DNA from: Candidatus Latescibacterota bacterium
GTDB lineage: Bacteria > Latescibacterota > UBA2968 > GCA-2709665
DNA: 64,000 nucleotides
Assembly (NCBI GenBank): GCA_965203805.1
Contig: OZ241917.1
Coordinates: 2,912,001-2,976,000 of the forward strand
Direction of reading: 5' to 3'
The notes beneath the pieces were generated by a model, which had not been told where the DNA came from, searched no databases, and saw only the letters and a program-made list of their open reading frames with translations. This document shows, one piece after another, positions 1-64,000 of the stretch (the first letter of the stretch is position 1; each line of letters opens with the position of its first letter). A program made the position numbers and the translations under genes.

Positions 1-786
1 TGCAGCCCCAACTACGCGCACGCGGATCAGGCGGTTGCGGCACTGGAAGCAGACAAGCACGTGATATGCGAGAAACCCCTTGCGACCACGCTGGAAGACT
101 GCGAACGGATCGTGCGGACGGCCGACACGAAACCTTCGTTGAAATTCATGGTCGGGCAGAGCGCGCGGTTCAATCCCATCTGCAAGACGATCAAACGCAT
201 GTACGACGCGGGAGAACTGGGAGAGGCCTTCTACGCCGAGGCGGACTATCTGCACAACATCGGGGAACGGATCAAGGACTGGTGGGTCGACGACCGGAAT
301 CCGCATTTCGGACTGATGGGAGGTGGCGTCCACCCCATCGATCTCCTGCGATGGATCGTGGGAGACATCGAGGAGGTGTTCGCGATATCCAACCATAAGG
401 TGCTCGCAGAATTCCCCCACGACGATGCATACCTGATGAATTTCAGGTTCGAGAACGGTTGCATGGGCAAGATGGCCGCGTTTCTCGGGTGCCAGCGTCC
501 GTACGAACTGAACCTCGCTATATACGGCACAAGGGGCACGGCCATCAACGACAGGTTATACCTCAGCAAAATCGAGGAACTGGAGGAGTTTATCCGGCTG
601 CCGATCACGATTCTTGCGGAACACCCCACGTTCGCCGAGGAAATGGCGCATTTCGTGGACTGTATCCTGAACGACAAAACACCGATGATCGACGTACGGG
701 ACGGCGCGAAATCCGCCGCGACGTGCATCGCGGGCGCGGCCTCCATCGAAACAGGCAAACCCGTCCACGTGAGGAATACGTTTTGA
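1..786 (+). CDS. Gfo/Idh/MocA family oxidoreductase (5' partial)
   Basis: Frame open from base 1: CSPNYAHADQAVAALEADKHVICEKP; later GGGVHPIDL motif. Confidence 0.9.
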   Translation, partial: CSPNYAHADQAVAALEADKHVICEKPLATTLEDCERIVRTADTKPSLKFMVGQSARFNPICKTIKRMYDAGELGEAFYAEADYLHNIGERIKDWWVDDRNPHFGLMGGGVHPIDLLRWIVGDIEEVFAISNHKVLAEFPHDDAYLMNFRFENGCMGKMAAFLGCQRPYELNLAIYGTRGTAINDRLYLSKIEELEEFIRLPITILAEHPTFAEEMAHFVDCILNDKTPMIDVRDGAKSAATCIAGAASIETGKPVHVRNTF

Positions 787-811
787 ATACATTGTATTTA
801 TGGAGAATCCG

Positions 812-1609
812 ATGAAACTCTCCCTGTCCGGCAGGCTGATTGAAATGACGAAGCAGTCCTACGCGATGACGGTGGAAGAATTCCTCGAACTGACGGTTAG
901 CGCTGGCTATGAGGGCGTTCACCTGAGGGACGGGCAGGTCGATCACCTCATCAAGGACGAACGCTTCGATGAAGTTGAAGCCCTCTATGCCGGTCATGGA
1001 CTGGCCTGCAGCATGCTCTGGGGTCGGCTGGATTCGGCTTCGTTCGACGCGGACCTGACAAAGAAGAAGCTGGCCCTTCTGCCACGGGTCGGCCTGGATC
1101 AGCTGATGATCGGGTATCCGACGGATATCGAATTGATCCGTGAGTGGTGCGACCTGGCGGCGCGGCGCGACACCGATCTGGTCATCGCCTGTCATTTCAA
1201 CAGCATGTTCGAGGATATCCTGCGCGCCCGCGACTTCATCGGGAAGGTGGACCGCCCGAACCTCGGGCTCAACGTCGATCCGTTGAATATCCACATGGCC
1301 GAACAGGACTACGGCCTGGCCACCCTGGAACAGGTGAAGAACCTGCTCCGCATCGTCAACGTACAGGGCGGCGTACTGCACCAGGGCGATCAGACCATTC
1401 ACCGGTATTACCTGAAGACCACCCCGACGTTCCGCAGGGTGTACCTGTGCGAAGAGGACCATCTTGACATTCCGCAATTCATATCGAACCTGAAAATCAT
1501 CGGATATGAAGGATACGTCAACGTCCTGGAACCGTATTCGAAGGACCATAACCTCCCGCGGGTCGCATCGGAAACGGCGCGCCTTCTGCAGGGATATATC
1601 GACGCTTGA
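812..1609 (+). CDS. Sugar phosphate isomerase/epimerase (xylose isomerase-like TIM barrel)
   Basis: GYEGVHL, LGLNVDPLN and GYEGYVNVLE motifs; GGAG RBS before ATG 812. Confidence 0.75.
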   Translation: MKLSLSGRLIEMTKQSYAMTVEEFLELTVSAGYEGVHLRDGQVDHLIKDERFDEVEALYAGHGLACSMLWGRLDSASFDADLTKKKLALLPRVGLDQLMIGYPTDIELIREWCDLAARRDTDLVIACHFNSMFEDILRARDFIGKVDRPNLGLNVDPLNIHMAEQDYGLATLEQVKNLLRIVNVQGGVLHQGDQTIHRYYLKTTPTFRRVYLCEEDHLDIPQFISNLKIIGYEGYVNVLEPYSKDHNLPRVASETARLLQGYIDA

Positions 1610-2140
1610 TGACATCCCCCGGAATCCGGATCCAGCCTCGTCAGCACCGGACACCGCGTTCTCCGCGAAGCGCTGCCACGAAAACCGATGAATTTTCGAC
1701 GATTCGTGACAAAACCGCGACATTTCCGTAACACTTTTTTCTTTACCTTAAATCCAGGCGTGCATCGTGTAGTGCCGTGCGGGAAGGGGGGCCTGCCTGC
1801 AGCGCCTGTCTGCCGGTCTCCGCACGCGGCCACACAGCCAGCCCAACGGCTCGCCTCACCGGGGTCGGTACGTTCGGGAGACTATTATTAGGTTCTTTTG
1901 AATCCCGGATGAAAAACACTTGACAACGATGGTTATCTTCCATTACTTGCGATTTGTAGTAATCCTACTATCGAACATTGATCGGTGTCAATTCTCACCT
2001 TATCTCGACCAATTGCGCATACACGGCGGACAGTTGCACTAAGGAGGTGATGGTTCGACGGGACACGCAGTATGTTTGGCACTTGGCACCGGGTCGTCCG
2101 GATGTCGCACCAGGCATCGGAATTATTAAGGAGGTTGTAT

Positions 2141-2857
2141 ATGCGTAACGGCATATTGGTATGTATCGCAGCGGCGTTGCTGCTGCTTTCGGCGGGAACG
2201 GTCTACGGGGGCGGCGTGGCCGGAAGTTGGGGGCTTGGGACGTTCCTGGACTACAACCGGTCGATCTTCAAGCTGAAGGACTGGTACGAAACCGGCCGGG
2301 GGCAGGCCGGCGTGGTGTTCACCTACGTGATGAGTCCGCGGACCAGCGTGGAAATGGAATTTCACCGCTCCATTTTCGAGAACGGAACACTGGAAGACCG
2401 CGCGTTTAACTGGCCCATAGACGAAAGAGATTATAAGTCACCCAACGCGGTGAGCGAGATGCGCATCAGCAGCTTTCTGGTGAACGCGGTGGTCAGACGC
2501 GGAGGCGGAGGCATCCTGGCCAAGGAGAAGTACTCCACCTACGTGACCGTCGGCGCGGGCTTCTACGACTACAAGACGGACGTGAGCGGCCTGATCTTTC
2601 CGGGGCAGCGCGAGGCGCCTATCGACAAGGATCTGGTGATGGAGCCGTTCAGCGATTCGCGCACGGCCCTGGGCGCCAACGTGGGCGTGGGCGTGGAAGC
2701 GTTCGTGTTCGACAACATTTCGCTGGACGTGCGGGCTCGGTACAATCTCCTGCTCGGCGAGTTGAGGCCGATGGAGGCATGGGGCCTCGAAGGCCAGACC
2801 TTTCCCATGCAGTTCCTGAACGCGCGGGGCGGCATCCGGTTCTACTTCAAGAAATAA
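2141..2857 (+). CDS. Outer-membrane beta-barrel protein (OmpA-like)
   Basis: Signal peptide, alternating beta strands, C-terminal IRFYF; AGGAGG RBS. Confidence 0.75.
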   Translation: MRNGILVCIAAALLLLSAGTVYGGGVAGSWGLGTFLDYNRSIFKLKDWYETGRGQAGVVFTYVMSPRTSVEMEFHRSIFENGTLEDRAFNWPIDERDYKSPNAVSEMRISSFLVNAVVRRGGGGILAKEKYSTYVTVGAGFYDYKTDVSGLIFPGQREAPIDKDLVMEPFSDSRTALGANVGVGVEAFVFDNISLDVRARYNLLLGELRPMEAWGLEGQTFPMQFLNARGGIRFYFKK

Positions 2858-2935
2858 CCAGGCAGGCGTGGTAGCCCGCCGGTTTTCAGTTGGAATGTCC
2901 TGCAAGTGAAACAAACGCCGCGAAAAGGAGGAACC

Positions 2936-5900
2936 ATGAGCAGGCTCAGGTTTTTGACGGGCGCTGTGGTCGTGTTGTTTGCCGTGTTCTTTGCCGCGGA
3001 CGCGATAATGGCCGCGACAACCGGCAAGATCGTCGGTCGCGTGACGGACGAGAAGGGCGAACCCCTGCCGGGCGCCAGTGTTGCGATCGAGGCAGCCCGG
3101 CTGGGTGGAACGACCGACGCGGACGGATTCTACGTGATCGTCTCCGTAACGCCCGGCCAGTACAAGCTGACGGCATCGATGGTGGGGTATCACTCGGTGG
3201 TCCAGGAGCAGGTGGGCGTACGGGTGGACTTCACCACAACGGTCGACTTTCAACTTCGTGAAACCGAACTGGAGCTGGAAGAGATGGTGGTGGTCGCCGA
3301 GAGACCCCCGGTCGATCCCGACAAGACGGACAGCCGTTACGTCGTGACCGCCGAGGAGATCGAGCGAACGCCCATTCTGAGAAACGTTACCGAGGTCCTG
3401 GAGCTCGAGCCGGGCTATGCCGTTGACGGCAGCGGCGCCATCCGGGGCTGGGTGGCCAGCCACAACGTCGTCTACGTCGACGGCGTTCCCGTTTCCGGCA
3501 GAGACGGGCGCGGCATCGGCGGCGGATGGGGCGACGGCGGCGAGAGACAGTGGTACGGCGTCAACCTCAAGGCCGTGCAGGAGGTCTCGGTCATCACGGG
3601 CGGAATGAACGCCGAGTACGGAAACGCGCAGGCCGGCGTCATCCAGATCGTAACGCGCGACGGCGGCGCGCAATATCACGGCGAGGCGGAGTATCGTCTC
3701 ACCCCTGCCGGCAAGAAACACTGGGGCGAGAATGTCTACGATGCGCCGGAGTTGCGCGGCAACGCGAAGTGGAACGATCCGGGGTGGACGAACGAGGTGG
3801 ACCCGGAGACGGGAAACCTGGTCCACTCGCGAACCAACTATATAGACTGGCGTGGCCACTACCTGGATGGGTTTCTGAGCGGCCCCCTGTTCGGAAACTC
3901 GTCATTCTTCGCCAGCGCCCGGCACCTGCGTGACGCCGCCGTGCTCCCCGGCCCGTGGCGCACCCGACCGGCAAACCTGAGAACCACGGCAAAGCTGACG
4001 GTCCCGGCCGGGTCGAACATGAAGCTGCGGATCGGATGGATGTACGACTTTGCGGAGAATTTCAACAACGGACGACTGTCCAGATACAGCTTCCCGAACG
4101 TCATCCGGGGAACGGGACGCGACCTCTTCATTCCCGATGGATCGATCGCGGGTGAGGAAAAACAGACGGACAACATGGTCTACGGCGTGATCACCCATAC
4201 CATCAGTCCCAGGACGTTCTACGAGGTGAGCGTATCGCGCTATGGAAGCCGAACGGACACCAGCGGCGTGGGGAATAAAACCACGGCCGTCAGGACCGAC
4301 AGCGAAGGCTACTTCTACATCGGCCGGGAAGACGTCTGGGCCTTCAAGGTCGGCGAACAGAACCGTTTCGGCCTGAAGGCCGACCTGTCCAGCCAGATGA
4401 CGCGGGGCCACTTCGCCAAGACCGGCTTCGAGTTCATGACGTTCGAGAACTGGTGGACGTGGACCGGCATGACGCCCGGCGACGCGAAACGGGATATCCG
4501 TTACATCGGGCAGCCCGAACCCGGCGAGGCCGTGACGCCAAAGCAATTCGGCGCCTACGTCCAGGACAAAATGGAGTTCGAGGGGCTGATCGTCAACGTC
4601 GGCCTGCGCTACGACCGCCTGTGGGGTCAGGACGTGCAGTTGCTGCCATCGTTCACGTCCGGGTGGTACAACGCAATGGATACGTTCATCCAGGCGCCCA
4701 CGGGACCCATGCGGACCATACAGGGCTGGAGCCCCAGGCTGGGCATCTCGCACCCCATCACGGCCAGGTCCAGCATGCATTTCTATTACGGCCGATACAT
4801 GATGATCCCCTCCTTCCGGCAACAGTTCGGCAGCCATTGGGAGACGGCTTCAGGGCCCGTGGGGATTCCGGGCGTCCCGTGGAGTCATTTCAACGCGAAA
4901 GACGAAAGCTACGGCGCCAACGTCATCAGCCCGGTCTGGGACCACGGTCACCCCACGACCAGTTTCGAAGTGGGCACCGACTGGAACTTCGTAAGCGACT
5001 ATGTCTTTTCTCTGGCGGCGTTCTACAAGAGCGGCCATCTTCAGAGCACAGGCATCTGGCACGACGCCGTCGATCCTGTCACGGGCAGGACGGGCGCAAT
5101 CGGGGGCACGTACGGTTCCGAACGTACTGAAGACGTCAAGGGGTTCGAGTTCAGCATGCGGAAGGGCTTCAGCAACTTTTTCGCCTTCCGCGCCGCTTTG
5201 AACTTGGAATGGCTGGAAGCCATCCACTGGCTGGGCGACCCGGAGACGGTTGCCAGCGTCCTGATCTATCCCGACCGGAGTTTCATCGCCAGCGGAAGAT
5301 ATCACAAGGAATGGCGCGTCGCGGGCGGCCGAAGGGAACCGGTCCCGCTTACGGCGGAGGAGATCAAAACGCTTGGCGACAAGGCGGAAGAGAACCTGCA
5401 AAAGGTCCGGGAAAATGTGAATGCCTTCAACGCCCGCGGCTCGGCGCCTCTCCAGCCTGCGTGGGAAGTCGAGGGCCTGACGGACGAAGCGCGGGAATGG
5501 CTTCAGGGCATCTGGTTTCAGAAGTTCTGGTTCAGTACCGGCAATATCTTCACGCGCGGACGCCGCAGCCAGGGCAGCCTTCAGATGTTCTTCTCCTCCC
5601 CGCTCGACTTCGGTCCGGGCGCACAGTACGCGGGCGCCACACTGTTCGGCGGCATCAACGCCAACCTGATCTACCGGATCTACACGGGCAGCAAGTTCAA
5701 TTACATCAAGCTGACCGGAGCCAACACGCCGGCGAGACGGCCCCTGCACACGGAAGCCGACCTGAACCTGCAGAAGCACTTCCGATTCGGGAACGTGAAC
5801 GCCGATGTGTTCGTGGAAGTGTTCAACCTGTTCAACCAGCAGGACGCCAGTGGCGTCACCGGAACAGACTACATGTGGTGGGGGCTCCAGCAGCCCAGGC

Positions 5901-6001
5901 CCAACGACGCGACGTACCTCAATTACGGGGACGTTTCCGACCGTTCGCGCTATATAGGCAATCCCCGGATAACGCACATGGGAATCAGGTTGAGCTTCTG
6001 A
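2936..6001 (+). CDS. TonB-dependent receptor with N-terminal carboxypeptidase-regulatory-like domain
   Basis: TTGKIVGRVTD..GEPLPGA, plug GGMNAEYGNAQAGVI, YVQDKMEF, SPRLGISHPIT, terminal Phe. Confidence 0.93.
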   Translation: MSRLRFLTGAVVVLFAVFFAADAIMAATTGKIVGRVTDEKGEPLPGASVAIEAARLGGTTDADGFYVIVSVTPGQYKLTASMVGYHSVVQEQVGVRVDFTTTVDFQLRETELELEEMVVVAERPPVDPDKTDSRYVVTAEEIERTPILRNVTEVLELEPGYAVDGSGAIRGWVASHNVVYVDGVPVSGRDGRGIGGGWGDGGERQWYGVNLKAVQEVSVITGGMNAEYGNAQAGVIQIVTRDGGAQYHGEAEYRLTPAGKKHWGENVYDAPELRGNAKWNDPGWTNEVDPETGNLVHSRTNYIDWRGHYLDGFLSGPLFGNSSFFASARHLRDAAVLPGPWRTRPANLRTTAKLTVPAGSNMKLRIGWMYDFAENFNNGRLSRYSFPNVIRGTGRDLFIPDGSIAGEEKQTDNMVYGVITHTISPRTFYEVSVSRYGSRTDTSGVGNKTTAVRTDSEGYFYIGREDVWAFKVGEQNRFGLKADLSSQMTRGHFAKTGFEFMTFENWWTWTGMTPGDAKRDIRYIGQPEPGEAVTPKQFGAYVQDKMEFEGLIVNVGLRYDRLWGQDVQLLPSFTSGWYNAMDTFIQAPTGPMRTIQGWSPRLGISHPITARSSMHFYYGRYMMIPSFRQQFGSHWETASGPVGIPGVPWSHFNAKDESYGANVISPVWDHGHPTTSFEVGTDWNFVSDYVFSLAAFYKSGHLQSTGIWHDAVDPVTGRTGAIGGTYGSERTEDVKGFEFSMRKGFSNFFAFRAALNLEWLEAIHWLGDPETVASVLIYPDRSFIASGRYHKEWRVAGGRREPVPLTAEEIKTLGDKAEENLQKVRENVNAFNARGSAPLQPAWEVEGLTDEAREWLQGIWFQKFWFSTGNIFTRGRRSQGSLQMFFSSPLDFGPGAQYAGATLFGGINANLIYRIYTGSKFNYIKLTGANTPARRPLHTEADLNLQKHFRFGNVNADVFVEVFNLFNQQDASGVTGTDYMWWGLQQPRPNDATYLNYGDVSDRSRYIGNPRITHMGIRLSF

Positions 6002-6067
6002 CGTGAGTGAGCCCCTCCGGAGAAGGAGGGACCGAACTCATTGGTCATCTATGAGGAGGTCAAGGAA

Positions 6068-8338
6068 ATGAACAGGAATATCGTAAGCGGGATTGCGCTC
6101 CTGGCTCTGGTGTTCAGCACCGCGGTACACGCGGAACTCCGGGTCCAGTCCCGTGCGAAAGTATGGGACATCTACTGGAACTCGGGCACCCAGGGTGTGC
6201 GCGCCGCCACGCCCATGAGCTGGTACCGGCCCGTCGGTATGGCGTATCCAGGCAGGTTCTGGGTGCAGTACCCACAGGAATTCATAGACTACTGGGGCAC
6301 CCGGACCTGGGGCGTCCGGTCCGAATGGGTGGTCTACTACAACGAATTGTGCGGCACCATGCCCGGCTGGAACCAGTTCATCGCCACACGGGTGGGCGGC
6401 GATTACCACGTTTCCGAATCCAAGGCCACGCTTGAATCGGAGGACGTGGTCCCCATGGCCTACGATCCTTCGCAGGGGCCGGAGAGCAATATCGGCTACC
6501 GGAAGGTGTCGCCCCTCGGTCCCGTGATGGCCAACTGGTGGGCGGGGCAGCCCGCGCCGGGACCCGGTTCGCCGGTAGAGATCCACAACTACCGGTACAG
6601 CGAATACATGGAGGCCGACAAGGACAATTTTCCGGAGAGCATTATCGTCAGCAAGTGGACGACGAAGAACGGCATCACGGTAACGAAGAAGTCTTACGCG
6701 TGGAGCTACCCGGACTTCGACGACTTCCAGATTCTGGAATATACGTTCGAGAATACCGGAGATTCCGACGGTGACGGTGTGGCGGACCTCGGCGGCGGCG
6801 GGCTGCAGCTGAACGATACGTTTCTGATTTTCTCCACGCGCTTTTACGCCTCCCAGTGCGGCCAGGCCCACTATGCGGGGGATTCGTTCTTCCGGCGCAC
6901 CATTCCGATCGCGCTGGACGATTGGTACAAATATACGGAAGCGGCCAACTTCGACGGACCGGGAGATGCGTTGGGGCTCAAGATGTGGTACGCCTTCGAC
7001 GGGGAGAATCCCGACCTGCCGGGAAACGACATCGGCAAACCGTATAGCGAGGAACGCGCAAACTCAAGCTGGCACCAGTGCTGTCTCAAGCAGACGAAGA
7101 TCGAGGGGGAGATGGGGGCCTTCCAGTACATCGGCGCCGCCCCGCTGGCCTACACGCCCGGGATGGTCAACGATGCTTCGACCTTTACGTTCGACACCGG
7201 CGGAGACGCGAGCTTTATCGAGCCCCGGGTGGCCGACCAGCCTCATACCGTCAAGTGGTGGGACTACAGGGACCGAACCGATTTTTCGGAACCCGGTTCC
7301 GAGAACAGGAGTTCCGAGCAGATCTACAACGAACTGACGAGTCCCGCGCCATTCATCATGGACAATCCCACCACGATTGACGGGCTCGTCGCTTCCTTCG
7401 CCTATGGGCCCTACGACATGGCCCCCGGAGACAAGGTGAGAATCGTCTATGCCCTGGTGGCGGCCGCGCCGGTGGAGGAAAATATCTACGGATGGGCCAA
7501 GCAGAGCCGACAGGAAGATATGTTGTCGGACAAGCCCATGAACAACCTGCTCAAACACCATAAGGCCGCCGCCGACGCTTTCAGGTGGAACTACGATTTG
7601 CCCGATCCCCCGCCTGACGTAAAGACGGAGGTGACCGCTTCAGTCGACGGATTCAACCTGATCAAGTGGACCGACGCGGGCGACAACGCGACCGACCCGG
7701 ACTACACGGGCGCGGAGGCGCAGGATATCGTGGGCTACCGGGCCTACCGCTCGGACTACAAGATCGACGACTGGAAGCTGATGGCCGATATTCCGCTGAA
7801 GGACCCGGAATACTATAGCGGCGGCACCTACCAGATCGAAGACCGGAAGTCCGTTGCGGGTTTCGAGTACACCTACCGGGTGGCCGCCTATGACTCCGGG
7901 CACGACGACTGGAACGGTACCGGGATGGCCATTCCGTCCATGGAGGGTGGAAACAGCGCGCCCGAGCAGTGGGCGGGCGGTGTCATGACCAGCGTACCCT
8001 TCGTGCCGGCCAACGCGTCGGCCGACCAGTTGGCACGGGACGTGATCGTCGTCCCCAATCCGCACAAGGTGGACGGCGCCCATAACTATCCTTCGGCGGG
8101 GTTGATACGGTTTACGAATATCCCGCAGAAGTGCACGATCCGGATCTACACCGTGGCGGGCGAGCTTGCCGCCCTGATTGAACATGAAGACCCCGCCCGG
8201 GGCGAAGCCGGGTGGAACCAGATCCCCCATTCGCGCGGCGGGGACGTGCCCGCCGGCGTCTATTACTGGATCGTCGAATCCCAGATGCCGGGGAGCGCCG
8301 GCCAGACGCAGCGGGGAACGTTGATGATCATCAAGTAG
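6068..8338 (+). CDS. Secreted protein with FN3-like region and T9SS-type C-terminal sorting domain
   Basis: Signal peptide; GYRAYRS..YTYRVAAYD; VVPNP..IRFTNIP..TIRIYTVAGEL..GVYYW..LMIIK. Confidence 0.8.
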   Translation: MNRNIVSGIALLALVFSTAVHAELRVQSRAKVWDIYWNSGTQGVRAATPMSWYRPVGMAYPGRFWVQYPQEFIDYWGTRTWGVRSEWVVYYNELCGTMPGWNQFIATRVGGDYHVSESKATLESEDVVPMAYDPSQGPESNIGYRKVSPLGPVMANWWAGQPAPGPGSPVEIHNYRYSEYMEADKDNFPESIIVSKWTTKNGITVTKKSYAWSYPDFDDFQILEYTFENTGDSDGDGVADLGGGGLQLNDTFLIFSTRFYASQCGQAHYAGDSFFRRTIPIALDDWYKYTEAANFDGPGDALGLKMWYAFDGENPDLPGNDIGKPYSEERANSSWHQCCLKQTKIEGEMGAFQYIGAAPLAYTPGMVNDASTFTFDTGGDASFIEPRVADQPHTVKWWDYRDRTDFSEPGSENRSSEQIYNELTSPAPFIMDNPTTIDGLVASFAYGPYDMAPGDKVRIVYALVAAAPVEENIYGWAKQSRQEDMLSDKPMNNLLKHHKAAADAFRWNYDLPDPPPDVKTEVTASVDGFNLIKWTDAGDNATDPDYTGAEAQDIVGYRAYRSDYKIDDWKLMADIPLKDPEYYSGGTYQIEDRKSVAGFEYTYRVAAYDSGHDDWNGTGMAIPSMEGGNSAPEQWAGGVMTSVPFVPANASADQLARDVIVVPNPHKVDGAHNYPSAGLIRFTNIPQKCTIRIYTVAGELAALIEHEDPARGEAGWNQIPHSRGGDVPAGVYYWIVESQMPGSAGQTQRGTLMIIK

Positions 8339-8397
8339 GGGCAGACCTCTATTTCTGCTCGGCTCAGGTCCATATTGAAATACAAGGAGATGACGCA

Positions 8398-9351
8398 ATG
8401 AAACGGACGTTGTGGATCGGACTGACAGCGGCGGTGATCTGCGCCCTGCTCTGCCCGCGGGGGGCGGATGCCCAGGACCAGCGGCGGCTTGCGCGGATGG
8501 TTCTCCCTGTTCTGAAGATCGATCATGGAGCACGAATGGCAGGTATGGGCGGTGCGTTCGTGGCCGTATCGGACAATATCGATGCAATCTTTTCGAATCC
8601 GGCGGGTCTCACGCATATCGAGCGCGGCGCGTTTACGCTCGGATACACCCGGTGGCTGATGGGCGACCCCATCCTTACGGGCGGTATGGCCTACAACACG
8701 GCGTACGGCGTTCTGGGCATTAACGTGGTTACCTTCAGCCCCCACGAGTTCGAAGAGACGACCATTTTCCAGCCCACCGGGACCGGACGGAACCCCGATA
8801 TGGGCGATCTCTCGCTGGGCGTGGTCTACGCCAGGAAACTGACGGACAAACTCTCCGTCGGCTCAATGTTCCGCTGGACGCAACAAACGCTGGATACCGA
8901 CCGGCTGACCGCGTTCGACGTGGGCGTATCCACCTTTTTCTACACCGGTTTCAGAAGCCTGCGTCTCGGCATGACGTTTGAGAACATGGGCAAGGACGTC
9001 AAGGTGATCGATGACGTCAGAAAGATGCCGGTTTCCTTCAGCACGGCCGCGGCAATGGAGATTGTCGGCGCCGTGGGCGACCCAACCTATATCACGGCGA
9101 CCTTTGAAAACACGTACGCCACGGATTTCGCAGACCCGCAGTACCGGTTCGGCGGCGAACTCTGGCTTCAGAACAACTTTGCCCTCCGGGCGGGCTACAA
9201 GGCGAACTTCGACGAAGAGTCCTGGACGGCCGGGGCTGGGTTGAAGTTCTCGATGCCGAACGGACGGGTGGTGCAGGCCGACGTCGCGTACAGCGACTTT
9301 GGCGCATACCTGGATGCCCCGTTGCGGTTCACGCTGAGCGGCGCGTTCTGA
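8398..9351 (+). CDS. PorV/PorQ family outer-membrane protein
   Basis: GARMAGMGGAFVAVSD..AIFSNPAGL signature; C-terminal Phe. Confidence 0.85.
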   Translation: MKRTLWIGLTAAVICALLCPRGADAQDQRRLARMVLPVLKIDHGARMAGMGGAFVAVSDNIDAIFSNPAGLTHIERGAFTLGYTRWLMGDPILTGGMAYNTAYGVLGINVVTFSPHEFEETTIFQPTGTGRNPDMGDLSLGVVYARKLTDKLSVGSMFRWTQQTLDTDRLTAFDVGVSTFFYTGFRSLRLGMTFENMGKDVKVIDDVRKMPVSFSTAAAMEIVGAVGDPTYITATFENTYATDFADPQYRFGGELWLQNNFALRAGYKANFDEESWTAGAGLKFSMPNGRVVQADVAYSDFGAYLDAPLRFTLSGAF

Positions 9352-9377
9352 GGCTTCAGGCGTAATCGTTAAGGAAG

Positions 9378-9413
9378 AGAAATGGCGGTCCCCCGGGATT
9401 GCCATTTCTTTTT
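9378..9413 (+). terminator. Intrinsic terminator
   Basis: AGAAATGGC..GCCATTTCT stem followed by a T run. Confidence 0.8.
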
Positions 9414-9603
9414 ATGACGCTACTTAAAAACGGAAATGCGAATCAGATTGCCCAGGGTGATGTCGTGCAGTCTACCGGCGTTCTGATTTTTCGCTATGGC
9501 CCGGAAGAGTGGACATTTATCGTGGTTTTGGTTTTTATCCTGTCTATCCAAGTAAGTTTGGGACTTTGAACTAAAGAGGTTAAGTGGCGGTCGGGAGCGA
9601 GCC

Positions 9604-10818
9604 GTGGGTCGATTTCGAAAGATATGCCTGAAGTGCAACGCGCATCAGGACGATGCCGCGGCCCTGAACTGCTCCGTGTGCGCAGGACCCCTGGGGTTTC
9701 GATACAGCTATCGCGACGTACGCTGGGACGATCGTTTCGAAGGCTCGATGTGGCGCTACTGGCCCCTGCTTCCGGTTGACGGCCCCAACGGGGCTGTCAC
9801 CCTGGGCGAAGGCGGCACGCCACTGCTGCCCGCACAGAGCTTCGGCCGACGTCAGGTCTACCTGAAGGACGAGACCCGCAACCCCACGGGATCCCACAAG
9901 GACCGTTCGCTCTCGGTCGCGATCACACATGCGAAGGCCGTGGGCGCGGACGTCTCCGTCATTGTATCGACGGGCAGCGCGGGCATCTCGAACGCCGCCC
10001 TGGCGGCCAGGGCCGGAATGCGCAGTGTGGTCGTGATGACGGAAGGAACGCCGCCGGAACGGCTCTATCCCATGTTCGGCCTCGGCGCCGTGCTGCTCGA
10101 GGTGAGTGCGCAGATCGACCCGATCGTGGAGGGGGTCATTTCCGTCTGTCGGGCGCACGGACTCTATCTGAGCACCACCAGCAGGGAATCCAATCCGTAC
10201 CAGTCCGAAGGGAACAAGACCATCGCCTTCGAGATCGTGGAGGAACTGGGGCGGGCGCCGGACTGGGTGGTGGTTCCCGTGGGTGGCGGCGGTACGGTTT
10301 CGGGGGTCTGGCGCGGATTCCGGGAGTGCCGGGCGCTTGGGCTGATTGACGCCCTGCCCCGAATGGTTGGCGTGGTCCCGCGAGACTATAACGCGCTGGA
10401 GGCGGCCTTCGAACGCGGGCTGGAACAGTGGGAAGACGTGCTGGCGCTGCCTTATGACAACCTGCCGCCTTCCATTCTGGTGAAGCTTGCCCACAGCTAC
10501 CCCCCGGACGGCATGGAAGCTCTTCGGGCCATTCGTTCGTCGAAGGGGTTTTTTATTTCCGTTACAGACGACGAGGCACTGGCCGCCCAGGAGGCCTGCG
10601 GACGGCGGGAAGGATTGTTCGTGGAGCCGTCAACGGGCGCATGCCTGGCCGGAACCACCCGCCTGACGGACTCGGGGCAGGTCCGTCCGGAAGACGTCGT
10701 CGTCGCCATCGTCAGCGGTTCCGGCTACCGGGAAACGGCCTGTACGATGGACTCGCGCCCGCTGCGTAAACAGTCCGTTTCGCTCGAGGAACTATCAGGA
10801 GCCCTGTCGGGATCTTAG
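9604..10818 (+). CDS. Threonine synthase-like PLP enzyme (fold type II) with N-terminal Zn ribbon
   Basis: CxxC..CxxC, TLGEGGTP, NPTGSHKDR (PLP Lys), EGNKT, PVGGGG. Confidence 0.85.
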   Translation: MGRFRKICLKCNAHQDDAAALNCSVCAGPLGFRYSYRDVRWDDRFEGSMWRYWPLLPVDGPNGAVTLGEGGTPLLPAQSFGRRQVYLKDETRNPTGSHKDRSLSVAITHAKAVGADVSVIVSTGSAGISNAALAARAGMRSVVVMTEGTPPERLYPMFGLGAVLLEVSAQIDPIVEGVISVCRAHGLYLSTTSRESNPYQSEGNKTIAFEIVEELGRAPDWVVVPVGGGGTVSGVWRGFRECRALGLIDALPRMVGVVPRDYNALEAAFERGLEQWEDVLALPYDNLPPSILVKLAHSYPPDGMEALRAIRSSKGFFISVTDDEALAAQEACGRREGLFVEPSTGACLAGTTRLTDSGQVRPEDVVVAIVSGSGYRETACTMDSRPLRKQSVSLEELSGALSGS

Positions 10819-10830
10819 GGGATCGAATCT

Positions 10831-11853
10831 ATGTCCATGCATCTGATGAAATGGCAGCGGCGGGAAGATCCGATCCTGTCCGCACTGACGACCAAGCAGG
10901 ACTGGAGCCGGGTTGAACTCTACAACCCGACGGTGCTCCGCGTCGCGGACAGGTACATGATGTGGTACATCGCACACGGTACCGCCACCCGTACAGACGA
11001 TTCGGTCGTGGGCTTTGCCGAATCGGACGACGGGATCCACTGGAACGAGCACCCGGACAACCCCATTCTCACACGCGACGATCTGCCCGCCTGCGACGCC
11101 TGGCAGACGCCCCACGTAATCTTCGACGCGGACGAGCGCCTGTTCAAGATGTGGTTCATCATGTCGACCGTTGTCCGGGGCGGGCCCACCTGGCTCGTGA
11201 GCTTCGCGCAGCAACTGGGGTATGCCACCAGCCGCGACGGGCTGAAATGGGACGTACACCCCGAGCCGATCTATCACAGCGGGCGACGTCCCTGCGTGAT
11301 CAAGGACGGTCCTGGCGCTTACCGGATGTGGATGAACTCATCCCCAACGCCCGACGGGAGTTTTGACGATCTGGTTCATCATATCTATCGCTTCTCATCC
11401 ACGGACGGCCTCCGCTGGACGCGCGACCCGGAACCCGCCGTGAGCTACGACGAAAAGCTCCGGGGAACGGTCTATCCGTTCGTCATGCGGGACGACGACG
11501 GATACACCATGTGGTACGGGGCCTGGCCCGCCGAAGGCGAAGTGCTGATTGACGCGGGCGCCGAGACGCCGCTGGTCCGCCCCGTGTTCGAGATCTACTG
11601 CTCCACGTCGGCCGACGGCATGAACTGGACTCACCACCATGACACCCCCGCACTGCCGGCAACGCGCGACCCGGTTGACTACGACGGACGGTATACGTCC
11701 ACGCCGTGCGTCGTCGACGGCGGGGACCGCTATCTGATGTACTATTCCGCAAGGGACTGGGGTACCCTCTATAGAACGGGAGCTGACACGCTGGGCATCG
11801 ATAGGGCCGGAATCTACCGCCACATCGGCGTGGCCGTGTGCCCCAAGACTTGA
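10831..11853 (+). CDS. Five-bladed beta-propeller glycosidase-like protein (GH43/32/130-like fold)
   Basis: Repeated MWY/MWF..GYA-S-DG-x-W blades, HPDNPIL. Confidence 0.7.
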   Translation: MSMHLMKWQRREDPILSALTTKQDWSRVELYNPTVLRVADRYMMWYIAHGTATRTDDSVVGFAESDDGIHWNEHPDNPILTRDDLPACDAWQTPHVIFDADERLFKMWFIMSTVVRGGPTWLVSFAQQLGYATSRDGLKWDVHPEPIYHSGRRPCVIKDGPGAYRMWMNSSPTPDGSFDDLVHHIYRFSSTDGLRWTRDPEPAVSYDEKLRGTVYPFVMRDDDGYTMWYGAWPAEGEVLIDAGAETPLVRPVFEIYCSTSADGMNWTHHHDTPALPATRDPVDYDGRYTSTPCVVDGGDRYLMYYSARDWGTLYRTGADTLGIDRAGIYRHIGVAVCPKT

Positions 11854-11879
11854 CATGTCGCCCATAACGAGGAGAACGA

Positions 11880-13892
11880 GTGGAAGGCGCTCAAGCCCGA
11901 AGGCTGTGGAATCGGACCGACCCGCAACAGCACGCGTCTTCGGAGGATCATCCCGGGTCTTCAAAGGACGGTCTGACGTTGCGGGCTTTCCTGATCGGGC
12001 TTGGACTCTGCGTGTTCCTGGGTGTCGCGCTTACGCACAACCGGATGGTCGTCCAGGGGCCCTTCATGGGCAATTACTTCATGGACCGGGGCGTGCTGTT
12101 CGTTTTCTTCGTCCTCGTTCTGGCCGTAAACCCCCTGGCCGGGGCCCTGAGGCGCCGGTTTGCGCTGGGGCGGGGCGAGTTGCTGGCCATCTACGTGATG
12201 TTGCTGTTTCTGATGCCGGCATGGAAGATGGCCAAGGCCCTGCTGGGCTTCATGACGGGCGTGACCTACTATGCTTCGCCGGAAATGCGCCACCTGGAAG
12301 CCGTGTTGCCGTATGCCCTTCCCTGGCTGTCGATCCTGGATACGGGCGCCGTAAGGGGGCTGTACGACGGTCTTCCCGCCGGGGACCCGGTGCCCTGGTG
12401 GGCATGGGTGGTTCCCATGTGGAGTTGGGGGTCGTTCCTGGTCGTACTCTACATCGTGCTCGTCTGCCTGGCCGTCCTGATGAGAAAGCAGTGGGAGGAG
12501 CACGAACGATTCGCGTTTCCCATCATGCAGGTCCCGCTGGAGATGAGCGAGGCGGGCGCGCGAAGGGTGGGTCCTCTGTTCCGCAGCAGGGTGATGTGGG
12601 GGGGAGTCGCGGTTCCGTTTCTGATCGGAATGTTGAACGGCCTTCAGCGGTACTACTATTCGCTTCCGCGGATTCCTCTGAGAACCGTGATCTGGATCTT
12701 CCGACGGGCGATCCCATTGCATATCGGCCTGCACTTTGCGATTTTTGGGTACTCGTATTTCGTGAATACGGACGTAAGCCTGAGCATCTGGCTGTTCAAC
12801 GTCATCGCCAAATGCGTCAGCGGAACTCTGGCCATCGTCGGGGCGGAAACCTACGGCGTCTCCGGGGTTGTGGGACGGCACAGTTCGCAGGGATCGGCAT
12901 TCCTGGCGATGATGGGCATGGGCTATATGCTCGGCCTGGCGGGGTACAGTCTGTGGATCGCGAGGGGACACCTGCGGCAGGTGTGGGCCAGGGCGACGGG
13001 CAGACCTTCGCGCCTGGACGATTCGGAAGAGGTGATCCCATACCGCTCCGCCGTGGCCGGCATCGTTGCGGGGTCACTCTATCTCGGATGCTGGCTCTTT
13101 CAGGCGGGCATCTCTCCCCATCTCGTCCTGCTGCTGGGCTTCTTCTGCTTTGTCGTGTTTCTCGTTCTCGCCCGCATCGTGAGCGAGACCGGATATTCCG
13201 TCACCTATTCCCCGCTCAACCCGTCGGAATTCGTGGTGTGCGCGGTGGGCTCAGCGGCGTTCGGACCCACGGGGCTGACTTCTCTCGGCGTTGGCTTCGC
13301 CTGGACGATGACCCGGCTGAACACGCTGATGCCCCGGGCCTCGGGCGCGCTGAGACTGGCACGGGAGATCGGACGCAAGCGGGGGCTGGTCCTGGCGATG
13401 GGCGCAGCGCTTGCGGCGGGCCTCGTCACCGCAGGCTATACGACGCTTCAATTGGGATACGAACACGGCGGCCGCAACCTGGATTACTGGTTCAGAGACG
13501 TCAACGATTGCGCGCTGCCGTTCGACGAATACATCGGCCGCCGGCTGCTCTCGCCCACTCCGGTCTTCTACCCCGGATTTCTGTACACGGCGCTGGGCGC
13601 CGGCGTTGTCGTCGCTCTGATGTCGCTCCGGTCGCGGCTCCCCTGGTGGCCGCTGCACCCGGTGGCGCTTCCGGTAAGCACGATCGCCTATACGCACCAT
13701 TACTTCTTCAGCGTGTTTCTCGCCTGGGGAATCAAGGCGCTCGTGCTGCGGTTCGGAGGCGCCAATCTGTACAGGATGACCCGGCCGTTTTTCATGGGAA
13801 TCATTCTGGGCGAGGCGGTCTGCCTGGGCATGTGGATCGTTATCGACAGCATAACGGGGAAAGTGGGCGGAATCTGGATCCTGCAACCCTAA
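11880..13892 (+). CDS. Polytopic membrane protein, DUF6785/DUF6784-like putative transporter
   Basis: Many TM segments, RKQWEEHERFAFP, WWPLHPV, RPFFMGIILGE. Confidence 0.8.
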   Translation: MEGAQARRLWNRTDPQQHASSEDHPGSSKDGLTLRAFLIGLGLCVFLGVALTHNRMVVQGPFMGNYFMDRGVLFVFFVLVLAVNPLAGALRRRFALGRGELLAIYVMLLFLMPAWKMAKALLGFMTGVTYYASPEMRHLEAVLPYALPWLSILDTGAVRGLYDGLPAGDPVPWWAWVVPMWSWGSFLVVLYIVLVCLAVLMRKQWEEHERFAFPIMQVPLEMSEAGARRVGPLFRSRVMWGGVAVPFLIGMLNGLQRYYYSLPRIPLRTVIWIFRRAIPLHIGLHFAIFGYSYFVNTDVSLSIWLFNVIAKCVSGTLAIVGAETYGVSGVVGRHSSQGSAFLAMMGMGYMLGLAGYSLWIARGHLRQVWARATGRPSRLDDSEEVIPYRSAVAGIVAGSLYLGCWLFQAGISPHLVLLLGFFCFVVFLVLARIVSETGYSVTYSPLNPSEFVVCAVGSAAFGPTGLTSLGVGFAWTMTRLNTLMPRASGALRLAREIGRKRGLVLAMGAALAAGLVTAGYTTLQLGYEHGGRNLDYWFRDVNDCALPFDEYIGRRLLSPTPVFYPGFLYTALGAGVVVALMSLRSRLPWWPLHPVALPVSTIAYTHHYFFSVFLAWGIKALVLRFGGANLYRMTRPFFMGIILGEAVCLGMWIVIDSITGKVGGIWILQP

Positions 13893-13968
13893 CCGTAACC
13901 GGACCGGGGTGCGGGCATTGAATCAGGCTGAGTGAGGTCGGTCAGCCCACGGAAAGAGAGTTGCAGAC

Positions 13969-14796
13969 ATGGAAGCGGGAACTGACGTGGACGAACTGAT
14001 GCAAGGCAAACTGAATCAGATGCGCGTCAATGGCTGGTGTGTCGTCGAGGACGTCATTCCCAGGGAACGGGTCGAGGCGGTGAGAACGCACGTTATGGAT
14101 GCCGTGCATCGGCACGCGAACGCCGAAACGCTCGAGGACAAGGGCATCGGGCACGTCTCCGGCTTTGTCGCGCGCGAGCAGTCATTCGCGCCTTATGTGG
14201 CGGATTCCGGGGTCATGGGCGTCGTCGAGGGCATGCTGGGCGAACACGTCCGGATTTCTTTCACGACCGCAACGGTCAACTTTCCCGGTAACCCGCGCGG
14301 CGGGTGGCACGCGGACTGGCCCTTCAACCAGAACAACGCCGGACATATCTCCGCACCCTATCCCGATGCGGTGATGCACCTTACCACACTATGGATGCTC
14401 TCCCCCTTCAGCGCGAAGAACGGCGGGACCCTCATTCTTCCCGGCAGCCACCGTTCCACGAACAATCCCAGCGGGGGAAACGGATTCGACCCGCTCGGCG
14501 CGATTCCCGGCGAATGCAACGCGGAAGGCGAAGCGGGAAGCGTGCTGATGCTGGACAGCCGGCTCTGGCACGCCTCGGCCCCCAACCTTTCCGGCGAACC
14601 GCGTGTGTCGGTCGTGATTCGCTACGCCCCCTGGTGGCTCGATACAAGTGTCCTGATGCCCGGGTCCGAAGAGCGGAAACTGATGCTGGAAGCAACGGGG
14701 CTGAATTCGCCCGAAGTCCCGGCCGTTCCGCGGGAAGTCTATGATACGATGCCCGAAAGGGTGAAGCCCCTTTTCCGGCACTGGGTCCGGTCGTAG
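13969..14796 (+). CDS. Phytanoyl-CoA dioxygenase (PhyH) family Fe/2OG enzyme
   Basis: WHAD (HxD), NGGTLILPGSH, LWHA, distal Arg. Confidence 0.88.
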   Translation: MEAGTDVDELMQGKLNQMRVNGWCVVEDVIPRERVEAVRTHVMDAVHRHANAETLEDKGIGHVSGFVAREQSFAPYVADSGVMGVVEGMLGEHVRISFTTATVNFPGNPRGGWHADWPFNQNNAGHISAPYPDAVMHLTTLWMLSPFSAKNGGTLILPGSHRSTNNPSGGNGFDPLGAIPGECNAEGEAGSVLMLDSRLWHASAPNLSGEPRVSVVIRYAPWWLDTSVLMPGSEERKLMLEATGLNSPEVPAVPREVYDTMPERVKPLFRHWVRS

Positions 14797-14846
14797 GGAC
14801 GGGCCTCTTGTCGAAACGTGTCGATCCTGTCCGGAGGTGCGCAAAA

Positions 14847-15800
14847 ATGGCCGAGACCGCAACAAAAACCGAATATACCGCGCCGAATCCCGGGTTCGGA
14901 TTCTCGGATGTGCCGCAGACCGAATTCGATTTTCCGTTCCCGGCCCTGACGCTGGAACAGCGGATGCGGTTCGAGCTGTTCGGATACACGATCGTCGAGG
15001 ATCTGTTTACCGAACAGGAACTGGAGTCCATCGAAGCGTCAGCCAACAGATTGAAGGCGGAAATCCTGGACGCGGCCGGCGACGTCGAGATCACGCCGCC
15101 GCCGCCGCCGAAAAAATACGTAGACTTCCGGGACGGTGCGATGTGGCGGGCGAACCGGAGAAGGACGGCTTCGGGCGACCTTCACCTGGAACGCCTGGAG
15201 ATCGAGAACGTGCTGGGGCTGGACCCCATCTACCTGTCGGTGCTGACCAGGCCGCGCGTCCTGGGGGTTGCCACGGAACTGCTGGGCGGGACGTTTCGAT
15301 TCCACCAGGTCGCCGTCCGCTTCAACCGGCGTTCCGAAACTCCCGTTCTGGGATGGCACGGCGGGGTGACCCGGCACAAGGACCGAGCGGTCCGCAAAAA
15401 CGGATGGTTCCATACGCAGATCCTCGGCCTGATTCTCTACCTTACGGACGTGGGCCCGGGTGACGGCGGTACCGGGATCTTCGCGGGAAGTCACAGACTC
15501 GACCTCTCCTACGACGATTTGAAGCAGTACATCACGGACCATCCGGACTCCGAGTTCTTCCACCAGACCACGGCGAAGCGCGGCGCCGCGCTGCTGTTTG
15601 CCGACGGCCCGCTGATGCACCGGACCATCAACATCGAGACGGACAAGGAACGGCTTATCATGCTCTCGCGGATTGTCCATTCAGACTATGAGTTCGGCGG
15701 CATGGAGTCGCTGGGGCAGACCGACCACGTACCGCACGAGCTCATGCCGCTGTTCTATGGACGGGCGTTCACACCCAGATATCGACCCCGCGGCGAATAA
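14847..15800 (+). CDS. PhyH-family Fe/2OG enzyme with HxG variant motif
   Basis: FELFGYTIVEDL, WHGG, YLTDVGPGDGGT..GSH, LMHR. Confidence 0.8.
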   Translation: MAETATKTEYTAPNPGFGFSDVPQTEFDFPFPALTLEQRMRFELFGYTIVEDLFTEQELESIEASANRLKAEILDAAGDVEITPPPPPKKYVDFRDGAMWRANRRRTASGDLHLERLEIENVLGLDPIYLSVLTRPRVLGVATELLGGTFRFHQVAVRFNRRSETPVLGWHGGVTRHKDRAVRKNGWFHTQILGLILYLTDVGPGDGGTGIFAGSHRLDLSYDDLKQYITDHPDSEFFHQTTAKRGAALLFADGPLMHRTINIETDKERLIMLSRIVHSDYEFGGMESLGQTDHVPHELMPLFYGRAFTPRYRPRGE

Positions 15801-15815
15801 GACAGGGAGGAAGCA

Positions 15816-17096
15816 ATGGTGGCAGAGCGTGCCGCCGGGACGCCGATATGGTATACTCCTCGAATCTGCGGGGTCGATCCGACCGGTCGAACGATTTCGG
15901 TTAAAGCCGGGGAGACCATTGACCTTCGTCTCGAGGTAGAACCCTGTCAGTCGCTTCCGACCGGGCAGGACTGGCGGCGCCGTGCGGAGCCGATCCTGTC
16001 AGCCTCGACGACGAAACAGGACTGGTGCCGCGTGCTCCTCTACATGCCCTGCGTGCTGAGGGCGGACGGCATCTACAAGATGTGGTACGTAGGCAGTTCC
16101 GACCACGCGCGCAACCCTTCGTACATCCACCTCGGGTACGCCACGTCGACGGACGGGTTGCGATGGGAACCGCATCCGGATAATCCGATCGCCACCGACG
16201 ATGCGATTCCCTGGGGCTGGCGTTTCCAGGCGCCGTACGTGCTCTACGACCCCGAGGAGAAGATTTACAGGATGTGGTTTACCGCCGTCGATGAGGTCGA
16301 CGCGGAGGGACGCCCGTGGTTGAACCAGCGGGTGGGGTACGGCGAGAGTCCCGACGGGATTTCCTGGACGTTCCACCCTGAGCCCGTGCTGCGTACCGGG
16401 CGTCGTCCGTGTGTCCTGAAACTGAACGACGGCACGTACAGGATGTGGGTGAACGCGCCGTCCGAAACGGATCCTGATCTGCAGATGACCCTGAACGTCA
16501 TTTCCGCCCGTTCAGGGGACGGTCTGCACTGGGAACACGAAGGGGACGCGGTTCGGTACGGCGGGATCTATAGCTCCTGCGTGTATCCCTTCGTGATGCG
16601 CGACCGGGACGAACTGGCGATGTGGTTCGGCGGGCACCGGGCGGGCGGCGCTTTCGATATTTCATTCGGGCGCACCCGCGACGGCCGCACCTGGTATTAC
16701 CAGAACGACGTGCCGACGTTTCCGCCAAACCCGCGCAGGGAAGCGTTCGACGGCCGGTACACATCCACCCCGCACGTATTGAAACTGCCTGGCAGATACC
16801 TGATGTACTATTCCGCGCGGGACATGGACGACGGCTGGGTCGCGCCGGACGGCTCCCACCGGCGGGACGCCGACGGGGTGTACCGCCACATCGGCTGCGC
16901 CGAACTGCCTGTCGACGCAATGGAGGATCCGGGCCTCCGCTTTTCGTGGACGTCCGATGGCAAGGCAATACCCGGAAACCGCGGATCGCTGCGGTTCGAG
17001 GCGGACAGGGTGGGCAGGCATTCGATAACCTGCCGCGTGGAAAATGACAACGGATCAGCCGCGTACACCTGGGAGGTTGATGCAGGCAATGGATAG
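15816..17096 (+). CDS. Beta-propeller glycosidase-like protein flanked by Ig/PKD-like segments
   Basis: Paralog of 10831 (TTKQDW, HPEP, DGRYTSTP, MYYSARD, YRHIG). Confidence 0.7.
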   Translation: MVAERAAGTPIWYTPRICGVDPTGRTISVKAGETIDLRLEVEPCQSLPTGQDWRRRAEPILSASTTKQDWCRVLLYMPCVLRADGIYKMWYVGSSDHARNPSYIHLGYATSTDGLRWEPHPDNPIATDDAIPWGWRFQAPYVLYDPEEKIYRMWFTAVDEVDAEGRPWLNQRVGYGESPDGISWTFHPEPVLRTGRRPCVLKLNDGTYRMWVNAPSETDPDLQMTLNVISARSGDGLHWEHEGDAVRYGGIYSSCVYPFVMRDRDELAMWFGGHRAGGAFDISFGRTRDGRTWYYQNDVPTFPPNPRREAFDGRYTSTPHVLKLPGRYLMYYSARDMDDGWVAPDGSHRRDADGVYRHIGCAELPVDAMEDPGLRFSWTSDGKAIPGNRGSLRFEADRVGRHSITCRVENDNGSAAYTWEVDAGNG

Positions 17097-17325
17097 ATCC
17101 GTGATCCTGGCCGCGGACCGCCGCGCGAGACGGACCGCGGAAACGTACCACCGGACGCGGGATCGGGACCACTTGAAGCGGCTGGTCCGGGAACGCGACG
17201 CCATTGTCGAGTACATCGCCGCGAATCCCGTGGACGGCGCCTATCACCTGGGCGGCATCGGAGGGAAGCGGGGGAATATCAACAACTTCCTGATGGGGCA
17301 CCTCTGGGGAATCGAAAAGATCTGA
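17089..17325 (+). pseudogene. Short ORF, probably a truncated gene abutting hicB
   Basis: Coding-like GC3, coupled to the upstream stop, overlaps the hicB 3' end. Confidence 0.4.
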
Positions 17326-17638
17326 GCAACCTTGCGCTCACCAACCGGTTCAGGCTCACGCCCTGCTCCGCCGCTTCGATGACCAGGGCGCGGTGCGATT
17401 CCGGCGGCAGACGAACCAGGAACTTTCCGCTATACGCGCGGTCCGCCAACGACGCCGGCGCCGGTTCGCCGGTGGCGCGCATGTCGGCCACGGATTCCCG
17501 GACGAGCCGCCGGATGCCGGACAATGCCTCGTCTGGTGACGGCGCGAGCCAGCTCAACGAAGGGAATTCCGCGCAGAGACCCACGTGTTCGTTGTCTTCC
17601 TGGGACCATGTGATCCGGTACGTGTAATGATCGTTCAT
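17279..17638 (-). CDS. hicB: HicB family antitoxin
   Basis: YTYRITWSQED..GLCAEFPSLSW..YSGKFLVRLPPESHRAL..GVSLNRL. Confidence 0.9.
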   Translation of the reverse strand: MNDHYTYRITWSQEDNEHVGLCAEFPSLSWLAPSPDEALSGIRRLVRESVADMRATGEPAPASLADRAYSGKFLVRLPPESHRALVIEAAEQGVSLNRLVSARLLRSFRFPRGAPSGSC

Positions 17639-17883
17639 TTCATCTCCTTGAGTTTGTCGACTGCCCTGATGACCTGGCGGACCTGATACGGCTTCGCCAT
17701 GCCTTTGTCGTTTTGGATGTTAACTCGCGGGTCGCCCGGCCACGGCATCCGGTAGATCCGATGGCTTGTCCCTTTCTGGCGTGGTTCCCCGAAACAGGCG
17801 TGGCAGAGCCTTGCGAGATCCGCAAAACGGACCCCATTCGGATTGTTACGAAGCGCTTTGAGGATTTCCGTCGTGCTTACCAT
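17635..17883 (-). CDS. hicA: HicA family toxin
   Basis: NPNGVRFADL..FGEPRQKGTSHRIY..VNIQ..AKPYQVRQV; ATGA overlap with hicB. Confidence 0.88.
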   Translation of the reverse strand: MVSTTEILKALRNNPNGVRFADLARLCHACFGEPRQKGTSHRIYRMPWPGDPRVNIQNDKGMAKPYQVRQVIRAVDKLKEMK

Positions 17884-17888
17884 GATGC

Positions 17889-17917
17889 ATGATATCAATA
17901 ATGATACTAATTGTAAA
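17889..17917 (-). promoter_or_regulatory. Sigma70-type leaderless promoter with TATCA-N4-TGATA operator
   Basis: TTTACA-17-TATCAT, 5 nt before the hicA ATG. Confidence 0.7.
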
Positions 17918-18060
17918 GTGGAAATGTCTCGTGCCAGGAACGACGTGCGAGCCGGAACACACTCTCGATTTCTATACGGTGACACGCGCGACACGCTGAT
18001 CAGGCTTCGAGTCGACAATAGTCACCTTAGTGCCTATTCCTGAGCAAGAATGGTGCCTGC

Positions 18061-19872
18061 ATGGAACAACCCATCCTGATTCTGCACGCGGGAAGCGACC
18101 CGTCGGAAGACCTGTGCGCCGAGGTGCTCCGGTGCGAGGGCTTTCCCTGGCTGGAAGAGCGCCCCGCCTCCGGATTTGACGGTGTACCTCCCGGCGTCAG
18201 CCTGGTCGTGCTGGCTGGCACTGGCGTCGGCCGAACCATCGCGGAGCGCTTGGCAGGGGCTGTTTCCGCGGGTGTTTCGCTGGTCGCGCTCGCGCCCGAT
18301 CCGGCCGTCGCGGCAGCGTTCGGCGTGTCGGGCGCCGATGCTGTGACCGACGCCCACCTGTCCGTGACCGCACTGGACGGTTGGGAGCATGGCGACGTGC
18401 CGCTGCTGTGCCCCGACGACACCTCCCAACCCCTTCGCGGCGGCCGGGAAGTGGCGGCGCTACGGGCCGATGGCGGAGAGCGATACGGATCCGGAATCGT
18501 ATCCGTCCGCGTGGGAGATGGAAGGGCATGGATTTACGGCTACGACCTCTGCCGGACCGTGGCCACGCTGCGTCACGGCACGGGCGACGTGCGCGAGCGT
18601 CCGGCGAAGGACATGGGGCCGCTCACCGGGCCGCGGCACATCTACGGTTTCTTCGAGCTTTCCGATAAGCTGCCCCGGGACGTGCCGGTTTGCGACCTGC
18701 ATCAGGATATTCTGAGGACGCTCGTTCTGTCCTCCCTCTCCGATAGCTGTCTTCCCCGGCTCTGGCACTTTCCCGATGCCGCCCCCGCGCTCTGGTTCGT
18801 GAAGGGCGATGGCTGCGGCGAGGTCGGCGCCGACATGGTGGTCCGGGTCGTCGAGGAATACGACGCCTATCTCACGTTCAACAGACCCCCCGTGAGCCGT
18901 TTCCGCGGTGACCTGATGAGGGATTGGCACGAGCGGGGGCACGGCATCACCATCGAAGCCAACCTGGACGACGTCACGCGGCCCGTGGTCGACGTCTCGG
19001 GAAAGAAGGTCCGGCGATCACGCACCGCACAGGACCTGAACGAAAACGCGCTGCCCGATATCCGCGCCAACCTGGAGGCGCACCGCGACAGCTTCTTCCG
19101 CGACATCGGTCTGGAAATGGACACGATCTGCATCCACGGCTGCCAATGGTCGGGGCAGCCGATGGCGGAGATGGTGGTCGACCTCGGCTGGTACACGCCC
19201 ACCCACTTCATCTCGCACGATCCGCGCATGCGCCACGATGAACGCTACGGGCCGTACATGATTTCGACCGCCCTGCCCCTCCGATACTTCCAGCATGGTG
19301 TGGGGGTCCTGGACCTGTGGCACATGCCGGCGCAGTGGGACGAGAGCCAGACGCTGGGGGAACGGGACTCCGCGGACCCGAAATCGACGGGCAGGGTGGG
19401 CCTGTCGGCGGAGGCATACGGCGAGGAACTCACCCGGTTCGCCGAAGACGCGGCGCGGCGCTGGCACGGCTGCCAGATCGCGAACTTTCACCCCAGCTAC
19501 GTCGCGATGTCCCAGGACGATCCCAGGGCCTCCCGGCGTGCGCTGGAGATGGGTCTGGACGGCGCCCGGGCGGCGGGATGCCGGTTCGAGAACCAGGAGC
19601 GGTGGTCGCGGTTCTCCCGGGCCCGGGCGGACGTGCGGCTCGCGGAGCGGCGGGAGGAGGGCGAAGCCGTCTTTCTGACGCTGGTCTCCCCCGGAGACCT
19701 GCATGGACTCACCCTGCTGCTGCCCGATCGTGTGACCGGGGTCCGCGTTGCCGAAACGGGGAACGCCCTGGACGTCCGTGGGGTTGTGCTGGAGGGACGG
19801 CGCCAGCGGGCGGCGTCCATGGATCTGTTCGCTGAAACGCCCCTTACCCTTCGAATGGACACCGCGACCTGA
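18061..19872 (+). CDS. Hypothetical protein, GATase-like N-terminus plus polysaccharide deacetylase-like barrel
   Basis: Long GC3-rich ORF; PRLWHFPD..KGDG, ANFHP. Confidence 0.55.
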   Translation: MEQPILILHAGSDPSEDLCAEVLRCEGFPWLEERPASGFDGVPPGVSLVVLAGTGVGRTIAERLAGAVSAGVSLVALAPDPAVAAAFGVSGADAVTDAHLSVTALDGWEHGDVPLLCPDDTSQPLRGGREVAALRADGGERYGSGIVSVRVGDGRAWIYGYDLCRTVATLRHGTGDVRERPAKDMGPLTGPRHIYGFFELSDKLPRDVPVCDLHQDILRTLVLSSLSDSCLPRLWHFPDAAPALWFVKGDGCGEVGADMVVRVVEEYDAYLTFNRPPVSRFRGDLMRDWHERGHGITIEANLDDVTRPVVDVSGKKVRRSRTAQDLNENALPDIRANLEAHRDSFFRDIGLEMDTICIHGCQWSGQPMAEMVVDLGWYTPTHFISHDPRMRHDERYGPYMISTALPLRYFQHGVGVLDLWHMPAQWDESQTLGERDSADPKSTGRVGLSAEAYGEELTRFAEDAARRWHGCQIANFHPSYVAMSQDDPRASRRALEMGLDGARAAGCRFENQERWSRFSRARADVRLAERREEGEAVFLTLVSPGDLHGLTLLLPDRVTGVRVAETGNALDVRGVVLEGRRQRAASMDLFAETPLTLRMDTAT

Positions 19873-19907
19873 TGTGGCGTTCTCGACCCGGTATGCGGAG
19901 AATACCG

Positions 19908-21923
19908 ATGAAACGGACGATACGACGTACGGCGCTTCTGAATATTCAGAGAGTGAGCTATTCCCGCGACCACGTGGCGCGCGTCAGGAACGAGGGATTC
20001 ACGCATATCGGCGTCTCCCTGAAAACGGGGGAACGGAAATTCACGGGCCAGGGATTCGACTCGGAACAGGTGTGTCAATTTGGCGCGTGGGCCGATGAAT
20101 TCGGCCTGGGGATGACCGTTTTCACCGGTTACATGAAGTACAGGGAGACCTTTCTGCGGGACCATCCGGAGCGGGCCATGGTATGCGTCGGCGGTTCGGG
20201 TACCGCGATGGACAGCGATAACCTGGTACGCACCAAATGGTTGTGCCCGTTCCAGCCGGAGAACAAGGCGGAATACCTCGATCTCCTGAGGAAAGTGATC
20301 GGGTTGCCAGCGCTCCGGGAAATCCATCTGAACGACGAAGCCGCGATCGGGTTCGCAAACGGCGACGTCGGCTGCTATTGCGACCACTGCGTAGCCGAAT
20401 ACGAAAAGGAATACGGAACACCGCCGCCCGCCGACTTCGATTGGGAGTCCGAGGCGTGGTGGGCCTGGGTGCAGCGCCGGATGGCGCGTTGGACCGGGGT
20501 ACATGCCTGGTTCCGCGAACAAATCAGGAAAGAGCGCCCTGATGTTATGGTCGGCATTCAGTATTCGCCGGTGGTCGTGTCCTTTGACGACAATACCTGG
20601 CGGGCGGGGATCGACCTCTCGCAGGACGCGCTGGCCCAGGACGTGCTCTGTACCGACCCCTACCACTACAACCATACCTCGCACTTCACCTACCGGCCCG
20701 CGCGCCGGATCCTGACGGAAGCGACCCGGACGCTCGCCGGCGCCACGGTGAGGCGTTCGCTGAACATCTATCCGCAGGCGTTCAGACCGCCCATGGGCGG
20801 GCCGGAACTGACCCGCCGCGACGGTTTCATGGCCGGCGCGGTTCCCTACGCGCTCGGCGCGGACAACATTACGCCGTATTCCAATGACCTGGCCCGCATC
20901 ATCCCCGGCTTTCTGGACGGATTTCACGAAGCCGGGAAGCTCGTCCCCTATTTCGAGAAGACAAGACCCTATGCGTACGCCACCGTTGTCAACCCCACAC
21001 AGACGGAAATCTACGGGAATCCGGAAACCGGCTGGGGTCGGAAGGCGCTGGCGGTCTGGCCCGACGTCATGAACCACGTGGGACTGCCGTGGCGGTGGCA
21101 CTTCGACGGTCGTCTCGCCGACGCGGGGAACTTACTGGAAGGCCCGGCGATTCTGCCGGATACCCACTGCCTGACCGGCGAACAGAGGGCCGTACTGCAG
21201 GCGCATGCCGCATCGGGCAACGGTCTGCTCCGGGTGGGAAGGACCCCGAACCGGGACTGGCCGGGAAACGGGCCCTGTCCCCCGCCGGAGGGGAAAACCC
21301 TGGACAGCGCGGAAATGCAGCCTGTAAGACGCAACCACCCTTTCCTGGAGGGTATTTCGCATCCCGTCATGCTGCAGTCCGCATTTTCGGAGCCGGGCAT
21401 TGAGGGGGAGACGGTGGGCGAGGTCGATGGGCGGCCGGCGCTGGTCGTGAACGAGGAAAACGGCGCACGACAGGTCTGGCTGGCGGGGGTCCCGGAGTTC
21501 AGCTACCTGACGCCGGGAGACCACGCCGGCGTCCGGACGCCCACGGACGGCATTCCGCTGTTGCGGAATATCCTGAAATGGCTGGCGCAGGACGAGCCGG
21601 TTGCCCGCCTGTGGCCCTATCCGCCGGACAATGCCTACCGGGAGCTTCGGCCTTGGGACCGCCGCGACGTGCCCACGATGGAGTTGTTTCCGATGATCGG
21701 CGACGGCTGCCTGGTTTGTCTCATCTTCAACTACGTGGGCCTGGCCTACCGGACGAATCTCGTGATGCGCGCGCCGGAAGGAGCTGAAGTCGTGTCACTT
21801 GTCGACATCTACAGCAGGGACGACAGGCTACCCGCGTCGGAGGTTCGCGGCAGCGAAGTCATCCTGCCTGTCAGCATGTCGAATGACACCGATTTCCTGG
21901 CCGTCGAATTGACGTGGCGTTAG
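19908..21923 (+). CDS. Glycoside hydrolase-like TIM barrel (GH42/GHL10-like) with C-terminal GATase-like domain
   Basis: WLCPF, NDEA, GCYCDHC, TDPY. Confidence 0.65.
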   Translation: MKRTIRRTALLNIQRVSYSRDHVARVRNEGFTHIGVSLKTGERKFTGQGFDSEQVCQFGAWADEFGLGMTVFTGYMKYRETFLRDHPERAMVCVGGSGTAMDSDNLVRTKWLCPFQPENKAEYLDLLRKVIGLPALREIHLNDEAAIGFANGDVGCYCDHCVAEYEKEYGTPPPADFDWESEAWWAWVQRRMARWTGVHAWFREQIRKERPDVMVGIQYSPVVVSFDDNTWRAGIDLSQDALAQDVLCTDPYHYNHTSHFTYRPARRILTEATRTLAGATVRRSLNIYPQAFRPPMGGPELTRRDGFMAGAVPYALGADNITPYSNDLARIIPGFLDGFHEAGKLVPYFEKTRPYAYATVVNPTQTEIYGNPETGWGRKALAVWPDVMNHVGLPWRWHFDGRLADAGNLLEGPAILPDTHCLTGEQRAVLQAHAASGNGLLRVGRTPNRDWPGNGPCPPPEGKTLDSAEMQPVRRNHPFLEGISHPVMLQSAFSEPGIEGETVGEVDGRPALVVNEENGARQVWLAGVPEFSYLTPGDHAGVRTPTDGIPLLRNILKWLAQDEPVARLWPYPPDNAYRELRPWDRRDVPTMELFPMIGDGCLVCLIFNYVGLAYRTNLVMRAPEGAEVVSLVDIYSRDDRLPASEVRGSEVILPVSMSNDTDFLAVELTWR

Positions 21924-21981
21924 CGTCCTGTCCCGAATCGGGCGCGGGCTTCCCGTTAATTGGGTTTTATCCTGTCCATCC

Positions 21982-23187
21982 ATGCAGGTTCTGTTTTCTT
22001 ACCAGGGACCCGGGTTCATGATCGAGGTCGTAGACGGCGGTATCCTTTCATGGCGGCGCGAACCGGGGGCGTACATGCCCACTATCACGCCGCTCTCGGA
22101 CGGCAGCATGATCGCCTGCCAGCACGTGGGCGCCGAACTGGGATCAGCGGACAACCACATCGAGGTCCTCCGCTCGACCGACGGCGGTGCGAACTGGGTA
22201 AACGAGGGCAGCATCCACGACGGAAGGCCGCCGGAAGACGGCTGGAGCTACAGGGCGCCCCATATCAGCGAAGTCCCCGGCAACCGGCTGGTGATGACCG
22301 CGACCCGTTTCGAAATGCGGTCCGACAAGCTTTTCGATCCGAACTCGGAGGTGCTGCAGCGCCCGGAAATGCTGCTGTTCCGGTCTGACGACGCCGGACG
22401 GACCTGGTCGGCGCCGGAGGTGGTTCCGGTGGACCTGCCTCCCGAAAAGTACACCTGTAACGGCGCCGGGGTGCTGCTCCAGCTCGCCCCGGACCGGTGG
22501 ATGTACCCGCTGGAAACGTGGAAGCCGGAAGGCTGCGAAGGGCCGCCCGATCAGAAGGCGGCGGTCGTCTTTTCTGCCGACATGGGCCGCACATGGGGTG
22601 AGTTTACCGTGGTGGCCGACGATCCTTTGGGGGCTATTCTCTGGTGGGACCAGATGAACGCGGTACTGCCGGACGGCAGAATATACACAATGCTCTGGAC
22701 CCACCGATACGGTACATCCGAAGACCTGCCTAACCACTGGACCGTATCCGAAGACGGCGGGCGCACGTGGTCGGCGCCGCGGCCCACGAACCTGCTCGGG
22801 CAGGTCTGCTCCCCCATCGCGCTGGCCGACGGGCGCGTGGCGGCCATTTACAACTTCCGGCACGATCCGCAGGGCATCCGCGTGGCGCTCAGCGAGGATC
22901 TGGAGACATTCGACGTGCAAGGCCAGGCCGTGGTGTTCGACGCGGGGGCCGAGGCGACCCTGGGAGAGCCGGAGACGGACAATTTCCTGGCCGAACATAT
23001 GCAGATCGCGTTCGGCAAGCCGGGCGGGCTCCGCCTCGCCGGCGGCGATCTGATGACGTATTTCTGGTGTACGGTCGGTGGCGTCACCCACACGCGCTGG
23101 GCACGGATCAGGGTCGATCAGGGGGATGTGCGCCAGCCACGACCGGTTTTGGGAGAATGGAAATATGAGTCGCCTCGATCAGGCTGA
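21982..23187 (+). CDS. Sialidase-family (BNR/Asp-box) protein; start may be 22018
   Basis: Four Asp boxes STDGGANW, SDDAGRTW, SADMGRTW, SEDGGRTW. Confidence 0.8.
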   Translation: MQVLFSYQGPGFMIEVVDGGILSWRREPGAYMPTITPLSDGSMIACQHVGAELGSADNHIEVLRSTDGGANWVNEGSIHDGRPPEDGWSYRAPHISEVPGNRLVMTATRFEMRSDKLFDPNSEVLQRPEMLLFRSDDAGRTWSAPEVVPVDLPPEKYTCNGAGVLLQLAPDRWMYPLETWKPEGCEGPPDQKAAVVFSADMGRTWGEFTVVADDPLGAILWWDQMNAVLPDGRIYTMLWTHRYGTSEDLPNHWTVSEDGGRTWSAPRPTNLLGQVCSPIALADGRVAAIYNFRHDPQGIRVALSEDLETFDVQGQAVVFDAGAEATLGEPETDNFLAEHMQIAFGKPGGLRLAGGDLMTYFWCTVGGVTHTRWARIRVDQGDVRQPRPVLGEWKYESPRSG

Positions 23188-24244
23188 AACGCGTGTGGCC
23201 GCGGATGTGCTGGAAACATTCGTGCGCGACCTGTTTCTGGCTGCCGGTGTGCCCTGCGCGGATGCCCAGACGATCGCCGGCGCGATTATCAGCCAGGAAA
23301 TCCGCGGCAATACGACGCACGGGCTTCGGCTCACCCATTTCAATCTGCGAGGGCTGGCTGACGGGACGATTCGGGCGAATCCCGATCAGCCCGTCCTGAG
23401 CGATCGTGGGATGACCGCGGTCATCGAAGGCGACCACGGCGTGGGTATCGTCGGCTGCATTAAGGGGATGCGACTGGCGATCGACAAAGCACGGGAAGGC
23501 GGCATCGGCATCGCCCTGATCGTTCGCAACAACCACTTTCTCGCCGCCGTGCCGTATTGCCTCGAAGCGGCCAACGCCGGCATGATCGGCATCGCGTTCT
23601 CGAACACCAAGGGATCCATGGGATATCCCGGCGCCCGCGGCTCTGTCATCGGCAACACGCCGATGGGGTTCGGCATACCGACCGCGGGCGGCTTTCCGAT
23701 CCTGTTCGACGCGTGCATGACCGCTTCCGGGGGCAGGATGAGGCAATGGATCCGGGAAGGCAGACGGATTCCGCCGGATATTCAGGGCTTCGACAGGGAC
23801 GGCAGGCCAACCGACGATCCGCAGGCCGTCATCGGCGGCGGCACGACGCTGCCCATCGGCGTCCACAAAGGCGCGGGGCTGGCCATTCTGGTGGAGGCGC
23901 TGACGGGCGTGCTGGGCGGCGCGGCTTTCCTGAGCGATATCACCCCCCGGGACCAGGCGGACAGAACGGACAAGACCCACGCGGTCAGCCATTGCTGCAT
24001 CGCCATCGACGTTGAGGCGTTCATGCCCGTGGCGGAATTCGAAGCCCGGATGGCGGACTTCATCGCCGACCTGAAGGGCAGTCCCCCGGACGACGCGTCA
24101 GATGAGATCCGGCTGCCCGGCGAGAGGATGGAGCGGACCCGGCGTGAATGCGAAATTCACGGCATCCCGCTGGAACCGGACGTGCGAGAGGAATTGGAGA
24201 TATGGGCCGATCGGTTGGGTGTACCTTTTCCCGACACCGTTTAG
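23165..24244 (+). CDS. Ldh_2 family oxidoreductase (malate/lactate/sulfolactate dehydrogenase type 2)
   Basis: RGNTTHG, NNHF, GNTP, HKGAGL, IRLPGER. Confidence 0.88.
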   Translation: MSRLDQAETRVAADVLETFVRDLFLAAGVPCADAQTIAGAIISQEIRGNTTHGLRLTHFNLRGLADGTIRANPDQPVLSDRGMTAVIEGDHGVGIVGCIKGMRLAIDKAREGGIGIALIVRNNHFLAAVPYCLEAANAGMIGIAFSNTKGSMGYPGARGSVIGNTPMGFGIPTAGGFPILFDACMTASGGRMRQWIREGRRIPPDIQGFDRDGRPTDDPQAVIGGGTTLPIGVHKGAGLAILVEALTGVLGGAAFLSDITPRDQADRTDKTHAVSHCCIAIDVEAFMPVAEFEARMADFIADLKGSPPDDASDEIRLPGERMERTRRECEIHGIPLEPDVREELEIWADRLGVPFPDTV

Positions 24245-24271
24245 CCTCCCGCCCGATCGATACGAGGGAAA

Positions 24272-24769
24272 ATGGACGACAGACACCGGATTCGCGCCGC
24301 GACTGAAGACGACCTGGACCGGATCGGAGACATCATCCGCCAGGCGTGGGAGCCGATCTTCGGGCTGCACGAAAAGAACTGGGGCGAGGAACTGTTCGGC
24401 GTCCTCTATGCGAACTGGCCGGAGAACATCAAGGCCAGCGTGGGACGCCATCTTGCGGAACACCCGGACTGGGCTTTCGTCGTGGAGGCGCGCGACAGCG
24501 GCGAGGTGGTGGCGTTCATCACCTATCTGCTGGAACCGAAGAAAGCGATCGGAATCGTCGGTCTGAACGCCGTGGCGGCCGGGTTGCAGGGGCAGGGAAT
24601 CGGGACAAAGATGTACAACTTCGTCATGGACCGGTTCCGGGAAGCCGGGCTGAAATACGCGCAGGTACGCACCGGGCTGAACGACGCGCAGACCGGCGCT
24701 CGCAGGGCCTACGAGAAAGCCGGGTTCAACATCGAACGCAAAGAGGTCACATATTACGCGCATTTGTAA
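24272..24769 (+). CDS. GNAT N-acetyltransferase
   Basis: QGQGIG acetyl-CoA motif, ARRAYEKAGF. Confidence 0.88.
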   Translation: MDDRHRIRAATEDDLDRIGDIIRQAWEPIFGLHEKNWGEELFGVLYANWPENIKASVGRHLAEHPDWAFVVEARDSGEVVAFITYLLEPKKAIGIVGLNAVAAGLQGQGIGTKMYNFVMDRFREAGLKYAQVRTGLNDAQTGARRAYEKAGFNIERKEVTYYAHL

Positions 24770-24915
24770 CTCGAAGCAAGCGTCCCTCTTTTGGGAACCT
24801 CAATGATCTGGAGTGGACGAGCCACCTCTTTCCATCTAACGGATAGCGGGAACAAACGCATATGGGTATATTGTAGACGTTCTTGGGTTGATCGTAGCTT
24901 ACAATAGGATAAGAC

Positions 24916-25221
24916 ATGTCTCGGCTCAGGATTCACTTGCCTCAGGCCCGGATTAAGGATTTCTGTGGTCGCTGGAATATCAGCGAATTGGCTGCATTTG
25001 GTTCTGTGCTTCGTGAGGACTTTGGACACGACAGCGATGTCGACCTGTTGGTTACATTCACCCCGGGCGCACAACACAGCTTGTGGGACCTGGTACAAAT
25101 GCAGGAGGAATTAACGGAAATCCTCGGACGGGCTGTTGACCTCGTAGAAGAACAGGGGCTTCGAAATCCTTTCCGCAGGTATGGTATTCTGAGCACCAAA
25201 GAGGTGATCTATGCAGCCTGA
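24916..25221 (+). CDS. Minimal nucleotidyltransferase (MntA-like antitoxin)
   Basis: FGSVLREDF..SDVDLLV..GRAVDLV. Confidence 0.9.
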   Translation: MSRLRIHLPQARIKDFCGRWNISELAAFGSVLREDFGHDSDVDLLVTFTPGAQHSLWDLVQMQEELTEILGRAVDLVEEQGLRNPFRRYGILSTKEVIYAA

Positions 25222-25369
25222 AAGCCGGGATTCTGCTTATCTGTGGGATATGTTGGAAGCAGCCCGTTCTGCCAGGACTCCTAATGGAAAAGGGGCAATC
25301 CTTGTGATCGCCCCTTCGATTTATTTGGACTGGTCGACTTTCTATCTGCCAATAGTTCGGCGCAGTTGA
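25211..25369 (+). pseudogene. Truncated HepT/DUF86 HEPN toxin
   Basis: Starts MQPESRDSAYLWDMLEAAR like DUF86 proteins, then diverges; no RxxxxH motif; 52 aa. Confidence 0.7.
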
Positions 25370-25376
25370 AGTGCCG

Positions 25377-25643
25377 TCAGTCCTCCATAAGTCTGAGATC
25401 TCTGAGTAGCTCCCGGGAGTTACGGAATCGCTTGCCCTTTCCCGCTTCCAGTTCACCCATGGCTTCGACGGTGGCGGCATTCGGGACCTTCACAGTGAAC
25501 GGGAGGCGCTTTTCTTCCGCTATCTGCAGCAACAGCAAGCGGATCGCATCGGAGACCGAGAGGCCCATGGCTTCGAGCGCCTCGGTGGCGCGGGCTTTGA
25601 CATCGCTGTCGATACGGGCCCGTACAACAGCATCGTTGCTCAT
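25377..25643 (-). CDS. RelB/DinJ family antitoxin
   Basis: VVRARID..LEAMGLSVSDAIRLLL..LPF..VPNAATVEAM. Confidence 0.9.
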   Translation of the reverse strand: MSNDAVVRARIDSDVKARATEALEAMGLSVSDAIRLLLLQIAEEKRLPFTVKVPNAATVEAMGELEAGKGKRFRNSRELLRDLRLMED

Positions 25644-25660
25644 TGGCACATCCTCCATTT

Positions 25661-25698
25661 TGTAGCTACATTGTAACTACACCCACAGTTCATGTCAA
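25661..25698 (-). promoter_or_regulatory. Promoter with tandem palindromic RHH operators
   Basis: TTGACA-17-TACAAT; TGTAGCTACA (25661-70) and TGTAACTACA (25672-81). Confidence 0.75.
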
Positions 25699-25750
25699 GG
25701 ATGTATCCTGTTGATGTAGTCTCGTAGCGATTGCAAATACGGTGTCGAAG

Positions 25751-26818
25751 ATGGAAAAATACACCTTTGCGGGAGGTTCGGCCGAAGCGGGACGGGCGCA
25801 GGGCGCGCTCGACCCCGAATACGCCAGGCGTGAGTTGGAGAAGCGGTTAAGGCAGCCCCAGAACTTTGAAGATAGCTACTTCCGTGAGAACATGGCCTTC
25901 ATGCGGCGGGAGTTCCCGGAACTGGTCGCGCAGATGGAGGCGTACGGCGACGCGGCGGGAATTGAGAACTTCGATCATACGTATCTGCTGCACGTCTACT
26001 TTACCGCTCCCGATCTGGATGGATGTTCGGCCCTCGGCATCATACTGAAGGACGACGGTCCGGCAATGTTGAGGACCTACGATACGAGTTCGGCCGGCAG
26101 GGTTGAGGATTTCGTGAAGGATAAAATCCTGATGCGCCTTCCAGACAGCATGCCGCGCGGGCTGGTCGGCATTGGGGAGCGTTTCGGCACGACCGTCGGC
26201 ACGGCGATCAACGACGCCGGTTTGCTGATCGGCAGCGCGTCGGGCCACCGCAAGTTCAACCCGGGCGCCAACCCGGAACACGTCAATCTCTATTTCACCG
26301 CTCACCTGCTCGCCCAGTATTGTTCCGACTGCGACGACGTGCGGCATTTCCTACGTCAGTACAGAATCTCAGGCATCAAGGGGCTCACGGGCGTGGCGGT
26401 GGATGCGGACGGCGATATGGTCGGTTTCGAACTGGAATCCGAGAACATCGCCCTTCGCGAACCCGAAAACGGGATGGTCATTGAGACCAACCACTGGCAG
26501 GACCCGGACCTTCAGCGTGCGTCCCGTGAGGCGGATCCGGACTGGTGGTCGAGCGCCTCGTACTACAACTCCCAGAACCGGATCCAGTACATGGCCCGTC
26601 ACCGGGACGCACTCGAAAGCATGCGCACCGTGGATGAACTGACAGATTTCTCGTTCGACGTACACGCGCCGGGGAGGATTCTACAGAGCCCGGAAACCAG
26701 TATTGGAAACTGGCACACGACCCACGGGATCTTCATGACGTCGCGAGACCGGAAATTGCGGGTCCACAGGTACCCGCTGGAGAAGGGCCAATTCACGGAA
26801 ATGGCGTATGGAGAGTGA
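25751..26818 (+). CDS. C45 family Ntn hydrolase/acyltransferase
   Basis: DGCSA autoproteolytic Cys site, AINDAGL, ETNHW. Confidence 0.75.
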   Translation: MEKYTFAGGSAEAGRAQGALDPEYARRELEKRLRQPQNFEDSYFRENMAFMRREFPELVAQMEAYGDAAGIENFDHTYLLHVYFTAPDLDGCSALGIILKDDGPAMLRTYDTSSAGRVEDFVKDKILMRLPDSMPRGLVGIGERFGTTVGTAINDAGLLIGSASGHRKFNPGANPEHVNLYFTAHLLAQYCSDCDDVRHFLRQYRISGIKGLTGVAVDADGDMVGFELESENIALREPENGMVIETNHWQDPDLQRASREADPDWWSSASYYNSQNRIQYMARHRDALESMRTVDELTDFSFDVHAPGRILQSPETSIGNWHTTHGIFMTSRDRKLRVHRYPLEKGQFTEMAYGE

Positions 26819-26930
26819 GATGGACGGGTTCGGTATCGATTCGACATTTCGCACGCCTGCTCAACCTGCAACGGGATTCGCTAACGAACCTGCCGCCGGT
26901 ATGACGGCGACCGGGGAGGAACATCCGGAG

Positions 26931-28442
26931 ATGGCCGACAATGACGCAAGAATGAACACGGACGCGGGCAGCGCGGACAGTTTTCTGTTGATGGACGGGA
27001 TCGAGTCCGTTCATCACGTGGCGCAGGCGGTCTGCGAGGCGGAAAAGCATCCCCTGAACCCCGTGCTTCCGGTGGGCGATTCGCACGAGTGGGATTCCAC
27101 GCACTGCGCGCCCTGGTCGTCGCCCACGGTGATCTACGACGATGAAGATAAGCTCTTCAAGGCCTGGTACGCGGGATCGGACATCGCGCCCTCGCGGTGG
27201 TGGGCGATGGGGTACGCATTCAGCGAGGACGGGGTCACCTGGCACAAACCCGAACTGGGCCTGTACGAGTACAACGGGAGCAAGAAGAACAACATCGTCC
27301 TGGACGGGCGCGGGCCGATCATCAAGGACGAGACCGAACCGGACCCGAACAAGCGATTCAAGGGGATCAAGCGCAGCTTCGGCGGACAGAAGGTCTATGC
27401 CGGCAAGGGCGCCCGCGCCAACTACTCGCCCGACGGGATCCACTGGACCGAAGGCCCGAACATCGACCTTCCGGAGTGGTTTCGCGGCCCACCCGATATC
27501 GGCGTGCTCGTCCGCGACGACCAGGATCCCGATCCCTCACGCCGGTACAAGACCGTCTTCCAGGAGATGGCGCCGTTCGACAAGCCGGATATCAAGCGCC
27601 ACGCCGCGCGGTACCGCGGCCTGGGGCGCGCCAAGATTCTGGCGTACGGCCCGGATATCGAGCACTTCCGGAGGGCGGAAGAAAATCCCCTGCTCTCCCC
27701 GGCCGACGGCCTCGAGTACGAAGACCATCACATCATGATGTCGCCGTACGGGGGCGCGTGGATCATCTGCTACGAGTACGGCTGGTACGTGCCGAGCCGC
27801 TACGGTTTCTACGGGATGTACTCGGCGGACATACGCCTTGCCGTCAGTGGAGACGGGCTCAATTTCCACCGCGTCAACCCCCACCAGAAAGTCATCGCCC
27901 GCGGCTCGCACGGCGAGTGGGACGGGGGATTGCTCATCATTACGGATAAACCGGCTGTCAAGGACGGGACCATCTATCTGTTCTATGGCGGCTCGGGCGA
28001 AGAATTCACGAGCTGGCCGCCGGAAAACGAGATCCCCGAGTTCGTTCATGAAATGGGGAGCGGGAGCGCCCGCATGGCGCGGATGGGCCTGGCCACGCTC
28101 CGCGAGGATGGCTTCACCTGCCTGGAGACGCCGGACCGGGAGACGCCCGGACACGCGACCACCGCGCCTCTGGAGCTGACCGACAAATCGACCGCGCTGA
28201 CCGTCAACGTCGGAGACGTTCGAATGAACCGCAACTGGGTCGAGGTCGAGGTCCTCGACGCGGACTCCGGTGAGCCGATTCCCGGATATGGGTGCGAGGA
28301 CTGCGACGATATCTGCGTCGGCGGACTGCGGCGCCCCGTGACGTGGGGCGGCAAACGTTTTGCGGACGCCGGTCGGAACCGCTTCAAGTTGAGATTCCAT
28401 CTCTATGGCGCGGCGCGGCTGTACGGATACAGATTCGATTGA
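26931..28442 (+). CDS. Beta-propeller glycosidase-like protein with C-terminal beta-sandwich
   Basis: FKAWY..YAFSEDGVTWHKPELG..NNIV; GLATLREDGF; ARLYGYRF. Confidence 0.7.
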   Translation: MADNDARMNTDAGSADSFLLMDGIESVHHVAQAVCEAEKHPLNPVLPVGDSHEWDSTHCAPWSSPTVIYDDEDKLFKAWYAGSDIAPSRWWAMGYAFSEDGVTWHKPELGLYEYNGSKKNNIVLDGRGPIIKDETEPDPNKRFKGIKRSFGGQKVYAGKGARANYSPDGIHWTEGPNIDLPEWFRGPPDIGVLVRDDQDPDPSRRYKTVFQEMAPFDKPDIKRHAARYRGLGRAKILAYGPDIEHFRRAEENPLLSPADGLEYEDHHIMMSPYGGAWIICYEYGWYVPSRYGFYGMYSADIRLAVSGDGLNFHRVNPHQKVIARGSHGEWDGGLLIITDKPAVKDGTIYLFYGGSGEEFTSWPPENEIPEFVHEMGSGSARMARMGLATLREDGFTCLETPDRETPGHATTAPLELTDKSTALTVNVGDVRMNRNWVEVEVLDADSGEPIPGYGCEDCDDICVGGLRRPVTWGGKRFADAGRNRFKLRFHLYGAARLYGYRFD

Positions 28443-28477
28443 GGGTCAACGCGATCCACGCCGATTGGAGAACTCCC

Positions 28478-30307
28478 GTGGATGACGAACACACGCACGA
28501 CGTGATTGTGGCCAGAGACGTGATGGTCCCCATGCGGGACGGCGTGCGCCTGGCAACCGATCTGTACTTCCCCGGAACGGTCGCGCGTCAGCGCGGCGAG
28601 ACCTTTCCTGCCGTTCTCAGCAGGACGCCGTACAACAAGACCGGCGGCGCCGACGCGGCGAGTTTCTTCGCGCGCCGCGGCTATATGGCCGCGGTCCAGG
28701 ACTGCCGAGGGCGCTACGGTTCCGAGGGCGTGTTCTTTCCTTTCGTGGATGACCCCGAGGACGGGTACGACACCATCGAGTGGATCGCCGACCATCCCTC
28801 TTGCGACGGGAAGGTGGGCATGTACGGGTGTTCTTACGACGCCTGGGTGCAGTTCCACGCGGCCACTCAGAATCCCCCGTCCCTTGCCACGATGATTCCA
28901 TTCGAAGGACCCATTAACGCGTATCATTACAGCATGCGTGAGGGCGGCGCCCTGCACCTGGGGCTTCTGAATTGGGCGGTCCGGATGTCGACGACCAGCC
29001 AGGAGGCACGGGCGAACCCGGCGATCGCAGAGGCCATCAGACCCATGTCCGGGGACGGGCCGCAATTCCTGGAATGGGCGTCCCGCATCCCGTGGCGGCG
29101 CGGCCAGACCCCGCTCGCGGTGGTCCCCCAATACGAAGACGCGGTCTTCCGGCTGTATTTCGAGAACAACGACTATACCGAATTCTGGCGGCAGCCCGGA
29201 CTTGCCATGGACGAGTATTTCGACGCGTTCCCGGACATGCCCATGCTCTGGATGGTGGGCTGGTTCGACTGGTACCCGAGGACGATTATCGACGGATTCC
29301 AGAAGATGGTGAGCAGGGGACGCGGGAATCAGCACCTGCTGGTGGGACCATGGACGCACGGCAACTGCGAACCGTCGTGCGGAGACGCGCACTTCGGGCC
29401 GGAAGGAAATCTCCACTTCCACAAGAACTTCCACCAGCTCTACCTTCAGTGGTTCAACCGGTGGCTCAAGGGTGATACGAGGGTGGACGTGGGCAGCGCG
29501 GTTCGGATGTTCCGGATGGGCGGGGGCGACGGCAGCCGCGACCGGGACGGCCTTCTGCGGCACGGCGGGAAATGGTTCAGCGTGGACGGCTGGCCCCCCG
29601 AGCCCTCGCGCGCAACACCGTATTATATCAACGTGAACGGCATCCTGTCGCCCGAAGCGCCTGCCGGGGAAGACGCGTCGACGACGTATACCTGTGACCC
29701 CCGCAATACCGTTTCCAGCAACGGCCGTTGTATCGTCCCCTACGGTCCGATGAAGGATGGGTGGTTCAAGGGGATGGGGCCCCGCGATCAGATCGAGATC
29801 GAGACGCTTCCCGGCCATGGGATCCCGGGGATGCCCATCGCCTCGCGGCCGGATGTTCTGGTTTTTCAGACCGGGCCATTGAGCGCGGACCTCTCGATTG
29901 CCGGGAACGTCAGGGGGGTTCTCTGGATATCCTCCGACGCACCCGATACCGACTTCTTTTTAAAGCTGCTCGACGTGTATCCCTCAAGCCTCGATTATCC
30001 GAACGGGTACGCGCTTCCCGTTTCCGAGGGCATCCTGCGCGCGCGATACAGGGAAAGCTGGGAGCATCCCGCCCCGATGGAACCTGACACCGTCTATCGC
30101 ATCGAGATCGACATGCAGCCGTCCGCGAACCTCTTCCAGGCGGGCCACCGCATCCGCCTGGATATCTGCAGCAGCAACTTCCCCAATTACGATATCAACC
30201 GGAATACCGGCGATCCGGACGACAGAGACTGGCGAATTGCCAGGAATACCGTGTATCACGAGGCCGCACGCGCCTCGTACGTTGAACTGCCCGTTTGGAC
30301 GGTGTGA
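28478..30307 (+). CDS. CocE/NonD family hydrolase
   Basis: PMRDGVRLATDLY, RTPY, QDCRGR, GCSY nucleophile, GPWTH. Confidence 0.92.
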   Translation: MDDEHTHDVIVARDVMVPMRDGVRLATDLYFPGTVARQRGETFPAVLSRTPYNKTGGADAASFFARRGYMAAVQDCRGRYGSEGVFFPFVDDPEDGYDTIEWIADHPSCDGKVGMYGCSYDAWVQFHAATQNPPSLATMIPFEGPINAYHYSMREGGALHLGLLNWAVRMSTTSQEARANPAIAEAIRPMSGDGPQFLEWASRIPWRRGQTPLAVVPQYEDAVFRLYFENNDYTEFWRQPGLAMDEYFDAFPDMPMLWMVGWFDWYPRTIIDGFQKMVSRGRGNQHLLVGPWTHGNCEPSCGDAHFGPEGNLHFHKNFHQLYLQWFNRWLKGDTRVDVGSAVRMFRMGGGDGSRDRDGLLRHGGKWFSVDGWPPEPSRATPYYINVNGILSPEAPAGEDASTTYTCDPRNTVSSNGRCIVPYGPMKDGWFKGMGPRDQIEIETLPGHGIPGMPIASRPDVLVFQTGPLSADLSIAGNVRGVLWISSDAPDTDFFLKLLDVYPSSLDYPNGYALPVSEGILRARYRESWEHPAPMEPDTVYRIEIDMQPSANLFQAGHRIRLDICSSNFPNYDINRNTGDPDDRDWRIARNTVYHEAARASYVELPVWTV

Positions 30308-30330
30308 TCACGATCAATACGGAGGAGCAT

Positions 30331-31395
30331 ATGGAAACGCGTACATTTCGCGGAAGTCCCGCTGAAATCGGCAAGGCTCAGGGCGCCATGAACCCGGAGG
30401 CCGCACGGGATTACCTGGCGTTCTGGGAGGCCCGCCCTCACGATTTCGGGAATACCTACTTTCGGGAAAACCTGGCGTTCATGCGGCGGGAGTTCCCCGA
30501 TATGATCGAACAGATCGGGGCGTTCGGCGAGGCGGCCGGAATGGCTTCTTTCGAGCACGCGTACTACGGCCACATCCTCTGGTCGGGTCCGATGGGAGAC
30601 GCCTGTTCGACCCTGGGAATCGTGCTTAAGGATGACGGGCCGGCAATGCTGTCCACCAACGACGGCGGCACGGACACGGTCCCCGGCACCGTATCGAATT
30701 CCGTTGTCTCGTTTTTCCCGGACACGAAACCGCACGGGATGATGGGATTCGGCAGCCGGCGGCAGGTCACCCTGGGAATGGCCGTGAACGACGCCGGACT
30801 GGCCGTGGGAGCCAACTCCGGGCACCGCAAATACAACTTCGTCTCCAACCCGGAACACCTCAACCTCTACTTCGTCGTCCACCTGATCGCGCAGCACTGC
30901 GGCGACTGCGCCGACGTCCGCCATTTCGTCGAACAGTATCGCATTTCGGGCCAGAAAGGCATGAATATGGTCACGGTGGACGCGGAGGGAAATATTCTTG
31001 GCCTGGAGCTCGAGTCGGAGAACGTGGCCATTTCCGAGGCGCAGGACGGCATGCTCCTGGAGGTCAACCACTGGCAGCATCCCAGGCTCCAGAATCCGTC
31101 GCGCGCAGCCGATCCCGATTTCTGGGACGGCCCCTACTTTTACAACTCCCAGGCGCGGGTGATGTATTTCGCCCACTATCGGAACGTGTTCGCTCGGATG
31201 AAGACCCTGCAGGAACTGGTCGACTTTTCATTCGACGTGCACGCGCCCGGACGCATCCTTCAGATGCACGGGCTGAACGTGAGCGATCTGATCTCCTGCC
31301 AGGTGATGTTTGCGACGACACGAGATCGAAAGATGCGCCTTTACCTGCATCCGATCGAAAAAGACGTTTACGAGGAGTTCGAATATCCGAATTGA
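30331..31395 (+). CDS. C45 family Ntn hydrolase, paralog of 25751
   Basis: DACST site; shared YFREN-AFMRREFP, GIxLKDDGPAML, DFSFDVHAPGRILQ. Confidence 0.75.
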   Translation: METRTFRGSPAEIGKAQGAMNPEAARDYLAFWEARPHDFGNTYFRENLAFMRREFPDMIEQIGAFGEAAGMASFEHAYYGHILWSGPMGDACSTLGIVLKDDGPAMLSTNDGGTDTVPGTVSNSVVSFFPDTKPHGMMGFGSRRQVTLGMAVNDAGLAVGANSGHRKYNFVSNPEHLNLYFVVHLIAQHCGDCADVRHFVEQYRISGQKGMNMVTVDAEGNILGLELESENVAISEAQDGMLLEVNHWQHPRLQNPSRAADPDFWDGPYFYNSQARVMYFAHYRNVFARMKTLQELVDFSFDVHAPGRILQMHGLNVSDLISCQVMFATTRDRKMRLYLHPIEKDVYEEFEYPN

Positions 31396-31671
31396 CCACG
31401 GGGTGGCAAGGTCGCAGCGAAGTGCGACGTTCACAGGCTCCCGTCGTCGATATTGAGTCTTACGACAGAAAATAACGCTCCGAACGAAGATGGCTGTTGC
31501 GATACGAAAGCGAATATTGTAGACTTTAGAGTGAACTCGTCGATTCACAGAGGCCACGCCGATGGCAGGATTTCACCGCCGGCATGAAGGCGCGGCTCTT
31601 TGCACACTTGTCCTTCCGGTGTTTCCGACGCTTTCCGGAACCTCGGAGGACGTATCCAAAAGGAGCAGGAT

Positions 31672-32586
31672 GTGATTCACATCGCGGGAATTTCATTGCC
31701 GTTTGTAAGCAGGACGAGCCTGAGAAGCTTCTCCCGTACAATACCCATACTCATCGCCGCCCTCGGCATCGTCGCGCCCGGCGTCGCTTTCGCCGGCGCG
31801 TGGACGCTGGAAAAGGGCCAGGTCTGGAGCAAGATCACCGGGTTGTACCAGGCCACCGATGAACACTTCGACAAGGATGGTGAACCGAGTGGGTTCCCCG
31901 CCGATTATACTTCGAGGGAGGTGTATCTCGACGTGTATTACGGGGTGACCAAGCGCTTCGATCTCGGCGTTCAGTTCGCGGCGATCAACCGTAAGTTCGA
32001 GAATTTCACCTCGAGCAGGCACAGAGAGATGTTCGGATATCGCGCTAAGGAGTCAGGTCTCGGCGACATCCGCGTCTTCGGCAAAGTCAATCTCGTTCAC
32101 GAGCCCGTCGTGGGCACCCTGATGCTTGGCATAAAGGCGCCAACCGGGGATTTCCGCGCCGCGCCCGAGGCCATGTCCGCCGGCAACGGCCAGTGGGACG
32201 TCGAAGTGGTGGCGCAAATCGGCAAGTCCTACTGGCCCATCCCGGTATACGCCAACATCGATCTGGGATATCGCCTCAGAGAGACCAACGAGACCATTCA
32301 CCACAACCCGGACGACGAGTTGATCTACAATCTCGAGGTCGGCGCCAGCCCCGTCGAAATGTTGAACGTTGCCCTCAAGCTGGAAGGGATCTCGGGCGCC
32401 GGCCGGCGGGTCACCTATGCGATACCCACGGTGATCGTCAGCCTGCCGCAGGGCCTCGCCCTTGAAGCCGCGGCGCGTGTGTCGGCGCTCGGCCGCGCCG
32501 ACCCTGCATTGGGTGCTCCGTATACCTTCTTCGCCGGCTCCACATTCCTGTTCGGGATCTCCTATACCGGAAGCCTGATGCAATAG
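31672..32586 (+). CDS. Outer-membrane beta-barrel, phenol-degradation MetA-like 'transporter' family
   Basis: Signal peptide then AGAWTLEKG, SGLGDIRV, GIKAPTG. Confidence 0.65.
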   Translation: MIHIAGISLPFVSRTSLRSFSRTIPILIAALGIVAPGVAFAGAWTLEKGQVWSKITGLYQATDEHFDKDGEPSGFPADYTSREVYLDVYYGVTKRFDLGVQFAAINRKFENFTSSRHREMFGYRAKESGLGDIRVFGKVNLVHEPVVGTLMLGIKAPTGDFRAAPEAMSAGNGQWDVEVVAQIGKSYWPIPVYANIDLGYRLRETNETIHHNPDDELIYNLEVGASPVEMLNVALKLEGISGAGRRVTYAIPTVIVSLPQGLALEAAARVSALGRADPALGAPYTFFAGSTFLFGISYTGSLMQ

Positions 32587-32637
32587 CAGCTTCAGCGGGG
32601 AACCCGCCCATCGACGGCAGTCCACGCAGGCCACATT

Positions 32638-32673
32638 AAACGGGGGAAGGGGCGATTGCCCCTTCCCCCGTTT
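32638..32673. terminator. Perfect 16-bp hairpin, likely bidirectional terminator
   Basis: AAACGGGGGAAGGGGC-GATT-GCCCCTTCCCCCGTTT between convergent genes. Confidence 0.75.
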
Positions 32674-32712
32674 GCTCTTCTCGCATCCGGACCGTTGCGC
32701 TTTCACCTCATC

Positions 32713-32861
32713 GTCACTCCCCCCTTGAGGGGGAGTCGCAGAATCCGATCCGGACCCTGAGCCTGCCTGCATTGAGCTCGGTCCCTGAGCCGCCGCCCTG
32801 AGCCTGCCGAAGGGTTCTCGAAGGATCGAAGGGCCGCCGAAGGCTGATGCGGTGGGGGGAT
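32713..32861. repeat. REP-like palindromic element with nested CCCTGAGC..CGAAGGG units
   Basis: Shares GTCACTCCC..TGAGGGGGAGTCGCAGAA..CGAAGGCTGAT..GGGGGAT with 35659-35747. Confidence 0.8.
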
Positions 32862-32862
32862 T

Positions 32863-33267
32863 TCAGATAAACGGATCGACGAGTTCTATGCCGCTGGCTT
32901 CGAAATCGCGGCGATTTCGTGTTGCAAGGGGTAGTCCGTGAGTCAGGGCGGTGGCGGCAATGAAGCTGTCTTTGATCGGCATCGGTTTTCCAATTGAGCG
33001 GAGATCCGCCAGCAACTCGGCCCAACGCAGTCCCGTCTCGGCGTCCCACGGGACGCAGTGGATACGGCGAGCGACTTCGTCGAACCAGCGTTCGAGCCCG
33101 CGGCGCTTCTGTCCCGCGGGCAGCAGGAGAATCCCAAATCGGACTTCACCCAGAATCACGGGATCGACTACCAGGCCGCGTTCGTTACGCGCCAGCCACT
33201 CGATCACCCCCGGATCCGGCCCAGTCTGGGTCGGTTCGCACAATACGTTGGCATCCACGAGGCACAT
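32863..33267 (-). CDS. vapC: VapC PIN-domain toxin
   Basis: LVDANVL, ILGEV, DSFIAATA, TRNRRDF; TGATG coupling. Confidence 0.9.
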   Translation of the reverse strand: MCLVDANVLCEPTQTGPDPGVIEWLARNERGLVVDPVILGEVRFGILLLPAGQKRRGLERWFDEVARRIHCVPWDAETGLRWAELLADLRSIGKPMPIKDSFIAATALTHGLPLATRNRRDFEASGIELVDPFI

Positions 33268-33509
33268 CAGGGCAGCGATCCGAGGGTGTCGGTCGACTCC
33301 GATTCGATCGGCACGAACCAGCCTTTTTCGGGACACGCGAGGAGCGCGTCCACCAGCCCGTGATTCTGCGGGGCGTCTGCAACGACAAGGCGATACTCAC
33401 CTTCGTCTACCCGTTCGACTGCAAACGACTGGCCAGGTTCCAGTTTGTCCCGATGACGAAACTCGGCCGGAATGACAATCTGACCCCGGGTTGAGAGGAC
33501 TGTTTTCAT
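33267..33509 (-). CDS. AbrB/MazE-type antitoxin
   Basis: LSTRGQIVIPAEFR. Confidence 0.88.
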   Translation of the reverse strand: MKTVLSTRGQIVIPAEFRHRDKLEPGQSFAVERVDEGEYRLVVADAPQNHGLVDALLACPEKGWFVPIESESTDTLGSLP

Positions 33510-33514
33510 AGGAC

Positions 33515-33545
33515 GTAAGATAACGTCTTACACCAGGATTGTCAA
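33515..33545 (-). promoter_or_regulatory. Leaderless promoter with GTAAGA-N5-TCTTAC operator
   Basis: TTGACA-17-TATCTT, 7 nt before ATG, no RBS. Confidence 0.75.
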
Positions 33546-33683
33546 TGCCCGGCAGGTCTTCAACGGAAAGACTCGCCCTTTACTTTATCCGGTATCTTCG
33601 GTATTTTGCCTTCCCGTAAAGCTGATGGCAGGGCCGTGATCCGGATTGAGTATAATACCGATTTGCACGAGAGGGGCGCAGGG

Positions 33684-34826
33684 TTGACGCGGATTCGGCG
33701 GATGATTGTTTTTGGTTGGCTGGTTCTTGCGAGCACAGCGGTACACGCTCACGCCCAGACCCCGGAATCGGAGGCGCCGCGTTTTACGGAAAAGCACCGC
33801 GGCGTCTGTTTCGTGGCAGGGCCCGGCCGCCCTGCGGATGCGGCCTTCGACCGTCTGGCCGCGCTGAACGTGAACTGGATTTCCCAGACGCCGTTCGGAT
33901 GGCAGCAGAGCGCCGAAACCCCTGAAGTGATCCTCGCGACTTCCGGACGGGTCTGGTGGGGAGAATCGGACGAAGGACTGGCCGAGACAGCACGGCGGGC
34001 GCGGCAGGGGGGCATCCGTACAATCCTGAAGCCCCACGTCTGGATCCGCGACCGCAGCGACGGGAGATGGCGCGGAAATATTGATTTTTCGACCCATGAA
34101 GCATGGGACCGGTGGTGGGCGAGCTACCGGCGATTCATCCTTCATTACGCCGAACTGGCGGAATCCACAGGGATGGAGGGGCTGTGTATCGGGACGGAAC
34201 TGCGCAGCGCCGTGTTGAACCGCCCGGAAGCATGGCGCGTGTTGATTGCCGACGTGCGGGAGGTGTACGGGGGCGAACTCACCTATTCAGCCAACTGGTA
34301 CCGGGAGTTCGAGGAAGTTCCGTTCTGGGACGCGCTCGACTACATCGGTATCCAGGTCTATTTTCCGCTGGCGGACACGACCGCCGGCAATTTGGCGCTC
34401 GATGAACTAAAGACGGCGTGGGCGCCCCATGTTGGGCGGATCGAGGCGCTTCAGCAGCGGGTGGGAAAGCCGGTGCTGTTTACGGAGGTGGGCTACCGGA
34501 GCACCGCGGACGCGGCCGTGGCGCCGTGGGTATGGCGGTCGGCCGCGCCGGTGGACGACGAACTGCAGGCGACGCTTTACGAAGCGATGTTCCGGACATT
34601 CTGGCGCCAGCCCTGGTTTGCGGGCACGCACGTCTGGAAGTGGTTCCCCGAGGGCAGCACGCGATTCGAAGGAAGGCGCGCGCGCCGCCGCGCACTTCAA
34701 AGGGAAAGCGGGTTCACACCGCAAGGGAAGCCGGCGGAAAAGGTGCTTGGCCGTTGGTACGGGATTATCGGGCCGCAACCGGATACCGAAACCGACGGAT
34801 CATCGCGGGAAATTCCCGGTCGGTAG
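33684..34826 (+). CDS. Glycoside hydrolase family 113-like (GTA TIM-barrel-like)
   Basis: ILKPHVW, CIGTEL, TYSANW, VPFWDALDYIG, FTEVGY. Confidence 0.85.
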   Translation: MTRIRRMIVFGWLVLASTAVHAHAQTPESEAPRFTEKHRGVCFVAGPGRPADAAFDRLAALNVNWISQTPFGWQQSAETPEVILATSGRVWWGESDEGLAETARRARQGGIRTILKPHVWIRDRSDGRWRGNIDFSTHEAWDRWWASYRRFILHYAELAESTGMEGLCIGTELRSAVLNRPEAWRVLIADVREVYGGELTYSANWYREFEEVPFWDALDYIGIQVYFPLADTTAGNLALDELKTAWAPHVGRIEALQQRVGKPVLFTEVGYRSTADAAVAPWVWRSAAPVDDELQATLYEAMFRTFWRQPWFAGTHVWKWFPEGSTRFEGRRARRRALQRESGFTPQGKPAEKVLGRWYGIIGPQPDTETDGSSREIPGR

Positions 34827-35076
34827 CGCAAGGTCTGACTCTTGTCGAATGTAGCTCTTTACTTCACATCGATTGTTTCCCATATTAAACCGGGCCTTCA
34901 ACGAGTGTACTGAACCGCGTCGACGTCGGCGAAGGCCTTGAACAGCGGCACGGGGTCAGCACGATTGGTGAACGGCTGCCGCGCCGCCACGAAATCGTCT
35001 TCGGTCCTTATCCGCGTCTTCGGCCAACGACGCGGCGCCGGGAGTAACTCTACACCACGTGACAGGAGGTAGAACC

Positions 35077-35397
35077 ATGGCCAATTATATGTTCCGCACC
35101 AGGTACACGCGGTCGGGTCTCGAGGGCCTGCTCAGAGAAGGAGGCACGGGTCGACGAGAGGCTTTGAGGCAGACCATCGAAGGGATGGGCGGAAAGCTGG
35201 AGGGCTTCTACTACGCGATGGGCGATGACGATCTCATCCTGATCGCGGAGATTCCCGATCAAACCACCGCGGCAGCCATCGCGCTGAATATCGCCGCCGC
35301 AGGGGCACTGGAAGTCTCCACGACGGTCCTGGTATCGCCGGAGACCATCGACGAAGCGGTGAACAAGAGCGTGCCGTACCGCCTGCCTGGCGAGTGA
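35077..35397 (+). CDS. GYD domain protein
   Basis: YTRSGLEGL..MGGKLEGFYYAMGDDD..EIPD. Confidence 0.85.
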   Translation: MANYMFRTRYTRSGLEGLLREGGTGRREALRQTIEGMGGKLEGFYYAMGDDDLILIAEIPDQTTAAAIALNIAAAGALEVSTTVLVSPETIDEAVNKSVPYRLPGE

Positions 35398-35465
35398 CGC
35401 GAGCGAAACCTCGTCGAAGACTCGTCACCATTCAGCCGTCCCTGATGCTCGGTCAGTCCGCCGCA

Positions 35466-35572
35466 TTGACGATGAAGGCCCCTTTTCGCATCTGAGAAGG
35501 GGCCGTTTTCGCGTTCGATGTCCTGGATTTGAGGTGATTTGAACGATGACAATACAGGTCGAGGGTCAGGTC
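35466..35572 (+). repeat. Left 107-bp direct repeat of the defence island
   Basis: 99/107 identical and ungapped versus 54552-54658. Confidence 0.9.
35477..35509 (+). terminator. Terminator-like hairpin
   Basis: GGCCCCTTTTC/GAGAAGGGGCC stem then GTTTT. Confidence 0.6.
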
Positions 35573-35588
35573 GGGATACAAACTACCC

Positions 35589-35822
35589 TGGCGCTGCTTC
35601 GCTTTGCTCAGCCGCAACCAAATACGCGCAAGTGAATGAGGGCGCTAACGACGTATTTGTCACTCCCACCATGAGGGGGAGTCGCAGAAGCCGAGCCGAT
35701 CCCTGAGCTTGTCGAAGGGCCGGCGAAGGCTGATACAGCGGGGGGATCGCACCGCCCTTTTTGTTGACTGGCAGCATGAAAAACATGAACCCATTTTGCG
35801 GAGAAGTCTTACTGTAAGACTC
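35589..35822 (+). mobile_element. 234-bp non-autonomous derivative (MITE) of the IS at 42834-44572
   Basis: Both ends match: GCGCtGCTTCGCTtTGCTCAGCCGCAACCAAA and CATTTTGCG..GAAGTCTTACTGTAAGACTC. Confidence 0.85.
35659..35747. repeat. REP-like element inside the MITE
   Basis: Copy of the 32713 family with one CCCTGAGCTTGTCGAAGGG unit (35701-35719). Confidence 0.8.
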
Positions 35823-35987
35823 CAATTGGATTGCGCCAGAAACACCCGGACAGACGATGTCGAAGTTTGGCAATTGCCCTGTTGAATATCGAATCCTGCT
35901 TTCGTAAATTCAATGACTTTTGTTTTCTTCCCTATAGCAGAATCTGCATTGGGCAAGATTCACATCACGACCACGGTTGGAGATAAA

Positions 35988-38186
35988 ATGAGTCTTGAAG
36001 CGACCGATTCTAGGAATAACAATCCGGACCAGACCTCAACTGAAACTGGCCGTGGCGCCCCGGCGGGAAAGCTGAACGTCAGCAACTTCATCTGGAGCAT
36101 TGCCGATGACGTGCTGCGGGATGTTTTCGGCAGGGGCAAATACCGGGATGTCATACTGCCCATGACGGTCATACGCCGTCTCGACTCCGTTCTGGAACCG
36201 ACGAAAGACGCGGTGCTCCAGATGAAAGCCCGGTTGGACGCGGCAGGTGTGACCAACCAGGACGCGGCGTTACGCCAGGCATCCGGCGAGGCCTTTTACA
36301 ACGCGTCACCATTCAGGCTCCGCGATCTGACCTCCCGGGCCAGGCAGCAGCAGTTAAGCGCCGACTTCGAGGCGTACCTTGACGGGTTCTCCCCCAATGT
36401 GCAGGAAGTCATCGACAGGTTCAAGTTTCGCAATCAGATCCCTGAATTGGTGGAGAACGATTTGCTCGGGTTTCTGCTTGAGAAATTCCTGGATCCGGCG
36501 ATCAACCTCAGCCCCAAACCCGTGCTGAACGCTGACGGATCCGTGCGCCTGGAACCGCTCGACAACCACGGAATGGGCACTGTGTTCGAAGAACTGATAC
36601 GGCGTTTCAACGAAGAGAATAACGAGGAAGCCGGCGAGCACTTCACGCCTCGCGACGTCGTACAACTCATGGCGCGGCTGATATTCATACCTGTTGCCGA
36701 CGAGGTCAAATCAGGCACCTACCTGGTATACGACGGCGCTTGCGGCACCGGCGGCATGTTAACCGTCGCCGAAGAGACGCTCACCCGACTTGCCGAGGAA
36801 CACGGCAAAGACGTATCGGTCCATTTGTACGGCCAGGAAATCAACCCCGAAACCTATGCCATCAGCAAGGCCGATCTTATCCTGAAGGGCGAGGGCGTCG
36901 AGGCCGACAACATGCGGTATGGCTCGACCCTATCCGCCGACGCCTTCCCCGCCAACGAATTCGACTTCATGTTGTCCAATCCTCCCTATGGCAAGAGCTG
37001 GAAAGGCGACCTGGAACGCATGGGCGGCAAGTCTGACATTCGGGACCCGCGTTTCATTGTGGACCACGGAGACGATCCGGAGCACTCGCTCATCACCCGT
37101 TCCAGCGACGGTCAGATGATGTTCCTGGCCAATATGCTGAGCAAGATGAAACAGGACACATCACTCGGAAGCCGCATTGCCGAGGTCCACAACGGAAGTT
37201 CCCTTTTCACCGGCGACGCCGGACAGGGTGAGAGCAACATCCGCCGATGGATCATTGAGAACGACTGGCTGGAAGCAATCGTCGCGCTTCCGCTCAACAT
37301 GTTCTACAACACCGGCATCGCCACATACATCTGGGTGTTGTCGAACCGCAAACCCAAGCATCGCCAGGGCAAGGTGCAACTCATAGACGCCACGCAATGG
37401 TCCAAACCGCTACGCAAAAACCTCGGCAATAAAAACTGTGAACTGTCGGACGAAGACATCCAGCGCATCTGCGATGCGTTCCTTGCCTTCGAAGAGACCG
37501 AGCAATCGAAGATATTTCCGAATGAAGCGTTCGGTTACTGGAAAGTCACCGTCGAACGTCCTTTGCGACTGAGTGTCGAGCTGACACCGGAACATCGCCA
37601 GCGCTTCCGCACAACATGCAAAGACGCGAACGAAGAACTACTCGCCGAGGTCATAGATCGCGTGGCGTCGGAACTAGGCGACGAGCCTCACGGTGACTTC
37701 AACCGGTTCCTGGAAGTCGTTGCAAAGTACGCGCCTGAGTGCGGGGTTAAACTGACAACGGGACGCAAGAAGCTGCTTCAGACCACCCTGGCATCACGCG
37801 ACGAGACCGCGGAGCCCGTTATGAAGAGGATCCATCGTTCAGGAAACGTCGAACCCGATTCAATCCACGGCCGTGTTGAAACCACCATCGACGGTAGAAA
37901 ACGCATCGTCGAGTACGAACCCGACAGCGAACTTCGCGATACCGAACAGGTGCCTTTGCTCGAAGAGGACGGTATCGAGGGCTTCCTGCGCCGTGAGGTG
38001 CTGCCTTATGCACGGGACGCCTGGTACGATCCGGCCAGCGTCAAGATCGGATACGAAATCAGCTTCACGCGCTACTTCTACAAGCCCCAACCGATGCGAA
38101 CGCTGGAAGAAATCCGGGCCGATATACTGGCTCTGGAGCGGGAAACCGAGGGACTGTTGGGAGAAATACTCGGACAGCAATGCTAA
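35988..38186 (+). CDS. hsdM: Type I RM methyltransferase subunit
   Basis: FIWSIADDVLRD, AGEHFTPR, YDGACGTGG, NPPY. Confidence 0.95.
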   Translation: MSLEATDSRNNNPDQTSTETGRGAPAGKLNVSNFIWSIADDVLRDVFGRGKYRDVILPMTVIRRLDSVLEPTKDAVLQMKARLDAAGVTNQDAALRQASGEAFYNASPFRLRDLTSRARQQQLSADFEAYLDGFSPNVQEVIDRFKFRNQIPELVENDLLGFLLEKFLDPAINLSPKPVLNADGSVRLEPLDNHGMGTVFEELIRRFNEENNEEAGEHFTPRDVVQLMARLIFIPVADEVKSGTYLVYDGACGTGGMLTVAEETLTRLAEEHGKDVSVHLYGQEINPETYAISKADLILKGEGVEADNMRYGSTLSADAFPANEFDFMLSNPPYGKSWKGDLERMGGKSDIRDPRFIVDHGDDPEHSLITRSSDGQMMFLANMLSKMKQDTSLGSRIAEVHNGSSLFTGDAGQGESNIRRWIIENDWLEAIVALPLNMFYNTGIATYIWVLSNRKPKHRQGKVQLIDATQWSKPLRKNLGNKNCELSDEDIQRICDAFLAFEETEQSKIFPNEAFGYWKVTVERPLRLSVELTPEHRQRFRTTCKDANEELLAEVIDRVASELGDEPHGDFNRFLEVVAKYAPECGVKLTTGRKKLLQTTLASRDETAEPVMKRIHRSGNVEPDSIHGRVETTIDGRKRIVEYEPDSELRDTEQVPLLEEDGIEGFLRREVLPYARDAWYDPASVKIGYEISFTRYFYKPQPMRTLEEIRADILALERETEGLLGEILGQQC

Positions 38187-38723
38187 GAATCGCCTTTATT
38201 CAACGTAGTCCTTTACAAGGACGGGATTATCCCCATATTAAAGGCAGCGTTTAACGTGGCTGACGTCGCGCGCCATAGTCAACGTAGCCTTTACTATAGG
38301 TCGAATAAACGCGCATGCAAATCGTCAGCGTTATACACCAGAAGGCCGGCGCGACCCGGCGAGCAACGGACATCGAGTCCTAGAATAACTCTGCGAACGC
38401 ACGATAATTTCGATGGGCGACATGGAGGATCTGACGGGAACCACGTACACGGAAGCCAACAATGTCCTTAACCGATTGACTCGTTGCTGCAAGTTGCATG
38501 AATTCACCTGTCAGTCGCGGAACCGTAGGTTCATTAATGGGAGCTAAGTTTACCAGTTCCACGAATCCGGCTCGAATGGTGACCAGTGATCGTCGCACAG
38601 CTGATTGATCAACCTCAGAGGGATTTAAGTGTGTGACAGTCGCAGTAAGTCCAGCGGCTCTGGCGGTGGTGCTACAATTGCGCTGACAACGTCGACGACG
38701 ATACTTAATGAGAGGTATTCACA

Positions 38724-39194
38724 ATGAATTTTCTATTATTTCGCTTATTCTCTATCATAGGATTTGTGGCTGTGGAGGTGCCCGTAGAGGCTCAGAGTCC
38801 GACTGATAAGGCCTCGATTTCCGAAAGGGCAATGGAGTCGATCACGTGGTGCCACCCCTTGACCGTGATAGAACTCGTCATCGTGATTCTTGTGTTCGTT
38901 GCAATGCCGATTTATTCGTGGTATGTGAGCAAGAACGTAAAAAGCCCAAACGACCTTCCAAAACGTAAGGGTCTCAATCTGCCCGCAGGATCCGTGAGAA
39001 GCATGATTGCGTTGTTAGTCGTCGGCTCGTTCGTGAATTTCCTGATCTTTGGGGAGTCGGTGTTGGCTACGCATTTCGATAAGATCCTCGCCGCATTCGG
39101 GACGCTAAGCGGTAGCATCATCGGCTTTTATTTTGGTAATCGTAGCGCCGAGCCCCTTCAAACGGGCGACAATTCAATTGAAAAGCCAATGTAA
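38724..39194 (+). CDS. Small membrane protein (signal/TM plus about 3 TM)
   Basis: Hydrophobic segments; GLNLPAGSVRSMIAL and IIGFYFGNRS; GAGG RBS. Confidence 0.7.
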   Translation: MNFLLFRLFSIIGFVAVEVPVEAQSPTDKASISERAMESITWCHPLTVIELVIVILVFVAMPIYSWYVSKNVKSPNDLPKRKGLNLPAGSVRSMIALLVVGSFVNFLIFGESVLATHFDKILAAFGTLSGSIIGFYFGNRSAEPLQTGDNSIEKPM

Positions 39195-39307
39195 TTAAGT
39201 TTGGATCGGATTGCGTTTCCTTACGACGTAGGCCGAGAAACTCGTTGAGAACGACTGAAACGAGATACGATTACACCTGTGGCTTACCCCATCGGAGGAT
39301 GGTCGAA

Positions 39308-39790
39308 ATGAAACTGGACAGGCTCTTCAAAGACTTCAATCTACAAAAGGTGAAATTAAACCTAAAGGTAGTTCAGTTCGAAGTTTCCTTTCAACAAGCA
39401 GACAAGGATGCGGCTTGGGACCTCTATGTGGAAATGCTTACCAGAGTCGTAACTCAGGCACTTCCACGCGATGTCGGAGATGAGCTGGCGGCACTGGAAA
39501 GCGTACACTCCCTTTTTCCAGCAACGCGTGAAATCTTACGACATCACGGGCGGGCATCATTACATTTCAGTAAGGTCGCGGTTCCCGTGCTTAATCAAAT
39601 TATCCGGCCCTTCACCTCAAAGTGGCACAGGCAGAGCTTAGGCGGCGCTTTCGACCGTGAGACCGGACGTGCGGAGTTTCGAAAGGAACTAGAAAGTTTG
39701 CAGGTAGACCTACGCAGATACAACAGGATGCTTGCGGAGATTGCTAATGTGGAAGATTTGACCGACTTGGAAGAATGTAAAGGAGGATAG
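39308..39790 (+). CDS. Hypothetical alpha-helical protein
   Basis: AAWDLYVEMLTR..ALESVHSLF..LNQIIRPFTSKWH; GGAGG RBS; coupled to the TIR gene. Confidence 0.75.
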   Translation: MKLDRLFKDFNLQKVKLNLKVVQFEVSFQQADKDAAWDLYVEMLTRVVTQALPRDVGDELAALESVHSLFPATREILRHHGRASLHFSKVAVPVLNQIIRPFTSKWHRQSLGGAFDRETGRAEFRKELESLQVDLRRYNRMLAEIANVEDLTDLEECKGG

Positions 39791-39792
39791 CA

Positions 39793-40350
39793 ATGCAGAA
39801 AGTTCCACGACACAGGGTATTTGTAAGTTTCCATCAGGAAGACGACTTCTACAAGGATCTGTTCGTACAAATGATGGAAGACGACATTGTGGACGAATCA
39901 GTTGGAGATGGTGATATAGACGATGACAATTTGGCTACCGATACAGTCCGCAGGATTATCCGTGATGGGTACATCAGAGATGCTACGGTCACGGTCGTAC
40001 TTGTCGGACCCTGCACGTGGCAGCGAAAACACGTTGACTGGGAAATAGGTTCTAGCTTGCGAGCTACCAAGCGGAATCCTAGATGTGGCCTGTTGGGGAT
40101 TCTGCTTCCGAATCATCCGAACGCAACTACTGAAAAATACAACTCTCGTTTAATACCGCCGCGTCTTGCTGACAATACTTGTGGAGAAGATCCTTACGCG
40201 CTAATCTACGATTGGACATACAAGACTTCAAGCGTTCGAAATTGGATCCATCGGGCCTTTGTTCGGAGAGATGGTACGCCACCAGACAACAGTAGGGTGC
40301 AGTTCCGATACAACAGAAGTGGATCCTGTTCGACGGGTTGGCAGAGCTAG
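39793..40350 (+). CDS. ThsB-like TIR domain protein (DUF1863/MTH538 type)
   Basis: VFVSFH, TVTVVLVG..TWQRKHVDWEI (catalytic Glu), GLLGILLP, IPPRL. Confidence 0.88.
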   Translation: MQKVPRHRVFVSFHQEDDFYKDLFVQMMEDDIVDESVGDGDIDDDNLATDTVRRIIRDGYIRDATVTVVLVGPCTWQRKHVDWEIGSSLRATKRNPRCGLLGILLPNHPNATTEKYNSRLIPPRLADNTCGEDPYALIYDWTYKTSSVRNWIHRAFVRRDGTPPDNSRVQFRYNRSGSCSTGWQS

Positions 40351-40355
40351 GAGCT

Positions 40356-41660
40356 ATGACCAGCATTCCGCTTCCATACCCAGCCTACAAACCGACAGGC
40401 GTCCCGTGGCTAGGGGACTTACCGGAGCATTGGGAAATGCGCCGGGGTAAGTCCCTCCTGACCCCGGTTGATATTCGTTCCGAGACCGGGGACGAAGAGT
40501 TGTTAACAGTTTCTGCTCAGCAGGGAGTTATCCCAAGGGAATCCACCGACGTAACTATGTTTAAAGCAGAATCATACGTTGGCTACAAGCTATGTTGGCC
40601 GGGAGATCTCGTGATCAACAGTTTGTGGGCTTGGGCACACGGATTAGGCGTTTCCCAGCATTACGGCATCGTTAGTACCGCCTATGGTGTCTACCGCCCG
40701 TTGTCAAGAATACATACTCAATTTATCCATCAGTTCGTCCGCTCAATCCCATTTCAATGGGAGTTGCAAGTACGCTCAAAGGGAATATGGGTATCGCGAC
40801 TTCAATTGACCGACGAGGCATTTCTAAATGCGCCGTTCCCCGTCCCAACCGTCGCCGAACAAGCCGCCATCGTCCGCTATCTTAATCACAGTGAAGAACG
40901 AATCCAGCGCTACATAAGAGCGAAGGAGCGGTTCATCCGGCTCCTTTGGGAAGAGAAGCAGACCGTAATTCACCGCGCCGTGACCCGCGGTCTCGATCCG
41001 AACGTACCCCTCAAACCCTCAGGTGTTGAATGGCTCGGCGACATCCCGGCACATTGGCAGGTTTCCAGGGTGAAGGCTGAATTCGTCTCTTTGGACAATC
41101 GTCGCGTGCCATTGAGCGCGATCGAGCGAGGAGCAATGGAAGAGCGACGATATGACTATTATGGCGCATCTGGTGTAATTGATAAGGTTGAGGACTATAT
41201 TTTTAACGATGAAGTATTGCTAATTGCAGAAGATGGAGCAAATCTCGTTCTTCGCAATTTACCACTTGCCATCATAGCTCGCGGAAAGTTCTGGGTGAAT
41301 AACCACGCACATGTATTAAAGCCTCGACATGGCAACCTTGGCTATTTGGCGGCGGCAATGGAGAGTCTAAACTATACTCCGTGGATATCCGGGGCAGCAC
41401 AACCGAAACTCACACAAGATCGACTCTTAAACATCTCGATCGCCGTGCCACCCATAGTTGAGCAAGATCAAATCATCGCCAAGGCAGAAGAACAGACAAA
41501 CAGACTGACTTTGGCCATCACACGTGCTCGGAGACAAATCGAGTTGATGCAGGAATACCGCACGAAGTTAATTGCGGACGTGGTTACCGGCAAGCTGGAT
41601 GTGCGCGGGACGGAGGTCGATTTGCCCTTTAGATTTACTGAGACGGCACCGGCAGTATAG
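40356..41660 (+). CDS. hsdS: Type I RM specificity subunit
   Basis: YKPTGVPWLGDLPEHW, EQAAIVRYL, KPSGVEWLGDIPAHW, LIADVVTGKLDVR. Confidence 0.95.
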   Translation: MTSIPLPYPAYKPTGVPWLGDLPEHWEMRRGKSLLTPVDIRSETGDEELLTVSAQQGVIPRESTDVTMFKAESYVGYKLCWPGDLVINSLWAWAHGLGVSQHYGIVSTAYGVYRPLSRIHTQFIHQFVRSIPFQWELQVRSKGIWVSRLQLTDEAFLNAPFPVPTVAEQAAIVRYLNHSEERIQRYIRAKERFIRLLWEEKQTVIHRAVTRGLDPNVPLKPSGVEWLGDIPAHWQVSRVKAEFVSLDNRRVPLSAIERGAMEERRYDYYGASGVIDKVEDYIFNDEVLLIAEDGANLVLRNLPLAIIARGKFWVNNHAHVLKPRHGNLGYLAAAMESLNYTPWISGAAQPKLTQDRLLNISIAVPPIVEQDQIIAKAEEQTNRLTLAITRARRQIELMQEYRTKLIADVVTGKLDVRGTEVDLPFRFTETAPAV

Positions 41661-42965
41661 TAATCCGATCGAATCTCGAAAAGTGTCACTATCTACGAAA
41701 ATGGAATGAACAATGCACCGATCTGAGGAATCTCAAGATGACGATTTTATGCGTGCCGTGAAGATCGGGGAAGAAAACGCCGAATGCCTGATGCAGATGC
41801 AGAAGTGGTGCAAGCATGTTGAAATTGAACGAACTTCGGAAGGGCTATATGCGCAATTTACAGGCCTACCTATAGCAAACCACAGCTTGGCGTGTCCGAA
41901 AGTGGAGGGTAAGGCGGAGTCTATGAATCTCCGCTGGATTTTCTCGGATTTTCTTGCAGAATACTGCGCCACCTGTCCTCATCACGCACCAAACGGGGAC
42001 ACTTCGTGGGGTAGGGAGATCATTGACAGGCGCCGGAGAGAAGCCCAAGAGCGCCAGCAAGCAAAAGAGGAGGAAGCCTCCCGAATATCCAGGCTACGCG
42101 AAGAGTTACGATCAATATCCCGTGGCATTAGTGCGGAAACAGAGCCCGAATCGCACCAAGTCCTCGGATATTTAGAAGCGATATTTTCAGAAACCGAAGA
42201 CGAACGAATCGAAGCCTTCGAAAGTTTGAAGCAATCTGCCCGCGTGGGTGCAGATCTCTTTCCGGAGGCTGCTGTCGACTTGGCCTTGACGCTTGCAGGC
42301 ACCAAGGATTTTGCCATTTTCCTGCTTCCTGTCTGTACTGAACTTGCAAAGAAGCGCTCCGATTTAGGCACAAACCTAGGTCGTATAGCAATCGACAACA
42401 TTGAGAAGGGACTATGTCCAGAATTGTCCGCTTCGGTACTTGATGCACTCGGCGACGGCATTGGGTATCCACTTAGCGAACCGTCTATTGAGAAACTGCT
42501 ACTTTCACAGGATCATGAATACCCAATCGGTGGCTGGAACGAAAGTAAACCTGAGTACCCGCATAGCACCGCAGTTATTGTACGCAGTTTTGACGCCGAT
42601 CCGTACGTGGTTCAGAGCATTGTCCGTCGCGAACTGCAGAATGAGAATCCCGCTATACGCTTCGGGTTGTGTGGAGCAGTCAGGCTTATACAAAACCAAC
42701 GCCCCGAGCTAATTCGGAACCTGCTCGATGACTTCCTTCAATCACTCGATCTTCGAGAGGTCGCACGGTCGGGCGACGGGACGCCATCGGATCAAATTAT
42801 CGGCATTCTGCAATCAGCATTTCAATATTCCCCTAGCGCGGCTTCGCTATGCTCAGCCGCAACCAAAGAGGTGGTAGTCAAGAGCAGATTGTTTTTGGGT
42901 ATGTAAAACGGCGTTCATCCCCTATGATGTTGGTACCCACCGCCATCAAGGTAAGGAGGAACGCC

Positions 42966-44528
42966 GTGAAAGACTTCGTGGACCAATATAGTGAAAAAAT
43001 CACGGGCGTGGTATCCTGTTTTGATCGGATTCTGTTCAAGGGGTATCTGCCGCTGGGATTTGGAACTGCGATGGAGCGTTTCATCAGCAATCAAGGTTTG
43101 TTGTTGAAGGATTTCAAGCGTTTTGTAACGACGCATTCCGAAACGATCAAAGCGCACGCGGAGGCGATGGCGAACAAGCGCGAGCGCCCGTTCCTCTATC
43201 TCGACCGCAACAACGTCAGGAAAGAGGATGAAGCGCGACGCATCGCCCAACGAGATGGGATCACACGCGGCCTGGTCTGTGTGTTTCGCGCCGTGGAAGG
43301 CTGTCAGAGTTTCAAGCTGGTGCCGGGGGAAGGAAGGCCTCGCCTGCGCAACGCCCAGCGGAAGTGCCTGTGTTACTACTTCTACTATATCGACCGGGAG
43401 TTCGGGTTGTTGCATGTTCGCATCCAGTCGTGGTTCCCCCTGGTGGTGCAGGTCTGTCTCAATGGCCACGAATACCTGGCGCGCAAGCTTGATAAAAACG
43501 GCATTGCCTATGACAAATCAGACAACGCGTTTCTTTGGATCGACGATGTGGCCCGGGCGCAACGGTTTGCCGATCGTTTTGTCGAGAAAAATTGGCCGCG
43601 CATTCTCTCCGCGCTTGCTGGCAGGGTCAACCCCCTGCTCAAAGACCTGCTTTCGGAAATGGACTATTACTGGGTCGTTGACCAGGCCGAGTTCGCCACC
43701 GACGTGATGTTCCAAAGCCCCCACGCCCTGAAGGTGCTGTATGAAAACCTGCTCAGACATACGGTGCTGTGCTTCTCTCCCGAGGATATCCTGACCTTCC
43801 TGGGCCTGCCTGCCGAGCATAGCCCGGCGCAGGCAGGACGCAAACTCCACGGCAACTTTCAGGGCGAAGTCCTCACGGACTTCAAGAACAAACGCCACCC
43901 CGGCGCACGGGTCAAACACCGGATGTGTGAGAACTGGATTAAAATGTACGACAAACAAGGGTGCGTACTACGCGTCGAGACAGTGATCAACCATCCAAGG
44001 CAGTTCAAGGTCCGCCGCTGGGGCATACGGCAAGGACAACGGATGATGGGCTGGTATCCCATGGCCAAAGGGGTGGCCAACCTCTACCGCTATCGGGAAA
44101 TCTCATTGACGGCCAACCAACACTATCTTCAGGCGCTGTCCGCCGCACCGAACACCGCGAAGAGCCGTCACAGCCTCACCGCACTGGCCCGACCACGCAG
44201 GCACAAGGGGCGTACCTATCGGGGCTTCAACCCTGCCGATACCAACGACCTCGCCCTCTTCACCGCCGTCTTGAAAGGCGAACACGCCCTGATGGGCTTC
44301 CGCAATCAAGACATCCGCAAACACCTCTTCAAACAACCCAGATCCCTCGACCAGCGCCGACGGCAGGCCAACGCCGTCAGCCGACTCCTCAAGCGACTAC
44401 ACGTTCGGGGCCTGATCGCTAAAATCCCTCGTTCCAGAAGATGGCGCGTCACACATTCCGGACACGTTACACTTGCTACTTCCCTGACCCTTTACGACAA
44501 CCACACAACCTCTATGCAAGCAGCGTGA
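42966..44528 (+). CDS. Putative transposase (520 aa) with YDK..RVE motif and C-terminal winged HTH
   Basis: Only long ORF in the element; AAGGAGG RBS; IKMYDKQGCVLRVETVIN; VSRLLKRLHVRGLIAKIPRSRRW. Confidence 0.75.
   Translation: MKDFVDQYSEKITGVVSCFDRILFKGYLPLGFGTAMERFISNQGLLLKDFKRFVTTHSETIKAHAEAMANKRERPFLYLDRNNVRKEDEARRIAQRDGITRGLVCVFRAVEGCQSFKLVPGEGRPRLRNAQRKCLCYYFYYIDREFGLLHVRIQSWFPLVVQVCLNGHEYLARKLDKNGIAYDKSDNAFLWIDDVARAQRFADRFVEKNWPRILSALAGRVNPLLKDLLSEMDYYWVVDQAEFATDVMFQSPHALKVLYENLLRHTVLCFSPEDILTFLGLPAEHSPAQAGRKLHGNFQGEVLTDFKNKRHPGARVKHRMCENWIKMYDKQGCVLRVETVINHPRQFKVRRWGIRQGQRMMGWYPMAKGVANLYRYREISLTANQHYLQALSAAPNTAKSRHSLTALARPRRHKGRTYRGFNPADTNDLALFTAVLKGEHALMGFRNQDIRKHLFKQPRSLDQRRRQANAVSRLLKRLHVRGLIAKIPRSRRWRVTHSGHVTLATSLTLYDNHTTSMQAA
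43805..43837. repeat. 33-bp palindromic element inserted in frame
   Basis: CCTGCCTGC..GCAGGCAGG; relative at 60569-60631. Confidence 0.75.
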
Positions 44529-45917
44529 CCAAACTTCTATGCATTTTGCGTTGAAGTCTTACTGTAAGACTCTAAGGCGGTTGATACGCACCTTGCCCGG
44601 TCAATCTCACGCGTTCGCCCGGCCGTTCAGAAAAACATCGTCAGTGTTTACGAAAGACAGTTCTTAGCTCAGAGGGATCGATGGAAAAAGAACGAAAAAG
44701 AGACTGAACGAAAAGAGGTCTCGGAATCAGAAAATGTGGCGATTCAACGCCTACTGGCTTGGGCAAAAGATGACGCACTAGAAATTGAGATTCGCCGCGA
44801 TTCGGTTCAGGCGTTGAAGTCCGCCTGCACATACGCGACTACGGCCATGCTATGCCATTTTGACTTCCTCTTAGGATATTATGCAATCGTCAGCGGTAAC
44901 GAAAAGCCACCGGATCCACCTCCGAGGATTCTGCATCCCAATCAACCACGGGACACTCAGCTTGATCAACTGCAACTATTCAGGCGCAACCAACTCTGGG
45001 GATTCTTTAAGCAAAACTTGCGTTCATGCCTGCACGAGATTTGCAAAGCAAAGCCGCTAGAGGCGTTCGATTTGGTCTGCGGCTGTTTGGAAGACTCCTC
45101 AGAACCGCTTGCGGACGATTTCAAGGCGCTCTGCGTGTCGCTTCTTGGTGAACTTGGCCGAGACTACAGGCTTCAGCCACGTGTTTTGCCTCATTTGTGG
45201 CGCGCATTGATGGACTACGAATCTGCATGGGTTCGCACCAAAGCCTTACATTCTACTGTCGAGTTGTTTTCATTGTCTTCAACCTCACCACCGGCAAACC
45301 TCGTAGACACAATGATCATCCACCTCCAAGATTCAAAGGTCGGCGTTCACCAAGCTGCCTTGCGAGTTGTGTCTACATTTCCCCGTTGGTTTGACAAGAA
45401 CCAGTCGATCGAAATTCTTAGCTGTCTCGGACGACACCTTGATGTGTACGGCGATGACAAGTACCAACTTGAAAAAATATGCACAGGAATACTGAAAATC
45501 TCTTGTCGTGATAAGCGCCTCAAGCCAGTCGCTTTGCGTATGGTTGAGTCTGTGTATCCGACAGGAGAGGAATTTGTAGATAGAGACATCGCAGAACAGC
45601 TGACTCATTTCTACAAGCCAAGCAATAGATTCGCAGATTCAGTGGCCAAGGATGTCGGTACCTATTTGGCAAGCTATGACCGAGACCGCTACAACCATTA
45701 CGGGTTTTCGGAACGTCTCCGTATGTTCAAGTGGCTGCACGAACTGCCGATAGAAACACTCCAACGTGTCGCCGATAACCTTCTTTCGTCCGCAGAAGAG
45801 ATGGCTGGGAATGATTACTGGGAATCCATGCATTTCGCAAGTCTCTTTCAACATTTGCGGATGGCTGAATACGAGCATGCCGTGTTGGATTCTGTTATAA
45901 AATCTTTACCTGAAGAA

Positions 45918-46206
45918 CACTGCTGTCCAAGAACCGTCGGATTCTCAGAGATAAGGTTCGAAATATAGCTTCAATTGGCGATTTTGGACGGGTTTGACCC
46001 GGATAATGAAAACCAGGTTGCCATCGTCTGCGCAATGCTGTCCAAGAACAAAGTGACTCATCCAGTGGCCATAATCGTGCTGTTCCCGTCTCATTAAGCC
46101 CGTGAAATAGGCACTTTTTGAAACTCACGCTACCTTGGTCGAAGCGCTGCTTCGCGGAAGTGAACCAGATGCTGTCCAAGACAGAAACCGATTTTGGACA
46201 GGTGTG
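45918..46206. mobile_element. 289-bp MITE with imperfect TIRs and 9-bp TSD
   Basis: TSD CCTGAAGAA at 45909-17 and 46207-15; ends CACTGCTGTCCAA / TTGGACAGGTGTG. Confidence 0.88.
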
Positions 46207-46340
46207 CCTGAAGAACCAAGGTTTGAGACGCTCCGTGCGGATTTATATAAGATCGCGATGATCTCTGCAGGAAATGCGTCATTACAGGCTGGTGACAAAA
46301 CGACGGCTGTAGAATTCTTCGAAAAGGGAAGGCATGGAGC

Positions 46341-47837
46341 GTGATACGGGAACCGGAATTGGATCTTAAGCATGCCGCTAATTCAGCCCGGCTTATCTAT
46401 GACATACGCGTGGTTTTGAACTCGAGTACTGAATTCAATAGGGATTGGGCTAAGGAGATCGGTTCTCTGATTGACCGTATTGACGAGATCCTGGCTAAGA
46501 CGCCAATCGCGCATGTCTCATTCGAGTGGAAAGTCATGATTGCTGGGTTTCGTGTCTTATTGGGTCAGGTAAACAGTGTGGCGATTGCCGAGGGCGGCGA
46601 AGGTGACTTGACTATCGAAAGAGAAAAACGTGATGTCCTTTTCGGCGAAATGAAACGATTGGTCACGTCAAATGCCGGCCTATTACCGATCAGCACGAAG
46701 TCATCGTGGCAATCATTGCTCAATGCAGGGACAGTTGATTCCGATAGATTACGCGAATTTCTGTCAATGGTCCCGTTATCCACGTTATATTGGCAAACGA
46801 GGGAATTTGACCTTCCAGATCGGAATGCGTTTAAAGGAACCGAAGCAAAACCGAAACCGATTGTACGGGTTGTTGTATTTCTGGATAATGCTCCGATCGC
46901 AAGCCCACAGCTCTTGCGGCCAAACATTCTATATCCGCTGAAATTTAGAGTCCATGGTGTAACTTGGCCTGTCGACGGGAAGCGCTTACGCCTTGATTTG
47001 ATGACTACACTTCCACAAGAGGAGTTCTCATTGTCCGAATACACTCTCGACGCACCATCTTGTATCAAAAATGGTGAGTACCAGGGTGAATTGGCGGGCT
47101 ATATCAAGTTCAACTCGGCGCAAAGCAGCATGTTGGATGATCTTGCATTCACAGTTCGCGGAGCATTCGATACACCTGACGGGCATCCTATCGAGGTTCC
47201 AGTTATTGGTCACAATGAGTTGCGCCTCAAAATTGTCGATGAAGTCAGTCATCCTTTGATGACGGGAAACCGACGCTTGGACAGGCACGTTGCGGAGCTT
47301 ATTTCAACTCTGATATCAGACTGTCCTGAAGTTCGAGCCGAACTACCTAGCTTGTTGGTAATGCTTCACGCTTTGACCGGCTTGTTGTCTACTTATGCAC
47401 AAGAAGCCGTTTTCAAAGGGAGAAGCGACGTTTCTGAGTCGGAATTCCAGACAAAAGTGACGGGAGATTTGCGAAGACAACTCGGACCAGACGTACAAGA
47501 ACACCCACACCAGGCGGGCGGAATCCCTGATATCAGATTTCGAGGCGTAATTGTTGAGCTAAAGGTCGAAAAAGAAAACGGGAATCGAAATCACATAGCG
47601 AAAAAATACGCGGCCCAGGCAGTTCAATACGCCAGCCCTGAGGCGCGGCAGGTAAGTATTCTCCTTGTACTGGACCTGACGGAAAAGGAAAACCCACCCG
47701 GCGACATTCGCAATGACATTATGCTTACTGATGTACCGACTCATGGGACAGTTGATAGTGCCGAAAAATTCCCGTCCAAGGCGTTTGTGTTCGTGATAAA
47801 CGGGAACATGAAGAACCCATCAAGTTACTCCGCGTAA
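46341..47837 (+). CDS. Hypothetical protein with C-terminal PD-(D/E)xK nuclease-like domain
   Basis: ESEFQ..QEH..GGIPDI..VELKV..QAVQY; GTGA overlap with the upstream gene. Confidence 0.65.
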   Translation: MIREPELDLKHAANSARLIYDIRVVLNSSTEFNRDWAKEIGSLIDRIDEILAKTPIAHVSFEWKVMIAGFRVLLGQVNSVAIAEGGEGDLTIEREKRDVLFGEMKRLVTSNAGLLPISTKSSWQSLLNAGTVDSDRLREFLSMVPLSTLYWQTREFDLPDRNAFKGTEAKPKPIVRVVVFLDNAPIASPQLLRPNILYPLKFRVHGVTWPVDGKRLRLDLMTTLPQEEFSLSEYTLDAPSCIKNGEYQGELAGYIKFNSAQSSMLDDLAFTVRGAFDTPDGHPIEVPVIGHNELRLKIVDEVSHPLMTGNRRLDRHVAELISTLISDCPEVRAELPSLLVMLHALTGLLSTYAQEAVFKGRSDVSESEFQTKVTGDLRRQLGPDVQEHPHQAGGIPDIRFRGVIVELKVEKENGNRNHIAKKYAAQAVQYASPEARQVSILLVLDLTEKENPPGDIRNDIMLTDVPTHGTVDSAEKFPSKAFVFVINGNMKNPSSYSA

Positions 47838-48347
47838 TGGCTTTGGCGAATTCGCGTCAAGGCCAAGGCATTTGGTGCGAATTCGTTGAAATCATCTCTA
47901 TCGTAACAATTGACTGAGATCGCCCCACCGATTCTGCGTGATACGGCATCCGATCGGACACAACGCTTTCGCCACCTATGCAACCAACGCCCGCTCGGCG
48001 ATATCAGGCGATACGGCTAATCAGGAATTGTGCCATTAAACCAGAAATAGACTCAAAAGCATAATTTCAGCACAATTGCGGCATAATGTATTTCATAGAT
48101 ATCTGTTTATTTGGATCTTATTACATTGTTCCTTTTTGACAAAGCATTATGCCTTACGCAAAAAAGTCGCAATTCATATGTTCGGTGAGCGGATCCCTCC
48201 TGATATGATGAAGACCGTGCTCGGTTTAGCCTAACCGCGATTGCCGCGCCAACTGGGAATGCTGACCGATGTCGGAGGTTGCCTGACGCTGGAACCTGAA
48301 TTTCCATTGGCCTGTAATTGACTGAGAAACGTCGGAACTACAATTGA

Positions 48348-48406
48348 ATTCTATAACCCATTAATTTTATTGAAGTTGTTTAATTGACGGGTAATTGACT
48401 GGAAAC
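48348..48406 (+). repeat. 59-bp direct repeat, copy 1
   Basis: 57/59 identical to 50254-50312. Confidence 0.9.
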
Positions 48407-48595
48407 GCCACCTGCCGACCGGCGTCCGCGCGCGATTCACCTCGGATGTGCATACCGAAAAGATACTCGTAAATGAGGCGGTGGCCAATCTGTCAGAGAA
48501 GACCGATCAGCCGCACTCCTGCGCCCCGAGGAAGCCGTGATCATCGGCAGGGCGGAGATCGCCAATGGCTTCGACCTGACGCAACAGGCCGCAAA

Positions 48596-50062
48596 ATGAC
48601 AACCAATAGAAATCGAGACTACCTGCTCGACCTGATAAGAGAATTGCGCAACCTGCCTCATGAGACCGAATGGGTCGAGTTCAAGGTAAACCACCACGAA
48701 CCGAAGACCATAGGTGAGTACGTCTCCGCACTTTCCAACGCGGGAGCCCTGCATGACAAGACTCACGGATACATCCTGTGGGGCGTTGAAGATGGAACTC
48801 ACGACATTGTTGGCACAGACTTTTTTCCGGCTGTTGCGAAGAAGGGCAGCGAACCGCTGGAGACGTGGCTACTCCAGTTATTAAAACCACGCATAGACTT
48901 CCGGTTCCACGAAGTAACGATTGACGGGAAGCGGGTCGTAATTATGGAGATTGATCGTGCCTCCCGGCACCCAGTCGCCTTCGCGGGCGTCGAGTTTATC
49001 CGTATTGGCAGCACAAAGAGAAAACTCAAAGACTATCAGGAAAAGGAACGAGAACTCTGGCGCGTTTTCGACCGGGTGAGTTTCGAAGATGGCATCGCCG
49101 CCGAGCGAGTAAGTGACGGTGACGTTCTGTCAATGATCGACTACCCTGCATACTTCGATTTGCTTGAATTGCCGCTTCCCGATGGTCGTGAAGCGATCCT
49201 TTATGCATTGCAGAGTGACCGACTCATCGCCCCCGGCGAAGCGGGCGGCTTCGACATCACCAATATGGGCGCCATTTTGTTCGCCAGGAACCTTCCCGAC
49301 TTCCCGAATCTGAAGCGCAAAGCCATGCGCGTCATACAGTATCGTGGCAATGGCCGGATAGAGACATTGAGAGAGCAGGAAGGCGTTCGCGGCTATGCGG
49401 TCGGATTCAAAGGAATTATCGACTACATCATGGCGCTCGTGCCCACGAACGAAGTGATTCAACAGGCCTTGCGAAGGACGGTGCCGATGTTTCCCGACCT
49501 GGCCGTTCGAGAACTCGTTGCCAACGCGCTCATCCACCAGGACTTTCTCGTCACGGGTGCGGGACCGATGGTAGAGATCTTCGATGACCGCATTGAGATT
49601 ACGAATCCGGGCGAGCCCCTCGTGGATACGCGACGTTTTTTGGACGCATCACCCAGGTCCCGAAACGAGGCCCTGGCCTCACTGATGCGCCGGGTTCGCA
49701 TCTGCGAGGAACGGGGCAGCGGGATCGACAAGGTTGTCCTTGAAATTGAGTCATACCATCTGCCGGCGCCGCTTTTCGAGGTTCCTCCGGATTCTACTCG
49801 CGCAGTTCTCTTCGCCCACAAGACCCTGGCTGACATGGACGGAGAGGAGCGGATAAGAGCTTGTTACCTCCATGCATGCCTCAAGTACGTGATGCGAGAT
49901 TACCTTACCAATGCATCGCTTCGAGAGAGATTTGGCATCGAAGAGAATAACAAGGCTATCGCCTCTCGCCGCATTCGCGAGGCCATGGACGCTGACATGA
50001 TCAAGCCGTTTGACGAAAATGCCTCCCGAAGAATGATGAAATACGTCCCATTCTGGGCCTGA
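48596..50062 (+). CDS. AlbA_2 (Schlafen-like) plus HATPase_c_4/RecG-C domain protein
   Basis: ETEWVEFK, SALSN, ILWGVED, RELVANALIHQD, ITNPG, EERGSG, YVPFWA. Confidence 0.88.
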   Translation: MTTNRNRDYLLDLIRELRNLPHETEWVEFKVNHHEPKTIGEYVSALSNAGALHDKTHGYILWGVEDGTHDIVGTDFFPAVAKKGSEPLETWLLQLLKPRIDFRFHEVTIDGKRVVIMEIDRASRHPVAFAGVEFIRIGSTKRKLKDYQEKERELWRVFDRVSFEDGIAAERVSDGDVLSMIDYPAYFDLLELPLPDGREAILYALQSDRLIAPGEAGGFDITNMGAILFARNLPDFPNLKRKAMRVIQYRGNGRIETLREQEGVRGYAVGFKGIIDYIMALVPTNEVIQQALRRTVPMFPDLAVRELVANALIHQDFLVTGAGPMVEIFDDRIEITNPGEPLVDTRRFLDASPRSRNEALASLMRRVRICEERGSGIDKVVLEIESYHLPAPLFEVPPDSTRAVLFAHKTLADMDGEERIRACYLHACLKYVMRDYLTNASLRERFGIEENNKAIASRRIREAMDADMIKPFDENASRRMMKYVPFWA

Positions 50063-50253
50063 TCTCAATTGGCATGGATTGATCGACGGCCCGACGTCTC
50101 ACAAACCGCCAGGCATTGTATCAATTGATGAATAGATGGTCGAACGAACCAAAAATGGTCGAATGGGCCGACATATCTTTCTTTTTTAATAAGTTACGTC
50201 ACAGAGGAGCGATGGACGGCCAATTGATCAGGAAACACCCGATAGCCGTTGGT

Positions 50254-50312
50254 ATTCTATAACCCATTAATTTTATTGCATTTGTTTAATTGACGGGTAA
50301 TTGACTGGAAAC
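50254..50312 (+). repeat. 59-bp direct repeat, copy 2
   Basis: 57/59 identical to 48348-48406. Confidence 0.9.
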
Positions 50313-50406
50313 TTCCAATGATCGCCGACGCCACTCCGCTACGTCCGTGCCCCAACCTGCTGTATACGGTCTATGCAATGCGGCATTGAAGATTGGAAGA
50401 ACGGCC

Positions 50407-51468
50407 ATGATCGAATACAAGACCGGCGACATCCTCTCCGAGCAAGCCGAAGCCCTGGTCAATACCGTCAACTGCGTAGGAGCCATGGGACGTGGCATCG
50501 CACTTCAGTTCAAACGAGCCTTTCCTGACAATTTTAAGGCGTACGCAGAGAAATGTAAGCGAAAAGAAATACAACCAGGAAAGGTGTTTGTCTTCGAAAC
50601 TGACGAACTTTTCCATCCACGTTACATCATCAACTTCCCTACCAAACGGCATTGGAAAGGCAAGAGTCGAATGGAGGATATTGAATCCGGCCTCGCGTCT
50701 CTCGCAAAGGAAATCAGGTCACACCACATTCGCTCGATCGCCATTCCCCCGCTTGGCAGTGGGCTGGGTGGGCTAAACTGGCAGGAGGTACGTACGCGTT
50801 TGGTATCCGCTCTGGACGAATTCGAAGATGTCAGAATCGTGATATTTGAACCGGGAGGCGGACCGGCTGATACGCGCCCTAACCGTTCGCGCGATGTGCC
50901 CAGGATGACCGCCGGGCGAGCCGTTTTGGTCGAACTCATGGAACGCTACAGGTCAGGCCTTATGGATCCGTTCGTAACTCTGCTTGAAGTGCATAAGCTT
51001 ATGTATTTTATGCAGGTCGCGGGTGAGCCATTGAGGTTAGAATTCGCCAAAGGCCCTTACGGACCGTATGCAGAAAACCTTCGCCATGTGCTGAACGCAA
51101 TTGAGGGGCATATGGTGAGTGGATATGAAGATGGCGGCGACGCACCCGACAAGCAACTGGAACTGGTTCCGGGCGCGCTTGCGGACGCTCGAGCGTTTCT
51201 TGAGCACAAGGCCGAAACGCGCGCTCGTTTCAATAAGGTTTCGGATCTCGTCGACGGATTCGAGTCGTCGTTCGGTCTTGAACTGCTCACAACGGTTCAC
51301 TGGATCGTCAATGAAAAGAGGGAATTTGTCTTCGACGAGATCGTTAACGACATTTACGCATGGGACAAAAGAAAGAGACAATTCTCAAAGCGTCAGATCG
51401 GGATTGGTTACCAAGTTCTGTGTGAGAAGGGCTGGATTGATCACGTCGACATGCCGGAAACCCTATGA
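50407..51468 (+). CDS. darG: DarG-like macrodomain protein
   Basis: ALVNTVNCVGAMGRGIALQFK, INFPTKRHW, PPLGSGLGGL; C-terminal LEVHKLMYF..GPYGPY..GLELLTTVHW. Confidence 0.8.
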   Translation: MIEYKTGDILSEQAEALVNTVNCVGAMGRGIALQFKRAFPDNFKAYAEKCKRKEIQPGKVFVFETDELFHPRYIINFPTKRHWKGKSRMEDIESGLASLAKEIRSHHIRSIAIPPLGSGLGGLNWQEVRTRLVSALDEFEDVRIVIFEPGGGPADTRPNRSRDVPRMTAGRAVLVELMERYRSGLMDPFVTLLEVHKLMYFMQVAGEPLRLEFAKGPYGPYAENLRHVLNAIEGHMVSGYEDGGDAPDKQLELVPGALADARAFLEHKAETRARFNKVSDLVDGFESSFGLELLTTVHWIVNEKREFVFDEIVNDIYAWDKRKRQFSKRQIGIGYQVLCEKGWIDHVDMPETL

Positions 51469-54464
51469 ACACCGACACCACCGAACGCGGTCTTGAAAGT
51501 CTCATCTGCAGGTCGCTGGCCGGCGACTCGAATGAGGCGAAGCGTCCAGGCGATTCGGGTGACAGGCCCGCCACCTATAGCGCGGGGTGGCTTCACGGAG
51601 ACCCGCACGACTATGACCGTGAATATTGTGTAGACCTGAACCAACTCTCGACGTTTCTGAACCTGACCCAGCCCGGCGTTGCAAAGGCTCTGAAACTGGG
51701 TCAGGACAACCCGATCCGACGGAAGTTCCTGGCTCGCATCCAGGGCGAGATCACCAGGCGCGGAACAATTGACGTGCTGCGCCGCGGGATTAAGCACGGG
51801 CGACATCAGGTCGATCTGTTCTACGGTGCGCCTTCGCCCGGCAACGAAACAGCCAGAGCTCGGTACGAGCATAACCGATTCAGCGTCACCCGCCAACTGC
51901 AATACAGCCGTGACAAGACCCGACTCGCACTCGATTTGTGCCTGTTCATCAACGGTCTGCCGGTCGCAACTTTCGAACTCAAGAACAGCCTTACAAAGCA
52001 AACGGTGGAGGACGCAATCGAGCAGTACAAACGCGACCGCAGCCCCTCCGAAAAGCTGTTTGAGTTCGGTCGGTGCCTCGTCCACTTTGCCGTTGATGAC
52101 CACGAAGTGCGTTTCTGTACCCATCTCAACGGCAAGGCATCCTGGTTTCTGCCGTTCAACAAAGGTTGGGACGACGGCGCGGGCAACCCGCCGAATCCGA
52201 ATGGTCTGAAGACGGACTACCTGTGGAAAGAGGTGTTAACGCGCGACGGGCTGACGGACACCATCGAAAACTACGTCCAGATCGTCCGGACGAAGGATGA
52301 CAAGACAGGGCGTGTGAAACGGGAACAAATATGGCCGCGTTACCACCAGCTTGACGTCGTGCGCAGGCTGCTGTCGGATATCTATGTGTCACGAGTCGGC
52401 AGGCGCTATCTGATCCAGCACTCGGCCGGCAGCGGGAAGTCGAACTCCATCGCATGGCTTGCCCACCAGTTGATCGGTCTTAAGGAGGGCGACGCCCCAT
52501 TGGTCGATTCGATCATTGTCGTTACCGATCGCAGGGTCCTGGACCGTCAGATAAGGGACACCGTAAAGCAGTTCGCGCAGGTCGCCTCCATCGTTGGACA
52601 CGCGGATCGATCCGCAGATCTCAGCGCCTTTCTGGCGTCGGGTAAGAAGATCATCATCACGACGGTCCAGAAATTCCCCTTTGTGCTCGACAAGATCGGC
52701 GATGAACACCAGGGACGCCGGTTCGCGATCATCATCGATGAAGCCCATTCGAGCCAGGGCGGCAAGATGTCCGCTGCGGTATCCATGGCGCTGGGTGACG
52801 CCGGCGGAGACGACGATGAGGACACGACCGAGGACAAGATCAATCGACTTATGGAATCCAGGCAGATGTTGCAGAATGCCAGCTACTTCGCGTTTACGGC
52901 GACCCCTAAAAACAAAACACTCGAGATTTTTGGGGATCCTGAAGACCGAGGGGAGAACGTCGGACACGTCCCCTTCCACAGCTATACGATGAAACAGGCG
53001 ATCCAGGAAAGCTTCATCCTGGATGTGCTTGCTCACTACACGCCGGTTGCCAGTTACTACCGTCTCATGAAAAGCGTGGATGACGATCCTCTCTTTGACA
53101 CCAGGAAGGCGCAAAGAAAGCTCCGGAGGTACGTGGAATCTCACGATCACGCCATACGCCATAAGGCGGAGATCATGGTCGATCACTTTCACGACCAGGT
53201 AATTGTACGGCGAAAAATCGGGGGTCAGGCGCGGGCGATGGTGGTCACCAGCGGAGTCGAACGCGCGATTCAGTACTTCCATGCCTTCCAGGACTATCTT
53301 GAGAAACGCAAAAGTCCCTATCGTGCCATTGTCGCCTTCTCCGGCGAGCATGAGTATGGCGGCCGTAAAGTCACCGAGGCGTCGCTGAATGCCTTTCCGT
53401 CCAATCAAATCGCTGACATGATTCAAGAAGACCCGTACCGGTTCCTGATCTGCGCCGAAAAATTCCAGACCGGATACGACGAGCCGCTTCTGCACACCAT
53501 GTACGTGGACAAAGTGCTTTCCGGCATCAAGGCGGTACAAACGCTTTCGCGTCTGAACCGTGCCCATCCGCGGAAGCACGACACCTTTGTGCTGGACTTC
53601 ATGAACGATGCAGAGGAAATCAAGACGTCTTTCGAGGATTATTACCGCACTACCATTCTGGCCGAAGAGACGGACCCGGATAAACTGCACGACCTCAAGG
53701 CGAGCCTGGACGGCTGCCAGGTTTATCGATTGGAGCAGGTCGAAGAACTGGTGTCGTTGTATCTCGACGGTGCAGACAGGGACAGGCTGGATCCGATCCT
53801 GGATGCATGTGTGGCGGTGTATCGGTCCGAACTGGACGAGGATGGGCAGGTCGAGTTCAAAGGAAACGCCAAGGCTTTTTCACGGACTTACGCGTTCCTG
53901 GCGCCGATCCTGCCGTATACCAGCGTTGAGTGGGAAAAGCTCTCGATCTTCCTGAATTTCCTTATTCCGAAACTCCCACCCCCTGTAGAAGAAGATCTCT
54001 CCAAAGGCATTCTTGAGGCGATTGACATGGACAGTTACCGCGTCGAGGTTCGGGCGACAATGAAGATCGCTCTCGCTGACGAAGACGCGGAAATCGATCC
54101 CGTGCCTGCAGGCGGCGGAACCGGTAAGCCCGAGCCCGAGATCGACCACCTCAGCAATATACTGAAGACATTTAACGAACTGTTCGGGAATATCCATTGG
54201 AAGGATTCGGATAAGATCAGAAAGGTCATTGCCGAGGAGTTGCCGGAGAAGGTCGCTGCGGATACAGCTTACCGGAACGCGATGGAGAATTCGGACGAGC
54301 AGAACGCGCGCATCGAGCACGACAAGGCACTCGAGAGGGCCGTGACCGCACTGTTATCCGATCATGCCGAACTTTTCAAACAGTTCAGCGACAACGAGTC
54401 GTTCCGGCGATGGCTTTCGGAGACCAACTTTCGGACCACGTACCGGCAAACAGAAAAGGTTTGA
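51465..54464 (+). CDS. hsdR: Type I RM restriction subunit
   Basis: LFINGLPVATFELKN, QHSAGSGKS, DEAH, FTATP, FQTGYD, QTLSRLNR. Confidence 0.95.
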   Translation: MNTDTTERGLESLICRSLAGDSNEAKRPGDSGDRPATYSAGWLHGDPHDYDREYCVDLNQLSTFLNLTQPGVAKALKLGQDNPIRRKFLARIQGEITRRGTIDVLRRGIKHGRHQVDLFYGAPSPGNETARARYEHNRFSVTRQLQYSRDKTRLALDLCLFINGLPVATFELKNSLTKQTVEDAIEQYKRDRSPSEKLFEFGRCLVHFAVDDHEVRFCTHLNGKASWFLPFNKGWDDGAGNPPNPNGLKTDYLWKEVLTRDGLTDTIENYVQIVRTKDDKTGRVKREQIWPRYHQLDVVRRLLSDIYVSRVGRRYLIQHSAGSGKSNSIAWLAHQLIGLKEGDAPLVDSIIVVTDRRVLDRQIRDTVKQFAQVASIVGHADRSADLSAFLASGKKIIITTVQKFPFVLDKIGDEHQGRRFAIIIDEAHSSQGGKMSAAVSMALGDAGGDDDEDTTEDKINRLMESRQMLQNASYFAFTATPKNKTLEIFGDPEDRGENVGHVPFHSYTMKQAIQESFILDVLAHYTPVASYYRLMKSVDDDPLFDTRKAQRKLRRYVESHDHAIRHKAEIMVDHFHDQVIVRRKIGGQARAMVVTSGVERAIQYFHAFQDYLEKRKSPYRAIVAFSGEHEYGGRKVTEASLNAFPSNQIADMIQEDPYRFLICAEKFQTGYDEPLLHTMYVDKVLSGIKAVQTLSRLNRAHPRKHDTFVLDFMNDAEEIKTSFEDYYRTTILAEETDPDKLHDLKASLDGCQVYRLEQVEELVSLYLDGADRDRLDPILDACVAVYRSELDEDGQVEFKGNAKAFSRTYAFLAPILPYTSVEWEKLSIFLNFLIPKLPPPVEEDLSKGILEAIDMDSYRVEVRATMKIALADEDAEIDPVPAGGGTGKPEPEIDHLSNILKTFNELFGNIHWKDSDKIRKVIAEELPEKVAADTAYRNAMENSDEQNARIEHDKALERAVTALLSDHAELFKQFSDNESFRRWLSETNFRTTYRQTEKV

Positions 54465-54551
54465 AGGGTCACCGGCTTCGGGTCGTGTTTGATTGTGAGG
54501 CATCGATGCGTTCTGAGCGCCGTACCGACGACAATGGGCCGGTTCACCATT

Positions 54552-54658
54552 TTGACGATGAAGGCCCCTTTTCGCATCTGAGAAGGTGCCGTTTTTGCGT
54601 TCGATGTCCTGGATTTGAGGTGATTTGATTTATGACAATACACGTCGAAGGCCAGGTC
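54552..54658 (+). repeat. Right 107-bp direct repeat of the island
   Basis: Matches 35466-35572; includes RBS and first 9 codons of the 54632 gene. Confidence 0.9.
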
Positions 54659-56830
54659 CGCGACGCTGCTTCCAAACGCGGACTCGAGAATGTCCCCGTT
54701 TCCAACGGGGAGCACCTGGTGCGAACGGACGCGGCCGGGCGCTACGCCCTGCAGGTCTCGCCGGATGCGCACCGGTTTGTCTTCGTCACCGTACCCGATG
54801 GCTATCGGCCCGGTGAGGGCTTCTACCGTTCGACGCTCGGGTGGACCGGTGACCAACGCGGGGTTGATTTCGACCTCGCGAGGCTGCCGGATGGGGAAAG
54901 TGAAACCTTCTCGATGGCCCATATCAGCGACACCCACGTCGTGTTGGACGAAGACCGGACGCCGGGCAGGATGTTGTCGCAGGATCTGCGGCAACTGGTT
55001 CGCGAAGCCCGCCCGGACCTGATCGTCGCGAGCGGAGACCTGACCGACTGGGGGACGCTGGAGGAACTCGAGCAATTTCGTGACGCCATCGAGAGCGTTT
55101 CGACGCCCGTATTGCCGATGTTCGGCGGGCACGACGGGAACCAGGAGCGTTTCGGCGATTTGACTGTCGACGAGCTTGTCGCATTGAAACACAAAAGAGA
55201 GTACGCGAAGATAGAGGAGATCCTGAAGCAGCGCGAAGGCGAACCCTTCACGCGCAACTATGAACAAGTACTCGGTCCCCCGTATTCCAGTTTCGATCGC
55301 GGGCGATGGCATTTTGTCCTCTATCCGAACGAGGATAATTTCTACCCGTTGCCGGACCGGAAACGTAAGGAAGACTGGCTGTGGGCGGACCTGGCGCAGC
55401 AGCCGCGGGACCGCCGCGTCGTCGTCTTCCTTCACAAACCCCCTTCGATTCCCTTCCTCTCTGCGCTGGGCCGCTATCCTGTCAGGATCGTGATGCACGG
55501 GCATTGGCACTCCAGCAAAGTGTTCACCCACAACGGGATCACTGTCGCGGCAACGCCCCCGCTCTGTTTCGGTGGTCTGGACAACCGGCCCCGGGGCTAT
55601 CGAACCGTTGAATTTCAAGGCGCGGATTTCAGGTTTCGGCTTGAGCCGCTTTCTGACGCAACAGGCCGGTCGAACTCCTCCGCGGATAAGTCGATCCCCC
55701 TCGACGACACAGGCAAGCGCCTGCGGCTTGTCTGGACGCATCAGCTTCCGGTGGGGGTGCACCGTGCGGCGCCGGTCCGTTCCGGCGATCGGATCCTGAT
55801 AAGCCTCGCCGATGAAGGAGTTCCCGCCCAAAACGGCGTCGCGTGTCTCGACGCCGGAAGCGGCGCGCAATCGTGGCGGGTGTCTACGGACACCGCTGTG
55901 AAGAACAGCGTGGCGATCCCCCCGCCTTCCGCAGCTGCAGATAATGGGACTGATCTATGCGCCGCGGTATCCGTTGCCGGGAGATTGTACGTCGTCGAAA
56001 CGGAATCGGGACGCGTTCGCTGGAAGGCAGACCTGCCGGGATATCCGGAGCGGTGGATCTATGCTTCTCCGGTCATTGCGGGCCAGATGGTGTACGCGGG
56101 CGGCAAATCCGGCTATGGGGCGTACGATCTGACAACCGGTGAGCAACGGTGGTACACGTCGCTTGAAGGCGGCGATGGGTGGCCGTGCTACGCGAGTCCT
56201 CAGGCCTGCGGCGACCTGCTCATTCTGCTCGTCCAGCGGCGGGGGCTGATGGCGCTGGACAGGCATTACGGCAAGGTCGTCTGGGAACGGACCATGGGCG
56301 TCGAGAATCCCTACGCGCGGCCCTTGGTGGACGGCGGTGTCCTGTTCACCGGCAGCGGCGCTCCGGCGCTTCACTGGTACGGGGGCGAACCGGCGCACAT
56401 GGCGGCCCTGAACGTCCATAAAGGCGAGCTGATTTGGGACCGGCCCGTTCTTCCTTCGAGATATCCAACCGGGCTGGCGATTCGGGGCGACCGGTTCTAC
56501 GCGACCACGCCGGACGGCGAGGCGCTGTGTTTCAATCTCCACACCGGCGCGTTGCAGTGGCGATTCCGGACGGGCGAGGACCTGCTGGATATGGTACCGG
56601 CGCGCCGCGGCGTCCGATCCATCCTGGCCGCGCCAGTCTTCTACAAGGACCGTCTGCTCATCGGCGGCGATGACGGTTGCCTCTACGTACTGAATGCCGA
56701 AACCGGTGCACGCATCGGCCGCGCGGCGCTCGGATCCCCGATCGCGGCCGCTCCGTGTCTCACCAATGACGGGTTTTGCGTGGGCACGTACGACGGGCGG
56801 CTGCACTGTTTCGCTGAATGTGAGGGATAG
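54632..56830 (+). CDS. Calcineurin-like metallophosphoesterase fused to a PQQ/BamB-type propeller
   Basis: HISDTH, GDL, GGHD, HGHWH; repeated TG..W blades. Confidence 0.88.
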   Translation: MTIHVEGQVRDAASKRGLENVPVSNGEHLVRTDAAGRYALQVSPDAHRFVFVTVPDGYRPGEGFYRSTLGWTGDQRGVDFDLARLPDGESETFSMAHISDTHVVLDEDRTPGRMLSQDLRQLVREARPDLIVASGDLTDWGTLEELEQFRDAIESVSTPVLPMFGGHDGNQERFGDLTVDELVALKHKREYAKIEEILKQREGEPFTRNYEQVLGPPYSSFDRGRWHFVLYPNEDNFYPLPDRKRKEDWLWADLAQQPRDRRVVVFLHKPPSIPFLSALGRYPVRIVMHGHWHSSKVFTHNGITVAATPPLCFGGLDNRPRGYRTVEFQGADFRFRLEPLSDATGRSNSSADKSIPLDDTGKRLRLVWTHQLPVGVHRAAPVRSGDRILISLADEGVPAQNGVACLDAGSGAQSWRVSTDTAVKNSVAIPPPSAAADNGTDLCAAVSVAGRLYVVETESGRVRWKADLPGYPERWIYASPVIAGQMVYAGGKSGYGAYDLTTGEQRWYTSLEGGDGWPCYASPQACGDLLILLVQRRGLMALDRHYGKVVWERTMGVENPYARPLVDGGVLFTGSGAPALHWYGGEPAHMAALNVHKGELIWDRPVLPSRYPTGLAIRGDRFYATTPDGEALCFNLHTGALQWRFRTGEDLLDMVPARRGVRSILAAPVFYKDRLLIGGDDGCLYVLNAETGARIGRAALGSPIAAAPCLTNDGFCVGTYDGRLHCFAECEG

Positions 56831-56956
56831 ACCTGGCGGACCCGCCCGATTCAACATCGTTTTGTTATTCGCACCGGGGCAGGATTCGACCTGACAAGCT
56901 GGCAAGTAAGTGACAAAGAACTACATACTATCTCGCTTGTTCATCAAATTTCAATA

Positions 56957-56985
56957 TTGACGAATATGCAAATAAGTAGTAGATT
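56957..56985 (+). promoter_or_regulatory. Sigma70-type promoter of abiEi
   Basis: TTGACG-17-TAGATT, 10 nt before ATG 56996. Confidence 0.55.
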
Positions 56986-56995
56986 TGTTCTGTCT

Positions 56996-57832
56996 ATGTC
57001 CACTATTCATCAATTGAGCGGGCCGGTAAGACTCAATGAATTCCTGGCGCGGCACGCCGTGTTTACAGTTGACCAGTTGGATCGCTACCTGTCCGATCGA
57101 GGATCAGACAATCCCAGCACCCGTAAATCGCTGTTGACCTATCACCGCAAGCGAGGACGGGTCGTCCGCATTCGCCGCGGGCTTTATGCGACCGTACCTC
57201 CGGGAACGGACCCGGCGTTGGCGTCGATCGATCCGTATCTCGTCGCGGCCAGGATGACCGGGGACGCGGTGCTGGCTTACCACACGGCCCTGGAGTTCCA
57301 CGGAAGGGCCTATTCCGTCCATTGGAGATTGGTTTATGTGTCGGCGAGCAAGTCGCTTCCGCTCACGTTCCAATCCCACTTATTCCGTCGTGCCCCCGTG
57401 CCGCCTCCGCTCCGGGCCAAGGGTGAGGAATCCTTCGGTGTTACATGTCAGGAGCGCTCGGGCGTAGAAACCCGCGTTACCAACCACGAAAGAACATTCG
57501 TCGATGTGCTGGACAGGCCGGATCTGACGGGAAGCTGGGAAGAGATATGGAGGTCTCTGGAGTCGGTGGAGTTCTTCGATCTGGATCAGGTTATTGAGTA
57601 TACCCGATTGCTGGAAAACGCGACGACTGCCGCAAAGGTAGGGTTCTTCCTGGAACAACACAGGGATTCTCTAATGGTTGAAGAAGCCCACCTGGATTCC
57701 CTGCGCAAGCTCCGTCCACGACAGCCCCACTACCTTGAGCGGAAGCGATCCAGGGGCTGCCAACTGGTACGGGAATGGAACCTGATGATTCCGGGAGAAA
57801 TCCTGAATCGAGACTGGGAGGAGGCGCTGTGA
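56996..57832 (+). CDS. AbiEi family type IV TA antitoxin
   Basis: RIRRGLY, LAYHTALEFHG, RVTNHERTFVDVLDRP. Confidence 0.85.
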   Translation: MSTIHQLSGPVRLNEFLARHAVFTVDQLDRYLSDRGSDNPSTRKSLLTYHRKRGRVVRIRRGLYATVPPGTDPALASIDPYLVAARMTGDAVLAYHTALEFHGRAYSVHWRLVYVSASKSLPLTFQSHLFRRAPVPPPLRAKGEESFGVTCQERSGVETRVTNHERTFVDVLDRPDLTGSWEEIWRSLESVEFFDLDQVIEYTRLLENATTAAKVGFFLEQHRDSLMVEEAHLDSLRKLRPRQPHYLERKRSRGCQLVREWNLMIPGEILNRDWEEAL

Positions 57833-57903
57833 GATTCACTGCGTCCGAGGTCCTCCCCGCAGCAAGGGCCAATGGCTTCAACGAGGAAGTGAAGGAAACG
57901 TAG
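57829..57903 (+). pseudogene. N-terminal stub of AbiEii toxin
   Basis: GTGA overlap and GGAGG RBS; VRFTASEVLPAARANGFNEEV then stop. Confidence 0.55.
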
Positions 57904-57929
57904 CACGACCCGATGCCGCCAACTCCTGA

Positions 57930-58040
57930 AGCTCGGACCTTCGGGGCAGGAACCGCTATCTGTGCCTGGTGGTGAAGAGGGAGACGTCCCACGCTTTCAT
58001 CGTCACCGCATATCTCGCCCGGAAAATCAAAGGAGAGTGA
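57930..58040 (+). pseudogene. C-terminal remnant of a RelE-like toxin
   Basis: RYLCLVVKRETSHAFIVTAYLARKIKGE* with no upstream start; directly precedes a DUF2283 gene. Confidence 0.55.
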
Positions 58041-58042
58041 CT

Positions 58043-58468
58043 ATGGCCAGCACGAGGGTGTCTGTCTGGTACGACGACGACGGGGACATGCTCGAGGTCT
58101 TGTGGGCGTTCAGAGAGGGGTACTTCAGCCCGACCGGCGACGAACGCATCCTCAAGCGGATGAACGACGACGGTGAGGTGATCGGATTCCTGATTCACGA
58201 CGTCAGTACGCTAAAGCAGCCGGGTCCCCTTGAGTTCGAGTTGACGTCCGAGTCCCCCGCCGATGACGTCGCCAACGTCACGGTCCGACAGGCCGCGATT
58301 CGGTTGGGCGTCTCGGAACGCCGGGTGCGGAAGCTTGCCGGCGACGGCCGTGTGAAGGGGGCGACGAAGGCCGGAGGGGAGTGGTTGATTCCCACTCCTG
58401 TAAAGGTGATTCCGGGCAGGCGCGGCCCCGCCGGTGTCGCCGGACGTGTCGGTGTAATGGAGGACTGA
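58043..58468 (+). CDS. DUF2283 antitoxin-like domain fused to excisionase-like HTH
   Basis: VWYDDDGDMLEV..GEVIGFLI; VRQAAIRLGVSERRVRKLAGDGRV..GGEWLIP. Confidence 0.75.
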   Translation: MASTRVSVWYDDDGDMLEVLWAFREGYFSPTGDERILKRMNDDGEVIGFLIHDVSTLKQPGPLEFELTSESPADDVANVTVRQAAIRLGVSERRVRKLAGDGRVKGATKAGGEWLIPTPVKVIPGRRGPAGVAGRVGVMED

Positions 58469-58487
58469 CTGAAAACCGGGAGGTATC

Positions 58488-59489
58488 ATGGCATCGCCAT
58501 TACAATCACAGCCTTGGGAACGGCCGGACACGCCGATCTTCAGCAATTCTCCGCCGCCCCAGCCATGGATGAAATGCAATATCTACTGTCCGCGTGTCAT
58601 TTACGCCGAAGGCAAGTACCGAATGTGGTTCAGCGGGTCGGCGGTGCGCCCCACGCTGTATCGAACGTGTATCGGATACGCCGAATCGGACGACGGCCTC
58701 GCATGGACGCTCCACCCCGACAATCCGATTCTGACGGCCGACGGTCTTGCATGGGGTCAGAGCCTGCATACCCCCAGAGTGCTGTACGACGAGGACGAGC
58801 AACATTACAAGATGTGGTTCCTGAGCACGACCCACGTGGAGTATCGAGACGACGGCATCCTCGCGAAGGATATCCGGAGCGACATGGGTTACGCGACCAG
58901 CAGGGACGGAATCCGCTGGGATTTCTGGCCCGAGCCCCTGATCCGGGAATGCCGGGCGCCGTGCGTTCACAAGGAAGACGGCCGCTATCGTATGTGGCTC
59001 AACGCCAGGCCCAATCCGGAGGACTCGTGGGAAACGGCCTATGGATACGTGTATGAATACAAGTCGGAGGACGGGATCGGCTGGATCCGGCGTGAACACC
59101 CGGCGGTTCAGGCAACGGGCAACACGAAGTCGTGCGTCTATCCGGAAGTTCATAAGATCAATGGGACGTATTACATGTGGCATATCGGACATCTGAAGAA
59201 GAAGGACGGTCCGATGAATATGGTCTACCACGAGATCTTCTGCGATACGTCGACAGATGGAATTAACTGGACGCTGAATCACCAGACCCCCGCGTTTGCC
59301 GCCTCGAGGGATCTGGAACGTTTCGACTGGAAGACGGTATCGACGCCGTGCGTGGTGGATATCGGCGACAGGTTGCGGCTGTATTACGCGGGGTGCAATC
59401 TGAAGACGAATTTTAATCTGTTCGAGGGCGGTGACAACGGCGAGGGGATGCACATCGCCGTGGCGACGATGCCCAGAGACGAACTGTAG
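58488..59489 (+). CDS. Beta-propeller glycosidase-like protein, paralog of 10831 and 15816
   Basis: IGYAESDDG..HPDNPIL, GYATSRDG, CVYP, STPCVV. Confidence 0.7.
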   Translation: MASPLQSQPWERPDTPIFSNSPPPQPWMKCNIYCPRVIYAEGKYRMWFSGSAVRPTLYRTCIGYAESDDGLAWTLHPDNPILTADGLAWGQSLHTPRVLYDEDEQHYKMWFLSTTHVEYRDDGILAKDIRSDMGYATSRDGIRWDFWPEPLIRECRAPCVHKEDGRYRMWLNARPNPEDSWETAYGYVYEYKSEDGIGWIRREHPAVQATGNTKSCVYPEVHKINGTYYMWHIGHLKKKDGPMNMVYHEIFCDTSTDGINWTLNHQTPAFAASRDLERFDWKTVSTPCVVDIGDRLRLYYAGCNLKTNFNLFEGGDNGEGMHIAVATMPRDEL

Positions 59490-59546
59490 AGTCCACGCTC
59501 GGGGGAACGCCAGATCGAAAGAACGGGTGGTGCGACAGGAAACGGG

Positions 59547-60425
59547 ATGAGACGCACAATCGACCAGACATTGGATTTACTCGCGTCCGACGACATCTTT
59601 CACATTCCCGACAGAAAGAGCAGAAAGAAATGGAATGGGCCGTGGTGGCACATGGCGGCGCTGTACGAGATGGGGGAATCCGGACGAATCCCGAAGTCGG
59701 CCGTCACCAGGGCGCTGAAACTGCTGAAGGAAGGCGCCTGGCCGAGATTCGTCGTCGAACCGGCTGACGCACCGCAAGCGGATTCCGACCGGCCGAAAAT
59801 GGATTGTTGCCACTGTGAGTTGGGCGTATTTTACATGGTACTCGCGTCGTGCGGCTGCGACGTGGATACCGAACTGCCCTGGATTCGGGAGTGGTTTCTT
59901 AAACATCAGTTGCCGGACGGCGGCCTGAATTGCTCGCCGGATGCCTATCGCGACTCGAAGAAAAGCTCGATTGTCTCGACGCTTCCGCCGCTGGAAGCCG
60001 TTCTCTTCTTCACCGATCGAGACTACACGGATGCCGAGAAAGATTTCCTGTATCAGGGCGCGCGCTACCTGAACGAACATCGCCTCGTCTGCTCGAAGAC
60101 GGGTGGGAATGTCATCGACGACGCATGGCTGAAACCGCTCTTTCCCCGCTTCTTCGAATACGACGTCCTTCGAGGCATGTACTTTCTCGTGGAATGGGCG
60201 CGAAGAACGGGAGGACTACTTCCGGTTGAAGCGATCGAGTGGGGCCTCGACCGGCTCAGTCGCTACAGAGACGCTGCCGGAGTCGTCATCGGAAGACATA
60301 TCAACGATGGCAGCGGCGGATGGAATGGCAGCACGTTCCCGTTGATGGAGTCGACAGGCGCCGTCGGGACCGTTTCGCCGTACCTGACGAGGCAGTTCAA
60401 CACGGTGTTAAAGGCGGTGAGATAG
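59547..60425 (+). CDS. Hypothetical protein, prenyltransferase/squalene cyclase-like helical toroid
   Basis: HQLPDGGLNC motif, FPRFFEYDVLRG. Confidence 0.6.
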   Translation: MRRTIDQTLDLLASDDIFHIPDRKSRKKWNGPWWHMAALYEMGESGRIPKSAVTRALKLLKEGAWPRFVVEPADAPQADSDRPKMDCCHCELGVFYMVLASCGCDVDTELPWIREWFLKHQLPDGGLNCSPDAYRDSKKSSIVSTLPPLEAVLFFTDRDYTDAEKDFLYQGARYLNEHRLVCSKTGGNVIDDAWLKPLFPRFFEYDVLRGMYFLVEWARRTGGLLPVEAIEWGLDRLSRYRDAAGVVIGRHINDGSGGWNGSTFPLMESTGAVGTVSPYLTRQFNTVLKAVR

Positions 60426-60518
60426 AGCAGCATTCAGCTGTCAGTTGTCAGCCGTCAGCTGGAATCAAAATCGAACATCAAATACAAAACCCCCTTTTCC
60501 CCAAATTCCCTGCCTCCG

Positions 60519-60640
60519 GCGGGTTCCTTTTGAAGCGACCAAAAGGAACCAAAAGTCGCCGCTGGGCGCCTGCCTGCGCCAAGCCCTGCCTGCCTGTGCG
60601 TGTACGCACGCAGACAGGCGCGGCAGGCAGGCGGGGCCTG
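60519..60640. repeat. Composite of palindromic repeats
   Basis: GGTTCCTTTTG..CAAAAGGAACC hairpin plus nested CCTGCCTG..CAGGCAGG units. Confidence 0.7.
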
Positions 60641-61006
60641 CAATATGCATAGCGCGAACACCCTCACAGGATGCACACGATCCTGTGCCCTGACACCTCC
60701 CGTGGCACATCGAACCGTGTCGCTGGACGGAACCGCGCGCTCTGCTCTGGTAGTCCTCCGATCGGGAATTACCTTTGCAGACTGATTGGCACCTGTATGA
60801 TGAGGAGAGCGGTTCGCTCTCAGCTTTCAGCCAAGAGCGAACCGCCCCCAGCCCCGCAAACCTCTCCCCACGTCTCCCCTCTCCCCGCCTTTCGAAAAGG
60901 GCAGTGCAAAAGGAGAATTTATGGGAGAGAATAGTCATCACGAGATGAAGACCCGGTATTCGTCCCGTGCGCAGGTCTGAAAAGCCGAAAACGGAAGGTT
61001 CCGCCC

Positions 61007-61363
61007 GTGTTGGCAACGCGGTACATTTACTTCACAGATAACGTCAAACGCATGGTTTCGTTCTACCGGGACGTGATGCGGATGGCGGTCATGATGCCAC
61101 CGGAAGCGACGGACCACGATCCCGGGGGCTGGGTCAGGTTGTCCAACGGCGGAGTGGAGATTGCCATCCATCGCGCAGGAAAACCCGGTTGCGCAGGCCG
61201 GAACAGGAACAAACTCGTCTTCGTGGTGGACGACGTCGGCGCAACGCGCCAGGCATTGCGGAAATCCGGAGTCCGCGTGGGCAAGCATCATTTCTACGCG
61301 AACTCCGAATGTTGCGACTTCAAGGATCCCGACGGCAACACGCTGCAGATTTCGAATCGGTGA
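61007..61363 (+). CDS. VOC/glyoxalase family protein
   Basis: FYRDVM, LVFVVDDV, FKDPDGNTLQI. Confidence 0.85.
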   Translation: MLATRYIYFTDNVKRMVSFYRDVMRMAVMMPPEATDHDPGGWVRLSNGGVEIAIHRAGKPGCAGRNRNKLVFVVDDVGATRQALRKSGVRVGKHHFYANSECCDFKDPDGNTLQISNR

Positions 61364-61402
61364 TGGCAGGCATCGCTTCAATCGTTGAAAACAGGAGAAT
61401 CC

Positions 61403-61819
61403 ATGGAAGTCGACAGGGTCGTCCCCTTTTTCGCCGTGAGCAAAATGCAGAAGTCCCTGGAGTTCTATCTCGACGGACTCGGTTTCGAGATGGCGGGCAA
61501 GTGGGTCGATGAAGGCGTTATCAGGTGGTGTAGCCTGCGGATCGGCAACGCCGAATTGATGCTCCAGGAATTCAGGACCGAAGGCCACGATTCACGTCGA
61601 TTCAGCGAGAACAAAGGCGAAGGCGTCTCGCTGTTCTTCTTCTGCGACGACGCCGTTGCATATTATCGGGACGTCCTGTCCCGGGGAATCGACGCCTCCG
61701 AGCCGCAGGTGGGGAACGGGATGTGGGTCACCTCCATGGCCGATCCCGACGGATATAACCTGTACTTTCAAAGCGCCACGAATGTGCCTGAGGAGACGAG
61801 ATTGTCGGAAGTGGCGTGA
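61403..61819 (+). CDS. VOC/bleomycin resistance family protein
   Basis: SLEFYLDGLGF, ADPDGYNLYF. Confidence 0.85.
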   Translation: MEVDRVVPFFAVSKMQKSLEFYLDGLGFEMAGKWVDEGVIRWCSLRIGNAELMLQEFRTEGHDSRRFSENKGEGVSLFFFCDDAVAYYRDVLSRGIDASEPQVGNGMWVTSMADPDGYNLYFQSATNVPEETRLSEVA

Positions 61820-61886
61820 TTCTCGATGGATTTCCGACGGAAGTGAACGGTCGGAGTTATGCCTTACGGAGCGAGAGGCGTTTGCA

Positions 61887-63140
61887 GTGGGACAGTCCGG
61901 GATGACCGACGGGGAACTGGAAGCGAAGGCGATCCGGATCCAGGCCGTTGTTGAGGACAAGGTTGTACAGAACCACGGCATGGTGCCCATGCTCGTGCGC
62001 GCCGGCGATTACCAGTTGCCGTCCGAGGATGACTATCGCGGCGCGTACCGCCACCGTCACCTCCTGGGAAAGACCGAGGCCGATGTCGGCATCGCCCCCA
62101 TGCACGTCTGGCGGGCCTGGGAGAATACACCCACGGACACCGCGTGGTATCTTGGCGCAATGAGTTACCGGTACCGGTGCGATGGCGACCCAAACGTCCT
62201 GGCAATCTGCAGGCGCACCTTCGGGGCGCTCAGATATATCCACGGGCTCGGCGTCGAGAAGGGCGAACCGGGGTTCATGTGCAAACCGTACGGCGGTGTG
62301 TACAGCAACCAGGCATCCGGCGACCAGGTGCAGTGCATTCTGGTCGGGCTGGCCGCGTACCGGCCCATTGCGCCGCCCGAAGACCTCGCCGCCGTCGACG
62401 AGATCCTCGTGGACATGGCCGAATTCGACATCAAATGGAATTACGTCTCCCCCCATGGCTATTTCGGATATACCTATGAGTCTCTGGTAGAGTCTATTCT
62501 CGGTAAGAACTGGATCAATGCCGCGTGGTCCTACGCCATCATCCACACCCCCCTGCTGTACCTGGCCTGGCAGGCCACTGGAGATCCGAAGTTCCTCCGC
62601 GAGATCCACCGCTGGTACGAGGCCTGCGATACGAGCATCAGGTTCGAGCGCCCAATGGGCAGGATCACCGGCAGCCAGGGATGGCGCGCGCTTTACCTGC
62701 CGGCGCTGTTGATGGCGTTCGATCCGGCGAACCACGAACTGTGGCGAAGCCTGATGCTGCAGACCTACGATATGGTTCGATCGGGCGTGCTGGAGGACGG
62801 GACGCAGGCTTACCAATGGATTTTCGACGTGGGAAGCGGTGAACGCGAACTCCTACCCGCCAGTCTGTGGGGGGCAGGTCCCGCCGCGACCGGCAGGTCG
62901 GGCATCTTCGCCAGGGCCTGCGTGGCCGCGCAACCGTGGTTTCCGGACGAGGGGATGGCGTCTACCGCACGGCATATACTGGAGAATCTGGATCTGGATA
63001 CCTTCCGGTTTATCATGCCGCTCAAGGAAAACCAGCCGGTGCCGCCGGAGTGGAGAGTGGAGACCAGGCTGCTGGACATGGACAGCCTGACCGGGTGGTT
63101 GTGGGGCTACTGGGAGGGCCGGTGGCGCGGGTACTGGTAA
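61887..63140 (+). CDS. Hypothetical protein, probable (alpha/alpha)6 barrel
   Basis: Long GC3-rich ORF; WENT..T..YLGA..YRY, PGFMCKPYGG, SGDQ. Confidence 0.6.
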   Translation: MGQSGMTDGELEAKAIRIQAVVEDKVVQNHGMVPMLVRAGDYQLPSEDDYRGAYRHRHLLGKTEADVGIAPMHVWRAWENTPTDTAWYLGAMSYRYRCDGDPNVLAICRRTFGALRYIHGLGVEKGEPGFMCKPYGGVYSNQASGDQVQCILVGLAAYRPIAPPEDLAAVDEILVDMAEFDIKWNYVSPHGYFGYTYESLVESILGKNWINAAWSYAIIHTPLLYLAWQATGDPKFLREIHRWYEACDTSIRFERPMGRITGSQGWRALYLPALLMAFDPANHELWRSLMLQTYDMVRSGVLEDGTQAYQWIFDVGSGERELLPASLWGAGPAATGRSGIFARACVAAQPWFPDEGMASTARHILENLDLDTFRFIMPLKENQPVPPEWRVETRLLDMDSLTGWLWGYWEGRWRGYW

Positions 63141-63269
63141 GTTGATCGAAGTGTAGAGCCGATTTTTCGCTATCAAGAGACCGACCGATCTGCACGAAGC
63201 CGATGATCACTCGCCTGGAGTCCGGACATTGGTGCGGGCTGCATACGGATCCGGGCACGGGAGGTTCAA

Positions 63270-64000
63270 ATGAAACCACGGAAGATACAGCGAATCGCTT
63301 TCCTGCAGGACTACAGGAACCGGCCGGAGTCGCTTGTGGACGAGATTCCCGAAGTGGCCGGCCTGGGTTACCACGAGGTTACCGTGGCGGCAGTGATCGG
63401 CCACGAAGAGGCGGTAGCGGAGGTGGCCGGAAAAGCGGAGGAATATGGCCTCGAGGTCTCCACGTTCACCGGATTCATGAAATACGCCTACCAGCATCTG
63501 GACGAGCATCCCGAGCAGAAGGCCGTGTTCAGCAAGGATGCGGACCACGAGGAACTGGGAAACCTGCCGGCCGTGTGGGGGTGTCCGTATAACAGGGTGT
63601 TCCAGAAACGGTACCTCGATTTCCTGGAAAGGCTGGCCGAGATACCGAATCTCACGGAAGTGTGGGTGAACGACGAAGCCTATTTCGGCAGGGATATCGA
63701 TCTTCTGGCGTGCTACTGCAAGACCTGCCAAGCGGATTGGGACCGAGAAATCGGCGGGAGGATCCCCATGCCGCCGTTCAGCGACATGGACGAGAAGGCG
63801 CGGCTGGTGACCTGGCGGTTCCGGCGCTGGAACGAAGTACACGGAAAAATGAAAAGGGCCCTGAACCGGAATCGCCGGATCCGGGCGGTGTTTCAGAGCG
63901 GCCCGCAGCCTTTCTGGGACATCAACCCCTGGATATGCGGCATGGACATCGACGGAATGGTCGAAGCCATCGACGGCCTCGCAGTCGACGCCTATTACAC
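63270..64000 (+). CDS. Glycoside hydrolase-like TIM barrel (3' partial), paralog of 19908
   Basis: Open to the window end and absent from the ORF track; FTGFMKY, WGCPY, NDEA, ACYCKTC; GGAGG RBS. Confidence 0.8.
   Translation, partial: MKPRKIQRIAFLQDYRNRPESLVDEIPEVAGLGYHEVTVAAVIGHEEAVAEVAGKAEEYGLEVSTFTGFMKYAYQHLDEHPEQKAVFSKDADHEELGNLPAVWGCPYNRVFQKRYLDFLERLAEIPNLTEVWVNDEAYFGRDIDLLACYCKTCQADWDREIGGRIPMPPFSDMDEKARLVTWRFRRWNEVHGKMKRALNRNRRIRAVFQSGPQPFWDINPWICGMDIDGMVEAIDGLAVDAYY

Follow-up and report, generated by a model that had tools for sequence, protein, structure and literature searches.

The known prokaryotic transposases comprise the DDE, DEDD and HUH Y1/Y2 enzymes, the serine and tyrosine recombinases and the casposases. 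Rep_trans initiators such as pT181 RepC, pC221 RepD and RepSTK1 are found, according to the accessible parts of PMC13107129 (April 2026), PMC5714925 and PMC4797284, only on plasmids, filamentous phages and conjugative elements. Their RepC residues shown to be catalytic (PMC4797284, in its accessible part) lie in S-F-D46-x5-G52-x-L54, D142-x-A144-x-D146, R189-x-Y191-x-K193 and R212-x-E214, the counterparts of motifs N', I, III and IV in the accessible text of PMC5714925. In the same portion of PMC5714925, the MOBT relaxases of ICEs and IMEs belong to the Rep_trans family, which has thus been recruited to DNA mobility beyond replication. Also, Rep-Arvir/RepSNJ2 (DUF7845) from archaeal viruses and plasmids has an N-terminal TBP-like catalytic domain and is kin to Rep_trans only structurally (PMC13107129, available sections). 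Here we describe a bacterial insertion sequence that probably represents a new family, with a putative Rep_trans-like tyrosine nuclease as its transposase.

In the window (the whole 64,000-nucleotide stretch that was analysed; all features below are on its + strand) the insertion sequence occupies 42834..44572, is 1739 bp long, carries one 520-aa gene and has no terminal inverted repeats (TIRs). The sequence at the left junction is ...TATTCCCC|TAGCGCGGC, that at the right one ...TAAGACTC|TAAGGCGG. Because CTA is repeated at both junctions, as the original prediction had pointed out, starts at 42833, 42834, 42835 and 42836 are equivalent registers of one 1739-bp insertion. The left CTA (42833..42835) is followed by an element-borne G, a position where the base tracks element subclades in the related genome G008, and the right CTA (44572..44574) by an A at 44575 that is target-derived. 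Excision of exactly 1739 bp had been predicted to restore the host codons, and scripted joining of 41713-42833 with 44573-45968 indeed gave a single 838-codon open frame (...QYSPKAV...). Host-protein homologues favour K (AAG) at the rejoined codon, which fits a target-derived A, and uninterrupted homologues of the split protein were found, most of about 860 aa. The 5' half of the host gene (41713..42833) is HEAT-repeat-like and without Pfam match, and the frame of its 3' half (44573..45968) is restored on joining. The split gene sits in a type I restriction-modification island. The predicted lack of TIRs extends beyond this copy, the two ends giving no reverse-complement match in any of the lineages examined. 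These ends are common to copies in two sister genomes and to a 1711-nt repeat contig covering 42832..44575 from a marine/sponge metagenome run, which is more than chance.

The left-end hairpin GCGGCT-N11-AGCCGC (42838..42860; arms 42838-42843 and 42855-42860) was correctly anticipated and is followed by a conserved AACCAAA (42861-42867). It covaries across 30 sequences, with 94.4% of cells paired and four of six pairs changed on both sides, a score reached by 0 of 500 shuffles. At the right end, the hairpin noted earlier, AGTCTTA-CTG-TAAGACT (44555..44571; arms 44555-44561 and 44565-44571), is present here and in the related genome G001, but it is lineage-specific: most G008 copies have it broken (AGTCACAC), and other lineages lack it. 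The conserved right-end hairpin appears to be another, ACTTC-ATGCA-TTT-TGCGT-GAAGT (44533..44557), for which support is moderate: per-sequence folds gave a mean z of -1.9, with z < -1.5 in 18 of 32 sequences, and support on fixed alignment columns was weak. At the right terminus, AAGACTCTA plus A (44566..44575) is conserved, with CTA invariant in 32/32 aligned sequences. In the leader, a hairpin GGCGUUC...GAACGCC (42908..42967) encloses the GGAGG ribosome-binding site and extends to the GTG start; the RNA fold of 42837-42975 has -55 kcal/mol (z -4.58), and the hairpin arms recur in most lineages and are visible ahead of the ORFs listed.

A 234-bp non-autonomous derivative (MITE; 35589..35822), with the same two ends as the element, lies directly upstream of hsdM. 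Its left junction has CTG and its right one CCA, as previously claimed; both look like decayed CTA. Within the transposase gene, a 33-bp palindromic insertion (43803..43835) adds 11 aa in frame to a predicted disordered loop (pLDDT < 50 at residues 283-291). It is missing from the common 1706-bp form and skipped by contigs of three of four metagenome runs, and the repeat has 13 copies in this genome. Besides one full copy of the element, the genome contains matches to the element ends and to this internal repeat.

Of 41 related genomes, counting this one, 8 have protein matches (18 in G001 and 11 in G008). When copies were compared with empty sites, as had been proposed, one occupied site of G001 (L064) proved to have its exact empty counterpart, CACCTAAGAGTCC, in this genome, with a single TA. 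The multiple matches in relatives and this exact empty site show that the element is mobile. Many family members are found on contigs of ~1.7-2.2 kb; a circle junction or excision product was not seen in the contigs (contigs only) of four metagenome runs. The left junction has TA in 36/36 copies (CTA in 30, TTA in 6) and the right one CTA in 35/36, the exception (L057) having a truncated end. In the 19 copies from G001 (9), G008 (9) and the window (1), the left TA is always preceded by C, all 18 intact right ends continue from TA into A, and none is in the opposite orientation relative to the non-palindromic CTAA. The target is an oriented C-Y-TA-A consensus. The earlier proposal of insertion 3' of CCC without target duplication is not sustained by these junctions, since only C or T precedes the left TA. 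The TA/CTA on both sides could be a true 2-3 bp target duplication; in the L119 family, left TTA and right CTA occur in 6/6 copies, so a 3-bp duplication fails there. The 11 copies of G008 show no clear strand bias (7 head-on, 4 co-directional, taking the origin at dnaA and assuming the terminus opposite), and the loci read share none of their neighbouring genes.

The family is previously unclassified and very widespread. Clusters at 50% identity that match the protein number 7142 (E<=1e-3), 3287 (E<=1e-10) and 732 (E<=1e-30); the last of these span many phyla, as do 528 loci confirmed in species-representative genomes, and no other ORF accompanies the protein in elements from many phyla. Pfam and NCBIfam hold nothing for its catalytic part, and in the 93 members scanned only winged-helix families match (25 families listed). 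Homologues on RefSeq plasmids carry the labels hypothetical or ArsR, and PGAP has annotated one of the homologues as ArsR regulator. Matches are limited to 15 plasmid records, every one a large replicon, and there are 0 matches among 50,697 phage records. The transposase models of Pfam and NCBIfam match neither the query nor the 93 members, and the absence of DDE, HUH, DEDD and recombinase motifs, stated in the original prediction, agrees with searches of both databases, where these families gave no match to the protein. Several known enzymes were considered and rejected. For the HUH Y1 transposase of IS200/IS605 there is no Pfam/NCBIfam match and the predicted fold is a TBP-like saddle; the same holds for the HUH Y2 transposase of IS91/ISCR, of which no HUH motif was found either. 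The DEDD (RuvC-like) domains of IS110, PF01548/PF02371, are not matched by the query or the 93 members. As regards IS630/Tc1-mariner, both junctions have TA, yet in an asymmetric target, and neither a DDE family match, an RNase H fold nor TIRs were found.

Since the close homologues all set in at query residues 41-42, the true start of the transposase gene (42966..44528) is the GTG at 42966, which gives 520 aa. AlphaFold models of high confidence (pLDDT 91.9 for the full model, 90.7 for the domain model) predict a TBP-like double-lobed beta-saddle (residues 1-395) followed by a C-terminal winged helix (400-520). The model does not show an RNase H-like, HUH/RRM or DEDD fold, and in this sense the RNase H/DDE fold that would have contradicted a Rep_trans relationship was not encountered. 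Such a two-lobed saddle is the catalytic domain expected of a Rep_trans protein. A Foldseek search against the PDB, as originally suggested, placed the three solved Rep_trans initiators among the best matches: 4cij had E 3.9e-3 (prob 0.96-0.97), and the top ten included 4cwe_A (prob 0.92), 4cij_C (0.85) and 4cwc_A (0.72), with scores that are modest (E ~1e-3 to 6e-3, TM 0.2-0.3, rmsd > 11 A). In BFVD the matches were TBPs and A0A345MNV4 (E 1.2e-3, prob 0.99), which the available text of PMC13107129 names as an Inoviridae Rep_trans initiator. The best VIA match was TBP itself.

Nine residues do not vary in 97 sequences (D20, R21, E111, Y138, Y140, E242, Y328, R336 and E338), while conservation of K326 and K330 is at least 90%. 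The candidate catalytic codons are those of D20 (43023-43025), E242 (43689-43691), Y328 (43947-43949) and E338 (43977-43979). All candidate residues fall in predicted beta-strands, with D20, E242 and E338 on three separate strands of the model. The motifs of RepC are paralleled in order. The likeness of KMYDK..LRVE to the Rep_trans YxK..RxE site, raised in the original prediction, is supported by K326-x-Y328-x-K330 and R336-x-E338, which show little or no variation and run parallel to R189-x-Y191-x-K193 and R212-x-E214 of RepC. The tyrosine, with its basic flanks, lies in predicted strand 323-330 (K326-M-Y328-D-K330), as expected of a catalytic-type Rep_trans tyrosine. Furthermore, if the first strand is aligned ungapped from the VIA range starts, D20 would fall on RepD D46 and RepSTK1 D9. 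The suspected resemblance of ACTCTA to the pT181 nick loop is also real, ACTCTAA occurring in the pT181 origin loop. Sequence profiles gave nothing significant: PF02486 was not matched by the query (E<=1) or in the whole genome (E<=10), nor is it one of the 25 families listed from the 93 members, and a comparison of the family profile with two Rep_trans alignments by hhalign reached probabilities of 0.2 and 0.35 with only FD..G.L aligned, a weak test given that these alignments are shallow (Neff 1.3 and 2.4). The Rep_trans idea therefore stands at the level of fold and motifs and not at that of sequence profiles, and a distant relationship of the protein to pT181 RepC/RepD and RepSTK1 is supported on those two levels.

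The element with its ends and mobility, the target consensus, the conserved residues and the modelled fold were observed, whereas a catalytic role of Y328, a covalent intermediate, a single-strand or rolling-circle route and the exact nick position are inferred in the mechanism that follows. The winged helix and saddle would recognise both unlike subterminal hairpins on one strand, and Tyr328, with a metal held by D20/E242/E338, would nick the strand in the Y-T-A core at the left end. Linked covalently to the 5' end, the protein would stay in place during peeling or displacement of the strand, a second nick at the right-end CTA would release or circularise it, and the reverse reaction would insert it into the oriented C-Y-TA-A target. 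The TA/CTA on both sides would then be a nick core that both ends share, and not a duplication left by a staggered cut. We give an even chance to the stronger claim that this is a new catalytic class of transposase, namely a TBP-fold Rep_trans-like tyrosine nuclease that would nick one specific strand at a Y-T|A core and move the 1.7-kb element through an intermediate of rolling-circle or single-strand type. A much less probable explanation is that the TBP-fold transposase is a metal-dependent hydrolytic nuclease making staggered double-strand cuts, so that the element would move by cut-and-paste with a true TA/CTA duplication and no covalent tyrosine. The TA flanking every copy and single in the exact empty site, four invariant acidic residues, the lack of a clear replication-strand bias and the weak Rep_trans scores are all compatible with it. 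However, a symmetric synaptic complex is hard to reconcile with unlike ends and no TIRs, and insertion is strictly oriented in the non-palindromic CTAA; the unequal TTA and CTA of the L119 family and the invariant tyrosine in a K-x-Y-x-K context, as in Rep_trans, also speak against it.

It is very unlikely that the protein does no more than bind DNA, serving as regulator or partition-like factor, and that the element is moved in trans by a host enzyme or that of another mobile element. The top VIA match to TBP and the PGAP label ArsR fit such a role, but the protein is the sole ORF of elements in many phyla, MITEs retain just the ends, the loci read have no common neighbour gene, and binding alone does not explain invariant D, E, E, Y, K and R. 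Slighter still is the chance that we are looking at an integrated miniature rolling-circle replicon (plasmid or satellite), its protein being a replication initiator and its integration due to something else. Although the fold and motifs resemble those of rolling-circle initiators and the architecture that of Rep-Arvir, single genomes can have many chromosomal matches, copies sit at different sites with precise, identical ends, phage records are devoid of matches and the few plasmids are large, and the element has just 1.7 kb and no second gene. The least probable reading, close to negligible, is a very divergent member of a characterised family (IS200/IS605, IS91, IS110 or IS630); the missing TIRs, subterminal hairpins, short oriented target and junction TA would suit it, whereas the lack of a transposase model match in query and members, and a confidently predicted fold outside the RNase H-like, HUH/RRM and DEDD types, do not.

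The modelled fold belongs to none of the transposase classes listed above. If the tyrosine nuclease reading is true, it would add a transposase class, and Rep_trans would be a second rolling-circle initiator family that also gave rise to transposons. Replicon initiators and transposons would then have been paired twice, independently, since HUH Rep with IS91, IS200 and Helitrons is the pairing already known. Confirmation would also close a blind spot of IS annotation, as pipelines now label a family of hundreds to thousands of sequence clusters from many phyla as hypothetical or ArsR regulator while its copies break assemblies and interrupt genes. Moreover, there would be a compact system to study, with one protein and a short oriented target.

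Compared with known systems, the element shares with IS200/IS605 (IS608, ISDra2) the absence of TIRs, unequal subterminal hairpins, many MITE-like derivatives, an oriented insertion by a short motif adjoining one end and, as proposed here, a tyrosine-nuclease logic. It differs in that the IS200/IS605 enzyme is a ~150-aa HUH Y1 protein of unrelated fold, in that IS200/IS605 elements have a strong lagging-strand bias, not seen here (7 versus 4 in G008), and in having TA on both sides. IS91/ISCR and Helitrons (HUH Y2) likewise have an oriented tetranucleotide target and, as proposed here for the element, no target duplication and kinship with plasmid rolling-circle initiators; their HUH fold with two helix-borne tyrosines and their ends are different. 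MOBT relaxases match PF02486, unlike the element protein, and nick oriT for conjugation without integrating DNA. Rep-Arvir also has a MarR-like winged helix after the TBP-like domain and recognises a hairpin cis element (PMC13107129, accessible part), but it serves archaeal replicons rather than a bacterial insertion sequence and its tyrosine context is KHYYM instead of KMYDK; PF25227 (DUF7845) did not match the query and is not one of the 25 families listed from the 93 members. Rep_trans proteins (PF02486) have in common with the element protein a TBP-like beta-saddle as the catalytic domain, putative in the element, with a DNA-binding domain after it, the motif order (D in the first strand, (D/E)-x-A-x-D, basic-x-Y-x-K, R-x-E), and a hairpin-bearing DNA substrate, with ACTCTAA both at the pT181 nick loop and at the right end of the element. 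In contrast, the element protein is ~200 aa longer with large helical insertions, has 10 instead of 23 residues from Y to E and a winged helix in place of the four-helix DNA-binding domain, and the element is chromosomal, multicopy and accompanied by MITEs, whereas Rep_trans resides on a plasmid, phage or ICE.

The 1739-bp element at 42834-44572 interrupts a host gene whose two parts, 41713-42833 and 44573-45968, join into one frame of 838 codons. The left junction reads ...TATTCCCC|TAGCGCGGCTTCGC... and the right junction ...CTGTAAGACTC|TAAGGCGG..., and because CTA stands at both, starts from 42833 to 42836 describe one and the same 1739-bp insertion. In agreement with the original prediction, these junctions, a hairpin near each end and the 234-bp non-autonomous derivative (MITE, 35589-35822) were all found in the sequence. 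Intact homologues of the host protein exist, most of them of about 860 aa, the best two sharing 86% and 83% identity with it; at the DNA level, the host gene was not found in 14 genomes of the genus. The single gene of the element is listed from an ATG at 42849 (559 aa), and a GTG at 42966 gives 520 aa. We take the GTG as the true start, since residues 41-42 of the query are where all close homologues start and a GGAGG lies before it.

The insertion lies inside a type I restriction-modification island (35913-54464) made up of hsdM (35913-38186), hsdS (40338-41660) and hsdR (51465-54464), with the MITE about 90 bp upstream of hsdM. Between hsdM/hsdS and hsdR there are also a Schlafen/AlbA_2 plus HATPase_c_4 protein (48473-50062), a Macro-domain protein (50347-51468), the broken 838-aa HEAT-repeat-like gene and a 498-aa gene of unknown kind, which may be embedded defence genes.

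The ends were compared in 36 copies from seven multicopy lineages. Within these lineages the copies are alike up to C(C/T)TA at the left end and up to CTA and one further base at the right end. TA is found at the left junction of all 36 copies (CTA in 30, TTA in 6), and CTA at the right junction of 35, the exception (L057) being a truncated copy; in 34 of these 35, the CTA is followed by A. When each lineage or copy is represented by one sequence, the left end carries TA in 30/30 (CTA 25, TTA 5), followed by A (16), G (11), T (2) or C (1), and the right end carries CTA in 32/32, followed by A (22), T (6), C (3) or G (1). No lineage compared has inverted repeats between the two ends. A 4-bp target site duplication was rejected because in 9 of 22 elements the left CTA and the right CTA are not followed by the same base, and a 3-bp duplication is not the general rule, given that the L119 family has TTA on the left and CTA on the right in 6/6 copies. 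TA is the sole junction repeat universal across the copies compared.

A register with insertion 3' of CTAN and a CTAA of the element's own at its right end (start 42837) was favoured at first, because near-identical copies in the related genome G008 vary between G and A after the left CTA and always show CTAA on the right. It was rejected on two grounds. In G008, the choice of G or A goes together with three internal SNPs by which subclades are defined, which makes this base element-borne. In addition, a start at 42837 would restore a host codon AGG (R); the residue at the joint is K in the two closest intact homologues, and among the two-residue strings found there, the 12 commonest (78 proteins) all end in a residue other than R. 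From the subclade pattern and the host-homologue K it follows that R-CGCGGC is the latest possible start of the element and that the A beyond the right CTA is target sequence. Among the copies of the window, G008 and a second related genome, G001, a C precedes the left TA in 19/19 and an A follows the right TA in 18/18 intact ends. The target deduced from these sequences is 5'-C-Y-TA-A-3', used in one orientation only and leaving TA on both sides, and it replaces the insertion 3' of CCC without a duplication that had been proposed originally. Regarding empty sites, the one corresponding to a G001 copy (L064) is uninterrupted in the window's genome, where it reads ...CAGCACCTAAGAGTCC..., the occupied site being ...CAGCACC|TAAGGCGGC...GACTC|TAAGAGTCC.... 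For two G008 copies, the site of L053 in four relatives has only 72-80% identity and varies between A and G at the very base in question, and the flank of L054 had no orthologue in the search.

The left hairpin starts two bases 3' of CTA and is followed by AACCAA. In 30 sequences, 94.4% of its cells are paired and both sides have changed in 4 of 6 pairs, for example from GCGGCC/GGCCGC to GTGGCC/GGCCAC; the covariation score was reached by 0/500 shuffles, and slid controls had just 22-60% of cells paired. With loops of 3 to 13 nt, the hairpin would be easier to reconcile with a folded strand than with a spaced dimer site. On the right, the hairpin first pointed out (44555-44571) is not conserved, and the conserved one, CTTC-x-ACGCA-loop-TGCGT-x-GAAG, lies at 44533-44557, some 20 nt inside the end. 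Folded sequence by sequence, it has a mean z of -1.9, with z < -1.5 in 18/32 sequences; support on fixed alignment columns is ambiguous, and RNAalifold predicted zero pairs on the right-end alignment. The left non-coding part (139 nt) forms a good RNA fold (z -4.58). Its last hairpin, GGCGUUC...GAACGCC (42908-42967, forward strand), whose arms recur across lineages, encloses and sequesters the ribosome-binding site and extends to the start codon; it probably places the transposase under translational control.

Neither Pfam nor NCBIfam has a family for the 520-aa protein. When 93 members were scanned, winged-helix families alone appeared, all C-terminal (HVO_A0261_N in 40/93, HTH_45 in 16/93), and PDB sequence searches returned weak MarR-type matches only. 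A model search with Rep_trans (PF02486), the rolling-circle initiators of the pT181 RepC type, gave zero matches in 168 genomes of the phylum. Structure prediction with AlphaFold2 yielded a full model (97 sequences; pLDDT 91.9, pTM 0.86) and a model of residues 1-395 (43 sequences; pLDDT 90.7). In Foldseek searches of the PDB, the best match of the full model was 4cij, the initiator RepSTK1 (E 3.9e-3, prob 0.96-0.97), with 4cwe at prob 0.87; the domain model matched 4cwe_A (0.92), 4cij_C (0.85) and 4cwc_A (0.72), in a list that also holds di-domain ARO/CYC proteins and TBPs. Matches in BFVD were giant-virus TBPs and several Inoviridae proteins, among them A0A345MNV4, which PMC13107129 gives as a Rep_trans initiator.

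Residues D20, R21, E111, Y138, Y140, G147, P158, N166, E242, Y328, R336 and E338 are invariant in the family. Taking RepC and its 22-34% identical relatives as reference, S-x-F-D20-x5-G26-x-L28 parallels S44-F-D46-x5-G52-x-L54, E242-x-A244-x-D246 parallels D142-x-A144-x-D146, K326-x-Y328-x-K330 parallels R189-x-Y191-x-K193 and L335-R336-x-E338 parallels W211-R212-x-E214; the order is the same as in RepC and all these residues fall in predicted strands. The resemblance to the Rep_trans active site noticed originally is supported at the levels of fold and motif; the profile-profile comparison with Rep_trans was not significant. We class the protein as one that works like Rep_trans and is probably distantly related to it, not as a member of PF02486, and we are inclined, with some reserve, to read the transposase as a Rep_trans-like tyrosine nuclease. 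The invariant E111 (43296-43298), Y138 and Y140 (43377-43385) belong to the saddle's first lobe, where their position is pseudo-symmetric to the lobe of Y328, and may constitute a second active site.

The anatomy of the element is observed, and from it we infer a Rep_trans-type reaction for its transposition. The left end would be nicked strand-specifically within the Y-T-A core, with formation of a 5'-phosphotyrosine link to the element strand, which would then be displaced until the right-end CTA is nicked in turn. Closure would generate a circle whose junction recreates ...CTCTA-R..., and reversal of the reaction would insert it into a C-Y-TA-A target. Nicking of this type would leave TA/CTA on both sides without staggered cuts, and would account for insertion in strictly one orientation, for the difference between the two ends and for the base that the element contributes next to the left CTA. 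The similarity of the terminal ACTCTA to the pT181 nick loop, also part of the original prediction, stands in that the right-terminus heptamer ACTCTAA is present in the origin hairpin loop of pT181 (L125:4357-4380), where RepC presumably nicks between CT and AA; seven bases is short, the 4439 bp of pT181 hold 2 matches against 0.79 expected, and chance may account for it. Against a mechanism of this type stand the modest structural scores and the lack of a clear strand bias in G008, where 7 copies are head-on and 4 co-directional with replication (assuming an origin at dnaA, 2.67 Mb, and a terminus opposite).

The window's genome contains one full copy, together with matches to both ends and to an internal 33-bp repeat. 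A fuzzy scan found 18 left-end-like and 7 right-end-like sites, full copy and MITE included, the rest being degenerate remnants of the element's family. The 33-bp repeat is a perfect-stem palindrome, GGCCTGCCTGCCGAG...CGGCGCAGGCA (43803-43835), placed in frame in a disordered loop of the transposase, from whose common form it is absent, and dispersed in 13 copies in that genome (at most 5 mismatches); a metagenome copy of the element has a similar 30-bp insert at another place, behind 43426. Protein matches occur in 8/41 related genomes, the window's included, with 18 in G001 and 11 in G008; in this set, other genomes of the same genus have zero matches or fragments only. A second, distant subfamily exists in the genus, with 29% identity and open frames of 512-542 aa (G005:C83:13807-14994, G001:C2:20616-21827 and G001:C4:390071-391258). 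At the start of a contig (L073:204-245), a related copy, whose right end reads ...GGAAGACTCTAA, runs directly into the left end of the next element (CGCGGGC...) with one shared CTAA, an arrangement that is head-to-tail tandem or circle-junction-like. G001 also has a partial tandem (L062:989-4083), in which a left end and about 1.4 kb are fused to a second copy that begins about 33 nt inside its own left end.

Beyond these genomes, the element forms a repeat contig in marine and sponge metagenome runs; that of run X4 (1711 nt) spans 42832..44575 and continues into unrelated sequence past both ends, without covering the host flanks, which are likewise missing from the contigs of all four runs compared. 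Of the protein clusters built at 50% identity, 7142 match the transposase with E<=1e-3; the number falls to 3287 for E<=1e-10 and to 732 for E<=1e-30. In species-representative genomes, 528 loci were confirmed. Hosts of the best 80 of these loci are labelled as Latescibacterota, Planctomycetota, Desulfobacterales, Acidobacteriota, Gammaproteobacteria, Burkholderiales, Victivallales, Chloroflexi, Armatimonadetes, Gemmatimonadales, Hydrogenedentes, Verrucomicrobiota and one bin labelled archaeon. Many family members lie on contigs of 1.7-2.2 kb. RefSeq plasmids of Paraburkholderia, Rhodococcus, Burkholderia and Mycobacterium encode homologues of 25-33% identity, annotated as hypothetical or ArsR, and the carriers include cultured bacteria such as Paraburkholderia phytofirmans OLGA172 and Rhodococcus jostii; phage records gave zero matches, and matches in the ESM Atlas were only 'hypothetical protein' clusters.

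Judged against Pfam, NCBIfam and the literature, the element almost certainly represents a genuine, unclassified insertion sequence family. The parts of the literature retrieved on Rep_trans or the TBP-like fold in connection with transposases, insertion sequences or IS91 describe no Rep_trans-type insertion sequence, though bacterial homologues may be present in the alignment dataset of PMC13107129; a search on unclassified insertion sequences in Planctomycetes found no paper. The predicted fold of its transposase is outside the known classes, whichever chemistry it turns out to use. The element behaves like IS200/IS605 or IS91, with which it has no enzyme in common. The enzyme resembles Rep_trans, and also the architecture of the archaeal virus and plasmid initiators Rep-Arvir, with a TBP-like domain and a MarR-like winged helix, but here it is carried by an insertion sequence.

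What the first reader, a model, noticed from the sequence alone, without database searches (positions are those of the whole stretch)
41713..47837. Hidden two-gene candidate defence system: reconstructed 864-aa Zn-finger/helical-repeat protein plus PD-(D/E)xK nuclease-like protein
Seen: three ORF-track fragments join into one frame once two insertions are removed. The N-terminus has WCKH..LACP..CATCPHH and the rest looks HEAT/ARM-like. Its stop overlaps the GTG of a 498-aa gene ending in PD..ELK..Q..QY. Location between hsdS and hsdR is typical of defence cargo. Inference: a solenoid sensor or inhibitor paired with a nuclease effector; I do not recognise it as a named system. Automated annotation would miss the intact gene.
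Basis: partly seen in the sequence, partly recalled or inferred. Interest (0 to 1): 0.75.

Follow-up and report, generated by a model that had tools for sequence, protein, structure and literature searches.

The report
Broken copy of divergent Olokun defence
This is a two-gene bacterial anti-virus system, a distant relative of the known Olokun system, whose first gene has been knocked out here by two jumping DNA elements, so it extends a known family rather than revealing a new one.

Summary
Skipping a 1,739-bp transposon-like element and a 289-bp MITE with a 9-bp target duplication gives an 864-aa gene A. It aligns without gaps to intact 864-aa homologs (68-77% identity), and its stop overlaps the GTG of an intact 498-aa gene B. 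The pair is conserved: B follows A in 11 of 11 testable genomic loci, and four natural A-B fusions exist.

The claim that it is an unnamed system fails. A matches a profile of PADLOC-OloA-scoring proteins at 181 bits over 8-851 (shuffles at most 1.1 bits). B matches OloB in 91 of 91 family members and aligns to an OloA-OloB fusion over residues 139-498. It is a deep-branching Olokun clade that the PADLOC OloA model misses.

Likely mechanism, by analogy with PfOlokun: a C4 zinc-finger/HEAT solenoid binds and licenses a PD-(D/E)xK DNase in a 2:2 complex. In this genome the system is most likely dead. Direct comparison with an experimentally tested Olokun and a complex prediction could not be run.

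Side lead: the larger insert appears to belong to an unclassified hairpin-ended mobile-element family.

The parts
41713..42835 (+). Gene A (OloA-like), piece 1, residues ~1-374: C4 putative zinc finger, long helix, first helical repeats
   Evidence: tblastn of 5 homologs; 93 homolog hits; model of homolog P0003
41809..41976 (+). Putative C4 zinc site, C33/C61/C85/C88, around the motif G44-x6-GLPI
   Evidence: Cys conserved in 262, 264, 264 and 264 of 265 full-length family sequences; metal binding is inferred, not tested
42833..44574 (+). Insert 1: 1,739-bp IS-like element (borders slide within CTA) with a 521-aa ORF 42963-44528, hairpins at both ends and no terminal inverted repeat found
   Evidence: homologs on 15 plasmid records; end motifs shared with L016 and with a mini copy at 35586-35825
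44575..45917 (+). Gene A, piece 2, residues ~375-822: HEAT/adaptin-like repeats
   Evidence: 75-79% identity to P0002/P0003 over 449 aa; Adaptin_N E=0.0013, below curated cut-off
45918..46206 (.). Insert 2: 289-bp non-coding MITE with imperfect terminal inverted repeats (CAC..CTGTCCAA), flanked by the 9-bp duplication CCTGAAGAA (45909-45917, 46207-46215), with two internal TGCTGTCCAAGA copies besides the terminal one
   Evidence: (I9, D3)
46216..46344 (+). Gene A, piece 3, last ~42 residues; stop overlaps start of B (GTGA)
   Evidence: 78% identity to P0003 819-864
46341..47837 (+). Gene B (OloB-like), intact, 498 aa: helical domain 9-143, Ig-like beta-sandwich 174-298, helical hairpin 315-354, PD-(D/E)xK-type nuclease ~366-490
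   Evidence: model pLDDT 84.7; fold searches; PADLOC OloB 1.2e-7 and LmuA 6.5e-18; hhalign to fusion P0465 99.8%
47436..47630 (+). Predicted active site E366...D397...E406-x-K408...Q426-xxx-Y430
   Evidence: each residue invariant in 104 of 104; reading it as a PD-(D/E)xK + QxxxY site rests on recalled family motifs
35913..54464 (+). Host defence island: type I R-M (hsdM, hsdS, hsdR) carrying two unknown genes, a ThsB-type TIR gene, the A-B pair, an AlbA-RecG-like gene and darG
   Evidence: Pfam, PADLOC and NCBIfam scans

Best explanation
A and B are a deep-branching member of the Olokun (OloA-OloB) anti-phage family, inactivated in this genome by two mobile-element insertions in A. Shown here: homology of both genes to OloA/OloB models, gene order, tight coupling, fusions, and a conserved nuclease site. 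Inferred from PfOlokun and from the fusions: B's N-terminal helical domain docks on the C-terminal end of A's HEAT solenoid, two A-B pairs assemble so that two PD-(D/E)xK domains sit side by side, and the complex cuts DNA with low sequence specificity. Most speculative step: A is the sensor and scaffold, with the invariant zinc finger, long helix and solenoid recognising a phage cue (a phage protein or a phage DNA structure) and licensing the nuclease. With A split twice, this copy should give no defence.
For: A: profile-profile A1 vs A4 100%, E 8e-50, 796 columns; 40 of the 60 A4 members were scanned and 40 of 40 hit PADLOC OloA, E 1e-17 to 5e-62; window A scores 181 bits on the A4 profile over 8-851, against at most 1.1 bits among 200 shuffles and one reversal; 19 of 55 library representatives found with the A1 profile hit OloA directly at E<=0.01. 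B: 91 of 91 members hit OloB at E<=0.001; A2 aligns to the B half of P0465 (OloA 2e-19, OloB 4e-34) over 345 columns at 32% identity, including Ig-like and nuclease parts. Pairing: 11 of 11 loci with DNA beyond A's end have B directly after it; fusions P0084, P0265, P0284 and P0465 join A's end to B's start and fall on three separate branches; 31 exact contig lengths are shared between the A and B hit tables (indirect). Context: R-M genes within 10 kb in 8 of 15 loci. Literature: PfOlokun is a ~278-kDa 2:2 complex, OloA binds OloB's N-terminal helical domain, and it degrades T7, SECphi17 and SPO1 DNA but not E. coli chromosomal DNA, and only nicks plasmid. The pair here would be ~153 kDa against ~139 kDa per pair there.
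Against: No sequence of an experimentally tested Olokun could be obtained, so membership rests on the PADLOC models and on proteins that score against them. The window pieces do not hit OloA directly, and only 1 of 15 close relatives does. B's nuclease scores better against a Lamassu LmuA model (6.5e-18) than against OloB (1.2e-7). B's N-terminal helical domain is barely alignable to the OloB-type fusion (7 bits). The defence-neighbour count has no background control and used 61 hand-picked ORFs. No phage test exists for this clade.
Confidence: 0.85

Rival explanations
1. Toxin-antitoxin logic: A is an inhibitor that holds a constitutively active B nuclease; a phage trigger removes A and B kills the cell.
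For: Translational coupling and A-before-B order; A has no Walker A motif (1 of 257 proteins of 800-900 aa carries a G-x4-GK[ST] match), so it is not an NTPase activator; PfOlokun was active only at 1 uM in vitro.
Against: A is broken twice while B is intact here, though the inserts may be polar on B. The purified OloAB complex cuts DNA. The Millman preprint's list of untransformable deletions names psyrA, shosA, rmrA and dzbB only (Olokun itself is not named in the held text). Covalent fusions recur.
Confidence: 0.15
2. B is a Lamassu LmuA effector and A an unrelated neighbour.
For: Best PADLOC hit of B is LmuA, in 91 of 91 members.
Against: The match covers only B 302-497, the nuclease end. 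No ORF of 250 aa or more in the window has a G-x4-GK[ST] motif, so there is no SMC/LmuB, and none of 12 island proteins hit LmuB or LmuC. B is fixed to A in 11 of 11 loci and in fusions.
Confidence: 0.03
3. The pair is an accessory of restriction-modification, for example a modification-dependent (type IV-like) nuclease that backs up the R-M system it sits in.
For: R-M genes nearby in 8 of 15 loci and in the window; L002 repeats the hsdS-A-B-hsdR placement.
Against: The R-M type varies (type I, type ISP, Eco57I-like, Mrr-fused), and 7 of 15 loci show none among the ORFs scanned, as expected for cargo in defence islands. PfOlokun works without R-M.
Confidence: 0.07
4. The split gene is still functional because the inserts excise or are spliced out (a switch).
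For: Insert 1 has a CTA repeat at its borders that would allow scarless loss, and the three pieces carry no other stop or frameshift.
Against: Both inserts would have to be lost; insert 2 is an ordinary MITE with a 9-bp duplication; no Rfam family (no catalogued intron) in 30-60 kb; no full-length homolog found needs such processing.
Confidence: 0.04

Closest known systems
Olokun (OloA adaptin-like + OloB PD-(D/E)xK nuclease); PADLOC PDLC03925/PDLC03926; PfOlokun in bioRxiv 10.1101/2025.07.10.664194
   Same: Two genes in A-B order; ~850-aa HEAT/adaptin-like A homologous over nearly its whole length, with the same four N-terminal cysteines; B with helical N-terminus, then Ig-like and nuclease domains homologous to the OloB-type fusion P0465; similar pair mass.
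   Different: Separate, well-supported branch from the strongly OloA-scoring proteins (branch 0.85, support 1.0); ~19-23% identity in A; missed by the PADLOC OloA model; B's helical domain hardly alignable; found here in Latescibacterota, Chloroflexota, Planctomycetota and other MAGs; this copy is interrupted.
Lamassu LmuA (PADLOC PDLC03853)
   Same: Closely related C-terminal nuclease module (B 302-497, E 6.5e-18).
   Different: No SMC LmuB or LmuC; B's first 300 residues and the partner gene are Olokun-type.
Eukaryotic HEAT solenoids (karyopherin-beta, CAND1, SF3B1, AP adaptins) and Integrator subunits
   Same: A's repeats match them structurally (Foldseek E ~1e-6, TM 0.24-0.33; VIA Z 12-14); B's helical plus beta-sandwich half has Integrator chains as top hits.
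   Different: High rmsd (8-27 A for the long matches), ~10% identity, and Z values in the range generic for repeats; no evidence of specific kinship.

Membership tests
Olokun | First gene homologous to OloA (adaptin/HEAT-like) over its length | tested here: met
   A1 vs A4 100%, 796 columns; window A 181 bits on A4; 40 of 40 scanned A4 members hit OloA. Indirect: via one intermediate profile
Olokun | Detected directly by the PADLOC OloA model | tested here: not met
   No hit for window pieces or P0003; 1 of 15 close relatives hits. A limit of the model rather than a biological defining feature
Olokun | Second gene homologous to OloB with PD-(D/E)xK site | tested here: met
   OloB hit in 91 of 91; hhalign to P0465 99.8% over B 139-498; catalytic residues invariant
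Olokun | OloB N-terminal helical domain | tested here: inconclusive
   Helical domain present in the model, but sequence match to the OloB-type fusion is only 7 bits
Olokun | Conserved adjacent oloA-oloB order | tested here: met
   11 of 11 testable loci; 4 of 15 end at a contig edge
Olokun | PD-(D/E)xK fold by structure comparison | tested here: inconclusive
   Secondary structure fits alpha-beta-beta-beta-alpha-beta, but fold lists were filled by the other two domains; Atlas neighbours DUF8371, DpnII-MboI and PDDEXK_9 at 0.81-0.89 are leads only
Olokun | 2:2 A-B complex | not tested
Olokun | Anti-phage activity and DNA cleavage | not testable with these tools
   Needs bench work
Olokun | Direct homology to an experimentally validated Olokun operon | not tested
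   No such sequence could be retrieved
Lamassu | SMC-family LmuB next to LmuA | tested here: not met
Lamassu | LmuA-like effector domain | tested here: met
   Nuclease module only, B 302-497

The most novel reading that the evidence does not exclude
Olokun is the visible corner of a much larger, modular family of bacterial pattern-recognition receptors. An invariant zinc-finger sensor sits on an adaptin-like solenoid that continues into a helical domain and an Ig-like 'ear' (a trunk-plus-appendage layout like eukaryotic coat adaptors), and the output is exchangeable: the nuclease module is shared with Lamassu, and P0339 keeps everything up to the Ig-like domain but replaces the nuclease by a short tail. 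The A profile finds 767 clusters at 50% identity, many of them unseen by PADLOC.
Probability: 0.2. Interest if true: 0.6.

Novelty: new member of a known kind. Interest (0 to 1): 0.3.

Why it matters
The locus itself is a dead copy of a known kind of system. Its value is practical. It shows that the PADLOC OloA model misses whole clades (1 of 15 close relatives detected), so Olokun prevalence is probably underestimated. It points to testable features not mentioned in the passages I read of the one biochemical study: an invariant four-cysteine site in OloA, an Ig-like domain in OloB, recurring single-chain fusions that suit structure determination, and a nuclease-less variant. How Olokun senses phage is open, and these features give direct mutational tests.

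Tried and rejected
Pfam and NCBIfam gave no curated-level hit for A or B; the weak CATRA-C hit (5 of 91 members, E>=0.026) was not pursued. PHROGs gave nothing meaningful. The PDB sequence search with B's profile hit only designed helical proteins. A mixed alignment of fusion, A and B sequences misaligned and was discarded. Plasmid and phage collections gave no B homolog and no OloA-type gene; the single plasmid hit of the fusion was a 127-aa nuclease remnant without A. The two E. coli Olokun islands in the supplement of PMC10121019 are given by IMG ids that the tools cannot fetch. No Rfam family in 30-60 kb; promoter and terminator counts were at chance level. No darT was found beside darG. 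For insert 1, a Rep_trans relationship suggested by a Y-D-K...R-V-E motif was not supported by hhalign against a RepC piece (probability 0.2%; one of the six aligned rows, L019, was a wrong-frame translation, which weakens this test). The alignment test of the right-end motif in L016 missed it because the slice began inside the motif; the pattern search found it. The ends of L017 did not match. Supplements of the two bioRxiv preprints (which would hold the tested Olokun sequences) and of PMC12629846 could not be seen.
Full report
Observation. The ORF list shows 41713-42906, 42849-44528, 44736-45968 and 46341-47837. A search with the first piece among proteins of 656-2000 aa returned 93 hits, 92 of them close (40-86% identity); 81 of the 93 are 837-873 aa long. 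Five of five such homologs tile the window in three pieces. The gaps between the pieces are mobile elements. Insert 1 is 1,739 bp, with CTA at both borders and its own ORF. Insert 2 is 289 bp, with imperfect terminal inverted repeats and a 9-bp duplication. Without them the frame is open for 864 codons. Read with X at the breaks, it aligns without a gap to two intact 864-aa homologs at 76.5% and 68.4% (2 of 4 compared; the other two differ only at the C-terminus). The stop overlaps B's GTG by 4 nt.

Anatomy of A. The model of the 76%-identical homolog P0003 (pLDDT 86.6, pTM 0.70) has a small alpha/beta domain at ~37-85, a long helix at 98-140 and helical repeats to the end. The repeats match karyopherins, CAND1, SF3B1 and AP adaptins at generic levels. 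C33, C61, C85 and C88 are conserved in 262-264 of 265 full-length family sequences, together with G44, L52 and P53; the HH after the last cysteine is not. A C4 zinc site is inferred; its geometry in the model was not inspected. There is no Walker A motif.

Anatomy of B. B has 221 homologs at E<=0.001, the best 120 listed at 47-100% identity. Its model (pLDDT 84.7) has a helical domain (9-143), an Ig-like sandwich (174-298; Z ~7.5, rmsd ~3 A over ~100 residues to several Ig-like domains), a helical hairpin and an alpha/beta core. E366, D397, E406, K408, Q426, Q429 and Y430 are invariant in 104 of 104 sequences, which fits a PD-(D/E)xK site with a QxxxY helix (motif recalled). Whole-protein fold searches did not list a nuclease, which is inconclusive.

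Pairing and context. The genome scan with A's alignment gave 15 loci. Four end at or just after the matched part of A. In the other 11, B starts overlapping or within 30 nt of A's stop: ten by profile hit (one, L008, cut by the contig end after 84 aa), and L001 where B is interrupted after 51 aa by a DDE transposase. This tests A-to-B linkage only. For the reverse there is only indirect evidence: 31 contig lengths are shared between the 92 A and 118 B table rows. Four natural fusions carry A, then B with its nuclease. Of 61 chosen neighbour ORFs, R-M genes appear in 8 of 15 loci, of mixed types; L002 repeats the window's placement inside a type I R-M operon. No background rate was computed.

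Identity. B hits PADLOC LmuA (6.5e-18) and OloB (1.2e-7), as do 91 of 91 family members. The fusion P0084 hits both OloA (5.7e-9) and OloB, and the distant hit P0093 is a strong OloA match (2.5e-58). P0093's relatives were aligned as A4; all 40 scanned, of 60, hit OloA. A1 and A4 align at 100% probability over 796 columns, and window A scores 181 bits on A4 against at most 1.1 for controls. The exhaustive profile search finds 767 representatives; 19 of 55 and a further 6 of 12 scanned hit OloA directly. P0465, a fusion with OloA 2e-19 and OloB 4e-34, aligns to B over 139-498 at 32%; the first 138 residues match only weakly. In a FastTree of 128 sequences (midpoint root; 15 chosen close relatives, 78 representatives of at least 800 aa, 34 P0093 relatives, and the window gene) the window's clade is separated from the strongly OloA-scoring clade by a long, fully supported branch; that clade was chosen by similarity to P0093, so the split is partly by construction. 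Lamassu is excluded because there is no SMC gene. A direct comparison with a tested Olokun operon was not possible.

What is known. bioRxiv 10.1101/2025.07.10.664194 (parts 1-4 of 6 of the text read, no figures or supplements) reports that PfOlokun forms a ~278-kDa 2:2 complex. In their model the adaptin-like OloA binds OloB's N-terminal helical domain and the nuclease domains lie side by side. The complex degrades T7, SECphi17 and SPO1 DNA, spares E. coli chromosomal DNA, nicks plasmid, and works only at 1 uM; active-site mutants lose the complex. bioRxiv 10.1101/2022.05.11.491447 (passages and section 10) does not contain the word Olokun in the held text; that this study introduced the system is recalled, and consistent with a legend in PMC10121019 (passages and supplement rows). 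PMC12592470 (one passage) says Olokun is not thoroughly characterised. Four searches (listings only) showed no other mechanistic paper in the library.

Mechanism. Most likely A and B form an obligate complex in which B's helical domain caps the end of A's solenoid (inferred from the fusions and the PfOlokun model), two nuclease domains pair, and phage DNA is cut with little sequence specificity. A as sensor and activator is inferred. An antitoxin role is less likely because B is intact while A is broken here, although the inserts may also silence B by polarity. This copy should be non-functional.

Verdict. Real, correctly reconstructed, and a new but broken member of a known family, from a clade that current models miss. 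Interest 0.3.

Side finding. Insert 1 encodes a 521-aa protein with no curated-level Pfam hit and no NCBIfam, PHROG or PDB match of note; Atlas neighbours are unnamed, and plasmid homologs are annotated as hypothetical or ArsR regulators. Its ends are hairpins rather than inverted repeats. Both end motifs recur in a 240-bp ORF-less copy at 35586-35825 and around a 33%-identical homolog in Paraburkholderia, and two further homologs share their right end up to CTAG and then diverge. One literature search (listing; passages of PMC13107129) showed no description of such a family; that is not a thorough check.

Noticed in passing
window 42833-44574 and 35586-35825; L016 1430-3031; L018, L020: IS-like element of a family I could not name: 521-aa ORF without database match, C-terminal winged-helix-like part, Y-D-K...R-V-E motif reminiscent of Rep_trans (recalled; hhalign not significant), hairpin ends, CTA(G) at the right border, and a non-autonomous mini copy upstream of hsdM. 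Possibly more novel than the finding itself.
   Followed up: partly
window 45918-46206: 289-bp MITE with 9-bp target duplication and three TGCTGTCCAAGA copies that may be transposase-binding sites; single copy in the window, none in loci L001-L015; parent IS not identified.
   Followed up: partly
protein P0339 (1,180 aa): A-type solenoid fused to the helical and Ig-like domains of B but without the nuclease; ends in a short S/G/I-rich tail that resembles amyloid-type signalling motifs (recalled, untested). Neighbours unknown.
   Followed up: no
window 50347-51468: darG with no darT beside it, whereas L002 has darT-darG directly after B.
   Followed up: partly
window 38724-40350: Between hsdM and hsdS: a small membrane protein, a 181-aa unknown protein and a ThsB-type TIR gene, co-oriented, without thsA; a possible further small defence module.
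   Followed up: no
window 48348-48406 and 50254-50312: 59-bp direct repeat (97%) flanking the AlbA-RecG-like gene, also weakly matched in L002 18504-18550; may mark a cassette boundary or shared regulatory site.
   Followed up: no
L001 12598-14393: Mirror case: A intact, B interrupted after 51 codons by a DDE (DDE_Tnp_1_4) transposase.
   Followed up: partly
L012 9953-14014; L013 9989-12548: A (and in L012 also B) appears in several frames; either pseudogenes or long-read indel errors.
   Followed up: no
window 32713-32861 and 35659-35747: REP-like palindromic repeats shared between the region beside the vapBC pair and the interior of the mini element.
   Followed up: no
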